Virus record (IMG/VR): IMGVR_UViG_3300009709_000002
Location: 64,001-128,000 of that record
Reading direction: 5' to 3' (one strand)
Origin: a virus
Taxonomy: Duplodnaviria > Heunggongvirae > Uroviricota > Caudoviricetes
Length of the DNA: 64,000 nucleotides
Shown: piece by piece, positions 1 through 64,000 of the stretch
Numbering within the stretch: position 1 is the stretch's first letter
Layout: each line of letters starts with the position of its first letter
Translations under genes and position numbers: made by a program
Notes under the pieces: generated by a model
What the model was told of the DNA's origin: nothing
Databases searched by the model: none
Seen by the model: only the letters and a program-made list of their open reading frames with translations

Positions 1-1831
1 GACAGGAGCAACTGGTGCCGCTGGTACTCCGGGTGGTCCTACTGGTCCTACTGGTGCATCTGGTCCAACTGGTGCCGCTGGTACTCCAGGCGGTCCTACA
101 GGTCCTACGGGAGCAACTGGAACTAACGGTATCAATGGTTCAAATGGACCCACTGGTCCAACTGGCGCTAATGGCGCTGATTCAACTGTAGCTGGTCCTA
201 CTGGCCCTACTGGCCCTAGCGTAACTGGTCCGACTGGTGCTGGTGCTACAGGCCCAACAGGAACCGCTGGTCCAACTGGTTCTACTGGTGCGACAGGCGT
301 AGGTGCTACAGGCCCGACTGGTGCTCAGGGTGTAGCAGGTCCAACGGGCCCTGCAGGTTCTGGTGGCAGCGGTTCTGGCACTACGGGTCCAACTGGTCCT
401 GCCGGTACTAACGGAGCAACTGGTCCGACAGGCGCTGCATCTACAACCGCTGGACCTACTGGCCCGACAGGTCCAAGCGTAACTGGCCCGACTGGATCTG
501 GCGCCACTGGTCCGACTGGTGCTGCTGGTGCGACGGGTCCTACTGGAGCTGCAGGAACTTTTGCAAATCAAAGTCCAGCAGTATTCTTCGCAGGTCCAAT
601 TACTGGAGCACCAGCGGCAGCTCCAGCTTTCCGTGCAATTAGCGGAACGGATCTTCCATCAAGCTTAGCTCTGACTGGATCTCCAACAGCTACGTCACCA
701 GCTATCGGTGATAATAGCGGAAATCTTGCAACAACCGCTTGGGTTCAATACCTGAACAACATGCTTCAGCTTAACGTAGCTGGTAACTCCAACGTTACGC
801 TGTCAGCAGTTCAGTATGGTTATGGTTCTATCAACCTTAGCGGAGCATTGACCGGAAATATTGCTCTTATTTTCCCATCAGGTATTGCTGGAAAGTGGGT
901 GGTTGGAAATAATACATCAGGAGCTTTCACTGTTACGTTGAAAACAGCCGCTTCAGGCACTAATACAATCGTACTTCCACAGAATTACTGGACAACGATT
1001 GTGTCAGATGGAACTAGCTTGTATCGTTCATACACGTACCTGAATGCAGCAGATATTTCTGGCGCTCTTGGTTACGTAGCTGTGAATAAAGGTGGCGATA
1101 CTATCACCGGTAGTTTGACGGTGAATGGTACTATGACAACATCAACCGGTGTTGTAACAGGCCAGATCACCGTTGGTAACGCTTCAGCAAACTACTACAC
1201 GATGAGCGGTGCTACTACAGGCAATTCACCATCGATTACAGCTACTGGATCAGATACTAACGTCAACCTGATCTTGAACAGCAAAGGTACTACTAGCCAA
1301 ACGATTATTTCATCAGCTGGCGGTCTGTCGGTTAACCAGACTTCGTATTTCGCTGGTGCTGTGACGATGAACAGCTCACTGGCTGTAACTGGAGCTGGTT
1401 CTGTTGGTGGTAACTTCCTTGTTGGTACAACGTCTAACAATGGTAGAGCTGCTCTGCAGGTAAATGGTGGCTTCACGGTGTCTGGTCGTCGTATTGGCTA
1501 CCAGCTTGCTCACCAAGTTTCTGCTGGTACCACAGGATCATTCACGATCACAGCGACAGGTTTCCCAACGTATGGCTTGTCTGACTGGGATTCGATGGAA
1601 GCGCTGTATTACTTCACTGTGTTCTCAACTGGATCTGGTCACCAAATTCAGGCGATCGCGCTGTATACCCAGAACTATGACGGTACTCCAATTCTGATTG
1701 GAACTATCGGTTCAAAGGTGAACGGCGGCACTGTAACATTTGGCTCAAGCGGTAACTCTCCAACAGCGGCAATTACTAACACGTCTGGTTCAACACCGAT
1801 CTACTCAGCACAGATCGTATACGCGAACTAA
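1..1831 (+). CDS. Collagen-like tail fibre protein, 5' truncated by window edge
   Basis: Frame open from base 2 ([14 protein letters not shown]..., Gly-X-Y) and continuous with the 761..1831 ORF; Gly/Ser/Thr-rich fibre-like C-terminus. Confidence 0.85.
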
Positions 1832-1847
1832 CTGTAATTGATGTAAT

Positions 1848-1875
1848 CTTTGGGCTATCAAATGATAGCCCAAAG
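1848..1875 (+). terminator. Intrinsic terminator-like hairpin
   Basis: CTTTGGGCTATCA-AA-TGATAGCCCAAAG inverted repeat after the stop codon. Confidence 0.7.
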
Positions 1876-1891
1876 TTGTATATGATGCACG

Positions 1892-1898
1892 ATAAATA
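1892..1898 (+). promoter_or_regulatory. T4-like late promoter motif ATAAATA
   Basis: Same motif ~30 nt upstream of four consecutive structural genes (1892, 6248, 9024, 12021). Confidence 0.7.
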
Positions 1899-1927
1899 AT
1901 TGATCTTAATCTGGAAGACCACCTATT

Positions 1928-4900
1928 ATGCAGCTAAATTTTCGCCAAGGTATTATTCGAGCTCCAATCAACAGCTCATCAAACCAACCGGCATATTTGA
2001 GCTACAATGCCTCCACTAACCTGGTTGACATTATCATCCCGAATAACAGTTCGGGTGTGTCTGTTACTGTAGCTTATCAAAATTCTGATTATCTCGTTGA
2101 TCAGCTCACCTCACTATCAGGCGCATGGGGAGCTTTTGTCTGGAATCCGACATGGACGATTCCAGGACAAACTCCACCAACGAATCCAACATACTACATG
2201 TATTGGAGCATCTCCCTAGCAACCGGCCAGGTTTCGAGAGGCATTACTCCATATGCTCCAATCACAGCGATTAATGCTCCAAACCCAAATGCTATCGGTG
2301 CTTCACAGCATTGGTTCAACACGGTAACTAACGTGATGAGCATGTGGGATGGTAATTTCTGGCGTCCAGTGATTCACGTTTTCGCTGGCTCGATCAACTC
2401 AGCCTCAAACATTATCACCCACCAACCAGTTGGAATCTCTCAAGTTGGATTGAACTATCCAGGTGGATTGCTTGCTCCAGTTAATGCTGGCTATATCGTC
2501 TTCGGTCAAGATACAAAAGGCGTAAAGTTTAGTGACGGCACATTCTTGACAACCGCTAGCCAGATGGTTTCAAATAAGGCTGGCGTTTACACCTCGCCAT
2601 TCACGCTTGAAGCATTATCTACCCAAGCTATCGCATCAGCTCCAATTCCAGCTTTTTCGTGTGTGGCTTTTACTGGTTTGAATCAGATTGGTACAGCTTC
2701 ACCAACTGACATTACTCAGCGTCCAGTTGGTATTGTAACTTCATTAGTTCCAACAGGATCTTCTGGTAGCATTGTTTCAAGCGGAACTGTTTTCAACTCA
2801 AATTGGAATTGGGATGTAACACAAGGCACTGAGCTATATTGCGGTCCAGGTGGATCGATCATTCAAGGAACTGCTATCAATGCAGTTAATGGTCAATTCA
2901 AGATCGGTTCAATTCTCAGCTCTAACTCGATCATCGTATCACTTAGCTATTCTCCTAAGGGTGCTACTGGCCCAGCCGGTGTGGCTGGTACTGCAGGTCC
3001 TACAGGTTCTGCTGGTGTTGCTGGTTCACCTGGCCCAACTGGTGCAACAGGTTCTATGGGTCCAACTGGACCAGCAAATGGTCCAACTGGCGCTACAGGT
3101 ATTGCTGGCCCAACCGGCGCTATTGGTGCTACTGGCCCGACAGGCGCAAGCATTACTGGCCCGACAGGCGCACAATCAACGGTTGCAGGACCTACGGGCG
3201 CGACTGGATCAACTGGCCCAAGCGTAACTGGTCCTCAAGGTGTTCAAGGTGCAACCGGACCGACAGGCTCTGCCGGCGCTAACGGTGCCACGGGACCTAC
3301 AGGCGCAAACGGTTCAAATGGCGCAACTGGTCCAACCGGGCAAGCTGGACCAACCGGTTCTGCCGGTGCGAATGGTGTCACAGGTCCTACTGGACAAGTA
3401 GGACCTACAGGCGCGAATGGTTCAAATGGAGCTACAGGACCAACAGGTTCTGCTGGATCAAACGGTGCTACTGGTCCTACTGGATCTCAGGGTGCAATTG
3501 GTTCAACAGGTCCTACTGGATCTCAGGGCACAATTGGTTCGACAGGACCAACGGGTGCTACAGGTGTACAAGGTGTTGCAGGTTCTACTGGTCCTACGGG
3601 ACAAGCTGGTGCAGCTGGTTCTACTGGTCCAACAGGATCAAATGGCGTAGCTGGTCCAACTGGCGTAGCTGGTGAAAACGGAGCGACAGGACCAACTGGC
3701 GCAACCGGAGCAGCTTCGACTATCGCTGGTCCAACAGGCCCAACTGGTCTTAGCGGTTCTACTGGTCCTACAGGTGCTCAAGGTGTTGCTGGTACAGGCC
3801 TTACAAACAAAGGCGCCTGGGTGTCAGGCACGACTTATGATCCAGGCGACTACGTGTTTGCTACTGGTTCAACATCGTCTGCGCAGTCTATGTGGATTCA
3901 AAATTCTGCATCCCCATACTTGTCAACCATTCAACCAAATGAAGACACATCACATTGGATTGAATTCCAAGCTCCGGCCGGCGCAACTGGTCCGACTGGC
4001 AATGTTGGTCCTACAGGTCCAACTGGAGTAGCTGGTGAAAATGGGGCGACTGGACCTACTGGTGCTCAAGGTGCTGCCTCTACAGTTACAGGACCTACAG
4101 GAGCACAAGGCGTAGTTGGTGCAACTGGACCTACAGGCGTTGCTGGTTCAAATGGCGCCACTGGTCCAACAGGTTCACAGGGTGTAGTTGGTTCAACCGG
4201 GCCAACTGGTGCTACAGGCGCACAAGGCGCAGCGTCAACTGTGGCTGGACCGACAGGGCCAACTGGTCTTCAAGGTGCAGCATCGACTGTTACTGGACCC
4301 ACTGGTGCAGCTGGTTCAAATGGAGCCACGGGACCGACGGGCGCGGCTGGAGCTAATTCTACTGTAACTGGCCCAACAGGTCCTACTGGTGCAGCTGGAG
4401 CTGCATCAACCGTCACGGGTCCTACTGGTTGGACAGGCCCTCAGGGCGCAGCGTCAACTGTAACTGGTCCTACCGGCTGGACAGGACCACAAGGCGCAGC
4501 GTCAACTGTAACTGGTCCTACGGGCGTAGCTGGATCAAATGGAGCTACGGGGCCAACTGGAGCTCAGGGTGCAGCATCGACTGTTACTGGACCAACCGGA
4601 CCAACCGGACTTCAAGGTGCCGCATCTACGGTAACTGGTCCTACTGGTGCAGCTGGTTCAAATGGAGCCACTGGGCCAACTGGAGCTCAAGGAGCTGCAT
4701 CAACGGTAACTGGTCCGACAGGTCCAAGCGTAACTGGTCCGACAGGAGCTGCAAGCACGGTAACAGGCCCTACAGGTTGGACAGGTCCGCAAGGTGCAGC
4801 GTCAACTGTTACTGGACCTACAGGTCAAACTGGTCCTACAGGAGCTCAAGGTGCAGCAAGCACTGTAACTGGTCCTACTGGCCCAAGTGTAACTGGCCCA

Positions 4901-6193
4901 ACAGGTGCGGCATCAACCGTGACGGGTCCAACAGGTTGGACAGGACCTCAGGGTGCTGCTTCAACCATCACTGGACCTACCGGTGCAAATGGTTCAAACG
5001 GAGCCACTGGCCCGACAGGAGCAGCCTCAACAGTAGCTGGGCCAACTGGTCCTACAGGTGCAGCTGGAGCTGCATCAACCGTCACTGGTCCTACAGGTCC
5101 TAGTGTAACTGGACCAACTGGAGCCGCTGGAGCTGCATCAACCGTCACTGGTCCTACAGGTCCTAGTGTAACTGGACCAACTGGAGCCGCTGGCGCTGCA
5201 TCAACCGTTACAGGTCCTACGGGATGGACAGGACCAGCTGGTCCAACTGGCCCTGCTGGATCTGGAAGTGGCTCAGGCACTACAGGTCCTACTGGCCCAA
5301 CTGGAGCCGCTGGTGCTGCATCAACAGTGACAGGCCCGACAGGAGCAGCTGGTGTAACTGGCCCGACAGGTCCTGCTGGTTCTGGCGGTGGTGGTTCAGT
5401 AACTACTTCAGGCGTTCAAGCTGCTAGCACAACGTCGGTGTACTACAATATCACCGGTAACTCAACTGTTGCAACATCCGATGCTCAGAATTGTGCTGTA
5501 TTCTACATCACTGGATATTTGAATTCAACCTGCACGTTAAGCTTCCCATCTGGAGTACTTGGACGTTACATGATTATGGCTTATCAACTTGGTTCAGGCT
5601 CACCAAGCTATAAGCTGACTATCAACACCACAACAACTACTTCTGGCGCTGCAACAGTTTCGATCACTGCTGGTAAGAATATGCAAATCTTCAGTGATGG
5701 TACCAACGTGTACCTCATGGATAATGACTTCCCAGCAGGTGGCGGTGGTGGTTCAACAACTCGTGTTGGTTTGGCAAGCAGCCAAGGCACAACTGCTACT
5801 ACGATGACAACGATTCCAAGCTTCGGTTTGCCTCTCGTTGCCAACCAGTATCACAAGTTCCAATTCTGGCTCGCAGTTAACTTTAACGTTGCAACAACCG
5901 GTATTGTGATTGGTCTTACAACTAGTGCATCTTTCCAAACATTCAACTGTTTCGTTGAAATGCAAGATGGTGCAGACGGTACAACTAATAACTTCAGAGG
6001 ACAGATCAATAGCTTATCGCAGACCGTGACAGTTCCATCATCACAAGCTGCTAACTCGAATCAATTTGTAAGAGTTGAAGGTATCATGTACGCTACGTCA
6101 TCTGGCACTCTTTCGCTTCAGTTCGCAACGTCTGTGCTGTATTCTTACGTTGCAGTTCAAGTTGGTTCGATGGCAATTATCGAAACTCCATAA
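1928..6193 (+). CDS. Collagen-like virion fibre protein with conserved MxLxFRQG N-terminal domain
   Basis: 1421 aa; ~330-aa N-domain paralogous to 6287 and 12056; long GPT/GAT Gly-X-Y region; distinct C-terminal domain. Confidence 0.85.
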
Positions 6194-6211
6194 GTCTTAA
6201 AGTCGTACTTG

Positions 6212-6242
6212 AAAAGCGAGAAGTCTAGACTTCTCGCTTTTT
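6212..6242 (+). terminator. Intrinsic terminator
   Basis: Perfect palindrome AAAAGCGAGAAGTCTAGACTTCTCGCTTTT followed by T. Confidence 0.8.
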
Positions 6243-6247
6243 GTGCA

Positions 6248-6254
6248 ATAAATA
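6248..6254 (+). promoter_or_regulatory. Late promoter motif ATAAATA
   Basis: Recurrent motif between terminator and next gene start. Confidence 0.7.
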
Positions 6255-6286
6255 GACGAATACAATGCATTCATTAAGGTCAGCGC

Positions 6287-8986
6287 ATGAATTTAACTTT
6301 CCGTCAAGGTATTGTCAAATCACTAACCAACAATAATCAAGCTGCGGCTTTTTTAACGTCTTCTGGTTCTACTGTCAATATTTTGACAGAGGGTATTCCT
6401 GTTCTCATTACAGCTGCATACCAAACCGCTGACTACTTGGTGCAGATTCCGACAGACGTTCCAAATGCTTGGGGTCCATTCCAGTGGAATCCAATGTGGG
6501 GTCTTCAGCCAACCCAGACGAACTACTACATGTATTGGGACATCAATGTCGCTAATGGGTTGGTGACTCGTTCATATACGCCTCGTCAACCGTTCTATGG
6601 CCAGATTGCTCCATCACAGCCGCTAGACGATCAACATTGGTTCGACACCAATAACAACATCATGTACGTCTGGAACGGCATGACGTGGGTACAGAAGATT
6701 AGAGTGTTTGCTGGTTGTGTTTCAACCCAAAGTGGCCTGATCACCTACTCATTTGGTAGTCAAGTTGGTATCAGCTCTGGCACTCCAATCTACAATGCTG
6801 GTTACATCCTTTACGGGCCAGACCAGAAAGCCGTCAAAACATCTAGCGGATTGCTGGTCTCATCAACAACCGACATCAGCACCTACATCGGTAATTTCAG
6901 CTCGCCTGTTCAGCTAGAGCTTTTGGCGACTGATTCAATCGCGATGGAGCCGATTCCAGCGTACTACGCCGTAACGATCACCGGAAATGCTCAAATCAAT
7001 CTTGCTCAACCAAATGACAACAGCTCCAGAGCTGTTGGTCTAGCAGCTACAGATTGTATTGTTGGTCAAACAACAAAGATTATCACCCACGGCGCTGTTT
7101 ACAATGACCAGTGGAATTGGGACATCACTCTTGGCAAGGATCTTTACCTTGGTGAAAATGGCTCACTGTACCAAAGTCTTACGACGCCAAGTTCTACCGG
7201 AACTCAACGTGTAGCAACGATTCTCGCAACAAATGCGGTGATCGTTGACATTGATACTTACAGTGGAAATGGAACATCTTCGGAAGCCACATCGGCTCTG
7301 TATCGTATTGTGACAACCGCTGCTGCGACTTATGATCTTACACCAACAGACTTGACAGGAACAACCTGGTTGCGAATGACCAGCGCTTCGGCTAATAGCG
7401 TGGTGCTGACAGATGCGGTGAATAATGCTGTGCCTGTAGGTTCATTCATCAAGATTAGACAGGCTGGCGCTGGTACTACCACAATTATCCCAGCTGGCTC
7501 TGACATCTCAATTCTTCCTCCAACGATGTTGACGTCGAGCGCGCAATACACGACGTTTACTTTGGTTAAGGTAGATGCTCAGACTTGGGACATTGAAAAT
7601 GATCTAAGCACAAATTCACCAACTCCAACTCTAAGCGTGCTGTCTGTGGATGACATCACGGTTATTCCTATCACCACCATCGTAACAACTCCGTCAGTTA
7701 TTTCAATCAATGACATTACAGTTGTCCCGGTGGTAATTAGCGGCGGTCTACCAGTAGTAGCGATTAACGATGTCACGGTTGTTCCAGCTATCGTTTCTGG
7801 CGGAGGCACCGCATCAGGCTACTACTCAACTTCAGGCAATCAGATCATTGACAGCGTGGGTAACAACGTTCGTCTGAAGAGCGTCAACTGGTTCGGTGGT
7901 GAAGGGACTAACTACATTCCTAACGGCTTGTGGCAAGTAAGCTATCAATCATTGCTCGATGATATAGCTTCTATGGGCTTTAACACGATCCGTATGCCGA
8001 TCTCTGGTGATACGTTCACGACTGGTCAAGTAGCTGGTGGTATCAACACTGCGGTCAACGCAAGCTTTACGACAGATGGAACCACACCTAAGACGGTTGT
8101 AGAGATCTTTGACATCATTGTTAATTATGCTGGTGAACTTGGTCTTAAGATCATCTTTGATCACCACCAACAAACCGCTGCTGGTCAGAAAGATGGTCAG
8201 CCTTTCGGTGGATCTGGATCAGCATACACGGAACAAGATTGGATCAACACCTGGACGTACATCGCTACGCATTATGGCACGAATCCAACAGTCATCGGTG
8301 CTGACTTGCACAATGAACCTTACAACCTGACTTGGGCTGAATGGTCTTCACAGGCTGCTACTTGCGCTGCTGCAATTCAAGCAATTGCTCCAGATTGGCT
8401 GATCATTGTTGAAGGTGTTGGAACCTCGGCGACTGGTGCATCATATTGGTGGGGTGGTCAGTTGGCAGACGTAGCAAATGCTCCGCTCACACTTACTGTT
8501 CCACATAAGCTGGTTTACTCGCCTCATGAATATGGTCAATCGGTTGGTACACAATCTTGGCTCGCTACAGATTCAACTCCGGTGACAAACTATCCAAATA
8601 ACTTGTATAATGTTTGGAATGCGGCATGGGGCTTCATTTTTGAAAATAACATTGGCCCGATCTGGGTTGGTGAATTCGGCGGTAAGTTTGGTGTTGATGG
8701 ATCTGGTGCAGAAGATCCAACTTACGCTCCGAATTCAAGTGAAGAAATTCTGTGGGTCAATAACTTGATGAAGTATATGAACGGGGACTTCACCGGTTCT
8801 GGTACAAGCCAACTTTCTGGTTCAGAGCAGGGTATCTCATTCTCGTACTGGTGCTATAACCCGAACAGCGGCGATACTGGTGGCTTGGTCGAAGATGATT
8901 GGGTAACACATCAGACTGTCAAGCTTAATCTGCTTCAAAATGGTGGCTTGATTACGCCAGTCACTATCACTCCACCGTCATCCTAA
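6287..8986 (+). CDS. Putative virion protein: MxLxFRQG N-domain fused to glycoside hydrolase family 5 (endoglucanase-like) domain
   Basis: C-terminal half has GH5 motifs VNWFG, GFNTIRMP, DLHNEP (acid/base Glu), YSPHEYG, WVGEFGG (nucleophile Glu), NPNSGDTGG. Confidence 0.85.
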   Translation: MNLTFRQGIVKSLTNNNQAAAFLTSSGSTVNILTEGIPVLITAAYQTADYLVQIPTDVPNAWGPFQWNPMWGLQPTQTNYYMYWDINVANGLVTRSYTPRQPFYGQIAPSQPLDDQHWFDTNNNIMYVWNGMTWVQKIRVFAGCVSTQSGLITYSFGSQVGISSGTPIYNAGYILYGPDQKAVKTSSGLLVSSTTDISTYIGNFSSPVQLELLATDSIAMEPIPAYYAVTITGNAQINLAQPNDNSSRAVGLAATDCIVGQTTKIITHGAVYNDQWNWDITLGKDLYLGENGSLYQSLTTPSSTGTQRVATILATNAVIVDIDTYSGNGTSSEATSALYRIVTTAAATYDLTPTDLTGTTWLRMTSASANSVVLTDAVNNAVPVGSFIKIRQAGAGTTTIIPAGSDISILPPTMLTSSAQYTTFTLVKVDAQTWDIENDLSTNSPTPTLSVLSVDDITVIPITTIVTTPSVISINDITVVPVVISGGLPVVAINDVTVVPAIVSGGGTASGYYSTSGNQIIDSVGNNVRLKSVNWFGGEGTNYIPNGLWQVSYQSLLDDIASMGFNTIRMPISGDTFTTGQVAGGINTAVNASFTTDGTTPKTVVEIFDIIVNYAGELGLKIIFDHHQQTAAGQKDGQPFGGSGSAYTEQDWINTWTYIATHYGTNPTVIGADLHNEPYNLTWAEWSSQAATCAAAIQAIAPDWLIIVEGVGTSATGASYWWGGQLADVANAPLTLTVPHKLVYSPHEYGQSVGTQSWLATDSTPVTNYPNNLYNVWNAAWGFIFENNIGPIWVGEFGGKFGVDGSGAEDPTYAPNSSEEILWVNNLMKYMNGDFTGSGTSQLSGSEQGISFSYWCYNPNSGDTGGLVEDDWVTHQTVKLNLLQNGGLITPVTITPPSS

Positions 8987-9023
8987 TGCATAGGATCAAT
9001 TTATTTTGCTCCTATGTCAGCTA

Positions 9024-9030
9024 ATAAATA
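9024..9030 (+). promoter_or_regulatory. Late promoter motif ATAAATA
   Basis: Recurrent motif upstream of gene start. Confidence 0.65.
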
Positions 9031-9067
9031 GTACCATAGATTTTAGGCACCCTAATAAAGGAACTTT

Positions 9068-11959
9068 ATGTCAACAACAGCAATCTTTACGGTTACGCTT
9101 GCGCCAGCTTCTGCCAGTGTAGTGACTGTTAATTATGCTACCCAAGACGGTACAGCGAAGGCAGGTACGAATTACACTGCAACGTCTGGCACGCTTACAT
9201 TCCAGCCTGGTGATACTACGAAGACCGTTTCGGTTGTTGTGGCAGACATCGGCACCAATCAGCCAACAGAAGCATTCACTTTGGTGCTTACCACGCCATC
9301 TGGTGCTACTCTTGGTAAAGCGTCAGGTACGTGTACTATCACAGGTAGTGAAGGAACAGGCACGATCACGGTCTGGGGTCCACTTATTGATAATGGCCTG
9401 ATCACCAACGCATATCAGTTCCAAGCTGGTCGTGGTGATTACTTCCACGCAAACTCTGGTACGACGGAAGGTCAGTTCATCATGATCAATGCCGCTTACC
9501 TTGCTTACAACACTTTGTCTCCATTGACAAGTGATGCAACATCGCAAAATTCGGCAACTTTCTATCATAACCTTGCAGCACAGATGCTTGACGCAATGGG
9601 TAATGGAACAACGTCAACACCAATTCTGCGTCAACCGATTCCAACCAATCCAGATACGATCTGCTTGCTGCACTGGCTGTTCGCTGCTAAGGGGCCAGTT
9701 CCACTGCAAGCATATAACTTGACGTACTTGGCTACGCTGACGAATGGTAAGTTGACAATTCCAGTGAGTGATACAACATCGCACGCTGCGGACACGTTCA
9801 ACGTTTGGCAGATTTATCCAGCTACATCGACTCTGTTGTACGCATCCCCTTACTCTCCAGTAATTGGTGGTGGCGGTATCACGATCACATCTAGCATGTG
9901 GACGTTTGACTCAAACAATAACGTCATTATTACACCTCCTGCTGGTACGGCCGCTGGTTCGTACAATATCGTGTACGGCTATGGTAATGCTGCAACGCTT
10001 CCACAAGGCGATGCATATGAAGCTTATCCAGTTTGGACAGCAATTCCTGATGGTTACGCAGCTTGCGCGCCAGATACATTCCGCTGGTTTGACCAAGCTA
10101 TCAACAATGCTATTGCTCTTGATACTCGCTCAGGTAACTCCACCAAGTGGACTCAGCTTCGTGATGCAATGCGCATGACTTCTGTCAATGGTCAAAACCT
10201 GACCGATCTTCGTCAAGTTTTTGAACCACTACCAGGCATTGGCGTATTTGATCCAAGCGCTCGCTCGGGTATGTTCTGCTACTCGAATAGAACTGGTGCT
10301 CTTCCACCGTCAGACCCAACGCTTAACCAAGCATGGACTGGTTACAACTTCTTCTCACTTGACACTACGAGCCCGAACGGCGCAGGTCTTGGCGACATTA
10401 TTTGTACTGTTCCGACGACTGGTACAACAGGTGAGCAAGTTCAGCTTGGTCGTGGTATTTCTGACTCATGGCGTGGTCAAATTCTAGCTTCTGACGGTGT
10501 GTCGATCATCCAAGAACCAGACCAGTACTTGTACGTTCAATGCAGCTGCTCAGTTGTTCCGACTGGTTCAGAAGTGTTTGAAGTTTTCGTATCAAGCACA
10601 TCTGATTATGAAAATGCAACTCGTTGGTACTGCAATATCGGTGCTTACGCTAACTTCGTTGCAACACCAACAGCATCAGGCAACGTCATCACTTTCCTGG
10701 TGCCGCAGTCTGACCTGAAGAACAAAAACGGTTCTAACACGCCAATTCCACTTGGCACGACGATTCTGAACTTCGGCTTTAACAGCGAAATTGAAGAACC
10801 ACACTCGTTCCGTATCCGTGCGATGCGTATCGTTTCAGGCCCTTCACAATCTTGGGTTCAGGCTAACCTGGCTGAAGCTGCTGGTGGTTATGGTACTCTG
10901 CCATACTTCCCAGGTGCAATGCCGTTCGCAGTTAATGCTGACCTGGTCAATCAACAGTTCGTCGGCTATAATGGCAACCCGTTCCATGGTTACCAAGGCC
11001 CAGACTACTGGTTGGATCGTGTTAATGAGGCTGTGACAGTTCACGGTACGCTGACGTCACAAGATCTTCCTTGCGCTCAGATTACTGCCCATGGCGCATC
11101 GCTTGGTGGTGGTATGATCTATCCGATATCGTTGACTAACCAGAACGGGGTAGCAAAACCAACTCACCTGCTGCTGATGGAACAACAAGTTCGCTTCTTG
11201 GCTGATGCTCAGACAGCTTACAACACTCACGGCGGTCAGCTTGGTCCGTTCGCTCACACATTCGTTCTGAATACTCCAGCTCGTTTCAACATCGGATCAC
11301 CTCCGATCAATACTTGGGTTTACACGAACGACGATCCGAACACTCAGTGGATTGGTTACCAGTGCCGTCCGGTTGAAGCTCTTTGTAACGCCGCTTACCA
11401 GACATACTCAACGACTCAGTCGACGAACCAGGCGCAAGACGTTTACAACATGTGCTTGAGCATCGCTACGACGTGGCTCACATGGTTGAACAACTACTGG
11501 CCAAACCTGAACGGTATCGAGTATACTGACCCAGTGCTCGGCCAGCTGCTGCTCAAGGGTATGCCAACGAATTATCCGGATCCAACCATCAGTGCTCCGA
11601 CAACGACATATGATGAACCACACGGGCCAGCGCTGATTATTCGTGCATGTATGTGGTTGAAGTTGATCAACGTCAACTCCGCAACAAACACGCTGTGCGA
11701 TGCACTGATGACTCGCTGCTGGGAATACATGGAAACGCAATACCAGCTGACTGGTGATATGCAATACACTTGGTCACCGATTCCTTCGCAACACAACTGG
11801 TATGGTTTCTGGCACGGTGAAATCATCACGACGATTGCTCGTTTGGCAACAATCGGTTCATCGATTCTGCCAGCTGGTATTCCACTCGCTACGCTTCAGC
11901 TTCGTCTTAACCAGACTGAATCGTGGCTGCTCAATACTGGTGTTGTGACAAGCGGCTAA
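9068..11959 (+). CDS. Calx-beta domain protein with large uncharacterised (possibly glycoside-hydrolase-like) region
   Basis: N-terminal FTVTL..VTVNYATQDGTAKAGTNY..SGTLTFQPGDTTKTVSV is typical Calx-beta; GTTEGQ motif follows. Confidence 0.7.
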   Translation: MSTTAIFTVTLAPASASVVTVNYATQDGTAKAGTNYTATSGTLTFQPGDTTKTVSVVVADIGTNQPTEAFTLVLTTPSGATLGKASGTCTITGSEGTGTITVWGPLIDNGLITNAYQFQAGRGDYFHANSGTTEGQFIMINAAYLAYNTLSPLTSDATSQNSATFYHNLAAQMLDAMGNGTTSTPILRQPIPTNPDTICLLHWLFAAKGPVPLQAYNLTYLATLTNGKLTIPVSDTTSHAADTFNVWQIYPATSTLLYASPYSPVIGGGGITITSSMWTFDSNNNVIITPPAGTAAGSYNIVYGYGNAATLPQGDAYEAYPVWTAIPDGYAACAPDTFRWFDQAINNAIALDTRSGNSTKWTQLRDAMRMTSVNGQNLTDLRQVFEPLPGIGVFDPSARSGMFCYSNRTGALPPSDPTLNQAWTGYNFFSLDTTSPNGAGLGDIICTVPTTGTTGEQVQLGRGISDSWRGQILASDGVSIIQEPDQYLYVQCSCSVVPTGSEVFEVFVSSTSDYENATRWYCNIGAYANFVATPTASGNVITFLVPQSDLKNKNGSNTPIPLGTTILNFGFNSEIEEPHSFRIRAMRIVSGPSQSWVQANLAEAAGGYGTLPYFPGAMPFAVNADLVNQQFVGYNGNPFHGYQGPDYWLDRVNEAVTVHGTLTSQDLPCAQITAHGASLGGGMIYPISLTNQNGVAKPTHLLLMEQQVRFLADAQTAYNTHGGQLGPFAHTFVLNTPARFNIGSPPINTWVYTNDDPNTQWIGYQCRPVEALCNAAYQTYSTTQSTNQAQDVYNMCLSIATTWLTWLNNYWPNLNGIEYTDPVLGQLLLKGMPTNYPDPTISAPTTTYDEPHGPALIIRACMWLKLINVNSATNTLCDALMTRCWEYMETQYQLTGDMQYTWSPIPSQHNWYGFWHGEIITTIARLATIGSSILPAGIPLATLQLRLNQTESWLLNTGVVTSG

Positions 11960-11980
11960 GATCTTCTCTTAGTACATCTC

Positions 11981-12004
11981 AAAGGCTACCATATGGTAGC
12001 CTTT
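11981..12004 (+). terminator. Intrinsic terminator
   Basis: Palindrome AAAGGCTACCATATGGTAGCCTTT followed by GTTTTT. Confidence 0.8.
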
Positions 12005-12020
12005 GTTTTTAGCTTGTGAA

Positions 12021-12027
12021 ATAAATA
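12021..12027 (+). promoter_or_regulatory. Late promoter motif ATAAATA
   Basis: Recurrent motif upstream of gene start. Confidence 0.7.
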
Positions 12028-12055
12028 TGACATCCTAACCATCAATGAGAAACTA

Positions 12056-15000
12056 ATGAAGCTCAATTTTCGACAGGGCGTGATCAGTTGTTTAACTGTC
12101 GGGCCATACAATACACCAGCCTATTTAGCCTACAATCAAAATGCAGGAACAGTTGACATTGTTGGTTCTGGATCTGCCGCTACGCAAGCTGTCGTACAGA
12201 TTACAGCTGCGTATCAAAATCATGACTATCTATACAATCAGTCATCGCCGCTAACACAAGCCTGGGGGCCATTTAGCTGGAATTCAGCTTGGGGAATTCA
12301 GCCATCTACTCCTACATACTACTTGTATTGGGACATTAACCTTGCTACTGGCTTGGTGACTCGTTCGTATACGCCATGGCAACCAATCTATAGAAGCGGT
12401 CCTCCGGTTGGAGTTCAAGCGGTTGACCAACATTGGTTTGATTTAAGCACAGATACTATGAATGTCTGGACCAGCGGAAGTTGGGCTCCAGTGATTCGTG
12501 TGTTCTCTGGCAGCATCTCTCCGATGAGCCAGGTACTCAATACATATCCGCTTGGCTCTCAGGTAGGATTGACATATCCTGATACGCTTAACTATCAACC
12601 AGAAGCTGGTTACATTCTTTACGGCATTGATCAAAATGCTATCAAGACTACAGCAGGGCAATTCCTCACTAGCGTATCACCACTTCTCACAAATCAAGGC
12701 GGAGTTTACACTTCACCGGTTCAGCTAGAAGCTCTATCTACGCAAGCAGTTGCGACTGAAGCTATCGCTGCATTTTCATGCGTAGCGATTACTGGCAATA
12801 ATCAAATAGGTCTTGCATCTAACACGGACGTTACACGCCGCGCGGTTGGTTTAGTCACAGCAGACTTGGCGATTGGTCAAGCAAGCAATATCATCTCTTA
12901 TGGTGCTGTCTACAATCCATTGTGGTCTTGGGATGTTCTGCTCGGCACTGACATTTATTGCGATGCAAACGGTCAGCTTTATCAGGGTCTTCCACTAACA
13001 GTTGTTCAAGGTGGTCAGAAGATCGGTTCTGTGCTTGGTCAAAATGCGATCATCATCGACATTGATATTTTTGGTCAATCTGCTCAGGCTGGGCCAACAG
13101 GTCCAGCTGGTGTTGCAGGTCCAACTGGCCCAATTGGTATCATTGGACCAACTGGACCAGCAGATGGTCCGACCGGCGCTACTGGACCAACTGGAGCTAC
13201 TGGTGTAGGTGCCACAGGACCATCTGGCGCTACCGGAGCTACGGGTGTTGCAGGTCCTACTGGTCCTACTGGTTTCATCGGTGGTGTAGGTCCTACTGGT
13301 CCTACTGGATTGGGTCCTACTGGTCCAACAGGATCTATGGGTCAACCTGGTGTAACTGGAGCTGCAGGTACTAATGGAGCCACCGGCCCGACTGGAGCTG
13401 CCGGCACTAATGGCACTAATGGTTCAACCGGTCCCACAGGAGCAACAGGACCGAGTGGAGCTGGTCCTACAGGTCCAACTGGATCTGGTTCAACAGGACC
13501 AACAGGTGCTATGGGTCAACCAGGAGCAACTGGCGCAGCAGGTTCGAATGGTGCTACAGGTCCAACGGGTGCAGCTGGCACTAACGGAACAAACGGAGCT
13601 ACAGGTCCAACAGGTGTAACAGGGCCAAGCGGTGCAGGGCCAACAGGCCCGACAGGATCTGGTGCTACTGGACCAACTGGACCAATGGGACAAATTGGCG
13701 TGACGGGTGCAGCTGGTACTAATGGAGCAACCGGCCCAACCGGCGCTTCTGGTGCGAATGGAACAAACGGATCTGATGGTGCAACAGGCCCAACCGGCGC
13801 TACTGGTCCCGGTGGTTCTGGACCAACTGGCCCAACAGGATCTGGCGGAACTGGTCCAACTGGTCCTATGGGTCAAATTGGTGGAACTGGTCCAACTGGT
13901 GCTACAGGTCCAACTGGCGCGAATGGTGCTGATTCAACCGTAGCTGGCCCAACTGGCCCAACCGGAGTTGGTGCTACTGGTCCTACTGGATCAGCTGGTA
14001 GTGCAGGTTCTAATGGAGCCACTGGTCCAACCGGAGCGGCCGGAACAGCTGGTCCAACTGGTTCTGCTGGAGCTAATGGCGCAACAGGACCGACTGGAGC
14101 AGCTGGTTCTGCTGGCGCAACAGGTCCAACAGGAGCCACTGGAGCTCAGGGCGCCGCATCAACAGTGACTGGTCCAACTGGTGCAAATGGATCTAATGGA
14201 GCAACAGGACCAACTGGTGCAGCTTCAACTGTGACCGGTCCAACAGGTCCTTCTATCACTGGCCCAACTGGTGCCGCTTCGACAGTCACTGGTCCTACAG
14301 GTCCAACAGGAGCACAAGGTGCAGCTTCTACGGTTACAGGACCAACTGGTCCGATTGTAACAGGACCAACAGGACCAACAGGAGCGGCTTCCACAGTCAC
14401 AGGCCCAACAGGATGGACTGGTCCGCAAGGCGCTGCATCTACGGTAACTGGACCGAATGGAGCCACTGGTCCCACTGGTGCTCAAGGTGCTGCATCTACT
14501 GTGACTGGCCCTACTGGCCCAAGCGTCACTGGCCCTACAGGCGCTGCATCTACTATAACTGGACCGACCGGCTGGACTGGTCCTCAAGGTGCCGCTTCAA
14601 CCGTAACAGGACCTACAGGAGCAACTGGTCCAACAGGAGCACAAGGTGCAGCTTCTACTGTTACGGGACCAACTGGTCCAAGTGTAACTGGACCAACAGG
14701 AGCAGCTTCCACCGTCACTGGTCCAACAGGTTGGACCGGTCCTCAAGGTGCAGCAAGCACAGTAACAGGACCAACTGGTGATAAAGGACCAACAGGACCA
14801 ACTGGTGCAGCAAGCACAGTAACAGGTCCGACTGGTCCAAGTGTAACTGGGCCCACAGGAGCAGCCTCGACTGTCACCGGACCGACTGGCTGGACTGGAC
14901 CACAAGGAGCTGCTTCGACTGTCACTGGACCTACTGGTCCTAGCGTTACAGGCCCTACAGGCCCAGCTGGTTCTTATGGAGCGCAATCTGCTAGCACGGT

Positions 15001-18000
15001 TTTGGCCGGACCTACAACAGGATCAGCTGTTCCAACGTTTAGACAGCTTAGTAATCTAGATATCACTGGTTTTGGAACCATGTCGACGCAAAATGCGTCT
15101 GCTGTAGCTATCACAGGTGGTTCAATTAATGGCACTCCTGTAGGCATAGGTACTGCGGCTGCTGGCGCGTTCACGACACTAACTGCTACTACTCCAGCTC
15201 AGTTTGATAATAGCACTAATGCTGCAACTACGGCGTTTGTTCAGCGCGCGCTTGGTAACTTCCAACAAAGCGCGCAAATTACTGCGACGACTACACTAAC
15301 TGCAGCAAATGCCGGTATCGCATATCAAATCACTGGTGGTTATACGATCACGCTTCCAGTCTTTGCTACGGTGAGCACAGGCGCGGCATTTTCATTCTCG
15401 TCAAATGTGGTAGGTCCGGCGACGATTCAAAGAAATAGCACTAGCGATCCAACGATAACCTGGGGTGAAACGTCATCAGCTTCAATTTCACTTGGATCTG
15501 GCGACACAATTGTCATAGTTGCGGTGGGAGGCATTTGGCTTGCTTTTGGTGGTTCTGTGGCAATCGCTAATTCATATGCAATTATCAATCGTTACGCTCA
15601 GCTGGCATCACCTAACTTAACAGGCACTCCAACAGTGCCAACAGCTGCACAATTCACCAGCACAACGCAAGCTGCATCAACTGCATTTGTGATGGCGTCT
15701 GGACTTCACTTCCAGAATGCGGCTGGTATAGGTTTAAGCTCATCCATTACTCTTACGCTCAGCCAGCTTAATCATTGGGGACAATTTCAAGCGGCCGGTG
15801 TGACAGTAACTATGCCAGCACTTGCAACCGTATTGATAGGATCAACATTTACTTTCTTTGGTGGATCAACTGGCGGTACGATCAAGGGCAACGCTTCAGA
15901 AACTATTCAAACTGCTTCTAGCGTTATATCTAATACTTTCTCGGTAGCTATTGGCGAGTGTATTACTATCGTGGCAAACGGTTCTGGTGGAAGCTGGTAC
16001 GTTTCTAGTGATGGTTTATCAGCTGCACAAATCGCTGCACTCTATGCGCCGCTAGCTTCAGCTCCTCTAACTGGAACACCGACAGCTCCAACCGCTGCGA
16101 TTGGAACTAACACGACGCAATTAGCAACGACAGCTTTTGTTCAAAAAAGCGTTGGTAGTTTTGCAGGGTTTACAGCGTATAACGCAAATACAACACTAAC
16201 GAATGCCGTAGCTAATTTTGCTATTCAAAGCTATGGATCATCGCCGACGTTTACACTACCAGTTGGTTCAACAATGGTGTCCGGAAATACCATCACTTTC
16301 TATAATGATGGTTCTGGCGTTTTGACTATTACAACCCAGGGTAGTGACATCATTTGGGGTGGATCTAATGAACAGCCTGTAGCGCTTCAGCCTGGTGATA
16401 ATCTTGAAGTTATGTCACGTGGTGGAACTGAATGGGACATTGTTGGTGGTACTGGATCGCTGCAGTATGTGAAAGCACCACGAATGACGCAGCCGGTCAT
16501 CACTGGCCAAACGAATATCACTGGAACTGGCTCAGGCACGATCAATCTTTCAATTTCAGATACCACCAACGCTAATGGCGCAGGTATTTTTCTTGCTGGA
16601 AATGGATCAACAACACCAAACAAGAGCATTCGATCGCAAGGCGGTCAACTTCAAGTAGTTAATAGTGGATATACTGCAACTATTCTGTCATTGGATGATT
16701 CTGGTGACTTGAATGTTTCTGGTAAAGCCAACGCCAATAATAATCCAAATTTGTTGTACAATGGATCGGGAGAATTTGGTGCAACAGGCTGGGTTCTCGG
16801 AACACTAGGCACGTTTGCCGCAACGGTTGACACGTCTGGCGGCTATGGCAGCTACTTTGGAAACACAACTTCGCTGACTACTGCAACATTTAGCGTCAAC
16901 GGTCCACAAGTCACGGTTGGCCCTAGTGTAACGCTAACGATGACAATTGACGTCGCTAACCAAGCTACCGCTGGTACGGTGTCGATATCTCTAGCAGCGT
17001 TTAATAGCAGCGGTACATTCATTAGCAATGTTGCTACCCAAGCTGTTGCGAACGGAACTGGTTCTACAAGATACACGATGTCAGGAACTACGCCTGCCGC
17101 TACTGCGTATGTAGTTCCATATCCTCTCAATATGACTGGAGTGACAGCGGCTGCATATGGAATAACATTCAGAAGAATCAAAATTGAAGCTGGTTTGATT
17201 CCTTCAATGTATTCAACTGAAGCTGACTTAGCTATCACTACAACAGCGCCGGCAAGCACGGTGTATACTCCTGGCGCTGGCGCAACAAGCATCACCACGG
17301 CGGGTTACACGGTTGGATATGTTCAGGTCTACAAGAATAATTTGAAGTTGATTTCTGGCACTGATTTTACCGCCACAAATGGTCAAACGATTACATTGGC
17401 GGTGGCTGCAACTGCTCAAGATCGTTATGAGGTGCTAGTTTCGGTTGCTTACTCAACGTCAACGGTATTCAATCCAACAAGCACCGTAACAACCGTAGCG
17501 TCAGGTAGTTCTACCATAACAGTTGGTTACATTCCTGGATGGGTTTGGGTCTTCCAGAACAATGACAAGTTGATTCCTGGCCAGGATTACACCGCAGCGA
17601 ACGGTTCAACCATCACGTTGACAAGTCCTTCAACGAGCTCATCAGACACGTATGAAGTTGTAACGTTCCAGCCGTTTGCAGTGAATGGTATGCTTCCACT
17701 TACGGGCGGAACTCTTACTGGAGCCTTGAATAGCTCAGCATCAATCACCAGCTCTGCGGCTATAACAACAACCGCTGGTAATCTCGTGTCTTATGGATAT
17801 GGTGGAACTAACACCACAGGTAGGCTTACTCTAAATCAGGCAGGAACAGCTTATCTGTATTTTGATGGAACAAATTACAATTTGCCAGCCGGTAATTTGA
17901 TAGTCAATGGAACGCAGGTTGCTATTCTTGGTTTGAATACATTCACCGCCGACCAAACAATCTATCAAAATAGCACATTATCTTCACGATTGCTTCTTAA

Positions 18001-18643
18001 AGCTGGTACTTATACTCCATTCTTGAGAAGCAATAGCACGACAGCTGCTATTGAAACTGTGAACAGCGCTAATACAGCAGTTACATTGACGATTGGTGAT
18101 ACTGGTGTTATTGCTGCGCTTCAGCAATTTAAAGTCTCATCAACTGCAAACATTATCAGATTCCAGGCTACTGGTTATGGCAATGGTCAAGGTTTTGGCA
18201 TGAACTTTACAGCAGGTGTGACAGCTGCAACAAACGCTGCTAACCCTGTTGTATTTTACAACTACAATAGTTCATTAGTTGGTTCGATTACACACACCGA
18301 TTCTGCGACATCATTTAACACTACATCTGATTATCGTCTTAAAGAAAATGTAATCTCTTTGGATAGAGCTTTGGATAGACTTGCTAAAGCTAATCCAATT
18401 CGATTCAACTTTATCAATGACTCAACAAAGAGAGAAATTGACGGCTTTCTTGCGCATGAAATTGCTGACGTGGTTCCAGAAGCAGTTCACGGTGAAAAAG
18501 ACGCGGTTGATGGTGATGAAATTGTAGCACAGCAAGTTGATCATTCCAAACTTGTCCCTCTACTTACAGCATCTATTTTGGAACTCAAACAACAACTTGA
18601 TTTTGCACTTCAAGAAATTGCAAAATTGAAAGAAGGAAAGTAA
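12056..18643 (+). CDS. Long collagen-like tail fibre with C-terminal peptidase S74 intramolecular chaperone
   Basis: 2195 aa; MKLNFRQG N-domain, Gly-X-Y region, fibre repeats ([14 protein letters not shown]), [16 protein letters not shown]74 motif and coiled-coil end. Confidence 0.9.
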
Positions 18644-19834
18644 ATGACAACTACAAATTCTCAACTTTCGGCGCGGCTCGTCGACATATTTGGGCCGCTA
18701 ACATCAGCGGTTCCAACTGCTATCTCCGGCAATTTGATGGTATCACCGGCAGGTAACATACTCATCGGATCTACAACCGATGACACGTCAAATAAGCTTC
18801 AAGTTACAGGCCAGTTTAAGTCAACGAGCACAGCGACGATTGGCACAGGACTAGCTAATTACGTGTCGATAGCTGGAGCAGCTACAACAAACTATCCAAC
18901 AATTACCACCGCAGGAACTGATGCTAACCCTTCATTGTATCTTAGTGCCAAAGGTACTACTGGTCAGGTTGTTATAGGTGCAACCGGTGGGCTAAGCGTT
19001 AGCGCCACGGCGTATGTTGCTGGCGCAGCAACCTTGAATACAACTCTTACAGTCAACGGAGTTGCCACTTTCAACGGGTCTGGCGTAATAGCAACTGCAA
19101 TGAATAGTTTAGGCCAGTTTGTAGCAACAACCGGGTCTTATGGCGCTGGCATGCGAAATGATGGAACAAATTTCTATTTGCTACAAACTGCATCAGGCTC
19201 TCCAACTGGCAGCTTTAATTCTTATAGACCATTTTCATGGACCCTGGCTACCGGAGCTGTTCAAATTGATGGTACTGCTGCAGGAACATTAATTAGTACA
19301 ACCACGAGATATTCTTCATCCGACACCGTGAACATTGGTGGATCACTGTGCACACAAAATGGATATAGATGCCGGTCTGGTAATGCGGGATCAATTGGTA
19401 ACATTTTCAATTTTTATTGGACTTCTTCATCAACCGTTCAAGTTTGGATCGACGCAACAAACGTCGGAACCATGACATTAACGTCCGATGCGCGAATCAA
19501 GCATTCTATTAAGACTAATGAAGATGATCTTCTAGACAAGGTGCTTGGCTTACGAGTAGTAGATTATCGTATCGCCGATGTTGACATCTTTAAAGATGAT
19601 GGTAAGACAAAGCTCGGGTATATCGCTGGTGAAGTTCAATCAATTTTTCCGCAAGCTGTTCATGGTGAAAAAGATGCTCTGACGGCAGAAGGTGGGATTC
19701 AGCCGCAAACTCTCGATCCAATTCCACTTATAGCGGCTCACACCGGAGCCGTGCAAAGATTACATGAGAAGTTTGAAGCGATGGCAAATAGAATTGCTGA
19801 GCTAGAAGTACAGCTTAACAAGATGAAGGTATAA
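18644..19834 (+). CDS. Tail fibre protein with peptidase S74 chaperone domain
   Basis: TSDARIK..GYIAGEVQ..AV motif; starts immediately after the previous stop. Confidence 0.85.
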   Translation: MTTTNSQLSARLVDIFGPLTSAVPTAISGNLMVSPAGNILIGSTTDDTSNKLQVTGQFKSTSTATIGTGLANYVSIAGAATTNYPTITTAGTDANPSLYLSAKGTTGQVVIGATGGLSVSATAYVAGAATLNTTLTVNGVATFNGSGVIATAMNSLGQFVATTGSYGAGMRNDGTNFYLLQTASGSPTGSFNSYRPFSWTLATGAVQIDGTAAGTLISTTTRYSSSDTVNIGGSLCTQNGYRCRSGNAGSIGNIFNFYWTSSSTVQVWIDATNVGTMTLTSDARIKHSIKTNEDDLLDKVLGLRVVDYRIADVDIFKDDGKTKLGYIAGEVQSIFPQAVHGEKDALTAEGGIQPQTLDPIPLIAAHTGAVQRLHEKFEAMANRIAELEVQLNKMKV

Positions 19835-19835
19835 G

Positions 19836-20711
19836 ATGGCAGCAAATACAAGTGAGTTAATGACGCGATTGATTGATTTGTTCGGTCCAGTCGCTTCAGC
19901 AGACCCAACAAAGCTCTATAGCAATTTGATGGTGTCACCTGCTGGTAACATTTTGATCGGATCTGTCACAGACAATGGAACAAATAAGCTTCAAGTAACT
20001 GGATCAATCAAAACAACAGTTGGTGTTACGTTTCCAGACGGCACCACAGCTGCCACCGCTAATACACCGGGAGCTCTTGCGAATATTCAAGTGTTCACAG
20101 CTAGTGGAACGTATACTCCAACTACTGGTGTAACTAAAGTCATTGTAGAAATACAAGCTGCTGGCGGTGGCGGTGGCGGATGCGTTGCATCTAACGGCAC
20201 AAACTGTGGAGTTTCACAGTGCGGCGGCGCTGGCGGCTATATCCTTACTAAGATTACTAGCGGTTTTTCTGGAGCATCAGTTGTTGTTGGGGCAGCTGGA
20301 ACAGCTGGTACTACGGCTGGTGCAGCAGGTGGCACTGGTGGAAGTTCATCATTCGCAGGTGTAACTGCTGTTGGCGGTGGTGGTGGAGCTGGCTCGCTAG
20401 TTAATCAAACCGGTCCACAAAATACTCAAGCAGCTGGCGGCGGATCGGCTAGCGGAGGGACGATTTTGAACATTTCGGGTCAATATGGCACAGACTCAAA
20501 TTATTCAATCGGTACTAACTTAGCTATTTGGGGAAATGGTGGGAGCTGCAGGATGGGATCTGGTGCCAAAGCAGTGCTTAATTCTACAGGTGTAAATGCT
20601 ACTGGCTATGGTGGAGGCGGCGGTGGTATTATTCAAACAACGTCTGGGACAACGGCAAGAGCTGGCGGCGCTGGATCTCCTGGCATCGTTATCGTGTGGG
20701 AATACTACTAA
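19836..20711 (+). CDS. Glycine-rich tail fibre-associated protein
   Basis: FTASGTYTP..VEIQAAGGGGG..GIVIVWEY glycine-rich domain; N-terminus paralogous to 18644. Confidence 0.8.
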   Translation: MAANTSELMTRLIDLFGPVASADPTKLYSNLMVSPAGNILIGSVTDNGTNKLQVTGSIKTTVGVTFPDGTTAATANTPGALANIQVFTASGTYTPTTGVTKVIVEIQAAGGGGGGCVASNGTNCGVSQCGGAGGYILTKITSGFSGASVVVGAAGTAGTTAGAAGGTGGSSSFAGVTAVGGGGGAGSLVNQTGPQNTQAAGGGSASGGTILNISGQYGTDSNYSIGTNLAIWGNGGSCRMGSGAKAVLNSTGVNATGYGGGGGGIIQTTSGTTARAGGAGSPGIVIVWEYY

Positions 20712-20721
20712 GCTACTAAGC

Positions 20722-20748
20722 AAAAAGCCGGGAATTCCCGGCTTTTTT
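20722..20748. terminator. Bidirectional intrinsic terminator
   Basis: AAAAAGCCGGGAATTCCCGGCTTTTTT between convergent genes. Confidence 0.85.
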
Positions 20749-21650
20749 CATTCTTCTTCTTTCTGAAGTTTCTTCGGCATCTTCAATTTCTTATTCTTGA
20801 TACCATCTCTCGCCATGTCGAGAATCGCGTCTTTGTGCTCTTTATGAGGAAATTCATCGTCATGAATAGCGTCATGAACTTGATCAAATGTCATCAGATC
20901 CTTCGCTTTATACTTCTTTCCAAAGAGAATCCCAGCGATCTTGTCTGGATTGTTGGTGACGAGATTCTTATCTCCAACTGTGCGCCAGTTCTTAGTAGGT
21001 TTCCCGCTTAGACCAATCTTGGTTTGTTTTCCACGAAGTAGACCCTTACCAAGATCAAAGAAGTGACGTTCAACATTCATCTTGTCATCATCTTCCTGAA
21101 CGCCAGCAAACTTCGACACGGCGTAAAGCAGCTCGTTTCTGTGAGCTCCCTTCAATCCTTTATTCATGTCTTCTGGTGCGGCGTGGTAAGACCAGCTAGC
21201 ATACTTCAAGCTGTCTACCGGCATCAAATCCACCTGCGCAAACGTATCACCGATCTTGTAGGCGAAGCTGTAAACGTCTAACCCTGGCATCGAGCGGTAG
21301 AGCTTGTCCATGCCATGCTTTCCTTCATGCTTTTTAGCCATGCGGTGGGCTGCGTGATCAATAAGCTTTCGTGCACCGTCATTGTCAATCTGGTTTGACT
21401 GTGCTACTGCTGGAAGTCGAATGCCGATGTCGATGTCACCAGAAGTCTCACCCTTCGGTTTCTTTCCTGCAGAGCCAAGCACAGCGAGATCCTCAGGTTG
21501 GATATTCAACTCAAAAGCAATCTTATTCAAGAGAGTAGGAAGCACCTCTTTTATCTTATCTTGATCAATCGGCATGGCAATTTTCACCGCATTACCACCC
21601 TCTACAAGGATTGATTCTTGCAAAAATGTCTTAAAAGAGCTCAATTTCAT
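20748..21650 (-). CDS. Pol-beta superfamily nucleotidyltransferase-like protein, probable head-internal protein
   Basis: LGSAGKK..SGDIDI and QVDLM motifs; start MKLSSFKTFLQE with GAGG SD; late motif at 21677-21683. Confidence 0.65.
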   Translation of the reverse strand: MKLSSFKTFLQESILVEGGNAVKIAMPIDQDKIKEVLPTLLNKIAFELNIQPEDLAVLGSAGKKPKGETSGDIDIGIRLPAVAQSNQIDNDGARKLIDHAAHRMAKKHEGKHGMDKLYRSMPGLDVYSFAYKIGDTFAQVDLMPVDSLKYASWSYHAAPEDMNKGLKGAHRNELLYAVSKFAGVQEDDDKMNVERHFFDLGKGLLRGKQTKIGLSGKPTKNWRTVGDKNLVTNNPDKIAGILFGKKYKAKDLMTFDQVHDAIHDDEFPHKEHKDAILDMARDGIKNKKLKMPKKLQKEEE

Positions 21651-21706
21651 GGTCCTCATTCTCTATATGATATGTCTATTTATGCTACCAAGCTTCAAAA
21701 ACGACA

Positions 21707-21730
21707 AAGCCCGGAAATTTCCGGGCTTTG
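21707..21730 (-). terminator. Intrinsic terminator
   Basis: AAAGCCCGGAAATTTCCGGGCTTT palindrome downstream of 21750..22151. Confidence 0.75.
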
Positions 21731-21749
21731 GTGAAACTGACGAGCTTTT

Positions 21750-22151
21750 TTAGTTCATCAGCAGAGAGTGAGTCTGCTTGTAGGTCAAATTGAATTGCTT
21801 CGCCAATTTTTCAAGCATCGCGGTGAGCGTGAGGGACGCTTCACGTTGCAGGGTGCGGAATGACAGCTCTAAGTCACGCTGTTCTTTGAAGGAGATCGAA
21901 CGGCCTTCGGGCTCATTTTCACTTTGCACATGCTTGATTACACCTTCTACCTGCTTCACCTTACGAGGACGGCCGCGGGTTTTCTTTTCTACTACTGGTG
22001 CTTCTTCTGTCTCCTCGCTGTCAACCGGAGGTTTGTAATTCGTCATCTGAGTGATCAGGCCGACGAGGGTGTTGGGGACGATTGCTTCGGTGGAGAGAGT
22101 TTGCATGAAAGAGGCGTCATCATGCACTTGGATGTTCGATTGCGTTTCCAC
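21750..22151 (-). CDS. Hypothetical protein with AT-hook
   Basis: KKTRGRPRK motif; AAGGA SD; promoter TTCACA-N17-TACTAT at 22244-22272. Confidence 0.65.
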   Translation of the reverse strand: METQSNIQVHDDASFMQTLSTEAIVPNTLVGLITQMTNYKPPVDSEETEEAPVVEKKTRGRPRKVKQVEGVIKHVQSENEPEGRSISFKEQRDLELSFRTLQREASLTLTAMLEKLAKQFNLTYKQTHSLLMN

Positions 22152-22277
22152 GTTCTTGTCCTTCGGGTTGCTAAAGTTCGGTAGATCTCAAGAGCAAAGC
22201 AACCCGAGAATTTCTGTTTGTTATCGGTTGGATAACGAAATTGATAGTATCACAAGATTTAACACTTGTGAAATATT

Positions 22278-22466
22278 TTACAACTTAAGTTTCTTGCGGA
22301 GGTCGGCCAGTTCAATCTCAGCTTTGATAGCGCTGAAAAGAGCTGTGAAAGTGATGATGTGCATCGGGTTCAGAGACGGAACCAAAGCACAGATTACGAT
22401 CGCCATGACAACTAGTAACGCCGAGCTCAAGAATGCTCTTGTGGTGGAGTCCAAGATAAAATCCAT
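22278..22466 (-). CDS. Small membrane protein
   Basis: Two hydrophobic segments; directly follows the 22468 ORF. Confidence 0.5.
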   Translation of the reverse strand: MDFILDSTTRAFLSSALLVVMAIVICALVPSLNPMHIITFTALFSAIKAEIELADLRKKLKL

Positions 22467-22467
22467 G

Positions 22468-22716
22468 TTAGGCTACGAAATTGGGAGCTTCAGGATAGAC
22501 TTCCCAGTAGAGGTGAATCCAACCGGGCGCGATGTAGTGGCTTTTGCCACTCGAATCGAGCAGCCGATGACCACCACTTTTACTGACATGCAGGTGAGTC
22601 GGTTCTTTGATCGTAACTTCTACGGTCTGAACTGTGCTAACCTTTGATTGAAAGACGTACGTTCGGTACTTCTCACTGCTGATGTCAACAAACTCAAGTT
22701 TGCTTTCATTCTTCAT
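22468..22716 (-). CDS. Hypothetical protein
   Basis: 82 aa, AAGGAG SD right after the tmRNA CCA. Confidence 0.65.
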   Translation of the reverse strand: MKNESKLEFVDISSEKYRTYVFQSKVSTVQTVEVTIKEPTHLHVSKSGGHRLLDSSGKSHYIAPGWIHLYWEVYPEAPNFVA

Positions 22717-22728
22717 TATAGTACTCCT

Positions 22729-23083
22729 TGGTGGACCTGCGCGGAGTCGAACCGCGGTCTTTGAGTCATTTCCAGATACCGTCTACACTCATAGTTCCGT
22801 TGGTCATTTAGTCGATCAACAAAGCCCAAGCTGGCAAAGCGTGTTGATCCAAGCTCGCTAAATCTTAATTCACGGCCGCAAACGAGTCACATGAATCTAG
22901 TCAGTCAATCGGATGACCCGGCAATAAAGTAGGACTGACACTCTCTACTCGCCGAGCTTACGCTGCTAGAGCGTAAGAGCTGTCGTTAGACGCTGCGGTT
23001 ACTTCTGTTGCTCTGTTTAACGTCAGTTGCATGACGGAGTGCGGATAAACGAATTCTACCCAAATCTACACCATTTCAGGCCC
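22729..23083 (-). ncRNA. ssrA: tmRNA (SsrA)
   Basis: Acceptor stem GGGCCTG/CAGGTCC-ACCA with G3:U alanine determinant; T-arm CGCGG-TTCGACT-CCGCG; 355 nt; internal tag frame 22996-22958 AASNDSSYALAA*. Confidence 0.95.
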
Positions 23084-23086
23084 AGA

Positions 23087-23719
23087 TTATGCTACCTTGT
23101 CAGCGATCCAAGAGCCGATCTCTTCCGATAAGAGAACTTCCGAATGCGCCATATTGCGATACTCAGGAAAGAAGTTTGGATCTTTCTTGAAGTGCATCTC
23201 TGATTCAACTGAGACAACACCATCATTTTCAACCCAGCCCCAATTCAACGATTCTGTAAAGGTCACGATAGCATGAACTTTACAGGGAAGCTTCTGAGCT
23301 TTAAACTCCGTCATGTACCGATTGTACGAGCCAACATTCCGAATAAACCTAGAGTGTGGTTTGAAAATCGACATGAGAGATGCTGCTTCACTACCACCAA
23401 ATGGTGTGGCCATTGTGATGATTTCAATATCTAGCTCACCCGAAAACTTCTTCAGATCTCTAGCAGCTGAAACGCAGACGACACCTCCAAATGAGTGTCC
23501 AACCATCCAAATCTTATCATACTTGTGAGCGTTGCTTTTTAGCGCACTCACTAGGTCACCAACGATGTCCTCAGCTAAGTCTTCTACTACATCATACTCG
23601 AACATTGCAATTTCATGATCGGATGATGGCGGTAAACCTAGCTCAATGATTTGTCGTAGGTAGTTCCAGCTTTTATTGGAGCAAAAAGCGCCGTGTACAA
23701 ATACGATTAGAGTCTTCAT
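23087..23719 (-). CDS. Alpha/beta hydrolase (lipase/esterase-like)
   Basis: FVHG, GHSFG nucleophile elbow, ATPFGGS, NDGVV, catalytic His near C-terminus. Confidence 0.85.
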   Translation of the reverse strand: MKTLIVFVHGAFCSNKSWNYLRQIIELGLPPSSDHEIAMFEYDVVEDLAEDIVGDLVSALKSNAHKYDKIWMVGHSFGGVVCVSAARDLKKFSGELDIEIITMATPFGGSEAASLMSIFKPHSRFIRNVGSYNRYMTEFKAQKLPCKVHAIVTFTESLNWGWVENDGVVSVESEMHFKKDPNFFPEYRNMAHSEVLLSEEIGSWIADKVA

Positions 23720-23804
23720 AAGATCTATTTATTGCAGTTAGACCTTATGAAGTTTGTTATCGGTCAGTAAGGAGATTATATTCCTAAGACCGTGTAGAGT
23801 ACAT

Positions 23805-24119
23805 TTATTTTAATCTTTTTGATGCCTCTACAGCTTGCTCGTAAGAGCTACCAACTTTGGCATAGAGATCAGATGGATGCATTCCTTCGACCCACTCTTG
23901 ACCATCGCTGATGTGGAATTTTTCAGCATCTATGTGGTGTTGCTCACATAACGTGATGCCATTTTCCTTCACATAACCACCATTTGGCATCAAATTCCTG
24001 TCAGTTATGTGATGAGCGTCAAGATTGATCTTCACGGTGCAGAAGACGCATTTGTAATTGTCACGTTTGAACACCACAGCCGCGAAGTTCTCACGAATTT
24101 TCTTTTTCTTGACGCTCAT
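23805..24119 (-). CDS. HNH endonuclease
   Basis: RDNYKCVFC..DAHHI..NGITLCEQHH. Confidence 0.8.
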   Translation of the reverse strand: MSVKKKKIRENFAAVVFKRDNYKCVFCTVKINLDAHHITDRNLMPNGGYVKENGITLCEQHHIDAEKFHISDGQEWVEGMHPSDLYAKVGSSYEQAVEASKRLK

Positions 24120-24125
24120 ACGCTC

Positions 24126-24521
24126 TTACAAGTAGTCGCGAACGTAAGCGACGACCTTCGTGAACGAAGGCGACTTGACGCTGTCGTTGAGATTGATGAT
24201 CTCTTGCGCTTGTTCTTCAGTGATGCCAGCCCACTTGAGAATGCGCTCCGGCAGCGCTTGCGTTTCGCCACAGATCGAGTACAGCTTGCTGATCGGAACT
24301 CCTTCCTGGCCTTCTTTAAGCGTCGGAATGTCGTCATACGGGACCTCGACGAAACGACCGTGCGCGCGGTTCTTGTATTCCTCGTACATCTCAGCGAGCA
24401 CGCCGAGAGCACAGTGGCACAGCACACCACGTGGCGTTTCATACTTCAGCGAACCAAGACCCTTGCGGAAAGCGCCATTCTGGAGGTTTTCGAGAAAGGC
24501 TTCTTTGATGTTTTGTTTCAT
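24126..24521 (-). CDS. Hypothetical protein
   Basis: Start MKQNIKE with GAGG SD; CHCALGVL motif; fits between neighbours. Confidence 0.65.
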   Translation of the reverse strand: MKQNIKEAFLENLQNGAFRKGLGSLKYETPRGVLCHCALGVLAEMYEEYKNRAHGRFVEVPYDDIPTLKEGQEGVPISKLYSICGETQALPERILKWAGITEEQAQEIINLNDSVKSPSFTKVVAYVRDYL

Positions 24522-24523
24522 GA

Positions 24524-25375
24524 TTACCTCTGAATTGTTGGAACCCACCAGGTGGTTCGCCCGGTAGATTTATCACATTGAACGTCATTTCCGTAGACGT
24601 CTTTGCGACGGCCATAAACTGCTGATCCTGCGACCAGCTCTTTTCGATGCTCTACTGGAACTTCTAACCCATGACGCATGAAGATCATGTACGTGTAAGG
24701 TGTCGCGCTACCAGTCTCATACGCGAACTTGAGACACTCTTTAATCGCCTTGTACAGCAAGACGAGCTCTGCTTCAGAGCAGTCAATCGGTCGCCGATGT
24801 GGTGAGATACGAGCAGCGTAGAGGGACTCTGACTTATAGATATTGCCTACTCCGCACAGCTTGCCTTGATTCATCAGCAGCTCAAAGAACGGAGTTTGCG
24901 AATTCTTTGACATGAGGTCGAGCCATTGTTCGACGGTCGGTGGATCTGTGAGCATGTCATAGCCGAGAGCCTTGATCTTGCGAGCAGCTGCTTCATTCGA
25001 AACAACCTTCAGCGTGCCAAAGTTCCGCATATCAACGTAGCTACAGTCAACATCATCGCCACCAGCGCGAAGTATCACTCTTTCATGCTTCTTGTACTTG
25101 GCGTACTTTTCCTGCATGAGAGTCGAGGCGAGCGTCCAGCCTCCAGACATCCCAAGCGTTGACAAGATCGTCTTACCATTGTCTAGCTTGATGGTAATAA
25201 GTTTCCCTTTACCATCAACTTTCAGGACCTTACAAGGCAACTGGAGCTCAGCTAGACCGACGATAGGCTTCTTGGTGTAACGGCCTGTTAAAACATCAAC
25301 ACGAGAAAGTACTCTTCCCTCGATCTTCGATTGAAGAAAGACTCTTTCTCGTTTAACCTCTGGGCCTTCTGGCAA
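24524..25375 (-). CDS. Fpg/Nei family DNA glycosylase/AP lyase
   Basis: N-terminal PEGPEV, GKGK, LGMSG, DMRNFG, H2TH motif GVGNIYKSESLY. Confidence 0.9.
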   Translation of the reverse strand: MPEGPEVKRERVFLQSKIEGRVLSRVDVLTGRYTKKPIVGLAELQLPCKVLKVDGKGKLITIKLDNGKTILSTLGMSGGWTLASTLMQEKYAKYKKHERVILRAGGDDVDCSYVDMRNFGTLKVVSNEAAARKIKALGYDMLTDPPTVEQWLDLMSKNSQTPFFELLMNQGKLCGVGNIYKSESLYAARISPHRRPIDCSEAELVLLYKAIKECLKFAYETGSATPYTYMIFMRHGLEVPVEHRKELVAGSAVYGRRKDVYGNDVQCDKSTGRTTWWVPTIQR

Positions 25376-25383
25376 GTTGCACC

Positions 25384-25794
25384 TCAGTTGAGATATTCTT
25401 TCAGTTGGAGTTCGCAGCCGATGCCATACTTGTTGAAAACTTCCAGAGCGGCACGATGGGCTGCGATGTGGAGGCCATGTTCTTGGCGGCCTTGCAGCTT
25501 GTAATTCACGTTGACGACGCCCTCACGATCAGCTTGCCCGATCTTATTGAAAGCACGGAAATTCAAAGACCGACGATCCCTGAACTTCAAGTAAGCATTT
25601 CCGCATAGATCGAGCAAATAGCCGATAGGCTCTCCGATCATCTCGCCAGTGAGCAAATCAGCTTGACCGACTTGGTACTCAGGACCTTTCGATCGTGCAA
25701 CATCCAGCCAAATCTGAGCACCCTTCTGCGCGGCCTCATTTGCTTCTTTCATGATAGCCGTAACTTCGTCATAGGTAAGAGCCATTTTATGCAA
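25384..25794 (-). CDS. Hypothetical protein
   Basis: 136-aa ORF behind sigma70-like promoter, GAGG SD. Confidence 0.6.
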   Translation of the reverse strand: MHKMALTYDEVTAIMKEANEAAQKGAQIWLDVARSKGPEYQVGQADLLTGEMIGEPIGYLLDLCGNAYLKFRDRRSLNFRAFNKIGQADREGVVNVNYKLQGRQEHGLHIAAHRAALEVFNKYGIGCELQLKEYLN

Positions 25795-25826
25795 CCTCTC
25801 ATGAGGAGTTAATTGACGATAAAGTC

Positions 25827-25855
25827 ATTATATCAAATAGTGGCTAAGAAGTAAA
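25827..25855 (-). promoter_or_regulatory. Sigma70-like early promoter
   Basis: TTTACT-N17-TATAAT with TG extension. Confidence 0.75.
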
Positions 25856-25860
25856 CAACA

Positions 25861-25883
25861 AAGGTGGCTTGTGGCCACCTTTG
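25861..25883 (-). terminator. Intrinsic terminator
   Basis: AAGGTGGC-TTGTG-GCCACCTT hairpin with T-rich tail on - strand. Confidence 0.65.
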
Positions 25884-25902
25884 ATTTCACTACTGGCTTT
25901 TG

Positions 25903-26925
25903 TTAAGCCGTGATAGTTTCCAGAAGCTCATGGATTTTTGCCTTGAGCATAGATGTGCTACCGGTGATCGGTTCGAATCTGTCACCGTAAAACTGGCGTC
26001 CACTTTTCGTCGACTGTTTATGCCCGGTCTTGATCATGTAGTACGCCTTCACGACGTTTTCGACCGGCTTCACGCTGAGAGTGTTCTCATAGATGCGCAG
26101 GTCAAGCATGTCGCCGAATTCGGAGAGGATTTCCTGCTTCTGGTTCGGAAACAACCCGTAAATGACGACCTTCGGCTTGCAGTTTCCTGCTTGCGGAATG
26201 TCATCAACCGATGCGCTTGGCCTGCCGGTGTGCTGCGGTGTTTCATCATCGAGCACCGTCGCCGAAACCGTGGAGCCTTCAGGCGCTTCGACGTTCAAGT
26301 GAATTTGAGGCCGGAACGTTACGAGCGCTTCGGTCAACTTATGCACGTTGAACTGCAGATCGGCCATCGTCGAAACCAGCGCTTGTTGCGTATTGACGAG
26401 AGCTTGAAGGATGAGCTGATCTTGCTGCATGGAACGCTGAGTATTCTGCTCGAGTAGAGCCAGTGTTCGATTCAGCAAAGTCACAAGTTCACCGGATTGC
26501 GGTGTACCTTCAACCTGCTGCGGCGGAGGATTAAACGGATTGGCTGGAGCTTCAGGCTTATTCTTCTTCGCGAAGAATTCGGACTTGGGAGGTTCGGCGG
26601 GAGGGGTAGCTTGAGGTACGATTTTAAGCGGCTTAACGTTCCGCTGAGCTTCGGCATGTCTTTTGTTCAACCATTCAATCATCGCCGCTGTTTCTTTGGG
26701 ATGCTTGAATGAACTTATAGGCCTATGCCTGTTCGTCGAAGGAAGAACGATCGATTGACCGTCGAAGGCGAGTTGTGCCAGGCCGTGACCGTCGATGATC
26801 GGGAATTTCTTCCCTTCATGCCTTAGCACCTCATACACATGCTCGCGAACTGCTTCTCGCTCTTCATCTTGCCAAAAGATTGTCCTGCGGATTTGCTGCG
26901 TTGCGGTCTGCATGGATATCTCCAT
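25903..26925 (-). CDS. Hypothetical protein (Pro-rich linker, coiled coil)
   Basis: 340-aa ORF flanked by promoter 26944-26972 and terminator. Confidence 0.7.
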   Translation of the reverse strand: MEISMQTATQQIRRTIFWQDEEREAVREHVYEVLRHEGKKFPIIDGHGLAQLAFDGQSIVLPSTNRHRPISSFKHPKETAAMIEWLNKRHAEAQRNVKPLKIVPQATPPAEPPKSEFFAKKNKPEAPANPFNPPPQQVEGTPQSGELVTLLNRTLALLEQNTQRSMQQDQLILQALVNTQQALVSTMADLQFNVHKLTEALVTFRPQIHLNVEAPEGSTVSATVLDDETPQHTGRPSASVDDIPQAGNCKPKVVIYGLFPNQKQEILSEFGDMLDLRIYENTLSVKPVENVVKAYYMIKTGHKQSTKSGRQFYGDRFEPITGSTSMLKAKIHELLETITA

Positions 26926-27019
26926 GTGGTTGGTAATGATATTATTTTAACATAAAGATGAAGCAAAGTATACACAAAATGCTCCTTCTAGGAGCATTTT
27001 GTCTTAAATCTGGCTGGAG

Positions 27020-27523
27020 TTAGCGGACAGTGACTTCGCGAGCTGGTCCACCCGGTGCACGGCCAGTTGCCTTGTCGACCGGCGGTTTTTCAACCTTGGT
27101 CGTGATGCCTTCGTTGACTAGCTCGATACGAACGAGCGGAATGTAGCTGGCCGACGTATTTTCATTGAAGAGCTTGGCCGGATCATGCTTCGGCAAGACA
27201 CCGTAGGCGACGCAGCCGTTCATGTACTCGATGCGCTCGGTGACGATACCGGTGAACCCAGTAGCTTTGTCGCGGGCGAGGGAGCCGAGCGGAATCGGGT
27301 TTGTTTCGGCGATCGGCGTGATGCGGTCGGATACACCGTCGTCGATCACGTTGACGAAGTGGTTGTCGACGAACATCGCCTTGGGGTATTCGCTCTTATC
27401 TTCACCGCACGACGGCTGGATAGCGATCTGGACGTTGCCGTTCAGCTGTTCCACACGCTGGATTGCGATGCCGCGATAGCCGCAGGTTGCATCTTCTACA
27501 GTTTGTCCGAGCTTGATTTCCAT
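27020..27523 (-). CDS. Hypothetical protein with two tandem SH3-like repeats
   Basis: Internal duplication LG....D...G..GI...R.E..NG.V. Confidence 0.7.
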   Translation of the reverse strand: MEIKLGQTVEDATCGYRGIAIQRVEQLNGNVQIAIQPSCGEDKSEYPKAMFVDNHFVNVIDDGVSDRITPIAETNPIPLGSLARDKATGFTGIVTERIEYMNGCVAYGVLPKHDPAKLFNENTSASYIPLVRIELVNEGITTKVEKPPVDKATGRAPGGPAREVTVR

Positions 27524-27559
27524 TTTGCTTGCCTTTTCCTACGTGGTTAAAGTAAAGTC

Positions 27560-27588
27560 ATTTTAACACATAAGACTGGCATTGTAAA
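27560..27588 (-). promoter_or_regulatory. Sigma70-like promoter
   Basis: TTTACA-N17-TAAAAT. Confidence 0.7.
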
Positions 27589-27591
27589 TAC

Positions 27592-27616
27592 AAAAGGCTT
27601 CTTTTTGAAGCCTTTT
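27592..27616 (-). terminator. Terminator closing the tRNA region
   Basis: AAAAGGCTTC-TTTTT-GAAGCCTTTT directly after the last tRNA. Confidence 0.75.
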
Positions 27617-27620
27617 GTTT

Positions 27621-27703
27621 TGGTGCCCGCGATCGGACTCGAACCGACAAGCTTGCGCGGCGGATTTTAAGTCCGCTGTGTTTACCAATTTCACCACGCG
27701 GGC
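27621..27703 (-). tRNA. tRNA-Leu(TAA), canonical
   Basis: GCCCGCG acceptor, GCGGA-CTTAAAA-TCCGC, variable arm, TTCGAG, ACCA. Confidence 0.95.
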
Positions 27704-27710
27704 AGACGAC

Positions 27711-28103
27711 TTAAGCTGGAACTTCCTGAGTAGCTAACGCTGCTCGACCAGCTTCAGTGATCTTACCCAAATCAGTGATCCACTCGCGGTTGAGTAAGTA
27801 ATGCATGACATTTTCATATGCCAGACACGCTTCCCACTCACCGGTGTCGGTAAACTTTGTGCAAACTTTGAGCACGTTCACTTCATCATCGCGATGAACT
27901 TTCGAGTCAGAGAAACCATTAGCATCACGTGGCATCACACGCTTGTACTGCATGCTCACGAACGTAGATGTTCGGCTAGCGTTGATTCCGTAGCAGGTGA
28001 AGCCACCTTCATCCATTTCTCGCTGAAAGTTATCAGCTTCAGCGCGGTCATACGTAGTGAGCGCTTTGTACTCCATGGGTGCTAGACGGAGCTCACTCAT
28101 CAT
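27711..28103 (-). CDS. Hypothetical protein
   Basis: 130 aa, overlaps stop of the YqeY gene. Confidence 0.6.
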   Translation of the reverse strand: MMSELRLAPMEYKALTTYDRAEADNFQREMDEGGFTCYGINASRTSTFVSMQYKRVMPRDANGFSDSKVHRDDEVNVLKVCTKFTDTGEWEACLAYENVMHYLLNREWITDLGKITEAGRAALATQEVPA

Positions 28104-28537
28104 TGCAACCGATCAAAGACAGCGGCTGCGAGCTTGCCATCATAGTTGCCTGCGTGGTTTTCCTTCAGGAACTTCATCACGCTGCCCTTCGGTTCAGCCT
28201 TGATCGCGCAGCCGAACTTTTCGATGAGGATGGCTTCCAGCTCAGCTTCCGACAGTTGCTTCGGCAAGTAGCTGTTGAGGATAACTTCTTCAGCACGAAG
28301 ACGTTCCAGCTCAGGCTCATACTTCGACACGCCCTGCGTGAAGCGGTTGTCATCGAGGAATTTCTTGATGAGGCTGACAGCGTGCAGGTCGCTCTTCGGT
28401 TCATGCTTCAGACCTGGACGGCTTGCGTCAAGATCGATCTGGCCAACAAGCGTGCCGAGCAAGTCTTTCGCGACTTGGTTGCGGTCTTTCATCGCTTGAA
28501 TGCGAGCAGCTTTCAGCGTTTCATATAGCTTTGTCAT
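28100..28537 (-). CDS. GatB/YqeY domain protein
   Basis: LKAARIQAMKDRNQ..E..ILNSYLPKQLSEAEL..KGSVMK..GNYDGK pattern. Confidence 0.85.
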   Translation of the reverse strand: MTKLYETLKAARIQAMKDRNQVAKDLLGTLVGQIDLDASRPGLKHEPKSDLHAVSLIKKFLDDNRFTQGVSKYEPELERLRAEEVILNSYLPKQLSEAELEAILIEKFGCAIKAEPKGSVMKFLKENHAGNYDGKLAAAVFDRLQ

Positions 28538-28555
28538 ATCAACCTCTCTTTTATT

Positions 28556-28713
28556 TGGGTGGGCACCCCGCGGGATTCGAACCCGGGTCAGCTACAAGCT
28601 ATCGCAGATTCAATCTTGAGGGAGAGTCTAGAATCGCACTCAAAACAACCTGGTCTTTCCTGTATTGCAACGGCTTATCGGCCGCCGGCTTTTCCAATTA
28701 CCATAGGTACCCA
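28556..28713 (-). ncRNA. tRNA-like RNA with 78-nt variable arm
   Basis: Acceptor GGGTACC/GGTGCCC, D-loop with GG, arm GCGGC-CGATAA-GCCGT, long hairpin insert, GGTTCGAATCCC T-loop, CCA end. Confidence 0.75.
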
Positions 28714-28718
28714 TTAAA

Positions 28719-29021
28719 TTACTGCTTGTAAGGATAGTTGCAGCCCTTACGCAGCTTAAGACCTCTCGTGACTTTGCTATCCCACCGCGAAAACTTCGAT
28801 CGACGATAGAAATGTCGATGAATCTCAGCCGAGTAGTCACCTTGAGCATAGTGCAGCGCCATCTGAGGCGAGCTATACCACGTCGGTGAGCACATTCGCT
28901 TGATGCGACCATCTAACGATTGTACGAAATACTCGTAAGCTTCACGAGCGCCATAGCTTACCAGGTAGTGGTCAGGCATGACCTGCACTACCAACTTCCC
29001 ATACCGTCTTAGAAGTCTCAT
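28719..29021 (-). CDS. Hypothetical protein
   Basis: 100 aa, ATGA coupling to upstream ORF. Confidence 0.55.
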   Translation of the reverse strand: MRLLRRYGKLVVQVMPDHYLVSYGAREAYEYFVQSLDGRIKRMCSPTWYSSPQMALHYAQGDYSAEIHRHFYRRSKFSRWDSKVTRGLKLRKGCNYPYKQ

Positions 29022-29329
29022 TTTGTGATCTTGAGGAGCTCTTTCAGCTTCGCAACGACATCAGCCGGAGTAGCAGTATGGAAAAATGAGGCCAGCTCAT
29101 TACCTTTCTTGTCGGTGAACGTCAGCCACTCAGGTGTTTTACCCTTGTAGTGGACGTAGCACTTAACGACTGCTTCGCAAGTCATCGTGTGAATTACTGA
29201 TCGTCCAACATCAACGATCGCCTTGCCCTTTAGCTCGGTGAACGCTAGCTTGGCATGCTCGATAAACAGAGAAGCACTCCAACCCTTTGCGTCCAAGAAT
29301 TCATCCACGCTCTTGCTAAGCTTTGCCAT
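29018..29329 (-). CDS. Hypothetical protein
   Basis: 103 aa in tightly packed operon. Confidence 0.6.
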   Translation of the reverse strand: MAKLSKSVDEFLDAKGWSASLFIEHAKLAFTELKGKAIVDVGRSVIHTMTCEAVVKCYVHYKGKTPEWLTFTDKKGNELASFFHTATPADVVAKLKELLKITK

Positions 29330-29330
29330 A

Positions 29331-29516
29331 CTACCCCTCGTAGAACTCTATTTTTACGACCGGAACCACGACATCACTGATGTGTTCCCACTCAACAGAA
29401 ACAAACTTCAGTTTCTCGAATGCAGCGTCCGGTAACTTATTCACGATATCAGCTAAAACCGCCAGCTTGTCGGTAGATTTTGATTCTGACCGATTGCAAA
29501 TTTCGACTAAACTCAT
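29331..29516 (-). CDS. Hypothetical protein
   Basis: 61 aa, abuts downstream ORF. Confidence 0.5.
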   Translation of the reverse strand: MSLVEICNRSESKSTDKLAVLADIVNKLPDAAFEKLKFVSVEWEHISDVVVPVVKIEFYEG

Positions 29517-29562
29517 GGTACATCCAGAAAAGATATTATAAACTACCAGTGCGGCTTTGTAA

Positions 29563-29745
29563 CTACTTTTCTTTCAACTTTCGAATGCCGAAAGTGCGAA
29601 TGTCAGCCGGTTTCAGGCGGCCATACTTCTCTAATATGATGAACTTACCAGTGCGTTCGAGGAACTTGTCCTCGATTATCTCACCAGTTCGTAGAACGAT
29701 CCGCACCGTCGTACCTCTTCGGCAGGACGTGTGCGGTTGTCTCAT
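29563..29745 (-). CDS. Hypothetical basic protein
   Basis: 60 aa, ATGA coupling. Confidence 0.55.
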   Translation of the reverse strand: MRQPHTSCRRGTTVRIVLRTGEIIEDKFLERTGKFIILEKYGRLKPADIRTFGIRKLKEK

Positions 29746-30107
29746 GATGTAAAGTAAGCGCCGTTGAACAGCTCGTCGACCGTTTCAGCACCGAGATTCA
29801 ACATGGCGTTGACTCGATACTCTCGGTCGGGGTTGGCATTGAGGTGGATGTTTAAATCCGTGACGAATTCGTCGGTGAGCATGGTGTTCGGGATTTGCAC
29901 GTTATTGAACGTGTCCCATGAACGAATCTCCGCGGTGATGATTGCATTCTCGACGGAGATGATACGAACATCTGCTAGTGCCAACGACATGAGGTTATCC
30001 TTATGAGTAAGTACTGGCGGAAAACGGAGGTCTCGATCCCCAAGCCGATTTCTCGACTCCCACTGATTTCGAATCAGGTCCAGGCGCCCGCCTAGTTCGT
30101 TTTCCAA
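29742..30107 (-). CDS. Hypothetical protein
   Basis: 121-aa ORF, start uncertain. Confidence 0.5.
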   Translation of the reverse strand: MENELGGRLDLIRNQWESRNRLGDRDLRFPPVLTHKDNLMSLALADVRIISVENAIITAEIRSWDTFNNVQIPNTMLTDEFVTDLNIHLNANPDREYRVNAMLNLGAETVDELFNGAYFTS

Positions 30108-30112
30108 TTGAA

Positions 30113-30349
30113 TTAGCTGTGCTTCTTGTGAGTAGCTCTAGCTAATTCTATGAATTTTTCTTTGTCTTTTGCAAGACCTTTGAAACGATGATACAGCTCA
30201 AATGCTTCTTTGCCGACGATCCACTTGGAATGGGAACCACGTTCGCCTGGTTCCCTGATCCAGATGTAGAAATCCGTCGTTCTTCCAATCACAGCGTAAT
30301 GCGTCGTCGATTTGTAAGTTCCAACTTCCAGGTCAAATTTCATTTTCAA
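30113..30349 (-). CDS. Hypothetical protein
   Basis: GGAGG SD, packed operon. Confidence 0.55.
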   Translation of the reverse strand: MKMKFDLEVGTYKSTTHYAVIGRTTDFYIWIREPGERGSHSKWIVGKEAFELYHRFKGLAKDKEKFIELARATHKKHS

Positions 30350-30611
30350 CCTCCGTCATTTCTGCTCGACGCTTAGTTTCAGCGTTCTCATGAAAACGAA
30401 CACGAGTACGAACATACTTCTTAGCTCCAGCTTTGTTCTTTCTGGTGCGCTTCTTAGCGCTCACAGCAGACGTGTCTGGCACATGAGCTACTGCTGAAAT
30501 GATCTTGTCAGCGAGCTCAGAGTGTTCAAATCCACCACCAACAACGTACTTTCGTTGAAAGCTATTTGCAGCTCGTGTATCTTTGAAGCCACGTTGATGA
30601 TTCGTTTTCAT
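30333..30611 (-). CDS. Hypothetical basic protein
   Basis: Start MKTNHQRG with GGAG SD just after tRNA-Ser. Confidence 0.6.
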   Translation of the reverse strand: MKTNHQRGFKDTRAANSFQRKYVVGGGFEHSELADKIISAVAHVPDTSAVSAKKRTRKNKAGAKKYVRTRVRFHENAETKRRAEMTEVENEI

Positions 30612-30623
30612 GATCACTCCAAT

Positions 30624-30714
30624 TGGCGGAAAAGTACGGAATCGAACCGTTGCCAACTTACGCCAGCAGAACTCCTTTCCAGGGAGACCCCATCACCATC
30701 AGGGAAACTTTTCC
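30624..30714 (-). tRNA. tRNA-Ser(GGA)
   Basis: GGAAAAG/CTTTTCC-GCCA, loop CTGGAAA, long variable arm. Confidence 0.85.
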
Positions 30715-30722
30715 GTTTCTAG

Positions 30723-31034
30723 TCAAGCAAAAGCTGGACCAGGGAATCTCAATGTGTAGTACGGTTCAAGGTACTCACATGAATCTTCAGCTTCTGGGTA
30801 AAAACAATTCTTTTCCCAGTCACGTAATGCTTTGCGCCTCGGCCAATAGAAGTCCGTAATGATGCTCAGAACTTTACTATAAGCTTGTTCTTTGGTGCAG
30901 AAGGTGAAATATGCTTTCATATCACCTTCACGCAGAGCTGCAGCGATACCAGCTTTGCAAATTTTGATGACGTACTTCAGCTCATCAGCCGAGATGTTGT
31001 CGATGAGAACTTGAGTGTCGAGTAAAACTCCCAT
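30723..31034 (-). CDS. Hypothetical protein
   Basis: GGAGG SD, 103 aa. Confidence 0.6.
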   Translation of the reverse strand: MGVLLDTQVLIDNISADELKYVIKICKAGIAAALREGDMKAYFTFCTKEQAYSKVLSIITDFYWPRRKALRDWEKNCFYPEAEDSCEYLEPYYTLRFPGPAFA

Positions 31035-31045
31035 CGTAACCTCCG

Positions 31046-31258
31046 TTAAACTACTTCTTCCAAATGAGCGACTGGAATCGTGAAGCTCGGATAGTCACCA
31101 TTTACATCATGCGTCACCGAGATGTGTTGAATTCCGGTGAAACGAGTATCATCACTAGCCAGACCATAATCATGCTTCATCAATTCATACACGATCTGGC
31201 CTTCAGTTACTTCGCCGCTTGAATTTTCAGCATTCAACACTTTGTACTTTTTGACCAT
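31046..31258 (-). CDS. Hypothetical protein
   Basis: Likely start MVKKYKV; DYGLASDDTR motif. Confidence 0.55.
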   Translation of the reverse strand: MVKKYKVLNAENSSGEVTEGQIVYELMKHDYGLASDDTRFTGIQHISVTHDVNGDYPSFTIPVAHLEEVV

Positions 31259-31529
31259 GTTTTTCTTTTGGTATGTGTTTGTAGGTTCTCGGATCATACA
31301 GCTCATCGGTAAAATGCACGCCGATCTTATAATCCCAGAATTCAATCTTGTACTCACGACCCTCAAGCAGCTTACGAGTCATGTGCTTGTAGCTTCCATA
31401 AACAACACCATCAGTGCCTAAAGTACTCGTCCACATGAACAAATACTTCCAAAGCGTAGCTTCTGATTTCACCAAGGCGGCTTCAAGAGCTGCTTCTGGA
31501 TCTTTCTGAAATTCTTCTAGTGTCGTCAT
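31227..31529 (-). CDS. Hypothetical protein
   Basis: 100 aa after the tRNA-Arg-like gene. Confidence 0.55.
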   Translation of the reverse strand: MTTLEEFQKDPEAALEAALVKSEATLWKYLFMWTSTLGTDGVVYGSYKHMTRKLLEGREYKIEFWDYKIGVHFTDELYDPRTYKHIPKEKHGQKVQSVEC

Positions 31530-31537
31530 AGTAAACT

Positions 31538-31725
31538 TGGCAGCCCCGGCTTGGAATTGAACCCGCGACCCTCAGATTAGAAATCTGCCGCTCTAACGAA
31601 CGTATGTTGCGCTACCATCTCTGGTCATCAGCCTATGCATAAGCTTCAGAGTTTCAATGCAGTCTTCACACGTTGCGCTGTTTCATCTATGATCACTTGA
31701 CAAAACACCACTGAGCTACGGAGCC
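31538..31725 (-). tRNA. tRNA-Arg(TCT) interrupted by a ~111-nt insertion in the D-loop
   Basis: GGCTCCG-TA-GCTC-AGTGG-[31707..31597]-TTA-GAGC, CAGA-TTTCTAA-TCTG, imperfect T-arm, CGGGGCT-GCCA. Confidence 0.75.
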
Positions 31726-31737
31726 ATTGTAAAAATT

Positions 31738-31825
31738 TGGCGGAGGCTGTGAGATTCGAACTCACGGAGCTGTTACACTCGCCGGGTTTCAAAGCCGGTA
31801 CCTTAAACCACTCGGTCAAACCTCC
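31738..31825 (-). tRNA. tRNA-Ser(TGA)
   Basis: GGAGGTT/AGCCTCC-GCCA, loop TTTGAAA, long variable arm. Confidence 0.9.
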
Positions 31826-31830
31826 AGATA

Positions 31831-32184
31831 CTACCAGGTGATCTTCAACCCATAATGAATCATAGGCTCCTCATCACCAGTCGAACCAAGACCATTATAA
31901 ACCGTAGGTCTCGGCTTGTAAATTTCTACTTTGTAAGAAAGCGGTGCAGCTTCTAACCGCTCTTTCACCAGCAGCCAAAACGTTGGCGGCTTGAACCTAG
32001 CGTGCTCGAGAAGATGAATCTCACCGTGCGACGTCGGATCATATCCAAGATCGCCGGTGTAGATGTACTCAAACTTACCAGCATCTGCGTAAGCTACGAT
32101 CTTCTCATTCAGCACGATCAAAAATTGATCTACTGCGTTAGAAGAAAGCTTAGCTCTATTACGAGCTTCACAGGCAGTGATCAT
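31831..32184 (-). CDS. Hypothetical protein
   Basis: 117 aa in operon. Confidence 0.6.
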   Translation of the reverse strand: MITACEARNRAKLSSNAVDQFLIVLNEKIVAYADAGKFEYIYTGDLGYDPTSHGEIHLLEHARFKPPTFWLLVKERLEAAPLSYKVEIYKPRPTVYNGLGSTGDEEPMIHYGLKITW

Positions 32185-32186
32185 AT

Positions 32187-32591
32187 TTACAGACGTCCTT
32201 CACGACGAGCTTCATCCAAAGCAACTTGGATTTTCTTCTGCAACTCCGGGTGCTGAACAGGCATACCCGGATGCTCACGCGTAATATGCTTGATGATCAT
32301 GCGTGTGCGCCAGTTCTTGCGAGCTGACAAACCGGTTTTCGACGTGTGCTCCGACTTTTGAGCTTCGGACAACATCACGCGATACTTCTTGTGCTCACGG
32401 AGCTGTTCTTCCGTTAAACCGGTTTCCGACATCAGGCGACGAAGCAGCTTTGCTTCCTTACCGCCTGGTGCATGTGGCCCGGAGGGAATGCGCACGAGAC
32501 CTTGTGTAACGTAATCGCCTTCTTCAGAATCCCAAACCCAGCCCAGTACACGCTTTTTCTTCATGCAGCGAATTGCGCTCTTGGAAGCCAT
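32187..32591 (-). CDS. Hypothetical protein
   Basis: 134 aa, TAATG coupling. Confidence 0.65.
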   Translation of the reverse strand: MASKSAIRCMKKKRVLGWVWDSEEGDYVTQGLVRIPSGPHAPGGKEAKLLRRLMSETGLTEEQLREHKKYRVMLSEAQKSEHTSKTGLSARKNWRTRMIIKHITREHPGMPVQHPELQKKIQVALDEARREGRL

Positions 32592-33046
32592 TATGCAGCC
32601 TTCTTGATCATCTTGCGAATGCGCTTTGCAACGTCAGCTGCAGTTACGTCTTCACCGTAGCTGTCAGGCATGAACAGCTTTTCAGCTTGTTTTTCAGTCA
32701 GGTCGAAGAATGATTCAACAGCTTCCCATTCAGTGAGACCATCATAGTGGGGTACCAGCTTATGCTGGCTCTCACCGGTGACCAACGCAAAACCGAGCTT
32801 TTGAAACTCTGGCATCATACCAGCGTGTCCGACTGCGCAAGCAGAGTAGCCGCAATTTGGCTCATTGGCTGCTTTCTTCTTCACTCGGATAGCCGAAACA
32901 GCGCCAAGGAGCTTGCCAAAAGTCTTGAACTTGACGAAGTCTTCATGGATGATGCCACGATCACCCCAGTTCGAAAGATCAAAACCGATGGGAGACTTCA
33001 AAGTCTCCAGCTTAGTAGCTAGAAGCAGCAAACGTTCAATGTTCAT
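32591..33046 (-). CDS. Hypothetical protein
   Basis: 151 aa, CGYSACAVGHA motif. Confidence 0.65.
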   Translation of the reverse strand: MNIERLLLLATKLETLKSPIGFDLSNWGDRGIIHEDFVKFKTFGKLLGAVSAIRVKKKAANEPNCGYSACAVGHAGMMPEFQKLGFALVTGESQHKLVPHYDGLTEWEAVESFFDLTEKQAEKLFMPDSYGEDVTAADVAKRIRKMIKKAA

Positions 33047-33066
33047 GTGAATCTCTGTGTTATGTT

Positions 33067-33205
33067 TGGAGAGGAAGGTAGGATTCGAACCATACCATCC
33101 ACGTCTGGCCCTAACTTAAGGCGGTGGCCACCGCTTTCAGCTAGCTGTACAAGTTCGACGTGGACTACGACTTAGCGCCGCTGACCCACCAGGGTCATCT
33201 TCCCC
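33067..33205 (-). ncRNA. tRNA-like RNA with 69-nt branched variable arm
   Basis: Acceptor GGGGAAG/CTTCCTC-T-CCA, D-arm TGACCC-TGGT-GGGTCA, GCGGC-GCTAA-GTCGT arm, GTCCACGTC/GACGTGGAT-closed insert, GGTTCGAATCC. Confidence 0.8.
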
Positions 33206-33215
33206 ATAGAGGAAA

Positions 33216-33419
33216 CTAAACATCTACTTCTACTGCAACAAACTTGACGAGCCTGAACGTTCGATCAGGGTGCTTCTCACGAAGATCCTTGACCTTAGTC
33301 TTTGCAACTTCTTCGTCGCTAATCTGGAGCAACCCGTCGGGCTTCTCGAGATAGCGACGTTCCCAGCCGCGCTGGTACAAAATCTGGTAAAACGTTTCCG
33401 GCTCGTGCGCTTCAGTCAT
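33216..33419 (-). CDS. Hypothetical protein
   Basis: Likely start MTEAHEPE overlapping upstream stop. Confidence 0.5.
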   Translation of the reverse strand: MTEAHEPETFYQILYQRGWERRYLEKPDGLLQISDEEVAKTKVKDLREKHPDRTFRLVKFVAVEVDV

Positions 33420-33609
33420 ATGCGAACATCGATGCTTCGACATCACGCAGGTTGATCTTGTTGCGACGAGCCTGGCGATTCGAGTGCTTCTTGTCAACAG
33501 CGGAAACGTGGCGACGTTCGCCTTCATATGCGCGTTGATCCTTGGCCTTCGGACGACGTTCTTGCTTGCCGAAGGTGCTTTCGAAATCATTCATCGTGAT
33601 GCTTTGCAT
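33412..33609 (-). CDS. Small basic hypothetical protein
   Basis: AGGAG SD, own promoter upstream. Confidence 0.6.
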   Translation of the reverse strand: MQSITMNDFESTFGKQERRPKAKDQRAYEGERRHVSAVDKKHSNRQARRNKINLRDVEASMFAYD

Positions 33610-33680
33610 TTCTAATCTCCTAGAAGATTGAAAGAAGTTTGAGGTTTTAACGTTTCAGTTGTTTCCCTGACGTTAGAATA

Positions 33681-33709
33681 ATTATAACTCAAACTTTATG
33701 CAAAGTAAA
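33681..33709 (-). promoter_or_regulatory. Sigma70-like promoter
   Basis: TTTACT-N17-TATAAT. Confidence 0.75.
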
Positions 33710-33719
33710 CACTTTTCAA

Positions 33720-34076
33720 TCAATTTGTGCGAAATTCATTTGCTTGAAGTTCGCCACGTAATCCAGCCATGATGCGATTCCGATCTTTATGATCGATAGC
33801 TTCTAGGTGAGCATCAAAGGCATCACGTAGCGGCTCCCAAAGAGGAGAGAAGCCGCGAAAATCGTAGAAGCCACGAAGCAGGCTCAGCGATGCGTACAGA
33901 CCGATCTTCGCCGGTGTTTGTTCAATCGCCCAGTGGAATAGCTCATCAACCGTGCGAAAATCAATGCTGTCATTTGTGACTAGCTCATTGCGGTAGAAAG
34001 CTAGCAGGAAAGAGATTTCCTTGCTATCAGGATTGTTCAGGATGGCTTGTTGAACTTCTTTCAGCTTCATGATCAA
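33720..34076 (-). CDS. Hypothetical protein
   Basis: AGGAG SD after tRNA. Confidence 0.6.
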   Translation of the reverse strand: MIMKLKEVQQAILNNPDSKEISFLLAFYRNELVTNDSIDFRTVDELFHWAIEQTPAKIGLYASLSLLRGFYDFRGFSPLWEPLRDAFDAHLEAIDHKDRNRIMAGLRGELQANEFRTN

Positions 34077-34083
34077 CTCCTAG

Positions 34084-34158
34084 TGGTGGGCCGGGAGGGA
34101 GTCGAACCCTCATCAATCGGTTATGAGCCGAACGCTTTTACCGGTAAGCTAACGGCCC
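34084..34158 (-). tRNA. tRNA-Ile2/Met(CAT), Ile2-like body
   Basis: GGGCCG acceptor, loop CTCATAA, ACCA; lacks initiator features (no GGG/CCC anticodon stem). Confidence 0.85.
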
Positions 34159-34170
34159 AGCGTTTCAAAA

Positions 34171-34260
34171 TGGCGGAAGGTGTGAGGATCGAACTCACGC
34201 GCCAGTTTCCCAGCGGCTTCGGCTTAGCAGGCCGACCAATTGCCACTCTTGCAACCTTCC
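34171..34260 (-). tRNA. tRNA-Ser(GCT)
   Basis: GGAAGGT/ACCTTCC-GCCA, TCGGC-CTGCTAA-GCCGA, long variable arm. Confidence 0.9.
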
Positions 34261-34275
34261 ATGTTAAAAATGTTC

Positions 34276-34364
34276 CGGCGGAAGTATACAGAATCGAACT
34301 GTCACCGTATCTCTACAGTGGGCCGGGGTTCAAAGCCGGTTACCGCCCAGCGGTCCATACTTCC
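34276..34364 (-). tRNA. tRNA-Ser(TGA), atypical D-arm, ends CCG
   Basis: GGAAGTA/TACTTCC-G, loop TTTGAAC, long variable arm. Confidence 0.8.
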
Positions 34365-34372
34365 ATTATATA

Positions 34373-34471
34373 CTAAAACGTGAAGTTTGTAATGATGCCC
34401 AGAAAGAAAAGTAAGAAGGCAGCAACTAACACGCCAATCATCCAGTTACTAGCCGGTTTATTCGCAATCAT
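34373..34471 (-). CDS. Small membrane peptide (32 aa)
   Basis: GGAG SD; MIANKPASNWMIGVLVAAFLLFFLGIITNFTF. Confidence 0.5.
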   Translation of the reverse strand: MIANKPASNWMIGVLVAAFLLFFLGIITNFTF

Positions 34472-34481
34472 CAAAATCTCC

Positions 34482-34564
34482 TGGTAGGCGCTACGGGATT
34501 CGAACCCGTAAAAGCACGGGGTTTAAGCCCGTCAGCTGTACCGATTTACATTAGCCAAGCGCCC
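34482..34564 (-). tRNA. tRNA-Leu(TAA), short variable loop and enlarged D-loop
   Basis: GGGCGCT/AGCGCCT-ACCA, ACGGG-CTTAAAC-CCCGT. Confidence 0.85.
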
Positions 34565-34569
34565 AAATA

Positions 34570-34797
34570 CTACTTGTGAATGCTCGGCAGCGTACGAGCA
34601 TAATGCGGCAGATCTTCCTCATACTGGTGATCATTCAACCAGCTAAGGATCATCTCACCAGCTTTTACATCATCTCGTTCATAAAACAGTTCAGGCCAAG
34701 GACCTCTGATGAACATATTGACGAATCGTTGTCCTAGCCGCTGTTGATCACCAGCCGCCTGCTTATGAAGATATACAAACTTTTCGAAAGCTGCCAT
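34570..34797 (-). CDS. Hypothetical protein
   Basis: Likely start MAAFEKF; QRLGQRFVN motif. Confidence 0.55.
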   Translation of the reverse strand: MAAFEKFVYLHKQAAGDQQRLGQRFVNMFIRGPWPELFYERDDVKAGEMILSWLNDHQYEEDLPHYARTLPSIHK

Positions 34798-35068
34798 TAT
34801 TTCGGCTTTCCGCAGCAAGGGCAGAACGGTAGCTCCGGAGTTTCTACTTCAACCGGCAAACCGATCTTGATCGCTTTGTGATGAATCCCTTGATCTGCAG
34901 CAGCGGCGAAGATTTTATCACCACCCCAAGGGAGCTTGTAAAACTGGACCATCACTTTAACTTTCATATGCTCACATGAAAATGAGGAAACCGAGAATCA
35001 GCAAGACTACTATGACTACGCCAGCCTGCGTCCACTTATCATCCATGATGATTCCTTGTAGTTAATCT

Positions 35069-35153
35069 TGGTACCCCCCAATCGGACTCGAACCGATAAA
35101 GGCACTCTTTTTGAGAGAGCTAGCTGTGCCAAATTTGCATTAGCCATGGGGGC
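35069..35153 (-). tRNA. tRNA-Leu(CAA), short variable loop and enlarged D-loop
   Basis: GCCCCCA/TGGGGGT-ACCA, GCTCT-CTCAAAA-AGAGT. Confidence 0.85.
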
Positions 35154-35158
35154 AATGA

Positions 35159-35431
35159 TTACTGCTTGTTTTCGCTGTTCTTACCGATGTGGTAACCGTC
35201 ACAGCGCATGCACTTGTAATTGCTGAAGTACACGCCACGTTTCTTTGCCATCGCTTGTGCTGCTTTCACAGCAGAAGCTTTGGTATTGTACATCACCTTT
35301 GGTTTCCCATTATAGTTCTCATGAGAGCGCTTGTGAACGAGTCCAAAGAGGTGTCCTTTGAAGAGGTTCTTGATCAGCCGTGTAGCTGGTAGCTGATCTT
35401 TAAGCGCGAGAAGAATATTTCGTAACTTCAT
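35159..35431 (-). CDS. Hypothetical protein with YKCxxCxGYH motif
   Basis: Start MKLRNILL by ATGA coupling. Confidence 0.6.
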   Translation of the reverse strand: MKLRNILLALKDQLPATRLIKNLFKGHLFGLVHKRSHENYNGKPKVMYNTKASAVKAAQAMAKKRGVYFSNYKCMRCDGYHIGKNSENKQ

Positions 35432-35658
35432 TTCAGAGCATTTAGCATATTGATGCCAACACCAAACGCTGTGCCCATGCACCAATTGTATGAAACCCAC
35501 TCATCAGAATATGGCACGAGCTTCTTGCTTTGAAAGTGTTCCTTCAACGCATACTTGAAATTTTCATCAGCGAGAACTTCACGGATCGAAGCTTTATTCC
35601 ACTTCGTATTCTGAAGACATGCTTGATACGCTTCTTCAATCTTTTCGAGAGTACTCAT
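35428..35658 (-). CDS. Hypothetical protein
   Basis: ATGA coupling on both sides. Confidence 0.6.
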   Translation of the reverse strand: MSTLEKIEEAYQACLQNTKWNKASIREVLADENFKYALKEHFQSKKLVPYSDEWVSYNWCMGTAFGVGINMLNALK

Positions 35659-36128
35659 TTGGTTCCTTTCAACTCAGCCAGCTTTTCTTCCAGCTTCTTG
35701 ATCTCATCAGCTACTCGAGCAGCTTCTAATTCAGCCAGCTTCTTCTTAGCTAGCCTTATCAGAGTTGATTCCAAATCTCTTTGGTCAATTAGCCAAGCAG
35801 TTGGAATGCGAATTTCAATTCCCTTCCACTCTTCATAATGATCATACACTGTATAGCTTTCAATGACATCACCGAGATCTATGTCATCATTATGATCCCA
35901 CACTTCACGAGCGTGAGCGACATATTCCGAATTGATCAACGTCACCTTTAGCGTATCTTCCGATTCATGAAATCCAGTGACCTGAATGAGAAATCGGTGA
36001 TTCGGAATAGTGACATCATTGATGCCGTTGCAGTATTTCTTCCAAAGCGTACAGAATATTCTAATGCGCTTTGCAAGAGTTGATGCAGTTCCAAAAGCTA
36101 AAACTATGTCTGATTTAGAGTAGATCAT
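35655..36128 (-). CDS. Hypothetical protein with C-terminal coiled coil
   Basis: 157 aa, ATGA coupling. Confidence 0.6.
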   Translation of the reverse strand: MIYSKSDIVLAFGTASTLAKRIRIFCTLWKKYCNGINDVTIPNHRFLIQVTGFHESEDTLKVTLINSEYVAHAREVWDHNDDIDLGDVIESYTVYDHYEEWKGIEIRIPTAWLIDQRDLESTLIRLAKKKLAELEAARVADEIKKLEEKLAELKGTK

Positions 36129-36766
36129 ATTTGAAAATCAACTTCAAGAAAACTTGGTAAATCATGAATTGAAATTTCATCAATTAAGAACTTGTCCTTT
36201 TCAGATCCAAACATCATCCTAAATTTACTTCCATCATATTCTTTTATGACTTGACCATATTTTCGCTTATTATTATCGCTAAGCCAACCTTTTACTTCAA
36301 TGAATAGATCAAATTCTGGCAAATAAAAATCTGGTGTATAGTGCCGTGTTCTACTATATGGAAGTACTTTTCGTTCAAATTTGATTTGATTTTCAACAAA
36401 TTTGATAGCTACATCTCGCTCCCAAGTGCCTTGAACTTTTACACCATTTACTTCAAACCATTTAACATGAGACTCATTTGCTTCATTGCGCTTAATCGTT
36501 CGTAAAGAATGTTTACGTTTAGCCTCATCAGACCAAAGTTTCGGTGCAGCATTTTTGCTAGCTTCACTAATATCTCTGCGCTTTTTAGCTGCAACTTCGG
36601 CACTAAAAATCTCTTCATATTTCTTCCCTCTAGTGCTCAACGTCTTACCGAGATTGTTATGCACTGGAGGCTTGCCATTACGATGAATGATACACCATCT
36701 ATAATGTGCATTTAACGATTGGGGGTGATCAAATTCACGACCACATTCACAAACGTTATTCTTCAT
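36125..36766 (-). CDS. Zinc-finger plus PD-(D/E)xK endonuclease, homing-endonuclease-like
   Basis: CECGREF..LNAHYRWC N-terminus; YTPDFYLPEFDLFIEVKGW; AT-rich relative to neighbours. Confidence 0.75.
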   Translation of the reverse strand: MKNNVCECGREFDHPQSLNAHYRWCIIHRNGKPPVHNNLGKTLSTRGKKYEEIFSAEVAAKKRRDISEASKNAAPKLWSDEAKRKHSLRTIKRNEANESHVKWFEVNGVKVQGTWERDVAIKFVENQIKFERKVLPYSRTRHYTPDFYLPEFDLFIEVKGWLSDNNKRKYGQVIKEYDGSKFRMMFGSEKDKFLIDEISIHDLPSFLEVDFQI

Positions 36767-36855
36767 GGTACCCTTAGTCGGATTCGAACCGACAATACAC
36801 TTTCGTGGCTCTCGCTACTCAGGCGAGCGACTTTGCCTAATTTGTCCATAAGGGC
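36766..36855 (-). tRNA. tRNA-Leu(GAG)
   Basis: GCCCTTA/TAAGGGT-ACCA, CTCGC-CTGAGTA-GCGAG, long variable arm. Confidence 0.85.
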
Positions 36856-36859
36856 AATA

Positions 36860-37066
36860 TCATACTCGTTCTACGTAAAATTCGCCTTTACACACAGCAC
36901 GAGCAGGGTTGGTATCTAAACCGTAAGGATAGTCACGACCGGTGATTTCCTTTCGGAGAGCAATGACGCTTTCATGTACGCAGTATGGCTCGAGGTCCAT
37001 ATCCATGCCGCATGAAACACAACCATTACCACGAAGTCCATGACAGCTTTTATCTTCGTTTGCCAT
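36860..37066 (-). CDS. Small Cys-rich hypothetical protein
   Basis: 68 aa exactly filling the gap between two tRNAs. Confidence 0.55.
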   Translation of the reverse strand: MANEDKSCHGLRGNGCVSCGMDMDLEPYCVHESVIALRKEITGRDYPYGLDTNPARAVCKGEFYVERV

Positions 37067-37086
37067 GATATTCTCAAAAGTTTAGT

Positions 37087-37172
<86 letters not shown>

Positions 37173-37183
37173 ATTATACTACT

Positions 37184-37268
37184 TGGTGCGGAGAAGGGGA
37201 CTCGAACCCCTACGTCTCTAGGACACAGCGTTCTTAGCGCTGCAAGGCTACCATTACATCACCTCCGC
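37184..37268 (-). tRNA. tRNA-Leu(AAG)
   Basis: GCGGAGG/TCTCCGC-ACCA, CAGCG-CTAAGAA-CGCTG, long variable arm. Confidence 0.85.
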
Positions 37269-37279
37269 AATACAACTTC

Positions 37280-37363
37280 TGGTGGGGAGAGTAGGATTCG
37301 AACCTACGAAGTCGAAACAACGGATTTACAGTCCGCCCCCTTTGGCCGCTCAGGAACCTCCCC
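37280..37363 (-). tRNA. tRNA-Tyr(GTA), canonical
   Basis: GGGGAGG/TCTCCCC-ACCA, GAGCGGCCAAAGGG D-arm, loop CTGTAAA. Confidence 0.95.
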
Positions 37364-37375
37364 AGGGATTTACTA

Positions 37376-37457
37376 CGGTGGATGCACTAGGAATCGAACC
37401 TAGCTGCCAGAGGCCACGGGTTTACAGTCCGCTAAGTACACCAGTACAATTACATCC
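37376..37457 (-). tRNA. tRNA-Tyr(GTA), atypical D-arm, ends CCG
   Basis: GGATGTA/TGCATCC-A, GTAC-TGGT-GTAC, loop CTGTAAA. Confidence 0.8.
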
Positions 37458-37486
37458 AAATATTTGCAACGATTACGATAAAAGTA

Positions 37487-37515
37487 ATTCTATCACTAAC
37501 AGTCCATCATGTAAA
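37487..37515 (-). promoter_or_regulatory. Sigma70-like promoter inside the tRNA array
   Basis: TTTACA-N17-TAGAAT with TG extension. Confidence 0.7.
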
Positions 37516-37528
37516 CTTATTTGCAACT

Positions 37529-37619
37529 TGGTGGAGCACGGACGGAATCGAACCTCATGCCCAGAGGGAAGAGCTTTACAGGCTCCCGATAGCACCAGCC
37601 ATCCTTACTTACGCGCTCC
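37529..37619 (-). tRNA. tRNA-Tyr(GTA), highly atypical
   Basis: 8-bp acceptor GGAGCGCG/CGTGCTCC-ACCA, extra linker, GATGGC-TGGT-GCTATC D-arm, GGAGC-CTGTAAA-GCTCT. Confidence 0.75.
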
Positions 37620-37629
37620 ATTTACTTCT

Positions 37630-37708
37630 TGGTCCCCTCAGTGGGAGTCGAACCCACAAAATCTCTCGGTTCTGAGCCGAGCGGCTTTACCAAATTGCCC
37701 ATGAGGGG
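37630..37708 (-). tRNA. tRNA-Leu(CAG), short variable loop
   Basis: CCCCTCA/TGAGGGG-ACCA, CTCGG-CTCAGAA-CCGAG. Confidence 0.9.
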
Positions 37709-37722
37709 AGAAACAAGTCTTG

Positions 37723-37758
37723 AAAATCAACAGAGGCCTCTAAATAGAGGCCTCTGCT
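37723..37758 (-). terminator. Attenuator terminator (3:4 hairpin)
   Basis: CAGAGGCCTCT-ATTT-AGAGGCCTCTG then TTGATTTT, 14 nt before the first tRNA. Confidence 0.75.
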
Positions 37759-37811
37759 TTGAAAATCTTGTGTGAACTATATCACATATCGACCTTCAAA
37801 CCGACGCCTCT
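37746..37811 (-). promoter_or_regulatory. Antiterminator (2:3 helix)
   Basis: AGAGGCGTCGGTTTGAAGGTC (37811-37791) is complementary to GATTTTCAAAGCAGAGGCCTCT (37767-37746), which contains the terminator 5' arm. Confidence 0.75.
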
Positions 37812-37877
37812 CAATTCGCTATAGAGCGAATAAGATAGCAACGAGCTTGACAGTAAGGATATGTTGAAAGTGTTCAT
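37782..37877 (-). CDS. Putative attenuator leader peptide, 31 aa (MNTFNISLLSSSLLSYSLYSELRGVGLKVDM)
   Basis: ATG 5 nt after TATAAATA (leaderless); codons 6-20 are exclusively Ile(ATA)/Ser/Leu/Tyr. Confidence 0.8.
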   Translation of the reverse strand: MNTFNISLLSSSLLSYSLYSELRGVGLKVDM

Positions 37878-37882
37878 GATGT

Positions 37883-37890
37883 TATTTATA
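37883..37890 (-). promoter_or_regulatory. Late promoter TATAAATA
   Basis: Exact T4 late consensus; family motif seen at 11 other gene starts in the window. Confidence 0.75.
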
Positions 37891-37941
37891 AGAGTGGTGG
37901 AAAACTCATCCAAAATGGTTGGTGTCCAACCGATAGATGAA

Positions 37942-38613
37942 TTATATTCCAACTAGCTCTGAAAGTAAATTACTTTGTGGCATAGTTTTCAACATGCTCT
38001 TTGGGTACATGAAGTGGTAGTACTCTTGCTTGTGTCGCGTGCCATCATCAGCATGGTTAGCGCAATAACCACATCGAATCCAGTCATTGAAGGAACGGCA
38101 TGGAAAGTTTTTCACGTTCAATCCAAGGCCAGTTTTCATCGCATATCGTGCCAAATAATCTGCACGGTTCATCTCAACGAAACGATCATGACCCTTCATG
38201 TATGAGATGCGAGCGTGCTTCAAACAATTTTGAACTTGCCTGAAGATCTTCATGCCATAAAATTCCATGCAAGCTGCCTGGAATGATTGTAACACTCTAT
38301 CTCGATGGGTGAACATGGCATTATCATCATGCATCGCCATATTTGCGTAGGCGATAGGATGAAAATCGGAGTAGAAACTCATATCTTCATACCGAAAACC
38401 ATAGTCGAGACCAAGCAACATACCTTCAATGAAGGCACAATATTCATGGTATCCCATTGATTCTCTATTTGCGGTAGAAAAACCAGAGATCTCTTTTGTT
38501 GTCCCATTAAAGTGGGCCACGATTCCCCAGCCAATACCACGAAGCCGTCCAGATTTTTGACCTAAGATCTTAGCGCCGGCAGATCCATCTACGATGATTT
38601 GAATTTTGCTCAT
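37942..38613 (-). CDS. Ribonuclease H-like protein
   Basis: IIVDGSA..GWGIV, E, YSD, MKGH..NRADYLAR match the RNase HI pattern. Confidence 0.75.
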   Translation of the reverse strand: MSKIQIIVDGSAGAKILGQKSGRLRGIGWGIVAHFNGTTKEISGFSTANRESMGYHEYCAFIEGMLLGLDYGFRYEDMSFYSDFHPIAYANMAMHDDNAMFTHRDRVLQSFQAACMEFYGMKIFRQVQNCLKHARISYMKGHDRFVEMNRADYLARYAMKTGLGLNVKNFPCRSFNDWIRCGYCANHADDGTRHKQEYYHFMYPKSMLKTMPQSNLLSELVGI

Positions 38614-38683
38614 GATTGTATGTGACCATTTGACATGGTCATTATATCATACAATCATGAGAAAGGAATGTAACTAGAGGTCT

Positions 38684-38950
38684 TTAGAACTCAAACATGG
38701 CCGTTTTATTGGCCAGCTCTTCAAGGACGTGACCGTGACACGCTAAAGGTGCACACCAGCATCCCAGAGTTTTACCACGAAGTGATGCTAATTGAGCTAA
38801 AAGTTCAGGTTGGCCAAGCAACCAGTCACGATATTTGTCAATTACCTCACCTCTTGTACCGTCTTTGTCAATCTCAAATGGGTTACCCCAAATGCTTGGG
38901 CGTCCAATGTAGACGTCATATCTTGCTTTCTTGCAATGAACTACTGCCAT
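38684..38950 (-). CDS. DUF4326 family protein
   Basis: YDVYIGRPSIWGNPF..LRGKTLGCWCAP..CHG. Confidence 0.85.
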   Translation of the reverse strand: MAVVHCKKARYDVYIGRPSIWGNPFEIDKDGTRGEVIDKYRDWLLGQPELLAQLASLRGKTLGCWCAPLACHGHVLEELANKTAMFEF

Positions 38951-39079
38951 GTAAACCTCGAAAATAGAGCCCGTTCTATCTGAACGGCATGAAGGGCACT
39001 ACAGCCTCTTTTCTTAGTTTCATCTTTGCTATACAAAAAGCCCCGCTCGAGCGGGGTCTTATTGGTCTTACTTCAGCAA

Positions 39080-39307
39080 TTAAGCTGCAGTTGTGGTCGT
39101 CGTTGTTGCTGGTGCTACGACTGGAGCAACTACCGGTGCTACAACTGGAGCTGGCGTAACAACTGCGTCAGCAGCGTTCACAACATCAGTTACTGCCGTC
39201 GTGACAGAAACTTTCTTCGTGAAGAGGCCCTTAGCTGCATTCCAGATAGCAACCCACAGTGGCGAAAATGCTGCGCCAATTGCGATGCCGATGAGAACGT
39301 CTACCAT
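39080..39307 (-). CDS. Small membrane protein with PVVA repeats
   Basis: AGGAG SD, late motif 39357-39363, terminator 39036-39060. Confidence 0.65.
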   Translation of the reverse strand: MVDVLIGIAIGAAFSPLWVAIWNAAKGLFTKKVSVTTAVTDVVNAADAVVTPAPVVAPVVAPVVAPATTTTTTAA

Positions 39308-39371
39308 GATAACTCCTTAGAACATGAAGCATACAGGATCGTATACCCCATGCATCTATTTATGACTTCTA

Positions 39372-39641
39372 TCACGGTTGAGGCCAAAATGCATCAAGAA
39401 GTGCCCAATCACTAGGACGTTTCCAGTTCAAGATCATCCCGGTGTTGAGATCGATCTCTAGCTCTACATCATCACTACCACCAATACCTAGATCAGATGG
39501 AACGTAGCCTTCAGTTTCCGCGATGATATTTCCATCAGCATCTTTTGCAAACGCGACGAAACGATCATCACAGTGCGCCTGAAACTTCAAGCGCACTATC
39601 TTCTTCATATCAGCTGATTCCTGAGTAGTCAAAGCTTCCAT
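39372..39641 (-). CDS. Hypothetical protein
   Basis: EGYVP..GGSDDVELEID..G.ILNW pattern. Confidence 0.6.
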   Translation of the reverse strand: MEALTTQESADMKKIVRLKFQAHCDDRFVAFAKDADGNIIAETEGYVPSDLGIGGSDDVELEIDLNTGMILNWKRPSDWALLDAFWPQP

Positions 39642-39643
39642 TC

Positions 39644-40267
39644 TTACTCCGTGTAGTAACGACCTTCGCGCCAGTCTTTGAGGACTCGGCTGTGTTGGTT
39701 GACGATCTTTGAAGCAAGAAATTCCATCTGGTCCGTCTTGATGTTACGGCTCTTCAAGATCATCGCTTCTGCCTTACATGGAACGTATGGAACGTAGAGC
39801 GGATCCATCGTCTTGGTGCCGAACGGGCTGAATAGATTTCCGCTCAACTTTTCGCCAGGCATCAAGTCATCTTTCAAGTTGTTACAGCCCTTGCAAGCCG
39901 TGACAACGTTCGTCCACTTGTCCTTACCACCCTTTGACTGTGGGTGAATGTGGTCACGCGTCAGTTCCGTAGAACGGAACATTCTTCCGCAGTAAGCACA
40001 GACGTTACGGTCACGAGCAAAGAGAGCCTGGTTCGTTAGCGCAGGTTCACGGTAACGACGTGGGTTCGGAGCTCCATCAACCAAAATGATGCTGCTCGTC
40101 TTAAGAGTTGACTGTTCACCATGGTTGTTGTGGCCACCACGGTAGATGAACATGTCTTCGCCAAAATGCTGCGTGACGAGGTTCTTTGCTTCCAAAATCA
40201 TAGCATCCTGGATGCTAATCCACATGTGTGGTTGGAAGTTTGCGTCTAATGTAAGGATCGCGGTCAT
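39644..40267 (-). CDS. HNH endonuclease (McrA-like)
   Basis: LFARDRNVCAYCG..TRDHIHPQSKGG..WTNVVTACKGCNNLK. Confidence 0.9.
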   Translation of the reverse strand: MTAILTLDANFQPHMWISIQDAMILEAKNLVTQHFGEDMFIYRGGHNNHGEQSTLKTSSIILVDGAPNPRRYREPALTNQALFARDRNVCAYCGRMFRSTELTRDHIHPQSKGGKDKWTNVVTACKGCNNLKDDLMPGEKLSGNLFSPFGTKTMDPLYVPYVPCKAEAMILKSRNIKTDQMEFLASKIVNQHSRVLKDWREGRYYTE

Positions 40268-40335
40268 GCGGGCCTCTCTTTCTCATTATAGTTTTGACCA
40301 CTTTTAGTCAAAATATGGTTGCTGCGACCATATTT

Positions 40336-40364
40336 ATTTTACTACACAACCGCACGCATGTAAA
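40336..40364 (-). promoter_or_regulatory. Sigma70-like promoter overlapping a late motif
   Basis: TTTACA-N17-TAAAAT; ATAAATA at 40331-40337. Confidence 0.65.
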
Positions 40365-40411
40365 ATAAAAGGCCGCTAATTAGCGGCCTTTGCACTGTGA
40401 CGAAGTTTTCG

Positions 40412-41221
40412 TCAGTGTGTTATCTTTGGCCGCACGGCATCGATAATTTCCTGCACCGATGCATCTGTTCCGAGCTTTTCAGCATCCTCATCAGGAATCT
40501 CAAAGCCAAACTCGTCTTCAAGAGCCATGGTGAGCTCGACAGCGTCGAGAGAATCACCGTCATAATCAGAGCACAGTCGATCCGTTAGGTTGACCGCTGC
40601 TCGGCTTACTCCGTACTGCTCGGAGATTACCTGGATGATGCGATTTGCAACCGCATCGGTCGTACACGCCGGTGTAGCCTTCAAAACCTGAACCTTTGCA
40701 ACTTCAGGAATGAAAAATTCACGGCGTTGTTGCTTCGACATTCGCTTCAGCATCGAAAACACCGTCGCTGTGCGAGCTGCCTTGATGCGAACGCTCGAGT
40801 TATTCACTTCCGCGATGTACGTTCCATTGCGGTCATACAGTGAATTCGGGTGCTCGCCAGGCTTGCTGCCAGTACGAACGATCGCGGCGAAGTTGCCGTT
40901 ATCGAAGACGTACACTTTTGGATTGCGAGGAATTCTCACCTTCTTCGACTTTGTCGTAGTCGGATAAGGCGCAGGCTTCACGTTGGTCGGTCCTGTACCA
41001 GTCGGAAACGGCCATGTCGCTCCAACGACTGTCTTTGCAGACAGCGTAACAGTTGCCGGCTTTTTGCCGGCGATCAAGTCTTCAATCTTGTCGAAGGCTT
41101 TAGCGCGCAGTGCTTTCAAGATTTCATCGAAGAGAGCGTGGGTTTTAGCCACGGTCTTCTGCACACCGTTGATGAAAATCTGAAGACCTGCGGAGTCTTC
41201 CATGAAGTAAATAGGCTTCAA
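40412..41221 (-). CDS. Protein with C-terminal acyl carrier protein domain
   Basis: GDSLDAVELTMALEDEFGFEIPDEDAEK..VQEIID ACP signature. Confidence 0.85.
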   Translation of the reverse strand: MKPIYFMEDSAGLQIFINGVQKTVAKTHALFDEILKALRAKAFDKIEDLIAGKKPATVTLSAKTVVGATWPFPTGTGPTNVKPAPYPTTTKSKKVRIPRNPKVYVFDNGNFAAIVRTGSKPGEHPNSLYDRNGTYIAEVNNSSVRIKAARTATVFSMLKRMSKQQRREFFIPEVAKVQVLKATPACTTDAVANRIIQVISEQYGVSRAAVNLTDRLCSDYDGDSLDAVELTMALEDEFGFEIPDEDAEKLGTDASVQEIIDAVRPKITH

Positions 41222-41290
41222 GATAGCTCCAAGTGGGAGGTTAGTTTACTTGAGATATTCTAATACAACCAGAGATGATTGTAAACTAAT

Positions 41291-41773
41291 TTATGCTTGA
41301 ATTGCGTTAGTCTGCTTTGCGACAGGTTTTTGCTGGTCAGCGTGATGGTCGAGATCGAAGCCACAAACAGCGGTGAGTTCTTTCTGAGTGAGAGTGTCTT
41401 TCAAAGGCGTGGCCAGAGCGGTGGAGTTGATCTCGCCGATCGTGTTCAAGTCATCATCCAACAGTTCGCCGGTGACGATTCGAGATTTCTTCAGCTTGCA
41501 ATCAAACTGCATTGACCGCAAAACTTGCTTGACTTCTTTGCCGCTTGCCGCGGTGGTGCTTTCAAACTCCTTCGCAGGAGCCTTGAGCACGTTTACCAGC
41601 ACAGCTATTCGATTGTTCTTGTCATCTTCTGCTGCATAGCTGATGGTGTCGTTATCCAAGATCAGAATGGTCTGGTCGGTCTCGCCAACCAAGAGCCAAT
41701 CTGCTTGGCACGGCACCGCGCTAAGAAATCCCAACAACAGCGCGGTGAAGTGAATGAATCTCATGCACCACAT
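41291..41773 (-). CDS. Secreted/periplasmic protein
   Basis: Signal-peptide-like N-terminus; FDC..VC cysteine pair. Confidence 0.6.
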   Translation of the reverse strand: MWCMRFIHFTALLLGFLSAVPCQADWLLVGETDQTILILDNDTISYAAEDDKNNRIAVLVNVLKAPAKEFESTTAASGKEVKQVLRSMQFDCKLKKSRIVTGELLDDDLNTIGEINSTALATPLKDTLTQKELTAVCGFDLDHHADQQKPVAKQTNAIQA

Positions 41774-41976
41774 CCATACTTGACTACGAGCTCAGTGAGC
41801 GCAGCCTGTGCATTGACGATTTCAATCTCGTTCGTTTGAGCAAACGTGAGCACTCGGCTCATTGCGTCAACGATTAGGATCTCAGTGAGATCCTCTTCAG
41901 CGACGAGCTTACAGTGAACTACGTTGCGGCCAAACAGATACTTGACGTGTACTTGTACAATCTTTGCTTTTTTCAT
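41761..41976 (-). CDS. Hypothetical protein
   Basis: 71 aa in operon. Confidence 0.55.
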   Translation of the reverse strand: MKKAKIVQVHVKYLFGRNVVHCKLVAEEDLTEILIVDAMSRVLTFAQTNEIEIVNAQAALTELVVKYGCGA

Positions 41977-41979
41977 TTG

Positions 41980-42744
41980 CTATATGCTTTTCAAGACTTG
42001 AACCAGGCGATCTTTATGTGCTTCCCAGTCCAATTTTATTGCTTTTTGCTTAGCCCAGTCTGTGTGCCAAACCACGCCATTAAGAAACTGGCGATTTCCT
42101 TCTGCCCACTCCGTCATCGTGTACGTTGCGTTCCGCTGCAGCTCTACCTCTGTCTTCAAGCCGAGATACGACTTGATCAGCTTGCTTTCAGAGCCTTCAT
42201 AGGCCTGCATCAGGTCAGCGTCACGAATGATCTTTTCAACGTGATCAACAGGGCCGCGAACGTATGGATATTGCGTTACATCAACCACGCGCTCTGTAAC
42301 CTTGTATTCCCAGTCACTGATAGCTTCATCAGTGTACTTGCACATATTTATGACAGCCGCGAGAAATTCCTTCGCTCGACGTACGTTCTCCGCATCGTCG
42401 AAATTACCGCCGGTGTGCTTGGCATCATGGCAGATACCGCCGAGAACGAGCGGGCGCCAGTACTCAGACGGAATGTCTTCGAACACCGCACCTTCGAAGA
42501 CGTTAGCGACGAGGCACTCGGTGTGGTAGAGGTTGTGGTACGGTAGGTTGGCCGATGGGTTGAACTGTTTGAACAGCGCCCATGGGATTTCCAACTTCAG
42601 CTTGTGAACGATCAAATCCGCCGCGAGGTTGAAGTTCATAAGCGTCAACTCGTCCAGATGATCATTGAACATGTCAGCTGACGCTTCACGAGCCGAGCTG
42701 TTTGGAAAATGCATCCGGAATTTTTCATTACCCATGATATTCAC
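41980..42744 (-). CDS. HD/PDEase-like phosphohydrolase
   Basis: PYHNLYH..CHDAKH..IRDADL. Confidence 0.8.
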   Translation of the reverse strand: MNIMGNEKFRMHFPNSSAREASADMFNDHLDELTLMNFNLAADLIVHKLKLEIPWALFKQFNPSANLPYHNLYHTECLVANVFEGAVFEDIPSEYWRPLVLGGICHDAKHTGGNFDDAENVRRAKEFLAAVINMCKYTDEAISDWEYKVTERVVDVTQYPYVRGPVDHVEKIIRDADLMQAYEGSESKLIKSYLGLKTEVELQRNATYTMTEWAEGNRQFLNGVVWHTDWAKQKAIKLDWEAHKDRLVQVLKSI

Positions 42745-43183
42745 CTCTCTTCAGTTTGTCGTGTAGGATTCGTTCCTCTTCACCCTTCTTCCAATTACAA
42801 GGACCGCACATCGTCGTGGTGTTCGACAGATTGTCCAGCCCACCCAAGCAACGCGCAATGACGTGATCATGCGTGAACAGCAAGTCATTGCCTTCTTTGT
42901 CATAACCCCACATGTTCAGGTGGTAATGGCCATCTTTTGAAGCCGTGTACATGTCTCGCTCGATAGCAAAGTATGACGCCGAACAACCACACGTCTTGCA
43001 AGTGATGCCATGGCGGGCGAACGTGCGGAGCCGCAGTGACGTCACATGCACAGCTTTGCCACTGACATAACGACGTTCTGCTTTTCGCGGGGCGTCCATG
43101 TCAGCATGAATGAGCGGCATAACCACGTCGAGGCTCACCGTACCAAAGCGGTCATAACGAGGAGTCTTGTTCAGGTCAGTCAT
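42728..43183 (-). CDS. HNH endonuclease-like protein
   Basis: CKTCG..THDHVIARCLGG..N..MCGPCNWKK. Confidence 0.8.
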   Translation of the reverse strand: MTDLNKTPRYDRFGTVSLDVVMPLIHADMDAPRKAERRYVSGKAVHVTSLRLRTFARHGITCKTCGCSASYFAIERDMYTASKDGHYHLNMWGYDKEGNDLLFTHDHVIARCLGGLDNLSNTTTMCGPCNWKKGEEERILHDKLKRGEYHG

Positions 43184-43833
43184 ATCATTTCCATCGAGAA
43201 CTTGTTGTTGAGCTGTGCTGCTAGGTCCGTCCTTTGCAGCTCCATGATCATGTCGATGTTTCCTCTAGCATCGGAAAAACCAGCTTCAACTAAGAGCTCA
43301 AAATAGCCGCGAAAGATCTCTAGCATCGCCAGGAATGCCCACTCGAAGATACCTGGAGCGGACGTTTCAGAGTTTCCTGCAATGTTCAAGATCAGCGGAC
43401 GATCAAGCTCTTTAGCTGCTGAGAAAATCCAACCAGAAACATCCGATGCAACATAATCCCAGATTGGAACGGCAGGATTATGTTGCATCGGATGCTTGTG
43501 AGCACGCGGGTCAATCGTGTAAGATGACTTATTGTGCTTTTGAATCGCGTTGAGGGTAAGCTTCGTACCGCTCGAGTTGATCTTTTGCGCGATGATCAAT
43601 GTCTGATCAGCAGCTACTACGTTCTCGATAGTTCGGCCGTAGTAGGAAGAGTTCGACTCAACTAGATCGAAGAAACTTCCCAGCTCCGGCCGAGCGCCGA
43701 TCATGGTGCGCCAAAATTTCGGCGCTTTTCCACCGGTCGGAATGCCAGCGACCTTGGCAGCCCATAGCCCTGCGAGGTCGACACCAGTCTGACCGCCGGA
43801 GATAACTTTGAGTTGATTGAGGCCGATGGACAT
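43180..43833 (-). CDS. SLOG superfamily (putative molybdenum carrier / YpsA-like) protein
   Basis: VISGGQTGVDLAGL..PTGG.AP..RT..NV..LNIAGN. Confidence 0.8.
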   Translation of the reverse strand: MSIGLNQLKVISGGQTGVDLAGLWAAKVAGIPTGGKAPKFWRTMIGARPELGSFFDLVESNSSYYGRTIENVVAADQTLIIAQKINSSGTKLTLNAIQKHNKSSYTIDPRAHKHPMQHNPAVPIWDYVASDVSGWIFSAAKELDRPLILNIAGNSETSAPGIFEWAFLAMLEIFRGYFELLVEAGFSDARGNIDMIMELQRTDLAAQLNNKFSMEMI

Positions 43834-43835
43834 GA

Positions 43836-44327
43836 TTACGCAGCTACTTCTTCAGTTTTGGTGAACACCGTGCCGGCCGGATAACCGGACGCAAGCTGGT
43901 CTACTACCGGCTCGTCGACGACGGACGGATCTTCATACTTCTTCATGTGGCCGTGAATCGTGCCGCCGCTTTCCAGTGCAATGTCGGTGTATTCGACATC
44001 ACCGATGATCGAGCCGCCCGTCTTCACGATCAGCTGTTTCTTCGCGACGACGTGGCCGCGAACGTAGCCTGCCACTATGACGAAATCTGCATCGAGGATG
44101 TCGCCGTTGATGATGCCACCCGCGCCGACAATAACCGCATGCGGCTTCTTGTCTTGGCGCAGCGGCACCATGTCACCATCGCAGACCCCATCAACGCGGA
44201 TGGTATTTGCGTAGACGACGCCATGAATTCGTGTGAGTTTACCGATGAGCGTGTCGAAGCGGTCCGGATTGAAGCCGTTGAACATACCAGCCAAGGCGCG
44301 CGGTTTCAGGGTTGCACGAAATTTCAT
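43836..44327 (-). CDS. Bactofilin (polymer-forming cytoskeletal protein)
   Basis: TLIG..I.G..IRVDG..G.INGDI.A..VIVAG.VRG.V.A..L..GSIIGDVEY..IALESG beta-helix. Confidence 0.85.
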   Translation of the reverse strand: MKFRATLKPRALAGMFNGFNPDRFDTLIGKLTRIHGVVYANTIRVDGVCDGDMVPLRQDKKPHAVIVGAGGIINGDILDADFVIVAGYVRGHVVAKKQLIVKTGGSIIGDVEYTDIALESGGTIHGHMKKYEDPSVVDEPVVDQLASGYPAGTVFTKTEEVAA

Positions 44328-44415
44328 GTTGAACCTCTTATTTGTTAAGATATGTAAATTTTAACATACAAAAGATCAAAAGTAAATAGAATAGCACCGG
44401 AGAGTAGGCTAAACC

Positions 44416-44422
44416 ATAAATA
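44416..44422 (+). promoter_or_regulatory. Late promoter motif ATAAATA
   Basis: Precedes the only + strand operon in the accessory region; divergent from promoter 44358-44386. Confidence 0.6.
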
Positions 44423-44485
44423 TTCTTCAATAAAGAATAAAACTAGCACGCACTATGCACTAAATGTATTACAATTCGCGAGGTT

Positions 44486-44785
44486 ATGGGACACATGATG
44501 GACCAGCTCACACTCTTACTAAAACCAATCCTTGCAGGATCAAGTCCAGCAATCACGGCAATACTTATCATATTGCTAGGTGTTGTTGGGTGGATTGCAT
44601 ATCAGCGCGACAAGCACTATCGTGAGACATTTGCAACGCTCACAGACAAGTTTCAAAAGCAAATCGAAGGTGACCGTAGAGATTTGTTGGGGGTTATTGA
44701 GAAGTACCAACAAGGTCAAATTAGCATCATTCAAGCGATTAACGAGATCCGGGTGTTGATCGCCACGATTAGCGGAAAGCTCTAA
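44486..44785 (+). CDS. Single-TM coiled-coil protein (holin-like)
   Basis: GAGG SD; TM segment AITAILIILLGVVGWIAY then amphipathic helix. Confidence 0.65.
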   Translation: MGHMMDQLTLLLKPILAGSSPAITAILIILLGVVGWIAYQRDKHYRETFATLTDKFQKQIEGDRRDLLGVIEKYQQGQISIIQAINEIRVLIATISGKL

Positions 44786-44812
44786 TCAACCGTCCAACCG
44801 AAGGAGTTAGAT

Positions 44813-45469
44813 GTGCTAACAAATCTTTTAAAGCGTTCGAAGTTCAAGTTTGGCAAGAACGCAAAAGCAACTGAGGAAAAGCTGGTTGAAACTGCAAAGA
44901 ATTTGCTGGGTCAACGTGATGAGATTGAAAAACAACTCATCGAAGCCGACAAGCTCAATGATGAACTGTCTTGTGTCGTTAAAGAGACACAAGACATTTC
45001 TAATGAGCTAATTTACAAACTTGATCACGAGCTTAGCTTAGCCAAGCGACAGCTCGACTCCGTCTCTAAATCACTAGCCGATGGGTTGATCTTCTTAGAC
45101 CACCTCGGTAGAATCCTACACTTCAACCAAGCTGCTGAAGCTATGCTAGGCGTGCTCGCCGGAGATGTGCTAGGGGAGAACGTTATCAATCTTTTCAGTC
45201 CGTTGAACGCTTCACTTGACAATAAAACTCTTCCTGAAGCTGCAATCGCTCGCTGCTCAAGACGCATTTTCAGCAAGCTCAAAGCCGGTGAATCAATTGA
45301 TGGAGAAAATGTAGGCAATGTCACTCGTCTTGGAAAGAGTTCAATCATCGAGACCCAAACACCAAACGGTCCACACAAGTTCAACTTGACGTTGAACATA
45401 CTTGAACCAAATCCAAGAAAGTCGACTGACGTAAGTTACGTCTGCATCTTCAAGCCTCTGTTCGCTTAA
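44813..45469 (+). CDS. Coiled-coil plus PAS domain protein
   Basis: AAGGAG SD; SLADGLIFLDHLGRILHFNQAAEAMLG..VLGENV PAS signature. Confidence 0.8.
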   Translation: MLTNLLKRSKFKFGKNAKATEEKLVETAKNLLGQRDEIEKQLIEADKLNDELSCVVKETQDISNELIYKLDHELSLAKRQLDSVSKSLADGLIFLDHLGRILHFNQAAEAMLGVLAGDVLGENVINLFSPLNASLDNKTLPEAAIARCSRRIFSKLKAGESIDGENVGNVTRLGKSSIIETQTPNGPHKFNLTLNILEPNPRKSTDVSYVCIFKPLFA

Positions 45470-45523
45470 AGATGGCCAAAAGAAAGGGAGACTAGGCTCC
45501 CTTGTTCTTATCTCTGACGAGAT

Positions 45524-47146
45524 TTATTCTGCGTCAGCGTCTTGTGTCACCGGTTTTACCTGCAAAGACGGAATGGTTCCCGCCATCAGCTCGTGAATGA
45601 TAGAATCACCACGACGAGTAAAGTCAACGTAGTCAAAGATTTTCGGTGAGAAGCCTGCCAATTGCATCCAGCCATCACGTGAATCGAGCGGCGTTGACTT
45701 GCCAGAGTCGATATTCACCGCGATCAGCACGGTGCCTTTCTCAAATTGCTTCGTGAAGCTTGGCGAGACGTCCAACTTCTGGTGGTAATAACCACTAACA
45801 CGATTCACTTCCATGTCAGACAGAATAACCACAGTGTCTGGTTCAAATCCAAGATGACCTTTCAGGTTCAACGCCGCAGCGATGTTGGTACCACCGCCCT
45901 TGACCTTTTCCATGATCTGTTTGTACAGTGACATGATCGAGTCATTCGGATTGAGACCTTTCAGGTGCTCTGCCATGTTCGAGAACTGCGTCAGCATGAA
46001 TGTTTCAGCGTTCTTTGCTGACTTGACCAACGCAGCTGCAAAGATCGCAGCGATCTTTGCTGGCGAGTTGTTTTCATGCGAACGATCCAGCTTACCAACT
46101 CCTGGTACACGATGATAGGCAAAATTCAACATTGAGCCAGACGTGTCCATGATGATCCACGGGCGTTGACCGATAGCTTGCAAATTGCCGATTGACGAAT
46201 CAGCTGCTAGCGAGATCGCCGTCAAGAAGTATTGCGGCAAGCCAGCTGTTTGAGCAGCTTCATACGCGGCAATGAATGCCCACGGAAGTTGCTTTGACTT
46301 AGCTACTTGAGCTGGATCTGAAATTCGTGCAAGAACACCATCCACGATAGCCTTATCAACACCAGCTTGGTGAATGTTACGCAGGTTACGAAGCAAAGCC
46401 ATGTAACCAACTTCACCGCTACCACGACGAGAAAGCAGCTGTTCCCAAAGCGCCTTATCAGAAAGACGTTCTTCCGCAGGCTTCTGGCCGTTTGCTGACA
46501 GCTCCACTTCCCACGTGTACGGCGCTTCGAGAGTTTCTGTCATGATCTTCTGGAAGATCGCTGCACGAGCTTCATCACGAGGCGTCGGGTGAGTAACACG
46601 GAGCAAATCCTTGAACTTCAAGGCGCCGTCGCGGTTGTACTTTCCGAACTGATAAGCGTCAAATTTGCTGAATGAGTCAGCTACGCCCTTCTTGATCGCC
46701 ATTGGAATGGCTTTCTTGTCACCAAACACCGTCAGTGCATAAGCATACAAATCGGTGAGCTGGTCTGCGCGTTGAATTACATCCGAAACGAGATTACGCA
46801 TTCCAGACACGTGTAGCTTAGCTTCACGAAGCACCGCCGCGAGCTCAACAACCATGATGATCGGCATCGTGCGGATGTTCATGTTGCTGCGAGCGAATAG
46901 TGCTACTCGGCCAGCGAATTCAGCGCCGATCTCACCATTTTGGGCTACGAGCTGCTTCAAAGCCAGCTTCATGCGGTCTACACGCTCATCAGAGCCTTCA
47001 TAGAATCCATCTCTGCCGTACATCGTTGCGACAACCGTTTCGAACAGGACATGCGTAGGCCCCTTCACGAATTGAAGGTTGCCATTGTGTGACAATGCTA
47101 CTTCACGAACTTGCACTTCTTGATTCTTTGGATTCAATTTCGACAT
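45524..47146 (-). CDS. Ro60/Rsr-like TROVE-vWA ribonucleoprotein
   Basis: FDAYQFGKY, KDLLRVTHP, TWEVELS, YMALLRNLRNI, QLPW, MIDAS DTSGSM, GGT, ILSDME. Confidence 0.9.
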   Translation of the reverse strand: MSKLNPKNQEVQVREVALSHNGNLQFVKGPTHVLFETVVATMYGRDGFYEGSDERVDRMKLALKQLVAQNGEIGAEFAGRVALFARSNMNIRTMPIIMVVELAAVLREAKLHVSGMRNLVSDVIQRADQLTDLYAYALTVFGDKKAIPMAIKKGVADSFSKFDAYQFGKYNRDGALKFKDLLRVTHPTPRDEARAAIFQKIMTETLEAPYTWEVELSANGQKPAEERLSDKALWEQLLSRRGSGEVGYMALLRNLRNIHQAGVDKAIVDGVLARISDPAQVAKSKQLPWAFIAAYEAAQTAGLPQYFLTAISLAADSSIGNLQAIGQRPWIIMDTSGSMLNFAYHRVPGVGKLDRSHENNSPAKIAAIFAAALVKSAKNAETFMLTQFSNMAEHLKGLNPNDSIMSLYKQIMEKVKGGGTNIAAALNLKGHLGFEPDTVVILSDMEVNRVSGYYHQKLDVSPSFTKQFEKGTVLIAVNIDSGKSTPLDSRDGWMQLAGFSPKIFDYVDFTRRGDSIIHELMAGTIPSLQVKPVTQDADAE

Positions 47147-47198
47147 TCTGTTGCAGCTCCTCGTTGTTAATGATGTGGAGAGTTTTATTTGATAAGAA

Positions 47199-47227
47199 AT
47201 TGTATCACTTTTGAATCAAGAAGTAAA
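47199..47227 (-). promoter_or_regulatory. Sigma70-like promoter of the TROVE gene
   Basis: TTTACT-N17-TACAAT. Confidence 0.7.
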
Positions 47228-47247
47228 ATTCTTTTCTAAAAGAACAA

Positions 47248-47275
47248 TGGTGATAGACCTTTCGATCTATCACCA
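47248..47275 (-). terminator. Intrinsic terminator
   Basis: TGGTGATAGA/TCTATCACCA stem followed by TTGTTCTTTT on - strand. Confidence 0.7.
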
Positions 47276-47319
47276 CTGGATGCAGGTTAGATTTGCTAAC
47301 CTACCCGGCAAGCTGCAGG

Positions 47320-47874
47320 TTAGTGCAGATTTGCCTTGCTTTCGTCGGCGGCGCCAGCTTCGGCTTCCTTCGCGACCTCGGCTTCCTTCGGCAGATCGCC
47401 GGCGGCGTGCACGATGGCCTTGATGATGCGATCGAAGGATTGCGCGACTTTGGCCGGCGGCGCATCTCGGAACAGCGGCATCAGCGTCTTCAGTGCATTC
47501 TCGACGCGCTTGTTGTGCGGCTGGCCGGCCGAAGCGAACGATTCGTCGAGCAGAGCCTGACGAGCGTTTTGCTGGCCTTGACGGCGGCTCATGCGGAAGT
47601 TGTTTCGCGCTTCGTTCCACTTGTCGGCTTGGAACACCCGGGTGACCGTCATCTTTTCCTTCTTCAGGGCCTTGTTCAGGTCTCGGCCGGTCTTGTCTCC
47701 GCCGACCTGCTTCCAGGTGGCTTCGTCAACGACGGAACCGTTAGGCCCGAGGACCACGGTCATGTAGAAGTCACGGCGAACAGGACGTTCTGCTGCCACC
47801 GAGGGATGGTTGCCGTTGCTGCCTGCGGTCGTTTGATCGTTCGATTCTGCAGTCGTTTGCGTGTTGGCGGTCAT
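47320..47874 (-). CDS. Hypothetical protein (GC-rich gene)
   Basis: AAGGAG SD, promoter TTTACT-N17-TACTAT at 47981-48009, own terminator. Confidence 0.7.
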   Translation of the reverse strand: MTANTQTTAESNDQTTAGSNGNHPSVAAERPVRRDFYMTVVLGPNGSVVDEATWKQVGGDKTGRDLNKALKKEKMTVTRVFQADKWNEARNNFRMSRRQGQQNARQALLDESFASAGQPHNKRVENALKTLMPLFRDAPPAKVAQSFDRIIKAIVHAAGDLPKEAEVAKEAEAGAADESKANLH

Positions 47875-48110
47875 GGTGATGCTCCTTTCAGGGTTGTTTT
47901 GGGTGCACGAGCCCGGATTGTTGTGCAGTTGAATTATCTTCCAACTTTATTCGGTTTCCTTGTTTGGTTACCGTAAGTATATAGTATCACACAGCTCTTC
48001 AAAAGTAAACAACAAAATCCACAAAAATGTGGTAATTTTTTGTTAATGATTGATTATACTTTTTGGAAACTCTTGGCTACGGAAGATGTAGCCAAGAGTG
48101 AAGAATTACA

Positions 48111-48557
48111 CTACTTCTCGTTATTTGATGAAATTCCAGATGTCATTGCTGGGTTATATGAGACGAGACCTGGTATGCTCATCTCTAATGCGGCGAGACG
48201 CTCGCGAATGTTTTCGCGAAACCCATACACTTCTGGGTGCTGCATTTCATGAAGGATTTCATGAAGAACACCCTTATCGGAGAGAACGTCATCCGCCGGG
48301 TCAATTACTCCCGCTTTGCTTGCAATCCAGGAGTAGTACGTGAGAGTGTGAACGCACTGAATCAACTCTCGAAGTACGTACTGTGCCGACGGCAGAGGGT
48401 GTGGTGTGAAATCTTTATCCTCAACGTGTTCACCGAGGATTTGCTCCCCGATGTTGCGTTGCTTGACCATTTTAACTGCAGCTTCTTTATCTTGAGCATA
48501 AATGAACGAACTGTAGCGCGTCGCGCCCTGTTCGTAAATTGCAGAAAAATACTTCAT
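48111..48557 (-). CDS. Hypothetical protein
   Basis: 148 aa on the coding strand. Confidence 0.6.
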   Translation of the reverse strand: MKYFSAIYEQGATRYSSFIYAQDKEAAVKMVKQRNIGEQILGEHVEDKDFTPHPLPSAQYVLRELIQCVHTLTYYSWIASKAGVIDPADDVLSDKGVLHEILHEMQHPEVYGFRENIRERLAALEMSIPGLVSYNPAMTSGISSNNEK

Positions 48558-48797
48558 GGCTTACAAACCTTGAGACCCGTAGGACTCTGTGCGTTTTTTA
48601 TTTGGTACATCATCCGGTCCAACCTACCTTGCCTGTTGATCAGAGGCAACCTCCATATAGAAGCCCAGTCCTGGACGATGGATACATTATATTACAATTG
48701 CCAATGTAAAAGAAATATAAAAAGATAAGTTTTTACATACGAGCGTTCATCACTAGCGCAATAGGTAAAACTTTCCTATTGCGCCTGAGAAGAAAGC

Positions 48798-49277
48798 TTA
48801 TTCACTTTTATCGGCTGGTGGCGCACCGTTTGAGCCAAGCGAGCGGCCGAATGGTCTGTAGATGTAGAGGTAGGTGGAGGATCGAATTTGCTCCTCACAG
48901 CGAACGTCATACACCTGGCACACATCTTCAAAGTACATTCTAGCGTCGTCAGAGTTTGTGAATAGACGACGAAGCGTGACGTGCTTGTCAGGATCAATAG
49001 GTGAGACGCCAAAATCTGAAGCGTTGATTTCCATCTCTTGATCACGATCTGCTCTGATGAGGTGCAGAATGATGGACGAGTCTGGATCATCTTCATCCAT
49101 TCGATGAGAAACGTAGTTGAATTCGAACAAAGTAGGGCGATACGAATAGGTACCGTCAAGAATCAAACTAATGGTCTGGCCTGGCACCAAATCGAGTAAT
49201 TCTTCCCTAGATATGCCACGGTCGGCGGTTACTTTCTTCAAAAAGTCATAAAATTGTGGATATTCTGATGTGCTCAT
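48798..49277 (-). CDS. Hypothetical protein
   Basis: 159 aa on the coding strand. Confidence 0.55.
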   Translation of the reverse strand: MSTSEYPQFYDFLKKVTADRGISREELLDLVPGQTISLILDGTYSYRPTLFEFNYVSHRMDEDDPDSSIILHLIRADRDQEMEINASDFGVSPIDPDKHVTLRRLFTNSDDARMYFEDVCQVYDVRCEEQIRSSTYLYIYRPFGRSLGSNGAPPADKSE

Positions 49278-49333
49278 AGTGTCTCATTTAGAGCTGGGAG
49301 TCAGTTCTCCCAGCGTACATCTCTTATGAGTAT

Positions 49334-51049
49334 TTAATCAAAGAACAAGCGATCAGTAAACCACTTGGGCAGATTATGCTTCCACTGACTGTAGAAGTAT
49401 GGGAACGACGCGTCGAGCAGGTAGGTCACCGACTCATCAGACTCATGGCGTGTAGAGCGGCCAGAAGCTTGCATGATGTGCACCCACGTCTTATTGACAT
49501 ACCACTCACGATCAATCTCTGACTTTTTCTTGACGAGAGGATCCATCAAGCTAGCCCATGGAAATTTCAGAATGATCTGAAAGACAGAAAGATCGTCATA
49601 CAAGTCGACACCTTCCATCATTGACGGAGAAAGCAGCACAGAGCCTTTGATATTTCCAGACTCATGAAGCTTCAACATGTCATCATTTTTCATCTTCTTG
49701 GCGTAACCAGCCTTACCAGACACCGCATGGTCAATGGCGTACATGTCACGACAAATGAGACGTGACTTCACCTCATGAGGAACTCTGCGATAGATTTCAT
49801 CCTGAAGCTTGTACGTTGCACAGTGAATGATACCTCGTTCACCCTTGTGGCTAGACAAAATGTCAGTGATTACACCAGGAATCTTCTGAAGAGTTTGAGG
49901 CTGGTCATTGTACCCCATCTTCAACTTCGGAAGCACCAGAATCGGTGACTTCTGAGGTTCAAATGGCGAATCTGTCTCAATGTAGAGGCATTTTTCTTGT
50001 GGAATGCCTAGTTCATGACAGAAAGCGCTCTTCGTGCCAGGCGTTGCTGACATGAAGACGAACTTATCGGCCATCTTATGCAGATACTCGTAGAACAAGA
50101 AGTTGCCGTAGAGCGGAGACAGCGTGACGGTGTTCTTCTCTACATCTGAGTGGATGAACCAACGAGCTTCCAGCTGTTCCAACGTCTCGTGAGTGTTGAA
50201 AAATATCTTGATCGGTTGAAGCGCTTTGTCGAGATTGTAGATCTTCGCGTTGAGCTTCTGCACCTTGTCAGCCACCTTGTCAGAGAATGACTTGGCCCAC
50301 TCACCTAGATTGCCTGAGATCTGAGGAAATTCTGTCTCAAGCTTCTTAGCGTAGTATTCTTGACGTTCGAGCAAAGCATCACGAAGTTCGACAATTCGCT
50401 GGTAGTCCTCGATAAAAATACCTGTGAAGACAATATGGCTGGTCGCGCAACCAAATTCTTCATGCAAGTATTTTGGATCGATGGTCGACTCAGCGAATTG
50501 TCGAAGATGCCCCTCGAGATTGTGCGCTTCGTCGATGATCATGACGGTGCGCTTTTTCCACTCATTTTCAGCTTCGTCTACATCCTTACCAAACCCGCAG
50601 TGCGTGGAATAGAGGAAGTACATCGGGTTGGTAATCATCGACTGTGATTCCAACGCCTTCTTCTTTTGGTTGTAGTACGAACAGATGCTATTCCGCTTAC
50701 ACTGAATTGCAAGCTCTGGCGCAGCCGTACACGGAGCAGCGTCAACCGTGAACGCCGGATTGATGTTACACTGGTAGTTGCCTCGACCTTTGAGGTTTAC
50801 CAATGCGGTCCAGCTCTTCTCATATTGTTCTTGGAGCTGGATTGTAGAGGTGAGGAAGTATGCGTTGAAGGAGACGCCACCGATAGATTCACCGATGAGC
50901 GTCTTACCAACACCAGTGGGACAGTTGAGAATGAAATAATCAAACTTGTCCCAGTTCGCTTCGACCGTGTTTAGTACTTGTTGTTGTTGAGGGCGCGGTT
51001 CCTTGTCAGGAGCGAGATCCTTGAAGAACTTTAGCGGGTGTTGATCCAT
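49334..51049 (-). CDS. DinG/Rad3-like SF2 helicase
   Basis: PTGVGKT, KGRGNYQC with further Cys, DEAH, SAT, EGVD, QASGRSTRH. Confidence 0.9.
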   Translation of the reverse strand: MDQHPLKFFKDLAPDKEPRPQQQQVLNTVEANWDKFDYFILNCPTGVGKTLIGESIGGVSFNAYFLTSTIQLQEQYEKSWTALVNLKGRGNYQCNINPAFTVDAAPCTAAPELAIQCKRNSICSYYNQKKKALESQSMITNPMYFLYSTHCGFGKDVDEAENEWKKRTVMIIDEAHNLEGHLRQFAESTIDPKYLHEEFGCATSHIVFTGIFIEDYQRIVELRDALLERQEYYAKKLETEFPQISGNLGEWAKSFSDKVADKVQKLNAKIYNLDKALQPIKIFFNTHETLEQLEARWFIHSDVEKNTVTLSPLYGNFLFYEYLHKMADKFVFMSATPGTKSAFCHELGIPQEKCLYIETDSPFEPQKSPILVLPKLKMGYNDQPQTLQKIPGVITDILSSHKGERGIIHCATYKLQDEIYRRVPHEVKSRLICRDMYAIDHAVSGKAGYAKKMKNDDMLKLHESGNIKGSVLLSPSMMEGVDLYDDLSVFQIILKFPWASLMDPLVKKKSEIDREWYVNKTWVHIMQASGRSTRHESDESVTYLLDASFPYFYSQWKHNLPKWFTDRLFFD

Positions 51050-51737
51050 CCAAACTCCGAGTTAATTGGTAGTAGGATGCATTATATTCGTTTTTCTCAT
51101 ACTTGGATATTTTACCAATCAACTCACGCTTGAACGGTGAGTTCATGCTAAACAGCTCTTTCTTGATCGACGGTGTGAGCTCAACAAGCTTGCTGTTTGA
51201 GAGATCATAATTGAAAGCGCCTTTCGGCTGCTTTTTCATGAACGTCTCAACGACAGTTACTTCCACCGTGTCGACAGCTGGCATGAAATCTTGATAGATT
51301 GATGCCCCACCAGCGATGTAGACGATTTGATCAGCTTTTGGCTTCACATAGTCATCGATGAAATCAAGCAGCCGGTCACGCATCGACCGATCCATGTCTT
51401 CAGGAGCGATTGCTTTATACTGGAAGCTATTAGCGACGGTGACGTTGCTCAAATCAACGCCGCCTTGTCTCGCCAGATCTTCCATCTTCAAAAGCAAACC
51501 AACTTTCCCGTCACGCGTGTAGTCAGCAACAACTACAACCTTTCTACCTGGAAAGATTGTTGGACGTGGGTAATGCTTCAGAATGCCGGCGAATGTACGG
51601 TAACCCATCAAGAGCACGTGACCTGTAGTCAGTTCTTTGAACCGCTTCATGTCCGTGCTCATTTTCCATGGAATGTAGTCTTCTTTACCAACTACATGGT
51701 CATCCGTACACGCCAAAATAGCGTGTACTTTTGTCAT
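51006..51737 (-). CDS. Dihydrofolate reductase (with insertions)
   Basis: VVG..IPWKMSTDMKRFKELTTGH..MGYRTF..PGRK..YIAGGASIY. Confidence 0.9.
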   Translation of the reverse strand: MTKVHAILACTDDHVVGKEDYIPWKMSTDMKRFKELTTGHVLLMGYRTFAGILKHYPRPTIFPGRKVVVVADYTRDGKVGLLLKMEDLARQGGVDLSNVTVANSFQYKAIAPEDMDRSMRDRLLDFIDDYVKPKADQIVYIAGGASIYQDFMPAVDTVEVTVVETFMKKQPKGAFNYDLSNSKLVELTPSIKKELFSMNSPFKRELIGKISKYEKNEYNASYYQLTRSLDGSTPAKVLQGSRS

Positions 51738-52210
51738 TTCTTCTCTACTCTCTTTTCTTGCCTGGTAAGTTGATCTTCCAGATTGTTAAACACACCAGCT
51801 AAAGCGATCAACGTGTGACGGTTATCGACTTCATTGATCCATGCACCCTTAGCGGAGTGATTAGCTTCAACGCGATACTTCTCGACGTTGATAACAAATG
51901 ACTCTAGCTGCTGACGAAGGGACTTTACTTCAAACCCCAGCGCGTTATACCGCTTGAACAAAGCGATCGCAGCAACATCAACCCCACTAAGTATTTGCTC
52001 AGCATCGCTGGATAGCTTGGTGCACTGCTCATACTTCTCATGCAACTCTCGTGGCAGAACTGTCATTTCTTGACCGAGAGAAGTAGCAATGATCCAACTC
52101 ATTACACACTTCCCTGGGTTTTGCCAGTCTTGCTTTTCACCTGTCAGGATTCCCCAGAATGCAATGGAAATCCGACAGGCCGAGATGATTTCATTCGTCT
52201 CGATGTACAT
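51734..52210 (-). CDS. Hypothetical protein
   Basis: 158 aa, ATGA coupling to DHFR. Confidence 0.6.
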   Translation of the reverse strand: MYIETNEIISACRISIAFWGILTGEKQDWQNPGKCVMSWIIATSLGQEMTVLPRELHEKYEQCTKLSSDAEQILSGVDVAAIALFKRYNALGFEVKSLRQQLESFVINVEKYRVEANHSAKGAWINEVDNRHTLIALAGVFNNLEDQLTRQEKRVEKK

Positions 52211-52213
52211 ACT

Positions 52214-54562
52214 TTACAGTTTGTCTTGAACCATCAGTTGGGCTTGTTCATCTTCAGCCGTGAAGGTACCTACTCCTTCACTTGCCATTTTCGCCTTCAC
52301 CTCGAGACGGAGCTGCGAAATCCAGCCTTTCGCGTCGAGGTTCATGTCCATCAGCACCGACTGCTTCTTCACGACGGCGAAATCACCAGGCGTGAGGTAG
52401 CGAATCATCGCCAGATCGGTTTCGATGTCGTCGGCTTCAGCCTGCGAAAGATTCGCGAGAATGATGCCAGATTCGTTTTCGAACATCTTGACACGTTGCT
52501 TGATCGTCAGCTCCTGGAAGTTCAGCTTGAACGTGAAGCGGCGGAGAGCAGCAGCGTCGAGCTTATCCATCAAGTTGGTTGCGCAGATGAAAATACCGTT
52601 GTGGTTTTCCATTTGCTGCAGCAGCTCATTGACCTGAGTCACTTCCCAGCTGTGACGCGAGAGGCGACGATCACGAAGGAATGAATCACCTTCGTCAAAG
52701 AACAGAATGCCGCCTTCATCGCGAGCTTCACGGAAAGCAGCAGCGATATTTTGCTCTGCTTCGCCAACGTACTTGCTCAGAAGGTCGGAGGCCCGCTTCT
52801 TGATCAGCGGCAGGTCCAGCTGCACGGCGAGATACTCGGCGAAGGCCGTCTTACCGGTGCCAGGAGGACCGTACATGCACAGCGAGAGATACGGACGCTT
52901 CTTGAGAGCCTCGATAATGTCCTTCAGCGGGAAGCGCGATTCCAGGTTGATCATGTCCAGATCATACGTGGTAGCTGATTCACGCAGCTCTTCGACCTTC
53001 GTGCGACCGAGAGCCTTCTGGCTGTGTTCGATGGCATGCTTCAGCAGCTCATCATTGGCATTCGGCGAACTTGAATCCGCGGCGATCAGCTTGGCCAAGC
53101 GAGCGGCCGAGACGATCTGCTCCTTGCCAAGCTCAGCGTGCTTCGACAGATTCGAGATCATCGATTCGCTGATGCCGAGATCGGACGCGTGGGTTTGCAC
53201 CTCACGCTTACGATCGGCACGAGAGCCGCCCTTCAGCTCGACGTGGTACAGGAAGCGGCCGACGTTTTCGACGGCGATCGACGACGGAGACGAGGTAAGC
53301 CAGAGAGTAGCCACCGGATTTTCCAGCATCAAGCGCTCGTCGGAGTCGAGCTCGTCGGAGTCGATCTCCTTGCCACCACGATCCTCGCCAAAGAGGCTCA
53401 TCATCCACGACGGAGTTGACGATGACTTGCTCAGCGCCGCGGCTGTGTTGGTGATGATGAGAACGTCTTCCTTGTGGTGGAGATGCAGCCAGCGCTGTGC
53501 GATGAAGCAGATCGCCGGGACGTCGGAATTGCGAGTCCCTTGCGTCTTGATCGACCAGCCCTTCAGCTTGCTTTCTTCAAGGAAGTCAGCGAGGAAACCG
53601 ATCTTGTCCAGCTTGGACGAACCATGAACGAGGACGTTCAGGCCAGGTTCACGCGGCAAGAAAACGATCGACGTGAGGATGTCTTTTTCCTTGTCGCCGA
53701 GACGAGCCAGGCTACCTGCAGCACGTTTCTTCTTGATCGGTTCGACGAAACGGCCGAAGAAATCGTCGGCGGTCTTGGCAGTTTGCCCGATCGCCATCGT
53801 CCAGAACTCGCCGAGCGGCGCCAGGCGTTTCGTGCGTTGGTCGAAGTGGACCAGGCCGGAAGTGATGAGGAGAGATTTTTCAGACAGAGCATCGCGAGCT
53901 TCCTTCTCGGCAATGGAGTCTGATTGAATCATGACGACGTAAGCGTGCTCGATCTGAGCCGGACGCTTGATCATCTGGAAAAAGCTTTGCAGGAAAATCT
54001 GCGCCTCGATGTCTTGCGCGAAGAACGAAATCCGCAACACGGCTTCATCAGCCGGCGTGAGATCGAGCAGCGCCGAGAGTCGGCCCATGTTCTGCATGTA
54101 CGTGAAGCGTTGGCCGGAGAGAATTTCACCTGCCAGCTCAGCCACCTTAGCGACCAGCTTCTCGAAGTAATTTTCCTTCTGGTTTTCTTCCAGCTTCTTC
54201 ATGATCACGCGGTGAGCGATGATCCCAGTGAAGTATGAGCGAGCGTAGTTGGCAGAAACTTCAGCGCCGTATTGACGTTGCAGGTCGGCGACGAGCAGAC
54301 GCAGCTTCTCATGATCTTCCGTCATCTGCGAGTTTGCAGCTTGCATCGCGTCGGCCAGATCACGGCGCAGACCTTCGATGATCGTATCACCATCAGCTGC
54401 GCCAGAAAAGATCACGGGCTCCATGGCAGCAATGAAGAACGTGCCGAACAAATACTCGTCGAGCAGAATGGTCTGCGCGAAGTTTGGTTCATTCAGCGGG
54501 AGCTTCAGCAGCGTCGACGGCATTTCGAGCGAACGCGTGGTGAAGATTTCTGACTTTTCCAT
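52214..54562 (-). CDS. AAA+ ATPase
   Basis: YGPPGTGKT, SKYVGEAEQNI, FFDEGD, ATN..LDAAALRRF; degenerate first AAA module. Confidence 0.9.
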   Translation of the reverse strand: MEKSEIFTTRSLEMPSTLLKLPLNEPNFAQTILLDEYLFGTFFIAAMEPVIFSGAADGDTIIEGLRRDLADAMQAANSQMTEDHEKLRLLVADLQRQYGAEVSANYARSYFTGIIAHRVIMKKLEENQKENYFEKLVAKVAELAGEILSGQRFTYMQNMGRLSALLDLTPADEAVLRISFFAQDIEAQIFLQSFFQMIKRPAQIEHAYVVMIQSDSIAEKEARDALSEKSLLITSGLVHFDQRTKRLAPLGEFWTMAIGQTAKTADDFFGRFVEPIKKKRAAGSLARLGDKEKDILTSIVFLPREPGLNVLVHGSSKLDKIGFLADFLEESKLKGWSIKTQGTRNSDVPAICFIAQRWLHLHHKEDVLIITNTAAALSKSSSTPSWMMSLFGEDRGGKEIDSDELDSDERLMLENPVATLWLTSSPSSIAVENVGRFLYHVELKGGSRADRKREVQTHASDLGISESMISNLSKHAELGKEQIVSAARLAKLIAADSSSPNANDELLKHAIEHSQKALGRTKVEELRESATTYDLDMINLESRFPLKDIIEALKKRPYLSLCMYGPPGTGKTAFAEYLAVQLDLPLIKKRASDLLSKYVGEAEQNIAAAFREARDEGGILFFDEGDSFLRDRRLSRHSWEVTQVNELLQQMENHNGIFICATNLMDKLDAAALRRFTFKLNFQELTIKQRVKMFENESGIILANLSQAEADDIETDLAMIRYLTPGDFAVVKKQSVLMDMNLDAKGWISQLRLEVKAKMASEGVGTFTAEDEQAQLMVQDKL

Positions 54563-54590
54563 GGAGGTCCTTTAGTTGCGTTTATGAATG

Positions 54591-55091
54591 TTAATCACCG
54601 GAATCTATTGACCAGCTGTGTCCACAATCTTTACAACGATAATGCACGTAGCACCGACCACCGCTGGTTGATGACACGTTGTTGTGTTGACAGCCAAATC
54701 GAAAGTACCGAAACTTACCTGGCCAGAAATCACGAGCGATAGCATAACCACCGCTGCGATTTGTCCAGAACATCTCAATCTCAATGCTTTCAACTCGATC
54801 AGCTACTTCTACACCAGGCCGTTTTCCATAGTAGCAAAACGGTGGTGTTTGTGCCGCTAGGGATTCAGGCGTTAGCACATCTCCCAAGCGAACACGAATA
54901 CTACGCTTTTCTGAGTAAAGATAAGCGCCAGGAGAGCCCATGCCCTCACTTTGACGAACCATCCACTGCTCAGATACTTCCATTAACCCTTCTGGGGCTT
55001 CATGCTGCAGGCGTTCATTTGCCCGGTTTGCGTCAAATCTTGCTACTGATTCGGCCTCCAATTTGGCACGCCGATACAGCACGTTAGGCAT
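54591..55091 (-). CDS. Hypothetical protein with C-terminal zinc ribbon
   Basis: CQH..C..CKDCG..DSGD. Confidence 0.6.
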   Translation of the reverse strand: MPNVLYRRAKLEAESVARFDANRANERLQHEAPEGLMEVSEQWMVRQSEGMGSPGAYLYSEKRSIRVRLGDVLTPESLAAQTPPFCYYGKRPGVEVADRVESIEIEMFWTNRSGGYAIARDFWPGKFRYFRFGCQHNNVSSTSGGRCYVHYRCKDCGHSWSIDSGD

Positions 55092-55602
55092 TTATGTATG
55101 CTCCACGCAATTCTTCAACTTTGCGGATAGTCTCGAATACATCACCATCATGCAAGATGCCGTGACCACCCTTGTTAATCCACTGCTCAATGTTCGAGTA
55201 GGTGTCGTCAATCAACACCTTGTTCGGACCAGAGTAGTTCTGCTTTTCACGCTTGGGCACGACAACGGTCTTGTATTCCGGACCAAATTTATCGCGAACC
55301 CAGTGAATCTTTTGCTCACGGGAGCCTTGACGAACCGGCAATCCAGTGAGGAAGTAGGGGTTGAACTGCTTACAGTAAGCCCACAAGATTTCGGCGTCAG
55401 CCATCAACTTGAGGGAATAGAAATAATCAGGCACTGAGTTAACGTGCTTCCACAATTCTTTCGTGCTTACTTCATGCGGCCATTTACCGGTGTCCTCAAA
55501 GAACTTGCCGGAAAAATCAGCGAATACTCCATCCAGATCGAGAGCAAACTCTTCGAACGGATTGTAATCGATGATTATGGGTGTGTAGGAGTGTTTGTTC
55601 AT
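55084..55602 (-). CDS. HAD-superfamily 5'(3')-deoxyribonucleotidase-like
   Basis: DLDGVFADF, LTG, K, LIDD; ATG 6 nt after promoter 55609-55637. Confidence 0.85.
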   Translation of the reverse strand: MNKHSYTPIIIDYNPFEEFALDLDGVFADFSGKFFEDTGKWPHEVSTKELWKHVNSVPDYFYSLKLMADAEILWAYCKQFNPYFLTGLPVRQGSREQKIHWVRDKFGPEYKTVVVPKREKQNYSGPNKVLIDDTYSNIEQWINKGGHGILHDGDVFETIRKVEELRGAYINA

Positions 55603-55682
55603 ATGAGAATTATATCTCATATCATGCAGCAAGTAAATTGTTTTGCAAAAGAAAATGGAGAGCTCAGCGGCTCTCCATTTCT

Positions 55683-56138
55683 TCACATATTCACAAGCTG
55701 CAATTCGCCGGCAAGAATAATCGGCTTTTCGAACATCATTTGCGGAACACCTTCAAGCTTAATAAGCTCGAGGTTTGAGTGATATGCCTTGCGGGTTTCA
55801 CCGTGTGACAAAGTGATGTGGTAGTAGCTGTCAGTGAAGTGACGCGTAGACTGCCCATTCACCGTCACAGAAACAACTTCAAGGTCATCAAACACGGAGT
55901 AACCAACAGCGCGAACATCGAGTGATTTCTCTAATTTCAACGCGCTGATCATACGCTCATAGTGCAACTCTGAGAAACCATGGCAAAACGTGACGTGATG
56001 GCACACAGTCTTTTCAAAAGCTGGTGGAATCGACGTCAAAAGCTTTGCGCGAGTTACCGCATCGAGCACATATGCGAAATAAGTGCCCTTGCGGTAAGCT
56101 TCAGCTCTGATCGGGAGATGCAAGGTTGGCCGGAACAT
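55683..56138 (-). CDS. 2H phosphoesterase (2',3'-cyclic phosphodiesterase-like)
   Basis: HHVT and YHITLS motifs, then SN. Confidence 0.75.
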   Translation of the reverse strand: MFRPTLHLPIRAEAYRKGTYFAYVLDAVTRAKLLTSIPPAFEKTVCHHVTFCHGFSELHYERMISALKLEKSLDVRAVGYSVFDDLEVVSVTVNGQSTRHFTDSYYHITLSHGETRKAYHSNLELIKLEGVPQMMFEKPIILAGELQLVNM

Positions 56139-56571
56139 TTTGTTTCACCGTGAGGTACTTGAGGATGAGCGTATCACGCTGCTCATTGCTCATGTTCACC
56201 TTCTTAACTTTTTTCAGGTTGCGGAATAACACGCGAGCGACGGCTTCGATCTCACGCGAATCTTCGATGATGTTGGTCATCAGCTCGTTGCGAGTTTCCT
56301 TGCTGAAACCTTGGAACAGGTTTTCACCAAGAGCCATCTCAACTCTCTCAACCGACGCACGCAGGTTCGAAAGCAGATCCATCAAGTCGCTAGCCGAAGC
56401 GATCGCTTTTTGGCGAAATTCTTCGGTTTGCGAATTGTCGCCAGGAGCACTTTCATCCTCATCAGACTCCGTGTCCAACGCTTCATCAGATGGCTGATTT
56501 GCTGCTTCATCGGATGTTGCGGGTTTGTGAAGCTCATCATTTTGTTCTACTGCCACGTCAGTCATGATCAA
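56101..56571 (-). CDS. Hypothetical acidic protein
   Basis: AAGGAG SD, promoter 56598-56626. Confidence 0.6.
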   Translation of the reverse strand: MIMTDVAVEQNDELHKPATSDEAANQPSDEALDTESDEDESAPGDNSQTEEFRQKAIASASDLMDLLSNLRASVERVEMALGENLFQGFSKETRNELMTNIIEDSREIEAVARVLFRNLKKVKKVNMSNEQRDTLILKYLTVKQNVPANLASPDQS

Positions 56572-56656
56572 CTACTCCTTTGGTTATCCTAGTGACGATT
56601 TTATCATACATGAGGCCAAAAGTAAATACTAGTGACCTCATGAATGCAAAATTTAC

Positions 56657-56986
56657 TTAGACTTCCTTGATGTGATGCACAACTCCGCGCTCATCTGGCT
56701 TACCCCACTTTCTAGCCTTGACGATCACAAATTTTTGCATAGCTGCATCAAAGAGATTATAGCCGTGCACGTGTGCCTGGTGTGTCATCAGCAGAATGAC
56801 ATCAGCATTTTCCAGAGGATCACCTGGCGCTTCTTCAAGCTCATCCAGCTCATCACGTGTATGTGCAATGCGGCTTGCGTCAGTTGAAGATGGGAATGTC
56901 GTGTCAGACCACGTGCCAGCCATGTGTTGAAACTTAGCCCATAATTCAGAAAGTTGCTTCAATTCTACTTCAGTCAAAACTATCAC
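56657..56986 (-). CDS. DUF550/MazG-like nucleotide pyrophosphohydrolase
   Basis: WSDTTF..H..ELDEL..P.D.LE.ADV..K....ARKW. Confidence 0.75.
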   Translation of the reverse strand: MIVLTEVELKQLSELWAKFQHMAGTWSDTTFPSSTDASRIAHTRDELDELEEAPGDPLENADVILLMTHQAHVHGYNLFDAAMQKFVIVKARKWGKPDERGVVHHIKEV

Positions 56987-57332
56987 CTATGCCATTTTTG
57001 ACGATGTCTTCTATGTCTGAGACCTCGTCGATTATGTCTACTACACCAGAAGCAGTGTCCATCAAGAATTCAGAGACAGCCGAAGCTGCCTCAAACAACG
57101 GCACTGCTCCTGTCAAGATTGCGTCTGTCAACGTCTCATCATGCCGAGGAGGTTCATGGAACGTGATGTCTTTAGCGTAAAACAGCTCATACTGCATTGG
57201 TTCATCACGCTTTGCGCTCTTTGGGCACTTTTTAAAGTTGCACGTGGACGTCTCATATTTGTTAAACCAAAACTTCTCAGTGCATCGTTGGCACTGGTGA
57301 TACTTAAAAAGCTTCTTAATCCAATTGCGCAT
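56970..57332 (-). CDS. Hypothetical protein
   Basis: GGAG SD, Cys-rich N-terminus. Confidence 0.5.
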   Translation of the reverse strand: MRNWIKKLFKYHQCQRCTEKFWFNKYETSTCNFKKCPKSAKRDEPMQYELFYAKDITFHEPPRHDETLTDAILTGAVPLFEAASAVSEFLMDTASGVVDIIDEVSDIEDIVKNGIGDSFD

Positions 57333-57816
57333 TGACGTCTCCTAATCCGTGATACCCAGGCAGCTGACCTGGTTCAAGGACTGGCGCGTCATCGTGGTAG
57401 AGCGCTTGCCCATATGCTCTTTTCAACATGGTGTAAACGTAGCGGTTGTAGCGGTTGTACGTTCTATCGAAGGCAAGATTGTAAATGTCTGCGATGAACA
57501 TTGACACTGCTGCTGAGCGAGAAACCCCCATCTCGCAGTGCACGATTACTTCATCAGCGTCATGCTGATTCTTGGTCAGAAATTGAAGTATTTCAGTGGC
57601 TTGAGCTTTGGTGATGACTTTATGCACACCATCATCCCAGTCAAAGTCATGGAACTTCATGCGTAGCACATCCGTCCATGCACCTGGATGTAACGTAGCT
57701 TCTTTTTGTCCTGGTGAAACGAGCGAGATGAGAGCACGTTTGATGCCATCATCCGTCTTTGGCATCATCTCAGCTTGTCGCTTGGAGATAAAGGTGGTGA
57801 ACTTGATGCTAAACAT
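57316..57816 (-). CDS. Protein-tyrosine-phosphatase-like (CX5R) phosphatase
   Basis: FHD, VHCEMGVSRSAAV. Confidence 0.85.
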   Translation of the reverse strand: MFSIKFTTFISKRQAEMMPKTDDGIKRALISLVSPGQKEATLHPGAWTDVLRMKFHDFDWDDGVHKVITKAQATEILQFLTKNQHDADEVIVHCEMGVSRSAAVSMFIADIYNLAFDRTYNRYNRYVYTMLKRAYGQALYHDDAPVLEPGQLPGYHGLGDVNAQLD

Positions 57817-58409
57817 AGCTCTTCTACTATTCTTCTACGGTACTCATCATACCATTCTGGTTTTGGTCTTACTTTCCACTTCGCAAATTCATGCTTTGCG
57901 CCAACGTAGAATCTCTTGTAAGATTCAACTATATCGCCGTTGATCTTATACTTATCAGGCATCGCCGCTGGCGGATCAACAAAAACGAGACGTGGAATAT
58001 TCTTTGGTGGTGAGGCGAGAAAATCTATCAACTTTGAACATGCATGAACTCGACCGTAGCGATAGGTGTATTCTTTCAACAACTCAAGAAACAACTGATA
58101 GAGCCAGTTATAGTTTGAGCTTGATTGACGCACCCAAAGATTTAGAGGAACGTTAGGATGAGTTGCTCTATAACAAAGCAACCCTGAAAGATCACTATCG
58201 TCAACCGGAGTAGGTTCACCCGGAAGCTGCCAGTGCTTCTTAAAACGTCCCTCTCGCTTAGTGCTAGGAATGAGAATGAGCTTTCCATCTAAGATACGAT
58301 GTGCGGTGGACAATAGCTGAGCGGTCTCCGTCACCATCTTGACGACATGCTTATCCAAGTGCCATTGAGCTGCTTGGCGAGGATCATAACTCAGAAAGAA
58401 TATGTTCAC
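57765..58409 (-). CDS. Pyrimidine-dimer DNA glycosylase-like protein
   Basis: NIFFL..AAQWHLDKHVVKM..AQLLSTAH..EYTYRYGRVH..AMPD; promoter 58439-58467. Confidence 0.75.
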   Translation of the reverse strand: MNIFFLSYDPRQAAQWHLDKHVVKMVTETAQLLSTAHRILDGKLILIPSTKREGRFKKHWQLPGEPTPVDDSDLSGLLCYRATHPNVPLNLWVRQSSSNYNWLYQLFLELLKEYTYRYGRVHACSKLIDFLASPPKNIPRLVFVDPPAAMPDKYKINGDIVESYKRFYVGAKHEFAKWKVRPKPEWYDEYRRRIVEELCLASSSPPLSPSDKLR

Positions 58410-58476
58410 GACACATCTCAACACCATTCAATAGTTGGATTATATTACACTTGTTATTGAATGTAAATTGAAATGC

Positions 58477-59100
58477 TTATCTATTTGAGAAAATTTGCTC
58501 GATTTGATTCCTGATTGCTGGCCACTGGTGAGAATATTTTGTGTCAAAGTAAAAATCAACAAGCTCACGATAACGCCAAGACACCATAGTGGCATCTTCA
58601 TGATTGAAATTTAGCTTATTGATTCGTAGCTCATGGACGATTTCCGCAGCGAACGCTTCTAGCTCAAATGGATCGGTCATGTATTCTTCAATAGTTGACT
58701 CGGTATCTGAGCCATAGAATAAAGCACGAGTGGTGCTGAACTGCTCACGGTGAGTTAGCTCATGCGCGATAATTCCTTGCAGCCCTAGGTAGACATCTTC
58801 TTTGTCTTGACCATAGAATTTCTTCAGAAATGTGCGATACAGATAGATGGTGATCATTCCGGTGACGGAACATTCAGCTTGATAGATACCAAACTCGCCA
58901 TAGCATGTTGACGATGATGGTTCTTTGGTGATGACGAATTCAATGTCTTCATCGAGAAAAACACTGTTGAGATCCGCTGCTAAGTTCTTGAGGGTCTTAT
59001 GATCATGAACTAATCTGCAACGTTTTACTACAAATCCGTCTGAAAGGTCTTTTCTTCTACATTTAAGAAGCTTAGTCAGAGAAACTTGGCTCACATGCAA
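58477..59100 (-). CDS. HExxH zincin-like protein
   Basis: AHELTHREQ..Y..ELEAFA. Confidence 0.65.
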   Translation of the reverse strand: MHVSQVSLTKLLKCRRKDLSDGFVVKRCRLVHDHKTLKNLAADLNSVFLDEDIEFVITKEPSSSTCYGEFGIYQAECSVTGMITIYLYRTFLKKFYGQDKEDVYLGLQGIIAHELTHREQFSTTRALFYGSDTESTIEEYMTDPFELEAFAAEIVHELRINKLNFNHEDATMVSWRYRELVDFYFDTKYSHQWPAIRNQIEQIFSNR

Positions 59101-59521
59101 CCTTACTACATTGATAGTTGTGCCAAGCGTGGTTTAGCATGACCGCTATCGGGCCGCTCTCATTCACCTTGACTTGCATCTGTGCTGCTATTTGAGGTGC
59201 GCATCTTGTGAGCGATGAAAACGCTTCAAACATACAGCTTATTGGTTGATTATGTCTTTTGAGTGAATTTATGAATGTGAATATGTCATGAGTGCTGGTC
59301 GCTGTTAGCGCTAACTCATCTAGGTGATCAAGAAGTTGGAGGCTAGTTAGAACGTTTACCAACATCTCTTTGGCTGGAGCGTCGAACGGCTGGCGGCGTC
59401 TCATTTTGGATTCAGTGCGAAAAAGATAATCCACCAACGATTCATTCAATGTTCTGTCTTCCCGCAACTGTCGTTTAAAATCCAAGACTGTTGCTTCAAA
59501 CAAAAATTGTCTAAGCTTCAT
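59072..59521 (-). CDS. Hypothetical late protein
   Basis: MKLRQFLFE start; late motif 59550-59556. Confidence 0.55.
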   Translation of the reverse strand: MKLRQFLFEATVLDFKRQLREDRTLNESLVDYLFRTESKMRRRQPFDAPAKEMLVNVLTSLQLLDHLDELALTATSTHDIFTFINSLKRHNQPISCMFEAFSSLTRCAPQIAAQMQVKVNESGPIAVMLNHAWHNYQCSKVACEPSFSD

Positions 59522-59580
59522 TTGAACACCATGTAAGGTCATGAACTCATATTTATTGAGCAATGAAGCTTACCTAAAGG

Positions 59581-60510
59581 TTAAGAGGTGATGACTGTAT
59601 TTCCGTCGACTACGTCACCGTTACTAATCACTGCAGTTCCGCTTACACTAGCATTACCTTGAATGATAGCAGTTCCGCTTACAGTGGCGCTACCAAATAC
59701 CGAAGCTCCACCCTGAACGATAGCCGGTCCAGCTACAGTTGCATTTCCGTAGACTAAACAAGCACCTTGAATCGTAGCGTCACCAGTGATGATTGCAGAC
59801 TCAAGCACTGAAGCATCACCAAGAATAGAAGCATCGGTGACCTGTGCAGCACCAAATACCGAAGCTCCATTATCAACGACTGCAGCGCCTTGAACAATAC
59901 CACCACCGTAGACTTTAGCAGAACCTTGAACTGTCGCAGTTCCAGTCACTGTACCAGTGCCGTAGATCTTGCATGAGCCTTGGATAATCGCAGCGCCCGT
60001 GATCTTTGAATTTTCACCGACTGTTGCGTTAGCTAAAACTTGCGCTGTTCCTGATACTGAAGCATATCCACCAACAGAAGCACTACCGAAGATTTGCGCT
60101 GACCCATAAACCTGCGGGCTAGCTGGAATATTCGACGCGCCGATTACAATGTTGTTGTAGTACTGTGGGTAAGGTTGGTTTGGCGCTACACCAAGTTGAG
60201 CTGCACCGTAAACTTGGGCATTCTCATAAACTTGAGTAGAACCAGCAACTGTAGCAGAGCCGTAGATCTTAGCGTTGCCGTAAACCTGAGCATTACCGAT
60301 GACAATCGCTTGGTCGCAGACTTGTGCAGTGTCATAAATTTGAGCTGTTCCACCAACAGATGCGCCACCATAAACCGATGCGGTTGGTGCAACATACGCG
60401 GTGAGAGCAACGGAGGCAGAATTGGCAACCCAACCACCACCGTTTGCGTGCTGCGCGGCTGGTACTAGACCATTACCGTCTAAGAAATCGTGTGTAAGAT
60501 AAGTCGTCAT
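59581..60510 (-). CDS. Hexapeptide-repeat left-handed beta-helix protein
   Basis: HANGGGWVA then repeated A.VYG.A hexapeptides; AGGAG SD; late motif 60547-60553. Confidence 0.85.
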   Translation of the reverse strand: MTTYLTHDFLDGNGLVPAAQHANGGGWVANSASVALTAYVAPTASVYGGASVGGTAQIYDTAQVCDQAIVIGNAQVYGNAKIYGSATVAGSTQVYENAQVYGAAQLGVAPNQPYPQYYNNIVIGASNIPASPQVYGSAQIFGSASVGGYASVSGTAQVLANATVGENSKITGAAIIQGSCKIYGTGTVTGTATVQGSAKVYGGGIVQGAAVVDNGASVFGAAQVTDASILGDASVLESAIITGDATIQGACLVYGNATVAGPAIVQGGASVFGSATVSGTAIIQGNASVSGTAVISNGDVVDGNTVITS

Positions 60511-60562
60511 TACGTCTCCTGAAATGAAGCTAAATAGCAATGCAGCTATTTATGCTTCTATC

Positions 60563-61219
60563 TCAGGAACCGCAATTTGGTGCGAGCTTGTTGAGTATAA
60601 GCTCAGAATGCATCCAGTGCTGGTCAGTTTGCACGTGATTCTTACGCACCCACTTAACTACAAGCTTATCATAGTCATCGTAAGGAATCTCGCCAGCGTA
60701 TCGGAAGACAACGCCTTCTTCCCTGGCCGTATTGATCGAGTTAATGATCTCCTGAGCACGATCAATGTTGAAGATGAAAGGTTCACCGATCGTTTCGACA
60801 GGTGTTATGCCTAGCTCATTGAACCACAAGTCGACGGTCTCATCCCATGGACGAGCTACGTTATCATCGTCCCACACTGAAAAGCCGTAGAAGTAGCTCT
60901 TCAAGTTGTTATAGTAGATGGAGTGCATTGCATACAAGTTCTCGCCGCAGACTCGATAGCCAGGCGGAATGATATGCTTGATTTGACCGTGAAATTGCTT
61001 GACCCAGTTGCGAGATGGATGATGCTTTGAATCTAAGCTGCGAGCATGACATACTTCTGACGTGAACGTCGTGTTTTCACCGTCTTTCTTGATCGTAGCG
61101 ACAGCAAGTCGCCCGTTGAGATAATCAAGCGTTTTGATTACTTTGTCATCACTGCTTTTGCCAGGACTGGTGCTTAGGTGCATCGTCCTTGGAAACTTCT
61201 TGCTCATTTTGAACACCAC
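60563..61219 (-). CDS. ATP-dependent RNA ligase family protein
   Basis: KKDGEN (motif I), GENLY, FSVW, EGVVFR, KWVR. Confidence 0.85.
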   Translation of the reverse strand: MVFKMSKKFPRTMHLSTSPGKSSDDKVIKTLDYLNGRLAVATIKKDGENTTFTSEVCHARSLDSKHHPSRNWVKQFHGQIKHIIPPGYRVCGENLYAMHSIYYNNLKSYFYGFSVWDDDNVARPWDETVDLWFNELGITPVETIGEPFIFNIDRAQEIINSINTAREEGVVFRYAGEIPYDDYDKLVVKWVRKNHVQTDQHWMHSELILNKLAPNCGS

Positions 61220-61268
61220 TCATGATTTGCTTTGATTCATTATATCATGAAGGTGCAACAACGAACAT

Positions 61269-61583
61269 TTAATTCAAACCGACCTTTGTCACATCGATAA
61301 TGCTCTTTTCTCCTGCCAACGCCTTCACAGTTTCTGAAACGTAGAGGCATACATCATCGATTGGCTTCTTCGACAACTCAATGATGTTGCCATCTGGTAC
61401 TTGAGAAACAGAAGCATAGATTACTGCACCCAAGGCCTTTGCGGCTTCTTCTATGGCGACGTTAGCAGCTTGCTCAATCCCAGCGGCGCTGAGATCTTGC
61501 ATGAACTTCACAATCGAGTGCTGCATTGCGAATTGAAATTCGTCGAATAGTTGCGCCTTCTCAAACTCCGGTATTGTCGTCAT
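61269..61583 (-). CDS. Hypothetical protein
   Basis: Likely start MTTIPEF overlapping the upstream gene end. Confidence 0.55.
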   Translation of the reverse strand: MTTIPEFEKAQLFDEFQFAMQHSIVKFMQDLSAAGIEQAANVAIEEAAKALGAVIYASVSQVPDGNIIELSKKPIDDVCLYVSETVKALAGEKSIIDVTKVGLN

Positions 61584-62466
61584 GACCCACCCCAAATCTA
61601 AAGCACGGATCCCAGTTCGTGCTTTGCCCATAACCCACATATCCCCGAGGGTTACATAACACACGCGTGCTACCGATTGTGTAGTCGATAACATGGTGCG
61701 TGTGGCCATGGAGCCAGTAGTCGATCTCGCTATATGCGATTTCGTTTCCCAACTCACTGAAATACATGTAGTTATTCTGCCTTGATTTTTCAGTGCGGAA
61801 GCGTTCAGCGACGGAACCATAGCTTGGCGCCATGTGAGTCACGACGATCAGCTTTTGGTCAGGATGGTCTTTTACAGCATTTTCAAAGATGAAGGATTTT
61901 GCTTGAATGTGCTGCCCGATCAGGTGATTCGTGCGGAGCCTACGATAGTCAGGTCCCACCTTGATCTTCTTGAAATCTTTGAAACCATTACCAGATCGGT
62001 CGATACCAACGCTTAAAGCAGTCACAGGGTCACCCCTGTTAATGTCGGTCCAGAGAGTAGCACCGACAAACTTTACCTGGTCAAGAACAACTACGTCTTT
62101 TTCCAGGAAGAAAACATTAGGGAGATTTAGCTCTTTGAGATGTGCACGAACAAGAGCTGGAGTATTGTCGAGACGACCACCCCAGTAGTCGTGATTACCA
62201 AGCAGGATGATGATGTACTTAAAACGAGCGGCTTGACGTTCTAGCCACGTTCTACCGTCTTTATATTTGTACTTGAAGAGACGACGCTTCTCCCAAAGAT
62301 CACCAGCCAAGACGAGCGTCGAGTCATGATCTTCAGGAGTTTCTTCTGGTTCCCAGATGAATTCCATGGCAGCTGCAAGCGCATCAGGTTGATGTCGCAC
62401 ACGAGGATACGCATGCTGAAAATCAACATCAAGGTGAATGTCGCTGATAAGCCTGATGAACTCCAT
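61561..62466 (-). CDS. Calcineurin-like metallophosphoesterase
   Basis: SDIH, AGD, GNHD, TH, HGHTH, NPRGY. Confidence 0.9.
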   Translation of the reverse strand: MEFIRLISDIHLDVDFQHAYPRVRHQPDALAAAMEFIWEPEETPEDHDSTLVLAGDLWEKRRLFKYKYKDGRTWLERQAARFKYIIILLGNHDYWGGRLDNTPALVRAHLKELNLPNVFFLEKDVVVLDQVKFVGATLWTDINRGDPVTALSVGIDRSGNGFKDFKKIKVGPDYRRLRTNHLIGQHIQAKSFIFENAVKDHPDQKLIVVTHMAPSYGSVAERFRTEKSRQNNYMYFSELGNEIAYSEIDYWLHGHTHHVIDYTIGSTRVLCNPRGYVGYGQSTNWDPCFRFGVGHDDNTGV

Positions 62467-62478
62467 CTAAAACCTCAT

Positions 62479-62874
62479 TTAGTGAGGCGGCTTCTGCGGT
62501 TCTTCATACCGCGCCCAGGTGCCGCCAGGATTTTGCGCTGCAGCTCGAGACGCATGGAACTGCGCCTGTGCTGCTTGAAATTGTTGTTGCATCGCTTGCA
62601 GCTTTGCTAGCTCATTGGCCACCGCTTCACGAACTTCAGCTTCACGACGGTTAATGATCCCGTTCCACGCATCTTGCATTCGCTGATTAGCTTCTTCAGG
62701 AGCAATAGCGTTTCCGTTTTCGATGTCGACGAGCATGTTGGAGATCGTAGCGGCTAGGTGATGACGTCCGAGTGACTTGGCATCCAACGTGTTGTCAAAT
62801 CGCGGCGTAACTTCATAACCTTGCAAAACATCCAGAAGCATCGCTTCAAACTGTTCTTTACTTGATATAGACAT
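62479..62874 (-). CDS. Hypothetical protein
   Basis: 131 aa, TAATG coupling. Confidence 0.6.
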   Translation of the reverse strand: MSISSKEQFEAMLLDVLQGYEVTPRFDNTLDAKSLGRHHLAATISNMLVDIENGNAIAPEEANQRMQDAWNGIINRREAEVREAVANELAKLQAMQQQFQAAQAQFHASRAAAQNPGGTWARYEEPQKPPH

Positions 62875-64000
62875 TATAATACACTTTCCAACTTATTGTA
62901 ACCAAAAACATCCGATCTGGTCGGTCCGGTGCTATAAAAATGGTGCTTCAGGGCCACGTTTGAGGTCAAAATATCCAGAAAGTCCTCATGGCTGAGATTC
63001 TTGTGCAAGCGGCCAGTAACTCGAAGCTCTGCGCGGCCATCTTCGAGCTGATCGATACACGTGACGGCGAGCCGTGGTCGAACGCTGACGCCAGAACCGA
63101 ATGAATCGATGATGTCGTCCATGATACGACGTTGCAGCTCATCGACGTTCAGCGGTGCGAAGCGAAGTCCGTGCTGGAAATCATTGAAGATGTTTGTGTT
63201 GTCCACCACGTTCGCATAGTGGAGTGACTTAACTTCATCCTTGAGCGGCCCTGCGCCATGACGTGTCGTGTAGGCGCGAGTAGCGTAGGCTACGTCCAGC
63301 TTGTCTATCTCGAAATCTTTAGCGAGCTCGATGACGTTCTTCAGCCCGCAGTTCGAGCGAGTGACGAACGGAAAAGCGCCGCGTGTTTGATCGAGCCCGA
63401 GTCCTTGCGCGCCTTCAAAAACGATGTTGGGGTTACCCTTCATCAAATCTTGATCAACGACTCTGGCGAAGGCTAGCATCGTGTCGATGTTCGCCATGAA
63501 GGCATCCAGAATTTGATCATCATGAAGGTGAGGCGACATGTGATCAGCTTTCAGCTTCAGAATTTTCATGCGCTGTACAACATACTTGTCACGAATCTTC
63601 GTCACCATTTGACGGGTGTAATCACGATCTTCAAGATCGGAAGCGAGCAATGAAGCTCCATCCCAGGTCGACCGTTCGATGGTTTCACCGAAGCCAACAC
63701 CGCAGCTACCATGTCGTTTTGCGCCGCGGTGATTTTCCACGGCTTGATTCAGCATGATGTCGTACGGAGTGGTAATGATAGCATTACGGTCGATGTATAC
63801 CTTCGGCGAATGATCCAGCAATCCGCTAAGGCGCTGCAGCTCTTTGACGAACAGCATCGGATTGACCACGAAGAATCGGCTGAGGAACGTTGTAGCTCCA
63901 CGGAAGGTACCGGCGCCAAAATGCCCGAAGACATGGCGGCGACCATCCGGAGTAACTACGGTGTGACCGGCCTGCGCTCCTCCGTTGAAACGCACGACCG
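62874..64000 (-). CDS. Adenylosuccinate synthetase family (PurA-like), 5' end outside window
   Basis: RFNGGAQAGHTV, HGSCGVG, FEGAQGLGLD, TRS, TRHGAGP. Confidence 0.85.
   Translation of the reverse strand, partial: VVRFNGGAQAGHTVVTPDGRRHVFGHFGAGTFRGATTFLSRFFVVNPMLFVKELQRLSGLLDHSPKVYIDRNAIITTPYDIMLNQAVENHRGAKRHGSCGVGFGETIERSTWDGASLLASDLEDRDYTRQMVTKIRDKYVVQRMKILKLKADHMSPHLHDDQILDAFMANIDTMLAFARVVDQDLMKGNPNIVFEGAQGLGLDQTRGAFPFVTRSNCGLKNVIELAKDFEIDKLDVAYATRAYTTRHGAGPLKDEVKSLHYANVVDNTNIFNDFQHGLRFAPLNVDELQRRIMDDIIDSFGSGVSVRPRLAVTCIDQLEDGRAELRVTGRLHKNLSHEDFLDILTSNVALKHHFYSTGPTRSDVFGYNKLESVL

What the first reader, a model, noticed from the sequence alone, without database searches (positions are those of the whole stretch)
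33067..33205. tRNA-like RNA with non-decoding 5-nt loop and a 69-nt branched variable arm containing two palindromes
Seen: intact acceptor stem with CCA, 6-bp D-stem with TGGT tetraloop, anticodon-position arm GCGGC-GCTAA-GTCGT (like a Ser(GCT) loop lacking CT), bulged T-stem, and an insert closed by a 9-bp helix. The insert carries the self-complementary segments CAGCTAGCTG and GCGGTGGCCACCGC and a GTCGAA that resembles the GNCGAA motif of bacterial Y RNA Ro-binding stems. Inference: a structured tRNA mimic, possibly a nuclease decoy, a dimerising RNA, or the missing partner of the Ro60 protein at 45.5-47.1 kb.
Basis: partly seen in the sequence, partly recalled or inferred. Interest (0 to 1): 0.72.

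Follow-up and report, generated by a model that had tools for sequence, protein, structure and literature searches.

The report
Non-decoding tRNA look-alike, giant arm
A 360-kb soil phage carries, among its tRNA genes, a 139-base gene shaped like a tyrosine-type tRNA whose codon-reading loop is too short and whose side arm has grown into a 69-base rod; it is probably a tRNA mimic and not a translator, but no relatives or RNA data show that it is still in use.

Summary
The described structure is real. It lies on the minus strand (33205 to 33067), the strand of the whole Leu/Ser/Tyr tRNA array. It has a 7-bp acceptor stem plus U-CCA, a 6-bp D stem with a UGGU loop, a 5-bp arm with a 5-nt loop where the anticodon arm should be, a 69-nt insert closed by a 9-bp helix, and a T arm with one bulge. 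Folding predicts an unbranched rod for the insert, not a branched arm.

ARAGORN at default settings and Rfam do not call it. Its top half is closest to tRNA-Tyr.

The Ro60 link is not supported. The full YrlA motif is absent, the six bases present occur at chance frequency, the topology differs, and Ro60 lies 12.3 kb away.

I found no orthologue in XacN1, in 10 IMG/VR records or in any fetched locus. Three soil metagenomes hold strains 2.4-3.3% diverged with no indel in the RNA, but the per-site table was cut off before this region. No RNA run was listed.

Best reading, confidence 0.45: a working, non-decoding tRNA-derived RNA, possibly a decoy for nucleases that cut the tRNA-Tyr variable loop. 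Main rival, 0.28: a dead tRNA gene.

This scan has noted the same kind of object on other DNA and twice more in this genome.

The parts
33067..33205 (-). Whole 139-nt tRNA-shaped RNA gene. It fills the gap between ORF 33216-33590(-) and ORF 32591-33046(-), leaving spacers of 10 and 20 nt.
   Evidence: Self-match of model R1 is 176.8 bits.
33199..33205 (-). Acceptor stem, 5' strand (GGGGAAG).
   Evidence: Pairs listed. The same acceptor stem occurs in a normal phage tRNA-Tyr, L034 6548-6635.
33182..33197 (-). D arm: 6-bp stem (UGACCC/GGGUCA) with a UGGU tetraloop, the tRNA-Sec/allo-tRNA type.
   Evidence: Two of the phage's own tRNA-Tyr genes, at about 37376-37458 and 37531-37614, also show a D stem closed by a UGGU loop (sequences).
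33167..33181 (-). Anticodon-position arm GCGGC-GCUAA-GUCGU: a 5-bp stem (two G.U) with a 5-nt loop. The alternative is a 4-bp stem with the 7-nt loop CGCUAAG.
   Evidence: With the insert removed in silico, ARAGORN gives the CUA reading only at an 80% threshold.
33097..33165 (-). 69-nt insert at the variable-arm position, predicted to be an unbranched rod of 20 pairs with two internal loops and a GGCC tetraloop.
   Evidence: 12 listed foldings, all rods.: -26.5 kcal/mol, z = -2.53, 5 of 200 shuffles as good.
33154..33159 (-).
   Evidence: Present, but the full GNCGAAN0-1G is not matched and the motif occurs at chance frequency.
33138..33147 (-). 10-nt palindrome CAGCUAGCUG. In the rod, p62-67 pair with p90-95 and not with the palindrome's own other half.
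   Evidence: My own estimate is about 0.06 such palindromes expected by chance in 69 nt (60 positions x 4^-5; inference, no call).
33121..33134 (-). 14-nt palindrome GCGGUGGCCACCGC, the apical 5-bp hairpin with a GGCC loop.
   Evidence: The opposite-strand self-match of p62-95 at 82% identity shows that the upper rod is a near-perfect DNA palindrome.
33078..33095 (-). T arm GUA(U)GG-UUCGAAU-CCUAC. It equals the T arm of the phage's tRNA-Tyr at 37280-37363 plus one bulged U.
   Evidence: (alignment).
33067..33077 (-). Acceptor stem 3' strand (CUUCCUC), discriminator U and encoded CCA.
   Evidence: Ten of the 11 tRNAs that ARAGORN lists in 27001-38000 also end in an encoded CCA; Ser(UGA) at 34277-34364 is listed ending in CC.

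Best explanation
It is a tRNA-derived, non-decoding small RNA gene.

It descends from a class II tRNA, and its top half is nearest to tRNA-Tyr. It has kept everything that lets a transcript be handled as a tRNA: an acceptor stem with an encoded CCA, a T arm with a canonical T loop, and a Sec-like D arm that can form the elbow. It has lost the decoding end, because the loop has 5 nt instead of 7. Its variable arm has grown into a 69-nt rod.

Inferred steps, none of them shown:
1. It is transcribed with the flanking small ORFs of the tRNA array.
2. RNase P cuts it out at G1, and it is trimmed to its CCA.
3. It folds into an L shape with the rod projecting from the elbow side.
4. It acts by being bound as a tRNA rather than by reading codons.

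The role I think most likely is a decoy or competitor for host factors that recognise class II tRNAs. The main candidates are PtuAB-type nucleases (retron-Eco7, Septu), which cut tRNA-Tyr in its variable loop. This phage also carries three divergent tRNA-Tyr genes.

Confidence 0.45 applies to 'functional non-decoding tRNA-like RNA'. The decoy mechanism alone is worth about 0.15.
For: Structure:
- All five helices are fully paired, and the fold beats 200 of 200 shuffles.
- It is strand-specific. Five G.U pairs become A.C mismatches on the other strand, which folds 10 kcal/mol worse.
- It lies on the strand of the whole array and fills its intergenic gap exactly.

Ancestry:
- The best in-window matches of its covariance model are two tRNA-Tyr(GUA) genes, at 20.7 and 19.1 bits.
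- The best match anywhere is a normal phage tRNA-Tyr with an identical acceptor stem and T arm, L034, 30.6 bits.
- A plain alignment ranking of 58 sequences puts that tRNA-Tyr and the phage's own tRNA-Tyr first.
- The A8-U9 + long D stem + UGGU design is shared with the phage's second tRNA-Tyr gene.

Not a decoder: ARAGORN and Rfam reject it.

Persistence: contigs of three soil runs from three studies, 2.4-3.3% diverged, cross the RNA without an indel. These are X2 record 5, X3 record 11 and X4 record 18; all four listed gaps of the X2 record lie at 32482-32550.

Pattern: two more oversized tRNA-shaped RNAs lie within 5 kb, according to earlier notes e1-5691995 and e1-5691994. I read the sequence and MFE of the first only.

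Literature (passages read):
- A phage tRNA-Tyr neutralises it only if it keeps its longer variable loop (PMC12673091).
Against: - There is no orthologue outside near-identical strains: 0 of 10 IMG/VR records, none in XacN1, none in 29 fetched loci, and no GenBank phage match.
- So there is no covariation evidence at all.
- The per-site substitution table was cut at 32482. I therefore cannot say whether the RNA evolves more slowly than its flanks. The absence of indels over 139 nt at 3% divergence is weak evidence.
- No RNA data exist.
- The bulged T stem, A8 in place of U8, and U73 are what decay would also produce.
- The Tyr affinity rests mainly on the 3' 30 nt. The 5' 40 nt resemble nothing closely (score 8 of 40), and XacN1 Ser and Gly tRNAs score 25-26 bits.
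- The host and its defence systems are unknown.
- The structure paper could not place the PtuB active site on the variable loop, so what PtuAB recognises is unresolved.
Confidence: 0.45

Rival explanations
1. Dead gene: a duplicate of a class II tRNA that lost two anticodon-loop bases, took an insertion or expansion in its variable arm and a 1-nt insertion in the T stem, and is now decaying.
For: - The 5-nt loop, the T-stem bulge, U73 and A8 are all departures from a working tRNA.
- There is no orthologue anywhere I searched.
- No tRNA finder accepts it at default settings.
- The XacN1 authors also list a tRNA pseudogene in their array (PMC5852040, passage read).
Against: - All 32 pairs of the cloverleaf frame and all 20 of the rod are intact, although the 5' 40 nt are very diverged from every tRNA compared.
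- The insert sits exactly where a class II variable arm emerges and forms its own stable helix.
- The encoded CCA is kept.
- Three diverged strains show no indel.
Confidence: 0.28
2. Processing signal: the tRNA shape serves only as an RNase P cut site that separates and stabilises the mRNAs of the two flanking ORFs, like the t-elements of plant mitochondria. Only the acceptor/T half would then be under selection.
For: - It sits 10 nt after one ORF and 20 nt before the next, on the same strand.
- The top half is canonical while the decoding half has degenerated.
- No significant promoter or terminator signal separates the three units: 3 promoter-like sites against 1.4 expected, 1 terminator-like site against 2.3 expected.
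Against: - It does not explain an intact 20-pair rod or an intact anticodon-position stem.
- Ordinary tRNAs in the array would do the same job.
- It was not tested.
Confidence: 0.1
3. Y-RNA-like partner of the phage Ro60: the rod carries the Ro-binding site and the tRNA body mimics the tRNA-like module of YrlA.
For: - The phage has a Ro60 gene with TROVE and VWA domains.
- I found no recognisable Y RNA next to it: no Rfam match in 43.5-49.5 kb, and no minus-strand T-loop word in 45.5-48 kb; the only two hits there, at 45841 and 47839, are on the plus strand.
- GUCGAA lies on the 5' strand at the top of the basal helix.
- In 3 of 3 other Ro60 phages that I opened, tRNA genes lie within 4 kb of Ro60.
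Against: - The full motif GNCGAAN0-1G is not met and its frequency is chance.
- The motif is internal, not near the 5' end.
- The ends are at an open acceptor stem, whereas YrlA has a closed one (PMC4201824 section 6).
- Ro60 is 12.3 kb away, against 'within 4 kb' in that paper.
Confidence: 0.08
4. Odd amber-suppressor tRNA: the closing C-G pair opens to give the 7-nt loop CGCUAAG with anticodon CUA, as in classical tyrosine suppressors (recalled).
For: - With the insert removed in silico, ARAGORN at an 80% threshold reads tRNA(cta).
- The body is Tyr-like.
Against: - That reading has G33 instead of U33, a 4-bp stem with two G.U pairs, a 69-nt arm and U73.
- It is not called at default or 90% thresholds.
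- The genome shows no TAG recoding: stop-to-stop ORFs of 80 aa or more cover 93% of the genome under the standard code, the low-coverage bins coincide with tRNA clusters, and TAG ends 35 of 378 long ORFs.
- A normal-looking tRNA(CUA) already exists at genome 277432-277506.
Confidence: 0.04
5. DNA-level element: the near-perfect 34-bp palindrome is a protein-binding or recombination site, or a small mobile hairpin that landed in a tRNA gene.
For: - There are two perfect palindromes, and p62-95 matches its own reverse strand at 82% identity.
Against: - There is no second copy in the 360-kb genome.
- The 20-nt apex has no exact match in IMG/VR.
- G.U pairs make the fold better on the RNA strand.
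Confidence: 0.05

Closest known systems
Phage T4 stable RNAs rnaC (species 1, 139 nt) and rnaD (species 2), annotated in NC_000866 at 70908-71046 and 71053-71171
   Same: - Encoded inside a phage tRNA cluster, on the tRNA strand.
- The length is the same by coincidence.
- rnaC has a canonical T arm (CCGGG-UUCGAAU-CCCGG) just before its 3' end.
- No decoding loop.
- I recall that its function is unknown; no paper read here says so.
   Different: - rnaC does not fold as a cloverleaf: a long 5' hairpin and a second hairpin precede the T arm.
- Model R1 aligns only the T arm and a terminal stem, at 15.4 bits.
- There is no encoded CCA in the annotated rnaC sequence.
- There is no detectable homology.
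YrlA / bacterial Y RNAs (Chen et al. 2014, PMC4201824)
   Same: - A tRNA-like module with D and T arms, plus a helical extension.
- A Ro60 gene is in the same genome, on the same strand.
- Yrn1 of D. radiodurans also has a shortened (6-nt) 'anticodon loop'.
   Different: - The topology is the other way round: YrlA ends lie in the Ro-binding stem and its 'acceptor' is a closed hairpin.
- The motif GNCGAAN0-1G is not met.
- It lies 12.3 kb from Ro60, against 4 kb or less.
allo-tRNAs and tRNA-Sec-like tRNAs (Mukai et al. 2016/17, PMC5389517)
   Same: - A long D stem with a tetraloop and a long variable arm.
- Found in phage tRNA clusters and in forest and peat soil data.
- Neighbouring tRNAs of this array score best with the tRNA-Sec model.
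   Different: - The acceptor/T branch here is 7/5 with a bulge, not 8/4 or 9/3.
- The loop has 5 nt.
- The variable arm is several times longer.
- The Rfam tRNA-Sec model gives no match at E up to 10.
Phage tRNA-Tyr genes that neutralise retron-Eco7 or Septu (PMC11555353, PMC12673091, PMC13096335)
   Same: - A Tyr-type body in a phage.
- The variable loop is the part that matters for evasion: a longer loop protects.
- The phage multiplies its Tyr genes.
   Different: - Those are working tRNAs with a GUA anticodon and a variable loop only a few nt longer.
- This RNA cannot decode and has a 69-nt arm.
- No defence system or host is known for this phage.

Membership tests
Canonical tRNA (Rfam RF00005) | Score at or above the family threshold, or a call by a tRNA finder | tested here: not met
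   No RF00005 match at gathering score, at E<=10 on 32900-33400 or at E<=1 on 27000-38500. ARAGORN finds nothing at default settings, with or without introns.
Canonical tRNA (Rfam RF00005) | 7-nt anticodon loop with U33 on a 5-bp stem | tested here: not met
   5-nt loop GCUAA on a 5-bp stem. The only 7-nt alternative has G33 and a 4-bp stem.
Canonical tRNA (Rfam RF00005) | Acceptor stem, T arm with a T loop, and a CCA end | tested here: met
   7-bp acceptor stem, UUCGAAU T loop and encoded CCA. The T stem has one bulged U.
tRNA-Sec / allo-tRNA | 6-bp D stem with a 4-nt loop | tested here: met
   UGACCC-UGGU-GGGUCA. The feature is described in PMC5389517.
tRNA-Sec / allo-tRNA | 8/5, 9/4, 8/4 or 9/3 acceptor/T branch | tested here: not met
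   7 + 5 pairs with a bulge. A8 faces C128, so no eighth pair can form.
tRNA-Sec / allo-tRNA | Match to Rfam RF01852 | tested here: not met
   No match, whereas four neighbouring tRNAs match it at 28-36 bits, below the gathering score of 47.
YrlA / Y RNA | GNCGAAN0-1G near the 5' end | tested here: not met
   GUCGAACU at p47-54, with no G at +1 or +2. GNCGAANG has no match in 33067-33205. Motif definition from PMC4201824.
YrlA / Y RNA | Encoded within 4 kb of Ro60 on the same strand | tested here: not met
   Same strand, but 12.3 kb separate 33205 from 45524.
YrlA / Y RNA | RNA ends in the Ro-binding stem, with the tRNA-like 'acceptor' closed by a loop | tested here: not met
   The ends form an open acceptor stem with CCA. 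The paper's description was read.
YrlA / Y RNA | Match to a Y-RNA covariance model | tested here: inconclusive
   No Rfam family matched. Three other Ro60-encoding phage loci used as a control also gave no Y-RNA family, so I cannot tell whether this library can detect phage YrlA.
YrlA / Y RNA | Binds Ro60 | not testable with these tools
   Needs a pull-down.
T4 rnaC-type stable RNA | Sequence or structure homology to rnaC | tested here: not met
   R1 against the T4 locus: 15.4 bits, T arm and terminal stem only. The rnaC MFE is not a cloverleaf.
T4 rnaC-type stable RNA | Accumulates as a stable small RNA processed from the tRNA transcript | not testable with these tools
   No RNA run was listed.

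The most novel reading that the evidence does not exclude
The RNA is an RNA anti-defence factor. It would be a tRNA-Tyr body stripped of its anticodon and fitted with a 69-nt rod where PtuAB-type nucleases (Septu, retron-Eco7) cut tRNA-Tyr. It would occupy or jam such nucleases without entering translation. With the two other oversized tRNA-shaped RNAs of the same array, it would make a set of 'tRNA-scaffold decoys' that a giant phage carries beside its spare tRNAs.
Probability: 0.13. Interest if true: 0.8.

Novelty: new variant of a known kind. Interest (0 to 1): 0.45.

Why it matters
Phages are now known to win against tRNA-cutting defences by bringing their own tRNAs, and for tRNA-Tyr the variable loop decides the outcome. 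A tRNA-Tyr-like RNA that has given up decoding and enlarged exactly that arm would be the first purely decoy form of this strategy. It would also give a testable function to the long-unexplained class of tRNA-like stable RNAs in phage tRNA clusters. If it is instead a dead gene, it shows how a class II tRNA decays, and it warns against reading function into every cloverleaf.

Tried and rejected
Searches for relatives that gave nothing useful:
- GenBank phages by DNA with 900 nt around the RNA: no match. With the two flanking ORFs as proteins: one distant hit and none.
- IMG/VR with the downstream ORF alone: none. With an alignment of it (A1): 9 loci at 33-41% identity, with no tRNA and no R1 match.
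- JGI metagenomes with A1: 5 loci at 30-42% identity, with no tRNA and no R1 match.
- GTDB genomes with A1: 1 MAG locus, no R1 match there.
- IMG/VR DNA patterns. D arm plus T loop: 0. The 3' 21-mer: 2 loci, a normal tRNA-Tyr and a lone 102-nt tRNA fragment that may be an attachment-site remnant. A Tyr2-type D arm plus anticodon arm: 0. The rod apex: 0.
- YqeY neighbours of the sibling RNA: 3 loci, no R1 match.
- Whole records behind 10 IMG/VR loci: 0 of 10 with an R1 match at E<=1.
- XacN1: only ordinary class II-shaped tRNAs, plus one 147-nt hit that lies inside rIIB on the opposite strand.
- The two closest homologues of the downstream ORF (P0002 and P0003, 50% identity) could not be fetched.

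Expression: no RNA holder was listed.

Variation: laid four soil and moss runs, but its table of other letters stops at 32482 ('226 more are not shown').

Tests that were negative or not significant:
- A relic of the Tyr variable arm in the insert (UCGAACUU against UCGACUU): p = 0.11 and 0.21 against shuffles, not significant.
- Promoter and terminator scans: at chance level.
- Neighbour ORF function: no Pfam family, and the Atlas returns only phage hypothetical proteins.
- The 899-aa ORF used to look for cultured relatives matched only through a cellulase-like C-terminal domain.
- The Rfam control for YrlA gave no positive.

Literature: four searches found no paper describing a phage tRNA-like RNA with a giant variable arm. 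Supplements were closed, so the phage YrlA list of PMC4201824 and the XacN1 tRNA table were not seen.

Full report
WHERE IT LIES. The window is bases 64001-128000 of a 360,227-bp IMG/VR virus record with direct terminal repeats. ARAGORN finds 51 tRNA genes and one tmRNA in the genome. Eleven of the tRNAs and the tmRNA lie in this window, all on the minus strand, and ten of those eleven are Leu, Ser or Tyr, with one Met. The finding sits inside this array, on the same strand. It fills the gap between ORF 33216-33590 (stop 10 nt upstream) and ORF 32591-33046 (start 20 nt downstream).

THE OBSERVATION.
- a 7-bp acceptor stem (one G.U), then U and CCA;
- a 6-bp D stem with a UGGU loop;
- the arm GCGGC-GCUAA-GUCGU;
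- one A;
- a 69-nt insert closed by nine pairs;
- one G;
- a T arm of five pairs with a bulged U and the loop UUCGAAU.

The MFE is -56.0 kcal/mol with z = -2.83, and no shuffle out of 200 folds as well. The strict cloverleaf scores -54.9. The plus strand reaches only -46.1 with z = -1.55, because five G.U pairs become mismatches there. This is therefore an RNA-strand structure, not merely a DNA palindrome.

Two details do not hold. The insert is not predicted to branch: the MFE and all 12 listed foldings, which span 1.1 kcal/mol, are single rods, and the insert alone has z = -2.53. The 'Y-RNA motif' is only GUCGAA. The published motif is GNCGAAN0-1G (PMC4201824, section 6 read). It is not met, and GNCGAANG occurs 34 times in the window against 32.5 expected.

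IT IS NOT A NORMAL tRNA. ARAGORN does not call it, with or without the intron option. Rfam gives no tRNA, tRNA-Sec or other family at the gathering score, at E<=10 locally, or at E<=1 over the array. If the insert is removed in silico, ARAGORN calls the rest only at an 80% threshold. It then opens the C-G pair that closes the loop and reads anticodon CUA in the loop CGCUAAG. That reading needs G33, a 4-bp stem with two G.U pairs and U73. The genome shows no TAG recoding: stop-to-stop ORFs of 80 aa or more cover 93% of it under the standard code, and the low-coverage bins coincide with tRNA clusters. I give decoding 4%.

WHAT IT DERIVES FROM. I built a covariance model from the single sequence and its cloverleaf (R1).
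- In the array, its best matches after itself are two tRNA-Tyr(GUA) genes, 37280-37363 (20.7 bits) and 37376-37457 (19.1 bits).
- The 3' 21-mer has two exact matches in IMG/VR. One is an ordinary phage tRNA-Tyr(GUA) with the same acceptor stem (GGGGAAG/CUUCCUC) and the same T arm; it scores 30.6 bits, the best anywhere.
- The T arm equals that of the phage's first tRNA-Tyr plus one inserted U.
- The A8-U9, long D stem and UGGU loop are shared with the second Tyr gene, and a UGGU-loop D arm with a third at about 37531-37614.
- A simple alignment ranking of 58 tRNAs puts the IMG/VR Tyr and the phage's first Tyr on top.

The case has limits. The 5' 40 nt resemble nothing closely, and XacN1 Ser(GCU), Ser(UGA), a long-armed Gly(UCC) and Lys(UUU) reach 25-26 bits. 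'Class II tRNA, top half nearest Tyr' is what the data carry.

CONSERVATION. This is the weak point. I found no orthologue in any of these:
- GenBank phages;
R1 finds only ordinary tRNAs there, plus one hit inside rIIB;
- the whole records behind ten IMG/VR loci (0 of 10);
- 29 fetched loci;
- four IMG/VR pattern scans.

Homologues of the downstream ORF in other phages have no tRNA-like gene beside them (0 of 9 IMG/VR loci), so the adjacency is not conserved.

Near-identical strains do exist. Contigs of three soil runs from three studies cross the RNA at 2.4-3.3% divergence and without an indel. The table that lists the changed positions was cut at 32482, so I do not know whether the RNA changes more slowly than its flanks.

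THE Ro60 IDEA. ORF 45524-47146 is a Ro60 orthologue with TROVE and VWA domains. Rfam finds no Y RNA within 43.5-49.5 kb. The upstream spacer holds only a terminator-like hairpin. No T-loop word lies near it on its strand.

The candidate fails each YrlA criterion that I could test: motif, position of the motif, topology and distance. My Rfam control on three other Ro60 phages also returned no Y-RNA family, so the Rfam negative by itself says little. In all three of those phages tRNA genes lie within 4 kb of Ro60, which keeps a low-probability link alive. I give it 8%.

MECHANISM. What is shown:
- a complete, strand-specific cloverleaf;
- an encoded CCA;
- a T loop and a D loop with the GG needed for the elbow;
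- a loop too short to decode;
- a stable rod at the variable-arm position;
- Tyr-like ancestry of the top half.

What is inferred: co-transcription with the array, RNase P and 3' processing, an L shape with a projecting rod, and action by being bound as a tRNA.

Passages I read give a concrete candidate. [quoted passage not shown] Septu cuts the same loop, and the authors suggest that phage tRNA-Tyr may be a decoy or a supplement (PMC13096335). Phage tRNAs as a general escape route are described in PMC11555353.

A Tyr-type body without an anticodon and with a 69-nt arm, in a phage that also keeps three divergent Tyr genes, fits a decoy. Nothing here tests that, and the host is unknown.

The main rival is a dead gene. 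The intact pairing of all 52 pairs, the exact placement of the insert, the kept CCA and the two sibling oversized RNAs argue against it. The lack of orthologues and the several tRNA defects argue for it.

COMPARISON WITH THE KNOWN. T4 rnaC is the classical unexplained stable RNA of a phage tRNA cluster and is also 139 nt long. It is not a cloverleaf and shares only a T arm with this RNA. The D arm is of the tRNA-Sec/allo-tRNA type described from phage clusters and forest and peat soils (PMC5389517), but the 8/4 or 9/3 branch is missing. I therefore file the finding as a new variant of the known, loosely defined kind 'tRNA-like stable RNA of phage tRNA clusters', and not as a member of any defined family. 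Earlier notes of this scan describe the same kind on other DNA and twice more in this genome. I re-read only the sibling's sequence.

VERDICT. The Ro60 link is unsupported and function is unproven. Interest 0.45.

Noticed in passing
window 28556-28713 (-): A second oversized tRNA-shaped RNA (158 nt). Its anticodon-position arm, GCGGC-CGAUAA-GCCGU, has a 6-nt loop, and a long arm sits at the variable position. Its D arm looks Leu-like, so it is not a close paralogue of this finding.
   Followed up: partly
window 30628-30714, 34280-34364, 37379-37458, 37534-37614 (-): Four tRNAs of the array (Ser GGA, Ser UGA and two Tyr GUA) score best with the Rfam tRNA-Sec model (28-36 bits, below its threshold of 47). 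The array therefore holds a set of Sec/allo-tRNA-shaped decoders.
   Followed up: partly
window about 35068-35152 (-): A tRNA-like gene with a T loop at 35085-35093, an anticodon loop reading CAA (Leu), no long variable arm and an encoded CCA. ARAGORN and Rfam both missed it.
   Followed up: no
genome 277432-277506 (-), outside the window: A tRNA with anticodon CUA (amber suppressor) in a genome that shows no sign of TAG recoding; TAG ends 35 of 378 long ORFs. The XacN1 paper reports two CUA suppressors, also without targets.
   Followed up: partly
L033 7694-7795: A lone 102-nt tRNA-like stretch in a 46-kb IMG/VR contig. Its 3' 26 nt are those of a tRNA-Tyr, it has no anticodon arm and it ends in ACUA. 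It scores 19.7 bits with the Rfam tRNA model, below threshold. It may be an attachment-site remnant.
   Followed up: partly
L021 1501-1586 (XacN1 39053-39138): XacN1's annotated tRNA-Gly(UCC) is 86 nt long, with a long variable arm, a 4-bp D stem with a 4-nt loop, and U73. It is a class II-shaped glycine tRNA.
   Followed up: no
L039, L040, L041: In three other phages (Streptomyces Alone3, Gordonia VanLee, Brevundimonas Marchewka) the Ro60 gene has tRNA genes within 4 kb. In Marchewka a permuted tmRNA lies 2.4 kb downstream.
   Followed up: no
window 47240-47300 (-): A strong hairpin (GGUGAUAGAUCGAAAGGUCUAUCACC) followed by a U-rich run lies between ORF 47320-47874 and the Ro60 start. It is probably a terminator, so Ro60 may have its own promoter.
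   Followed up: no
window 6287-8986 (+): The C-terminal 360 aa of this 899-aa ORF are 51-55% identical to cellulase/glycoside-hydrolase tail proteins of Erwinia, Serratia and Klebsiella phages. That hints at a cellulose-coated host.
   Followed up: no

What the first reader, a model, noticed from the sequence alone, without database searches (positions are those of the whole stretch)
37630..37890. Leader-peptide transcription attenuator at the head of a phage tRNA array, with control codons matching the array's anticodons
Seen: on the - strand, TATAAATA (37890-37883) is followed 5 nt later by a 31-codon ORF absent from the ORF track. Codons 6-20 are ATA TCC TTA CTG TCA AGC TCG TTG CTA TCT TAT TCG CTC TAT AGC, followed by GAA TTG AGA. 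They sample 5 of 6 Leu codons, 5 of 6 Ser codons, Tyr, AUA-Ile and AGA-Arg. That is the decoding set of the downstream tRNAs (Leu x7, Ser x4, Tyr x3, CAT, TCT). The RNA can form three mutually exclusive helices: protector 1:2 (37839-37806, GCTATCTTATTCGCT-CTAT-AGCGAATTGAGAGGC), antiterminator 2:3 (37811-37791 with 37767-37746, capped by TGTGA/TCACA) and terminator 3:4 (37758-37723). Established: this is the layout of trp/his/leu-type attenuators, where stalling on control codons frees strand 2 and full translation to the stop allows termination. Inference: the phage senses shortage or cleavage of specific tRNAs and then transcribes replacement tRNAs, an inducible counter-defence. The diversity of synonymous codons suggests sensing of isoacceptors rather than one amino acid. 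I know of no described attenuator controlling a phage tRNA operon. Caveat: an internal sigma70-like promoter (37487-37515) can express the tRNAs from the third gene onward independently.
Basis: partly seen in the sequence, partly recalled or inferred. Interest (0 to 1): 0.97.

Follow-up and report, generated by a model that had tools for sequence, protein, structure and literature searches.

The report
Codon-matched leader attenuator gating phage tRNAs
A giant soil phage places its leucine, serine and tyrosine tRNA genes behind a 31-codon "test" gene written almost entirely in Leu, Ser and Tyr codons and wired to a switchable transcription stop, so it probably makes these tRNAs only when ribosomes read those codons slowly. 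I found no published case of this trp-operon-style control for tRNA genes.

Summary
A promoter-like motif is followed by a 31-codon ORF (37877-37782, minus strand), a long hairpin spanning the ORF, an overlapping alternative helix and a GC-rich terminator 22 nt before tRNA-Leu(CAG). The ORF is the most Leu/Ser/Tyr-rich of 2459 small ORFs in the 360-kb genome (14 of 15 codons; next best 11), and only in that frame (shuffle p = 4e-5). The promoter motif occurs three times in the genome, each at the head of a tRNA array. A second head has the same layout, and 86% of its leader uses the 14 amino acids of its own array. Two divergent metagenomic relatives keep the ORF, with an in-frame indel, and the helices. 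One position changes in all four strands at once. The cultured jumbo phage Tunturi 5 has three tRNA clusters. Each has a short ORF matched to its own tRNA set (15/15, 15/15 and 14/15 best windows) and a terminator. Its Leu/Ser/Tyr array also holds tRNA-Cys, and its leader holds Cys codons. I read this as ribosome-mediated attenuation of tRNA transcription (confidence 0.75, in silico only). The counter-defence role is untested. This scan noted the same kind of element in other phage genomes. I found no publication.

The parts
37941..37969 (-). Upstream sigma-70-like promoter P1 (TTTACT, 17 nt, TATAAT) at the 3' end of the RNase H-like gene
   Evidence: Consensus scan, 10 of 12 matches. Conserved in L064, L065 and L068. 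Function not shown.
37917..37931 (-). Small hairpin with a T-rich tail between P1 and the array-head motif
   Evidence: Terminator-like hit. Role unknown.
37883..37904 (-). Array-head promoter-like motif P2 (TTTTCCAYC, 5 nt, TATAAATA), with a TTGGAT-like hexamer 17-18 nt upstream of the -10 element
   Evidence: Only three matches in the 360-kb genome, each at the head of a tRNA array. Conserved in L064 and L065. The start site is inferred, not mapped.
37782..37877 (-). Leader ORF: 31 codons plus TGA, no Shine-Dalgarno. The ATG lies 5 nt after the -10-like element, so the mRNA is probably leaderless.
   Evidence: Conserved start, frame and stop in L064 (32 codons, in-frame 3-nt indel) and L065.
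37818..37862 (-). Control codons 6-20: 14 of 15 are Leu, Ser or Tyr. All of these are readable by tRNAs of the array.
   Evidence: Rank 1 of 2459 small ORFs. Frame-specific, shuffle p = 4e-5.
37825..37876 (-). Strand 1: the 5' arm of the ORF-spanning hairpin
   Evidence: Minimum-energy fold and consensus fold. 1:2 alone is -37.6 kcal/mol.
37773..37820 (-). Strand 2: the 3' arm of the hairpin. Its core 37812-37791 (codons 22-29) can pair with strand 3 instead.
   Evidence: The duplex with strand 3 is -21.2 kcal/mol, and 4 of 1000 shuffles do as well.
37746..37767 (-). Strand 3: the 5' flank plus the 5' arm of the terminator. It pairs with strand 2 (antiterminator) or strand 4.
   Evidence: When the RNA ends at strand 3, 9 of 11 arm bases pair upstream. 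One compensatory change and one repaired mismatch in L064.
37722..37756 (-). Intrinsic terminator 3:4: 11-bp GC-rich stem, 4-nt loop, interrupted U tract
   Evidence: -20.0 kcal/mol. Stem kept in L064 and L065 through a G-C to A-U or G-U change. The same flanking motif occurs only at array heads B and C on this strand.
37630..37708 (-). First gated gene, tRNA-Leu(CAG). It starts 22 nt after the terminator stem (13 nt after the U-rich tail), leaving no room for a promoter.
   Evidence: ARAGORN and Rfam.
37533..37609 (-). Second gated gene, tRNA-Tyr(GTA), upstream of the internal promoter
   Evidence: ARAGORN at lowered threshold. Read by eye.
37487..37515 (-). Internal sigma-70-like promoter that can express later tRNAs independently of the switch
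   Evidence: TTTACA, 17 nt, TAGAAT with TG.

Best explanation
This is a ribosome-mediated (leader-peptide) transcription attenuator placed in front of tRNA genes.

Proposed mechanism:
- Transcription starts at the array-head promoter, probably at or next to the A of the ATG. That would give a leaderless mRNA.
- A ribosome loads while the RNA is still being made and translates 31 codons.
- Codons 6-20 are almost all Leu, Ser and Tyr. They sample the codons read by the Leu, Ser and Tyr tRNAs encoded downstream.
- If those aminoacyl-tRNAs are plentiful, the ribosome runs through strand 2 to the stop codon. The ORF-spanning hairpin 1:2 closes behind it, strand 3 stays free, the 3:4 terminator forms and RNA polymerase stops 22 nt before tRNA-Leu(CAG).
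- If decoding is slow, the ribosome sits on strand 1 and strand 2 pairs with strand 3 as soon as strand 3 emerges. The terminator cannot nucleate, and polymerase reads into the tRNA genes.

The result is negative feedback. The phage makes a tRNA block when the codons served by that block are read slowly.

Shown here: the anatomy, the statistics, the conservation and the co-variation of leader composition with array content. Inferred: the transcription start, translation of the ORF, and regulated read-through.
For: (1) Anatomy. Promoter-like motif, ORF, three overlapping helices and a terminator all lie at the stated coordinates. The first tRNA starts 22 nt after the terminator stem, so it can only be made by read-through.

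(2) Codon content.
- 14 of 15 control codons are Leu, Ser or Tyr. The ORF ranks 1 of 2459 small ORFs and the next best window is 11.
- The enrichment is frame-specific, p = 4e-5 by dinucleotide shuffle.
- The five Leu codons are all different, and seven Ser codons use five types. Joint p = 0.016 under the phage's codon usage.

(3) The motif TTTTCCAYC-N5-TATAAATA occurs three times in 360 kb, each at a tRNA array head.

(4) Head C (genome 354692-354448).
- It has the same promoter, a 44-codon ORF with a Shine-Dalgarno site, and a terminator with the same flanks.
- 37 of 43 residues belong to the 14 amino acids of array C. This is matched by 3 of 903 small ORFs and 11 of 1963 protein windows. 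The best window is 30 of 31.
- A 93%-identical relative differs by two substitutions and one added codon, all staying inside that set.

(5) Alternative pairing.
- With the RNA ended at strand 3, the minimum-energy fold is the 2:3 helix in B, in L064 and in C.
- The 2:3 duplex beats shuffles in B (4 of 1000) and in C (1 of 1000).
- Helix energies in B are 1:2 = -37.6, 2:3 = -31.3 and 3:4 = -20.0 kcal/mol.

(6) Relatives.
- L064 has a flanking protein only 43% identical. It keeps ATG, frame and TGA through a 3-nt indel, while indels after the stop are 1, 4 and 1 nt.
- In the control region L064 shows one Leu-to-Ser change, three synonymous changes and one added Leu codon.
- One position changes in all four strands together: alignment A2 columns 42, 81, 131 and 153 go from G, C, G, C to A, U, A, U.

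(7) Independent phage. Tunturi 5 (PP885688.1) has three tRNA clusters, each headed by a short ORF and a canonical terminator.
- Own-array fractions are 16/31, 29/53 and 37/48, with p = 1e-4, 1e-2 and 6e-5.
- Best 15-codon windows are 15, 15 and 14. Two of the leaders rank first among 189 local small ORFs. The third, at 15/15, exceeds the best of those ORFs (10).
- Off-diagonal sets are not enriched.
- Its Leu/Ser/Tyr array contains tRNA-Cys and its leader has two Cys codons. Ours has neither.
- Fisher's test over all six heads, including the one that fails, gives p = 1e-12.

(8) Shared geometry.
- The best upstream partner of each terminator arm lies in the last third of each ORF.
- The stop codon lies 24-31 nt before the terminator arm in all five leaders.
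Against: - Leader B and Tunturi leader 1 have no Shine-Dalgarno sequence. Translation depends on an unmapped start site that would make them leaderless. This is efficient in some bacterial phyla and poor in others, and the host of this phage is unknown.
- At equilibrium the terminator stays folded (P > 0.9) wherever a ribosome footprint is masked. Antitermination must therefore be kinetic. From my own knowledge the trp terminator is likewise more stable than its antiterminator.
- Internal promoters lie inside the arrays, and protein genes are interspersed. The Ser tRNAs lie 3-7 kb downstream, so how much of the array the switch controls is open.
- The third array head (genome 10120-9850) has the promoter motif but no matched ORF and no comparable terminator. 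Its 51-codon ORF is an ordinary hydrophobic small protein (16/50 in its array set, p = 0.61).
- Covariation in the helices rests on only three sequence types.
- The 2:3 duplex is not significant in Tunturi leader 3 (p = 0.19).
- The codon-level match is imperfect. AAA in leader C has only Lys(CTT) tRNAs, and CTA and TCA in Tunturi leader 1 have no cognate phage tRNA.
- There is no experimental evidence of any kind.
Confidence: 0.75

Rival explanations
1. Structured 5' leader plus a constitutive, leaky terminator. The long hairpin would protect or process the primary transcript (5' stabiliser or RNase III site). The terminator would set a fixed low level of read-through or insulate the tRNAs from upstream transcription. 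The ORF would not be translated.
For: - The hairpin is very stable and conserved.
- Every nucleotide change between relatives inside the ORF is compatible with the RNA structure alone.
- There is no Shine-Dalgarno site.
- The third array head has a promoter followed by a long hairpin without a matched ORF.
Against: - It does not explain the frame-specific Leu/Ser/Tyr run (p = 4e-5; rank 1 of 2459).
- It does not explain the matched composition of four further leaders with unrelated sequences.
- It does not explain the Cys codons appearing together with tRNA-Cys in Tunturi 5.
- It does not explain the in-frame indels in two leaders.
Confidence: 0.07
2. The ORF is translated and matched to the array, but it acts through a route other than intrinsic-terminator choice. 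Examples are translation-dependent protection from Rho or from RNases, or control of processing of the first tRNA.
For: - The equilibrium folds never open the terminator.
- The U tract is interrupted.
- The stop codon lies a constant 24-31 nt before the terminator stem, which could equally serve ribosome-polymerase contact.
Against: - Significant and conserved 2:3 complementarity overlaps the terminator arm in B and C.
- One position changes in all four strands at once.
- Strand 2 lies in the last third of every ORF.
All three features are as expected for a terminator/antiterminator choice and are not needed otherwise.
Confidence: 0.1
3. Factor-dependent antitermination. A phage or host protein, or a tRNA binding the leader directly as in T-box elements, would decide read-through. 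The ORF would be secondary.
For: - The spacer of the array-head promoter is conserved beyond what a sigma-70 promoter needs, and it contains a small inverted repeat. This suggests a bound factor.
- tRNA-sensing RNAs exist in bacteria.
Against: - No T-box or other Rfam family matches, even at E <= 10.
- The five leaders share architecture and codon logic but little sequence, so a common binding site is unlikely.
- The codon match needs translation to have any meaning.
Confidence: 0.05
4. The ORF encodes a functional Ser/Leu-rich micro-protein, for instance a membrane-active peptide. Its position before the tRNAs would be incidental.
For: Conserved ORF of 31-32 codons with a moderately hydrophobic first half.
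Against: - Amino-acid changes in the second half between relatives are radical (Glu to Gly, Val to Phe, Lys to Ile), while the RNA pairing is kept.
- The other four leaders have quite different compositions that follow their own arrays.
Confidence: 0.03

Closest known systems
Multivalent leader-peptide attenuators of enterobacterial amino-acid operons (ilvGMEDA leader for Ile/Leu/Val, thr leader for Thr/Ile; also trp, his, leu, pheA)
   Same: - A short promoter-proximal ORF of about 30 codons is packed with regulatory codons for several amino acids.
- It has 1:2, 2:3 and 3:4 helices, with the control codons on strand 1 and an intrinsic terminator before the regulated genes.
- The terminator is more stable than the antiterminator, so control is kinetic. 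This last point about the known attenuators is from my own knowledge.
   Different: - The regulated genes are tRNAs, not biosynthetic enzymes. The sensor reads the very molecules whose genes it gates.
- One genome carries several such cassettes with different codon sets.
- Two leaders lack a Shine-Dalgarno site.
- There is no sequence or Rfam family relationship.
- The element is phage-encoded.
pheST attenuator (pheM leader) of phenylalanyl-tRNA synthetase
   Same: Leader-peptide attenuation applied to a component of the translation apparatus, responding to charged-tRNA supply (my own knowledge).
   Different: It controls a synthetase, senses one amino acid and is chromosomal.
T-box riboswitches
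   Same: A terminator/antiterminator choice in a leader RNA that reports tRNA status and controls translation-related genes.
   Different: T-boxes bind uncharged tRNA directly and need no ORF. No T-box match was found here.
Leaderless polycysteine short ORFs acting as Cys-responsive attenuators in mycobacteria (bioRxiv 10.1101/834739, found)
   Same: A precedent for a regulatory short ORF that starts at the 5' end of the transcript without a Shine-Dalgarno site.
   Different: It senses one amino acid, controls Cys metabolism genes and has a different mechanism downstream.
Codon-matched leader cassettes before tRNA arrays noted earlier by this scan in other giant-phage genomes
   Same: As described in those notes: a tiny ORF spelled in the amino acids of the following tRNA block, plus a switchable terminator.
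   Different: Those are unpublished AI notes on other DNA, and I did not examine them. The present case adds a cultured phage (Tunturi 5) and the four-strand co-variation.

Membership tests
Ribosome-mediated leader-peptide transcription attenuators | Short ORF between a promoter and the regulated genes | tested here: met
   ORF at 37877-37782, 5 nt after the array-head promoter motif and 73 nt before tRNA-Leu(CAG).
Ribosome-mediated leader-peptide transcription attenuators | Functional translation start (Shine-Dalgarno plus AUG, or a leaderless AUG) | tested here: inconclusive
   Leader B and Tunturi leader 1 have no Shine-Dalgarno site. In both, the ATG lies 5 nt after a TA...A hexamer, which fits a leaderless start. 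Leader C and Tunturi leader 3 have Shine-Dalgarno sites. No start site has been mapped.
Ribosome-mediated leader-peptide transcription attenuators | Regulatory codons cognate to what the operon supplies | tested here: met
   14/15 Leu/Ser/Tyr codons before a Leu/Ser/Tyr array. The same logic holds in four more leaders with other sets. Fisher p = 1e-12.
Ribosome-mediated leader-peptide transcription attenuators | Intrinsic terminator between the ORF and the regulated genes | tested here: met
   11-bp GC-rich hairpin of -20 kcal/mol with a U-rich tail. Kept in relatives. Also present at head C and at all three Tunturi 5 heads.
Ribosome-mediated leader-peptide transcription attenuators | Mutually exclusive 1:2, 2:3 and 3:4 helices, with the control codons on strand 1 | tested here: met
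   Folds truncated at strand 3 give 2:3, and full-length folds give 1:2 plus 3:4. 2:3 beats shuffles in B and C. Four-strand co-variation. This is computational only.
Ribosome-mediated leader-peptide transcription attenuators | Read-through rises when the cognate charged tRNAs are limiting | not testable with these tools
   Needs Term-seq, reporters or a coupled in vitro system. An RNA-library contig crosses the terminator, but it may be carried-over DNA.
Rfam leader families (Leu, His, Thr, Trp, Phe leaders) | Match to the covariance model at the gathering score | tested here: not met
   Nothing above the gathering score. The best leader hit is Phe_leader at 16.9 bits against 55, on the wrong strand.
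T-box riboswitch | Stem I with specifier loop and a T-box antiterminator (RF00230) | tested here: not met
   No hit even at E <= 10.

The most novel reading that the evidence does not exclude
Giant phages may run each block of tRNA genes as an autonomous decoding-capacity sensor. A codon-matched leader would audit the pool of charged tRNAs and switch on only the block that is running short. The separate Leu/Ser/Tyr block holds the long-variable-arm tRNAs, which some defence nucleases target, for example Septu cleaving the variable loop of tRNA-Tyr (PMC13096335 abstract). That block would then work as an inducible counter-defence that replaces cleaved host tRNAs on demand.
Probability: 0.3. Interest if true: 0.95.

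Novelty: new variant of a known kind. Interest (0 to 1): 0.9.

Why it matters
Why phages carry tRNAs has been debated for decades, between codon compensation and evasion of tRNA-cleaving defences. How their expression is controlled has hardly been studied.

If this reading holds, phages regulate tRNA supply by measuring decoding speed directly, block by block, with a classic bacterial mechanism turned to a new target. This would bring three gains:
- A first case of leader-peptide attenuation of tRNA genes.
- A sequence-readable signature for predicting which tRNAs a phage treats as one functional unit.
- Compact natural sensors of the availability of chosen tRNA sets.

Tunturi 5 and its host are in culture (PMC11924767), so the idea can be tested directly.

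Tried and rejected
- Promoter motif scan of IMG/VR. It gave 60 hits, all chance matches in AT-rich coding DNA and none near tRNAs.
- Conserved 21-mer at the start of the leader. No hit in viral contigs. The single metagenome hit is unrelated beyond the 21-mer.
- Search for relatives with the RNase H-like neighbour, alone and as an alignment. Nothing in IMG/VR. In the large protein set it gave three relatives, one on a contig that ends before the leader.
- Search with the PP-binding neighbour. No further usable contig.
- The leader peptide itself is too short for the homology tool.
- The DNA of the 93%-identical relative of leader C was not available. The three Logan contigs with an identical peptide are almost identical in DNA and give no covariation.
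- Equilibrium folds with a masked ribosome footprint. The terminator stays folded at every position, so these folds cannot show antitermination. I first took this as evidence against the model and then withdrew that, because the choice is kinetic. One search was also one base out of frame.
- MAFFT alignment of Tunturi leader 1 with leader B. It misaligns the apical hairpin and was not used.
- The third array head does not fit the model.
- Pseudomonas phage D6 and Erythrobacter phage vB_EliS-L02 share only tRNA similarity. Their mixed arrays are uninformative for this test.
- Public runs. The phage lineage occurs in moss and soil metagenomes. One rhizosphere RNA-library contig of 739 nt covers the leader, crosses the terminator and runs 111 nt into the next tRNA. 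It also runs upstream of both promoters, so it may be DNA or a long read-through transcript, and it shows neither a start nor an end.
- Rfam at permissive thresholds. Only generic terminator-like noise.
- Literature. Seven full-text searches and two papers read found no account of leader-peptide control of tRNA genes. A further search found the leaderless-ORF precedent. The library lacks most subscription journals.
Full report
**Where the window lies.** The window is bases 64001-128000 of a 360,227-bp IMG/VR phage record with short terminal repeats, judged complete. The genome carries a tmRNA and more than 55 tRNA genes. Nearly all are on the minus strand, in three arrays:
- Array A: Thr, Ala, Pro, Arg, Gly, Met (genome 9.8-4.9 kb).
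- Array B: only Leu, Ser, Tyr and one CAT tRNA (window 37708-27621).
- Array C: Glu, Phe, His, Gln, Lys, Arg, Asn, Ile, Asp, Cys, Trp, Pro, Thr, Val (genome 354.4-331.7 kb).

Near-identical and related sequences occur in moss and soil metagenomes.

**The observation.**
- TATAAATA (37890-37883, minus strand) is followed 5 nt later by ATG. Then come 31 codons and TGA (37877-37782).
- Codons 6-20 are one ATA, five Leu codons (all different), seven Ser codons (five kinds) and two Tyr codons.
- The stretch 37890-37709 folds to -64.3 kcal/mol, z = -8.05 against 200 shuffles. One long imperfect hairpin encloses the whole ORF, and an 11-bp GC-rich terminator follows.
- The terminator stem ends 22 nt before tRNA-Leu(CAG), which leaves no room for a promoter.

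**Is the codon run chance or composition?** Neither.
- Among all 2459 ATG-initiated ORFs of 20-80 codons in six frames of the genome, this ORF has the highest Leu/Ser/Tyr content in a 15-codon window. It scores 14, and the next four score 11.
- Dinucleotide shuffles of the same 45 nt reach 14 in any frame 4 times in 100,000. The two other frames of the real sequence score 5 and 4.
- The pyrimidine-rich arm of a G-U-rich hairpin therefore does not explain the run.
- Under the phage's own codon usage, five Leu codons all different together with at least five Ser codon types has p = 0.016. This is a modest hint that isoacceptors are sampled.

**The promoter.**
- The 22-nt motif around TATAAATA has only three matches in the genome at up to five mismatches. 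Each lies at the head of one tRNA array.
- With TATAAA as the -10 element, a TTGRTG-like hexamer lies 17-18 nt upstream. The usual start position falls on a CA dinucleotide, which in leader B is the A of the ATG. A leaderless mRNA is therefore the simplest reading, but this is inference.
- A better sigma-70 match (P1, 37969-37941) lies further upstream and is conserved in all relatives.
- TATAAATA as such is not rare (21 copies against 16 expected), but 7 copies lie just before tRNA genes. Together with the internal promoter at 37515-37487, this means the arrays are not single operons.

**A second cassette in the same genome.**
- Head C has the same promoter, then a Shine-Dalgarno site and a 44-codon ORF. 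A terminator follows whose flanks match those of B while its stem differs.
- 37 of its 43 residues after Met belong to the 14 amino acids of array C. Background is 0.64, binomial p = 1.2e-3. Only 3 of 903 small ORFs and 11 of 1963 windows of real proteins do as well. Its best 31-residue window is 30 of 31.
- The few residues outside the set cluster in codons 33-38. That is the segment that pairs with the terminator's 5' flank and arm (duplex -19.7 kcal/mol, 1 of 1000 shuffles).
- A relative's peptide (93% identical) differs by Pro to Asn, Ser to Thr and one added Pro. All of these stay inside the set, and one removes the only outsider in the control region.
- Head A does not fit. It has a long hairpin and an ordinary hydrophobic 51-codon ORF (p = 0.61), with no terminator before the first tRNA.

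**Alternative helices.**
- Folding the RNA only up to the end of strand 3 gives the 2:3 helix as the minimum-energy structure in B, in the relative L064 and in C. In these folds 7-10 of the 11 bases of the terminator's 5' arm are paired upstream. Adding strand 4 gives 1:2 plus 3:4.
- In B the energies are 1:2 = -37.6, 2:3 = -31.3 and 3:4 = -20.0 kcal/mol. The 2:3 duplex beats 996 of 1000 shuffles.
- Masking a ribosome footprint at any codon never opens the terminator at equilibrium. Read-through would therefore have to be kinetic: strand 2 captures strand 3 before strand 4 is made. That is how the classical attenuators are understood to work (my own knowledge), so I do not count this against the model. 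These folds cannot show the switch either.

**Relatives of leader B.**
- The RNase H-like neighbour led to two syntenic lineages. L065 and L066 are almost identical in the leader. L064 has a neighbour protein only 43% identical.
- The leader is 89% conserved, far more than the flanking gene.
- L064 keeps ATG, frame and TGA. The only indel inside the ORF is 3 nt, while those after the stop are 1, 4 and 1 nt.
- In the control region L064 shows one added Leu, one Leu-to-Ser change and three synonymous changes. In the second half the amino-acid changes are radical, but the pairing is kept.
- One position changes in all four strands at once: A2 columns 42, 81, 131 and 153 go from G, C, G, C to A, U, A, U. 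This keeps 1:2, 2:3 and 3:4.
- A G-G mismatch in 2:3 becomes a U-G pair in L064 and in a soil-metagenome variant.
- With three sequence types the shuffle statistics have no power.

**An independent, cultured phage.** A weak tRNA hit led to Tunturiibacter phage Tunturi 5 (308,711 bp, host phylum Acidobacteriota; PMC11924767). It shares only distant protein similarity with this phage. Its tRNAs form three clusters, and each cluster is headed by a short ORF and a canonical terminator.

| Leader | Locus | Own tRNA set | Residues in own set | p | Best 15-codon window |
|---|---|---|---|---|---|
| 1 | L075:2481-2579 | Leu, Cys, Tyr, Ser | 16/31 | 1e-4 | 15/15 (next best local small ORF: 10) |
| 2 | L076:3172-3336 | Asn, Gln, Gly, Thr, Pro, His, Ala, Phe | 29/53 | 0.011 | 15/15 (rank 1 of 189) |
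| 3 (gp308) | L076:15574-15723 | Trp, Asp, Met, Lys, Val, Arg, Glu, Ile, Gly | 37/48 | 6e-5 | 14/15 (rank 1 of 189) |

- Leader 1 has no Shine-Dalgarno site, and its ATG lies 5 nt after a TA...A hexamer. Its cluster runs Leu, Cys, Leu, Leu, Tyr, Leu, Ser, Ser, Ser, and the first tRNA starts right after the U tract.
- Counted from its second Met, leader 2 gives 25/36 (p = 1.4e-4).
- No leader is enriched for another cluster's set.
- The split of amino acids among clusters differs from that in our phage, and each leader follows its own cluster. The clearest case is Cys: tRNA-Cys sits in the Leu/Ser/Tyr cluster of Tunturi 5 and its leader has two Cys codons. Our array B and leader B have neither.
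- Fisher's combination over all six heads, including the failing one, gives p = 1e-12.
- In all five leaders the best upstream partner of the terminator arm lies in the last third of the ORF (combined p = 1e-5). The stop codon lies 24-31 nt before the terminator arm.

**What it most likely is.** It is a leader-peptide attenuator whose regulated products are tRNAs.
- Slow decoding of the sampled codons keeps the ribosome on strand 1. Strand 2 can then take strand 3, and polymerase reads into the tRNA genes.
- Fast decoding lets 1:2 re-form, and the terminator stops transcription.
- I put this at 0.75.
- The main weaknesses are the missing Shine-Dalgarno site in two leaders, the unknown host and start site, the internal promoters that limit what is gated, the non-conforming head A, the small number of relatives, and the complete lack of experimental data.
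- An RNA-library contig crosses the terminator into the next tRNA, but it may be DNA.
- The rivals leave the array-specific codon content unexplained. They are an untranslated structured leader with a leaky terminator, translation acting through another route, factor-dependent antitermination, and a functional micro-protein.

**Comparison with what is known.**
- In function it is closest to the multivalent ilv and thr leaders and to the pheST attenuator. It is not a member of any Rfam leader family or of the T-box family.
- Leaderless regulatory short ORFs have a precedent in mycobacteria (10.1101/834739).
- I found no account of leader-peptide control of tRNA genes. I ran seven full-text searches and read the Tunturi paper and a 2026 review of jumbo phages.
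- This scan has noted the same kind of cassette in several other giant-phage genomes. I did not examine those and do not count them as evidence.
- I class it as a new variant of a known kind.

**Purpose.**
- Homeostatic feedback on tRNA supply follows directly from the wiring.
- The idea of an inducible counter-defence against tRNA-cleaving nucleases is attractive. The Leu/Ser/Tyr block holds the long-variable-arm tRNAs, which some defence nucleases target (PMC13096335 abstract). This idea is untested, and I give it 0.3.

Noticed in passing
genome 354692-354448 (outside the window; L069:549-793, minus strand): A second complete cassette heads the large tRNA array. It has the same promoter motif, a 44-codon ORF with a Shine-Dalgarno site matched to the 14 amino acids of that array, an antiterminator pairing that uses codons 33-38, and a terminator with the same flanks as in the window.
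   Followed up: yes
Tunturiibacter phage Tunturi 5, PP885688.1: L075:2481-2640, L076:3172-3390, L076:15574-15785: Three codon-matched short ORFs with terminators head the three tRNA clusters of a cultured jumbo phage. Two are unannotated and the third is listed as hypothetical protein gp308.
   Followed up: yes
genome 10120-9850 (L070, minus strand): The third copy of the array-head promoter motif is followed by a 22-bp perfect hairpin, a second hairpin over the ribosome-binding site and a 51-codon hydrophobic ORF. There is no codon match to its array and no terminator before the first tRNA, which appears to carry an intron (genome 9727-9848).
   Followed up: partly
genome 7328, 240173, 332553, 351561: TATAAATA elements lie 10-25 nt upstream of single tRNA genes inside or outside the arrays. 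In all, 7 of the 21 copies in the genome precede tRNAs, which suggests many internal tRNA promoters.
   Followed up: partly
window 37915-37990 and L065:10640-10940, L068:880-1130: Between the conserved upstream promoter P1 and the leader, relatives carry different inserted small ORFs (96 and 61 codons). This looks like a hotspot for gene insertion.
   Followed up: no
window 45524-47146 (-): A TROVE (Ro60-like) plus VWA protein, conserved in the two relatives' contigs. A partner Y-RNA-like gene was not looked for.
   Followed up: no
window 34485-34564, 37377-37457, 37533-37609 (-): Three tRNAs missed by ARAGORN at default settings: Leu(UAA) with an odd D arm, and two Tyr(GUA).
   Followed up: partly
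window 22729-23083 (-): A phage tmRNA (tag ending in YALAA) lies at the far end of the Leu/Ser/Tyr array, on the same strand.
   Followed up: no
genome 277432-277506 (-): A tRNA with anticodon CUA, a possible amber suppressor. Another first-stage note reports in-frame TAG codons in two genes of this genome.
   Followed up: no
window 37767-37759 and 37728-37720 (-): A 9-nt direct repeat flanks the terminator hairpin on both sides, so strand 2 could in principle pair with either copy. Its significance is unknown.
   Followed up: no
window 36125-36766 and 39644-40267 (-): Endonuclease genes (endonuclease I-like, HNH) are interspersed with the tRNA genes, as in other phage tRNA regions.
   Followed up: no
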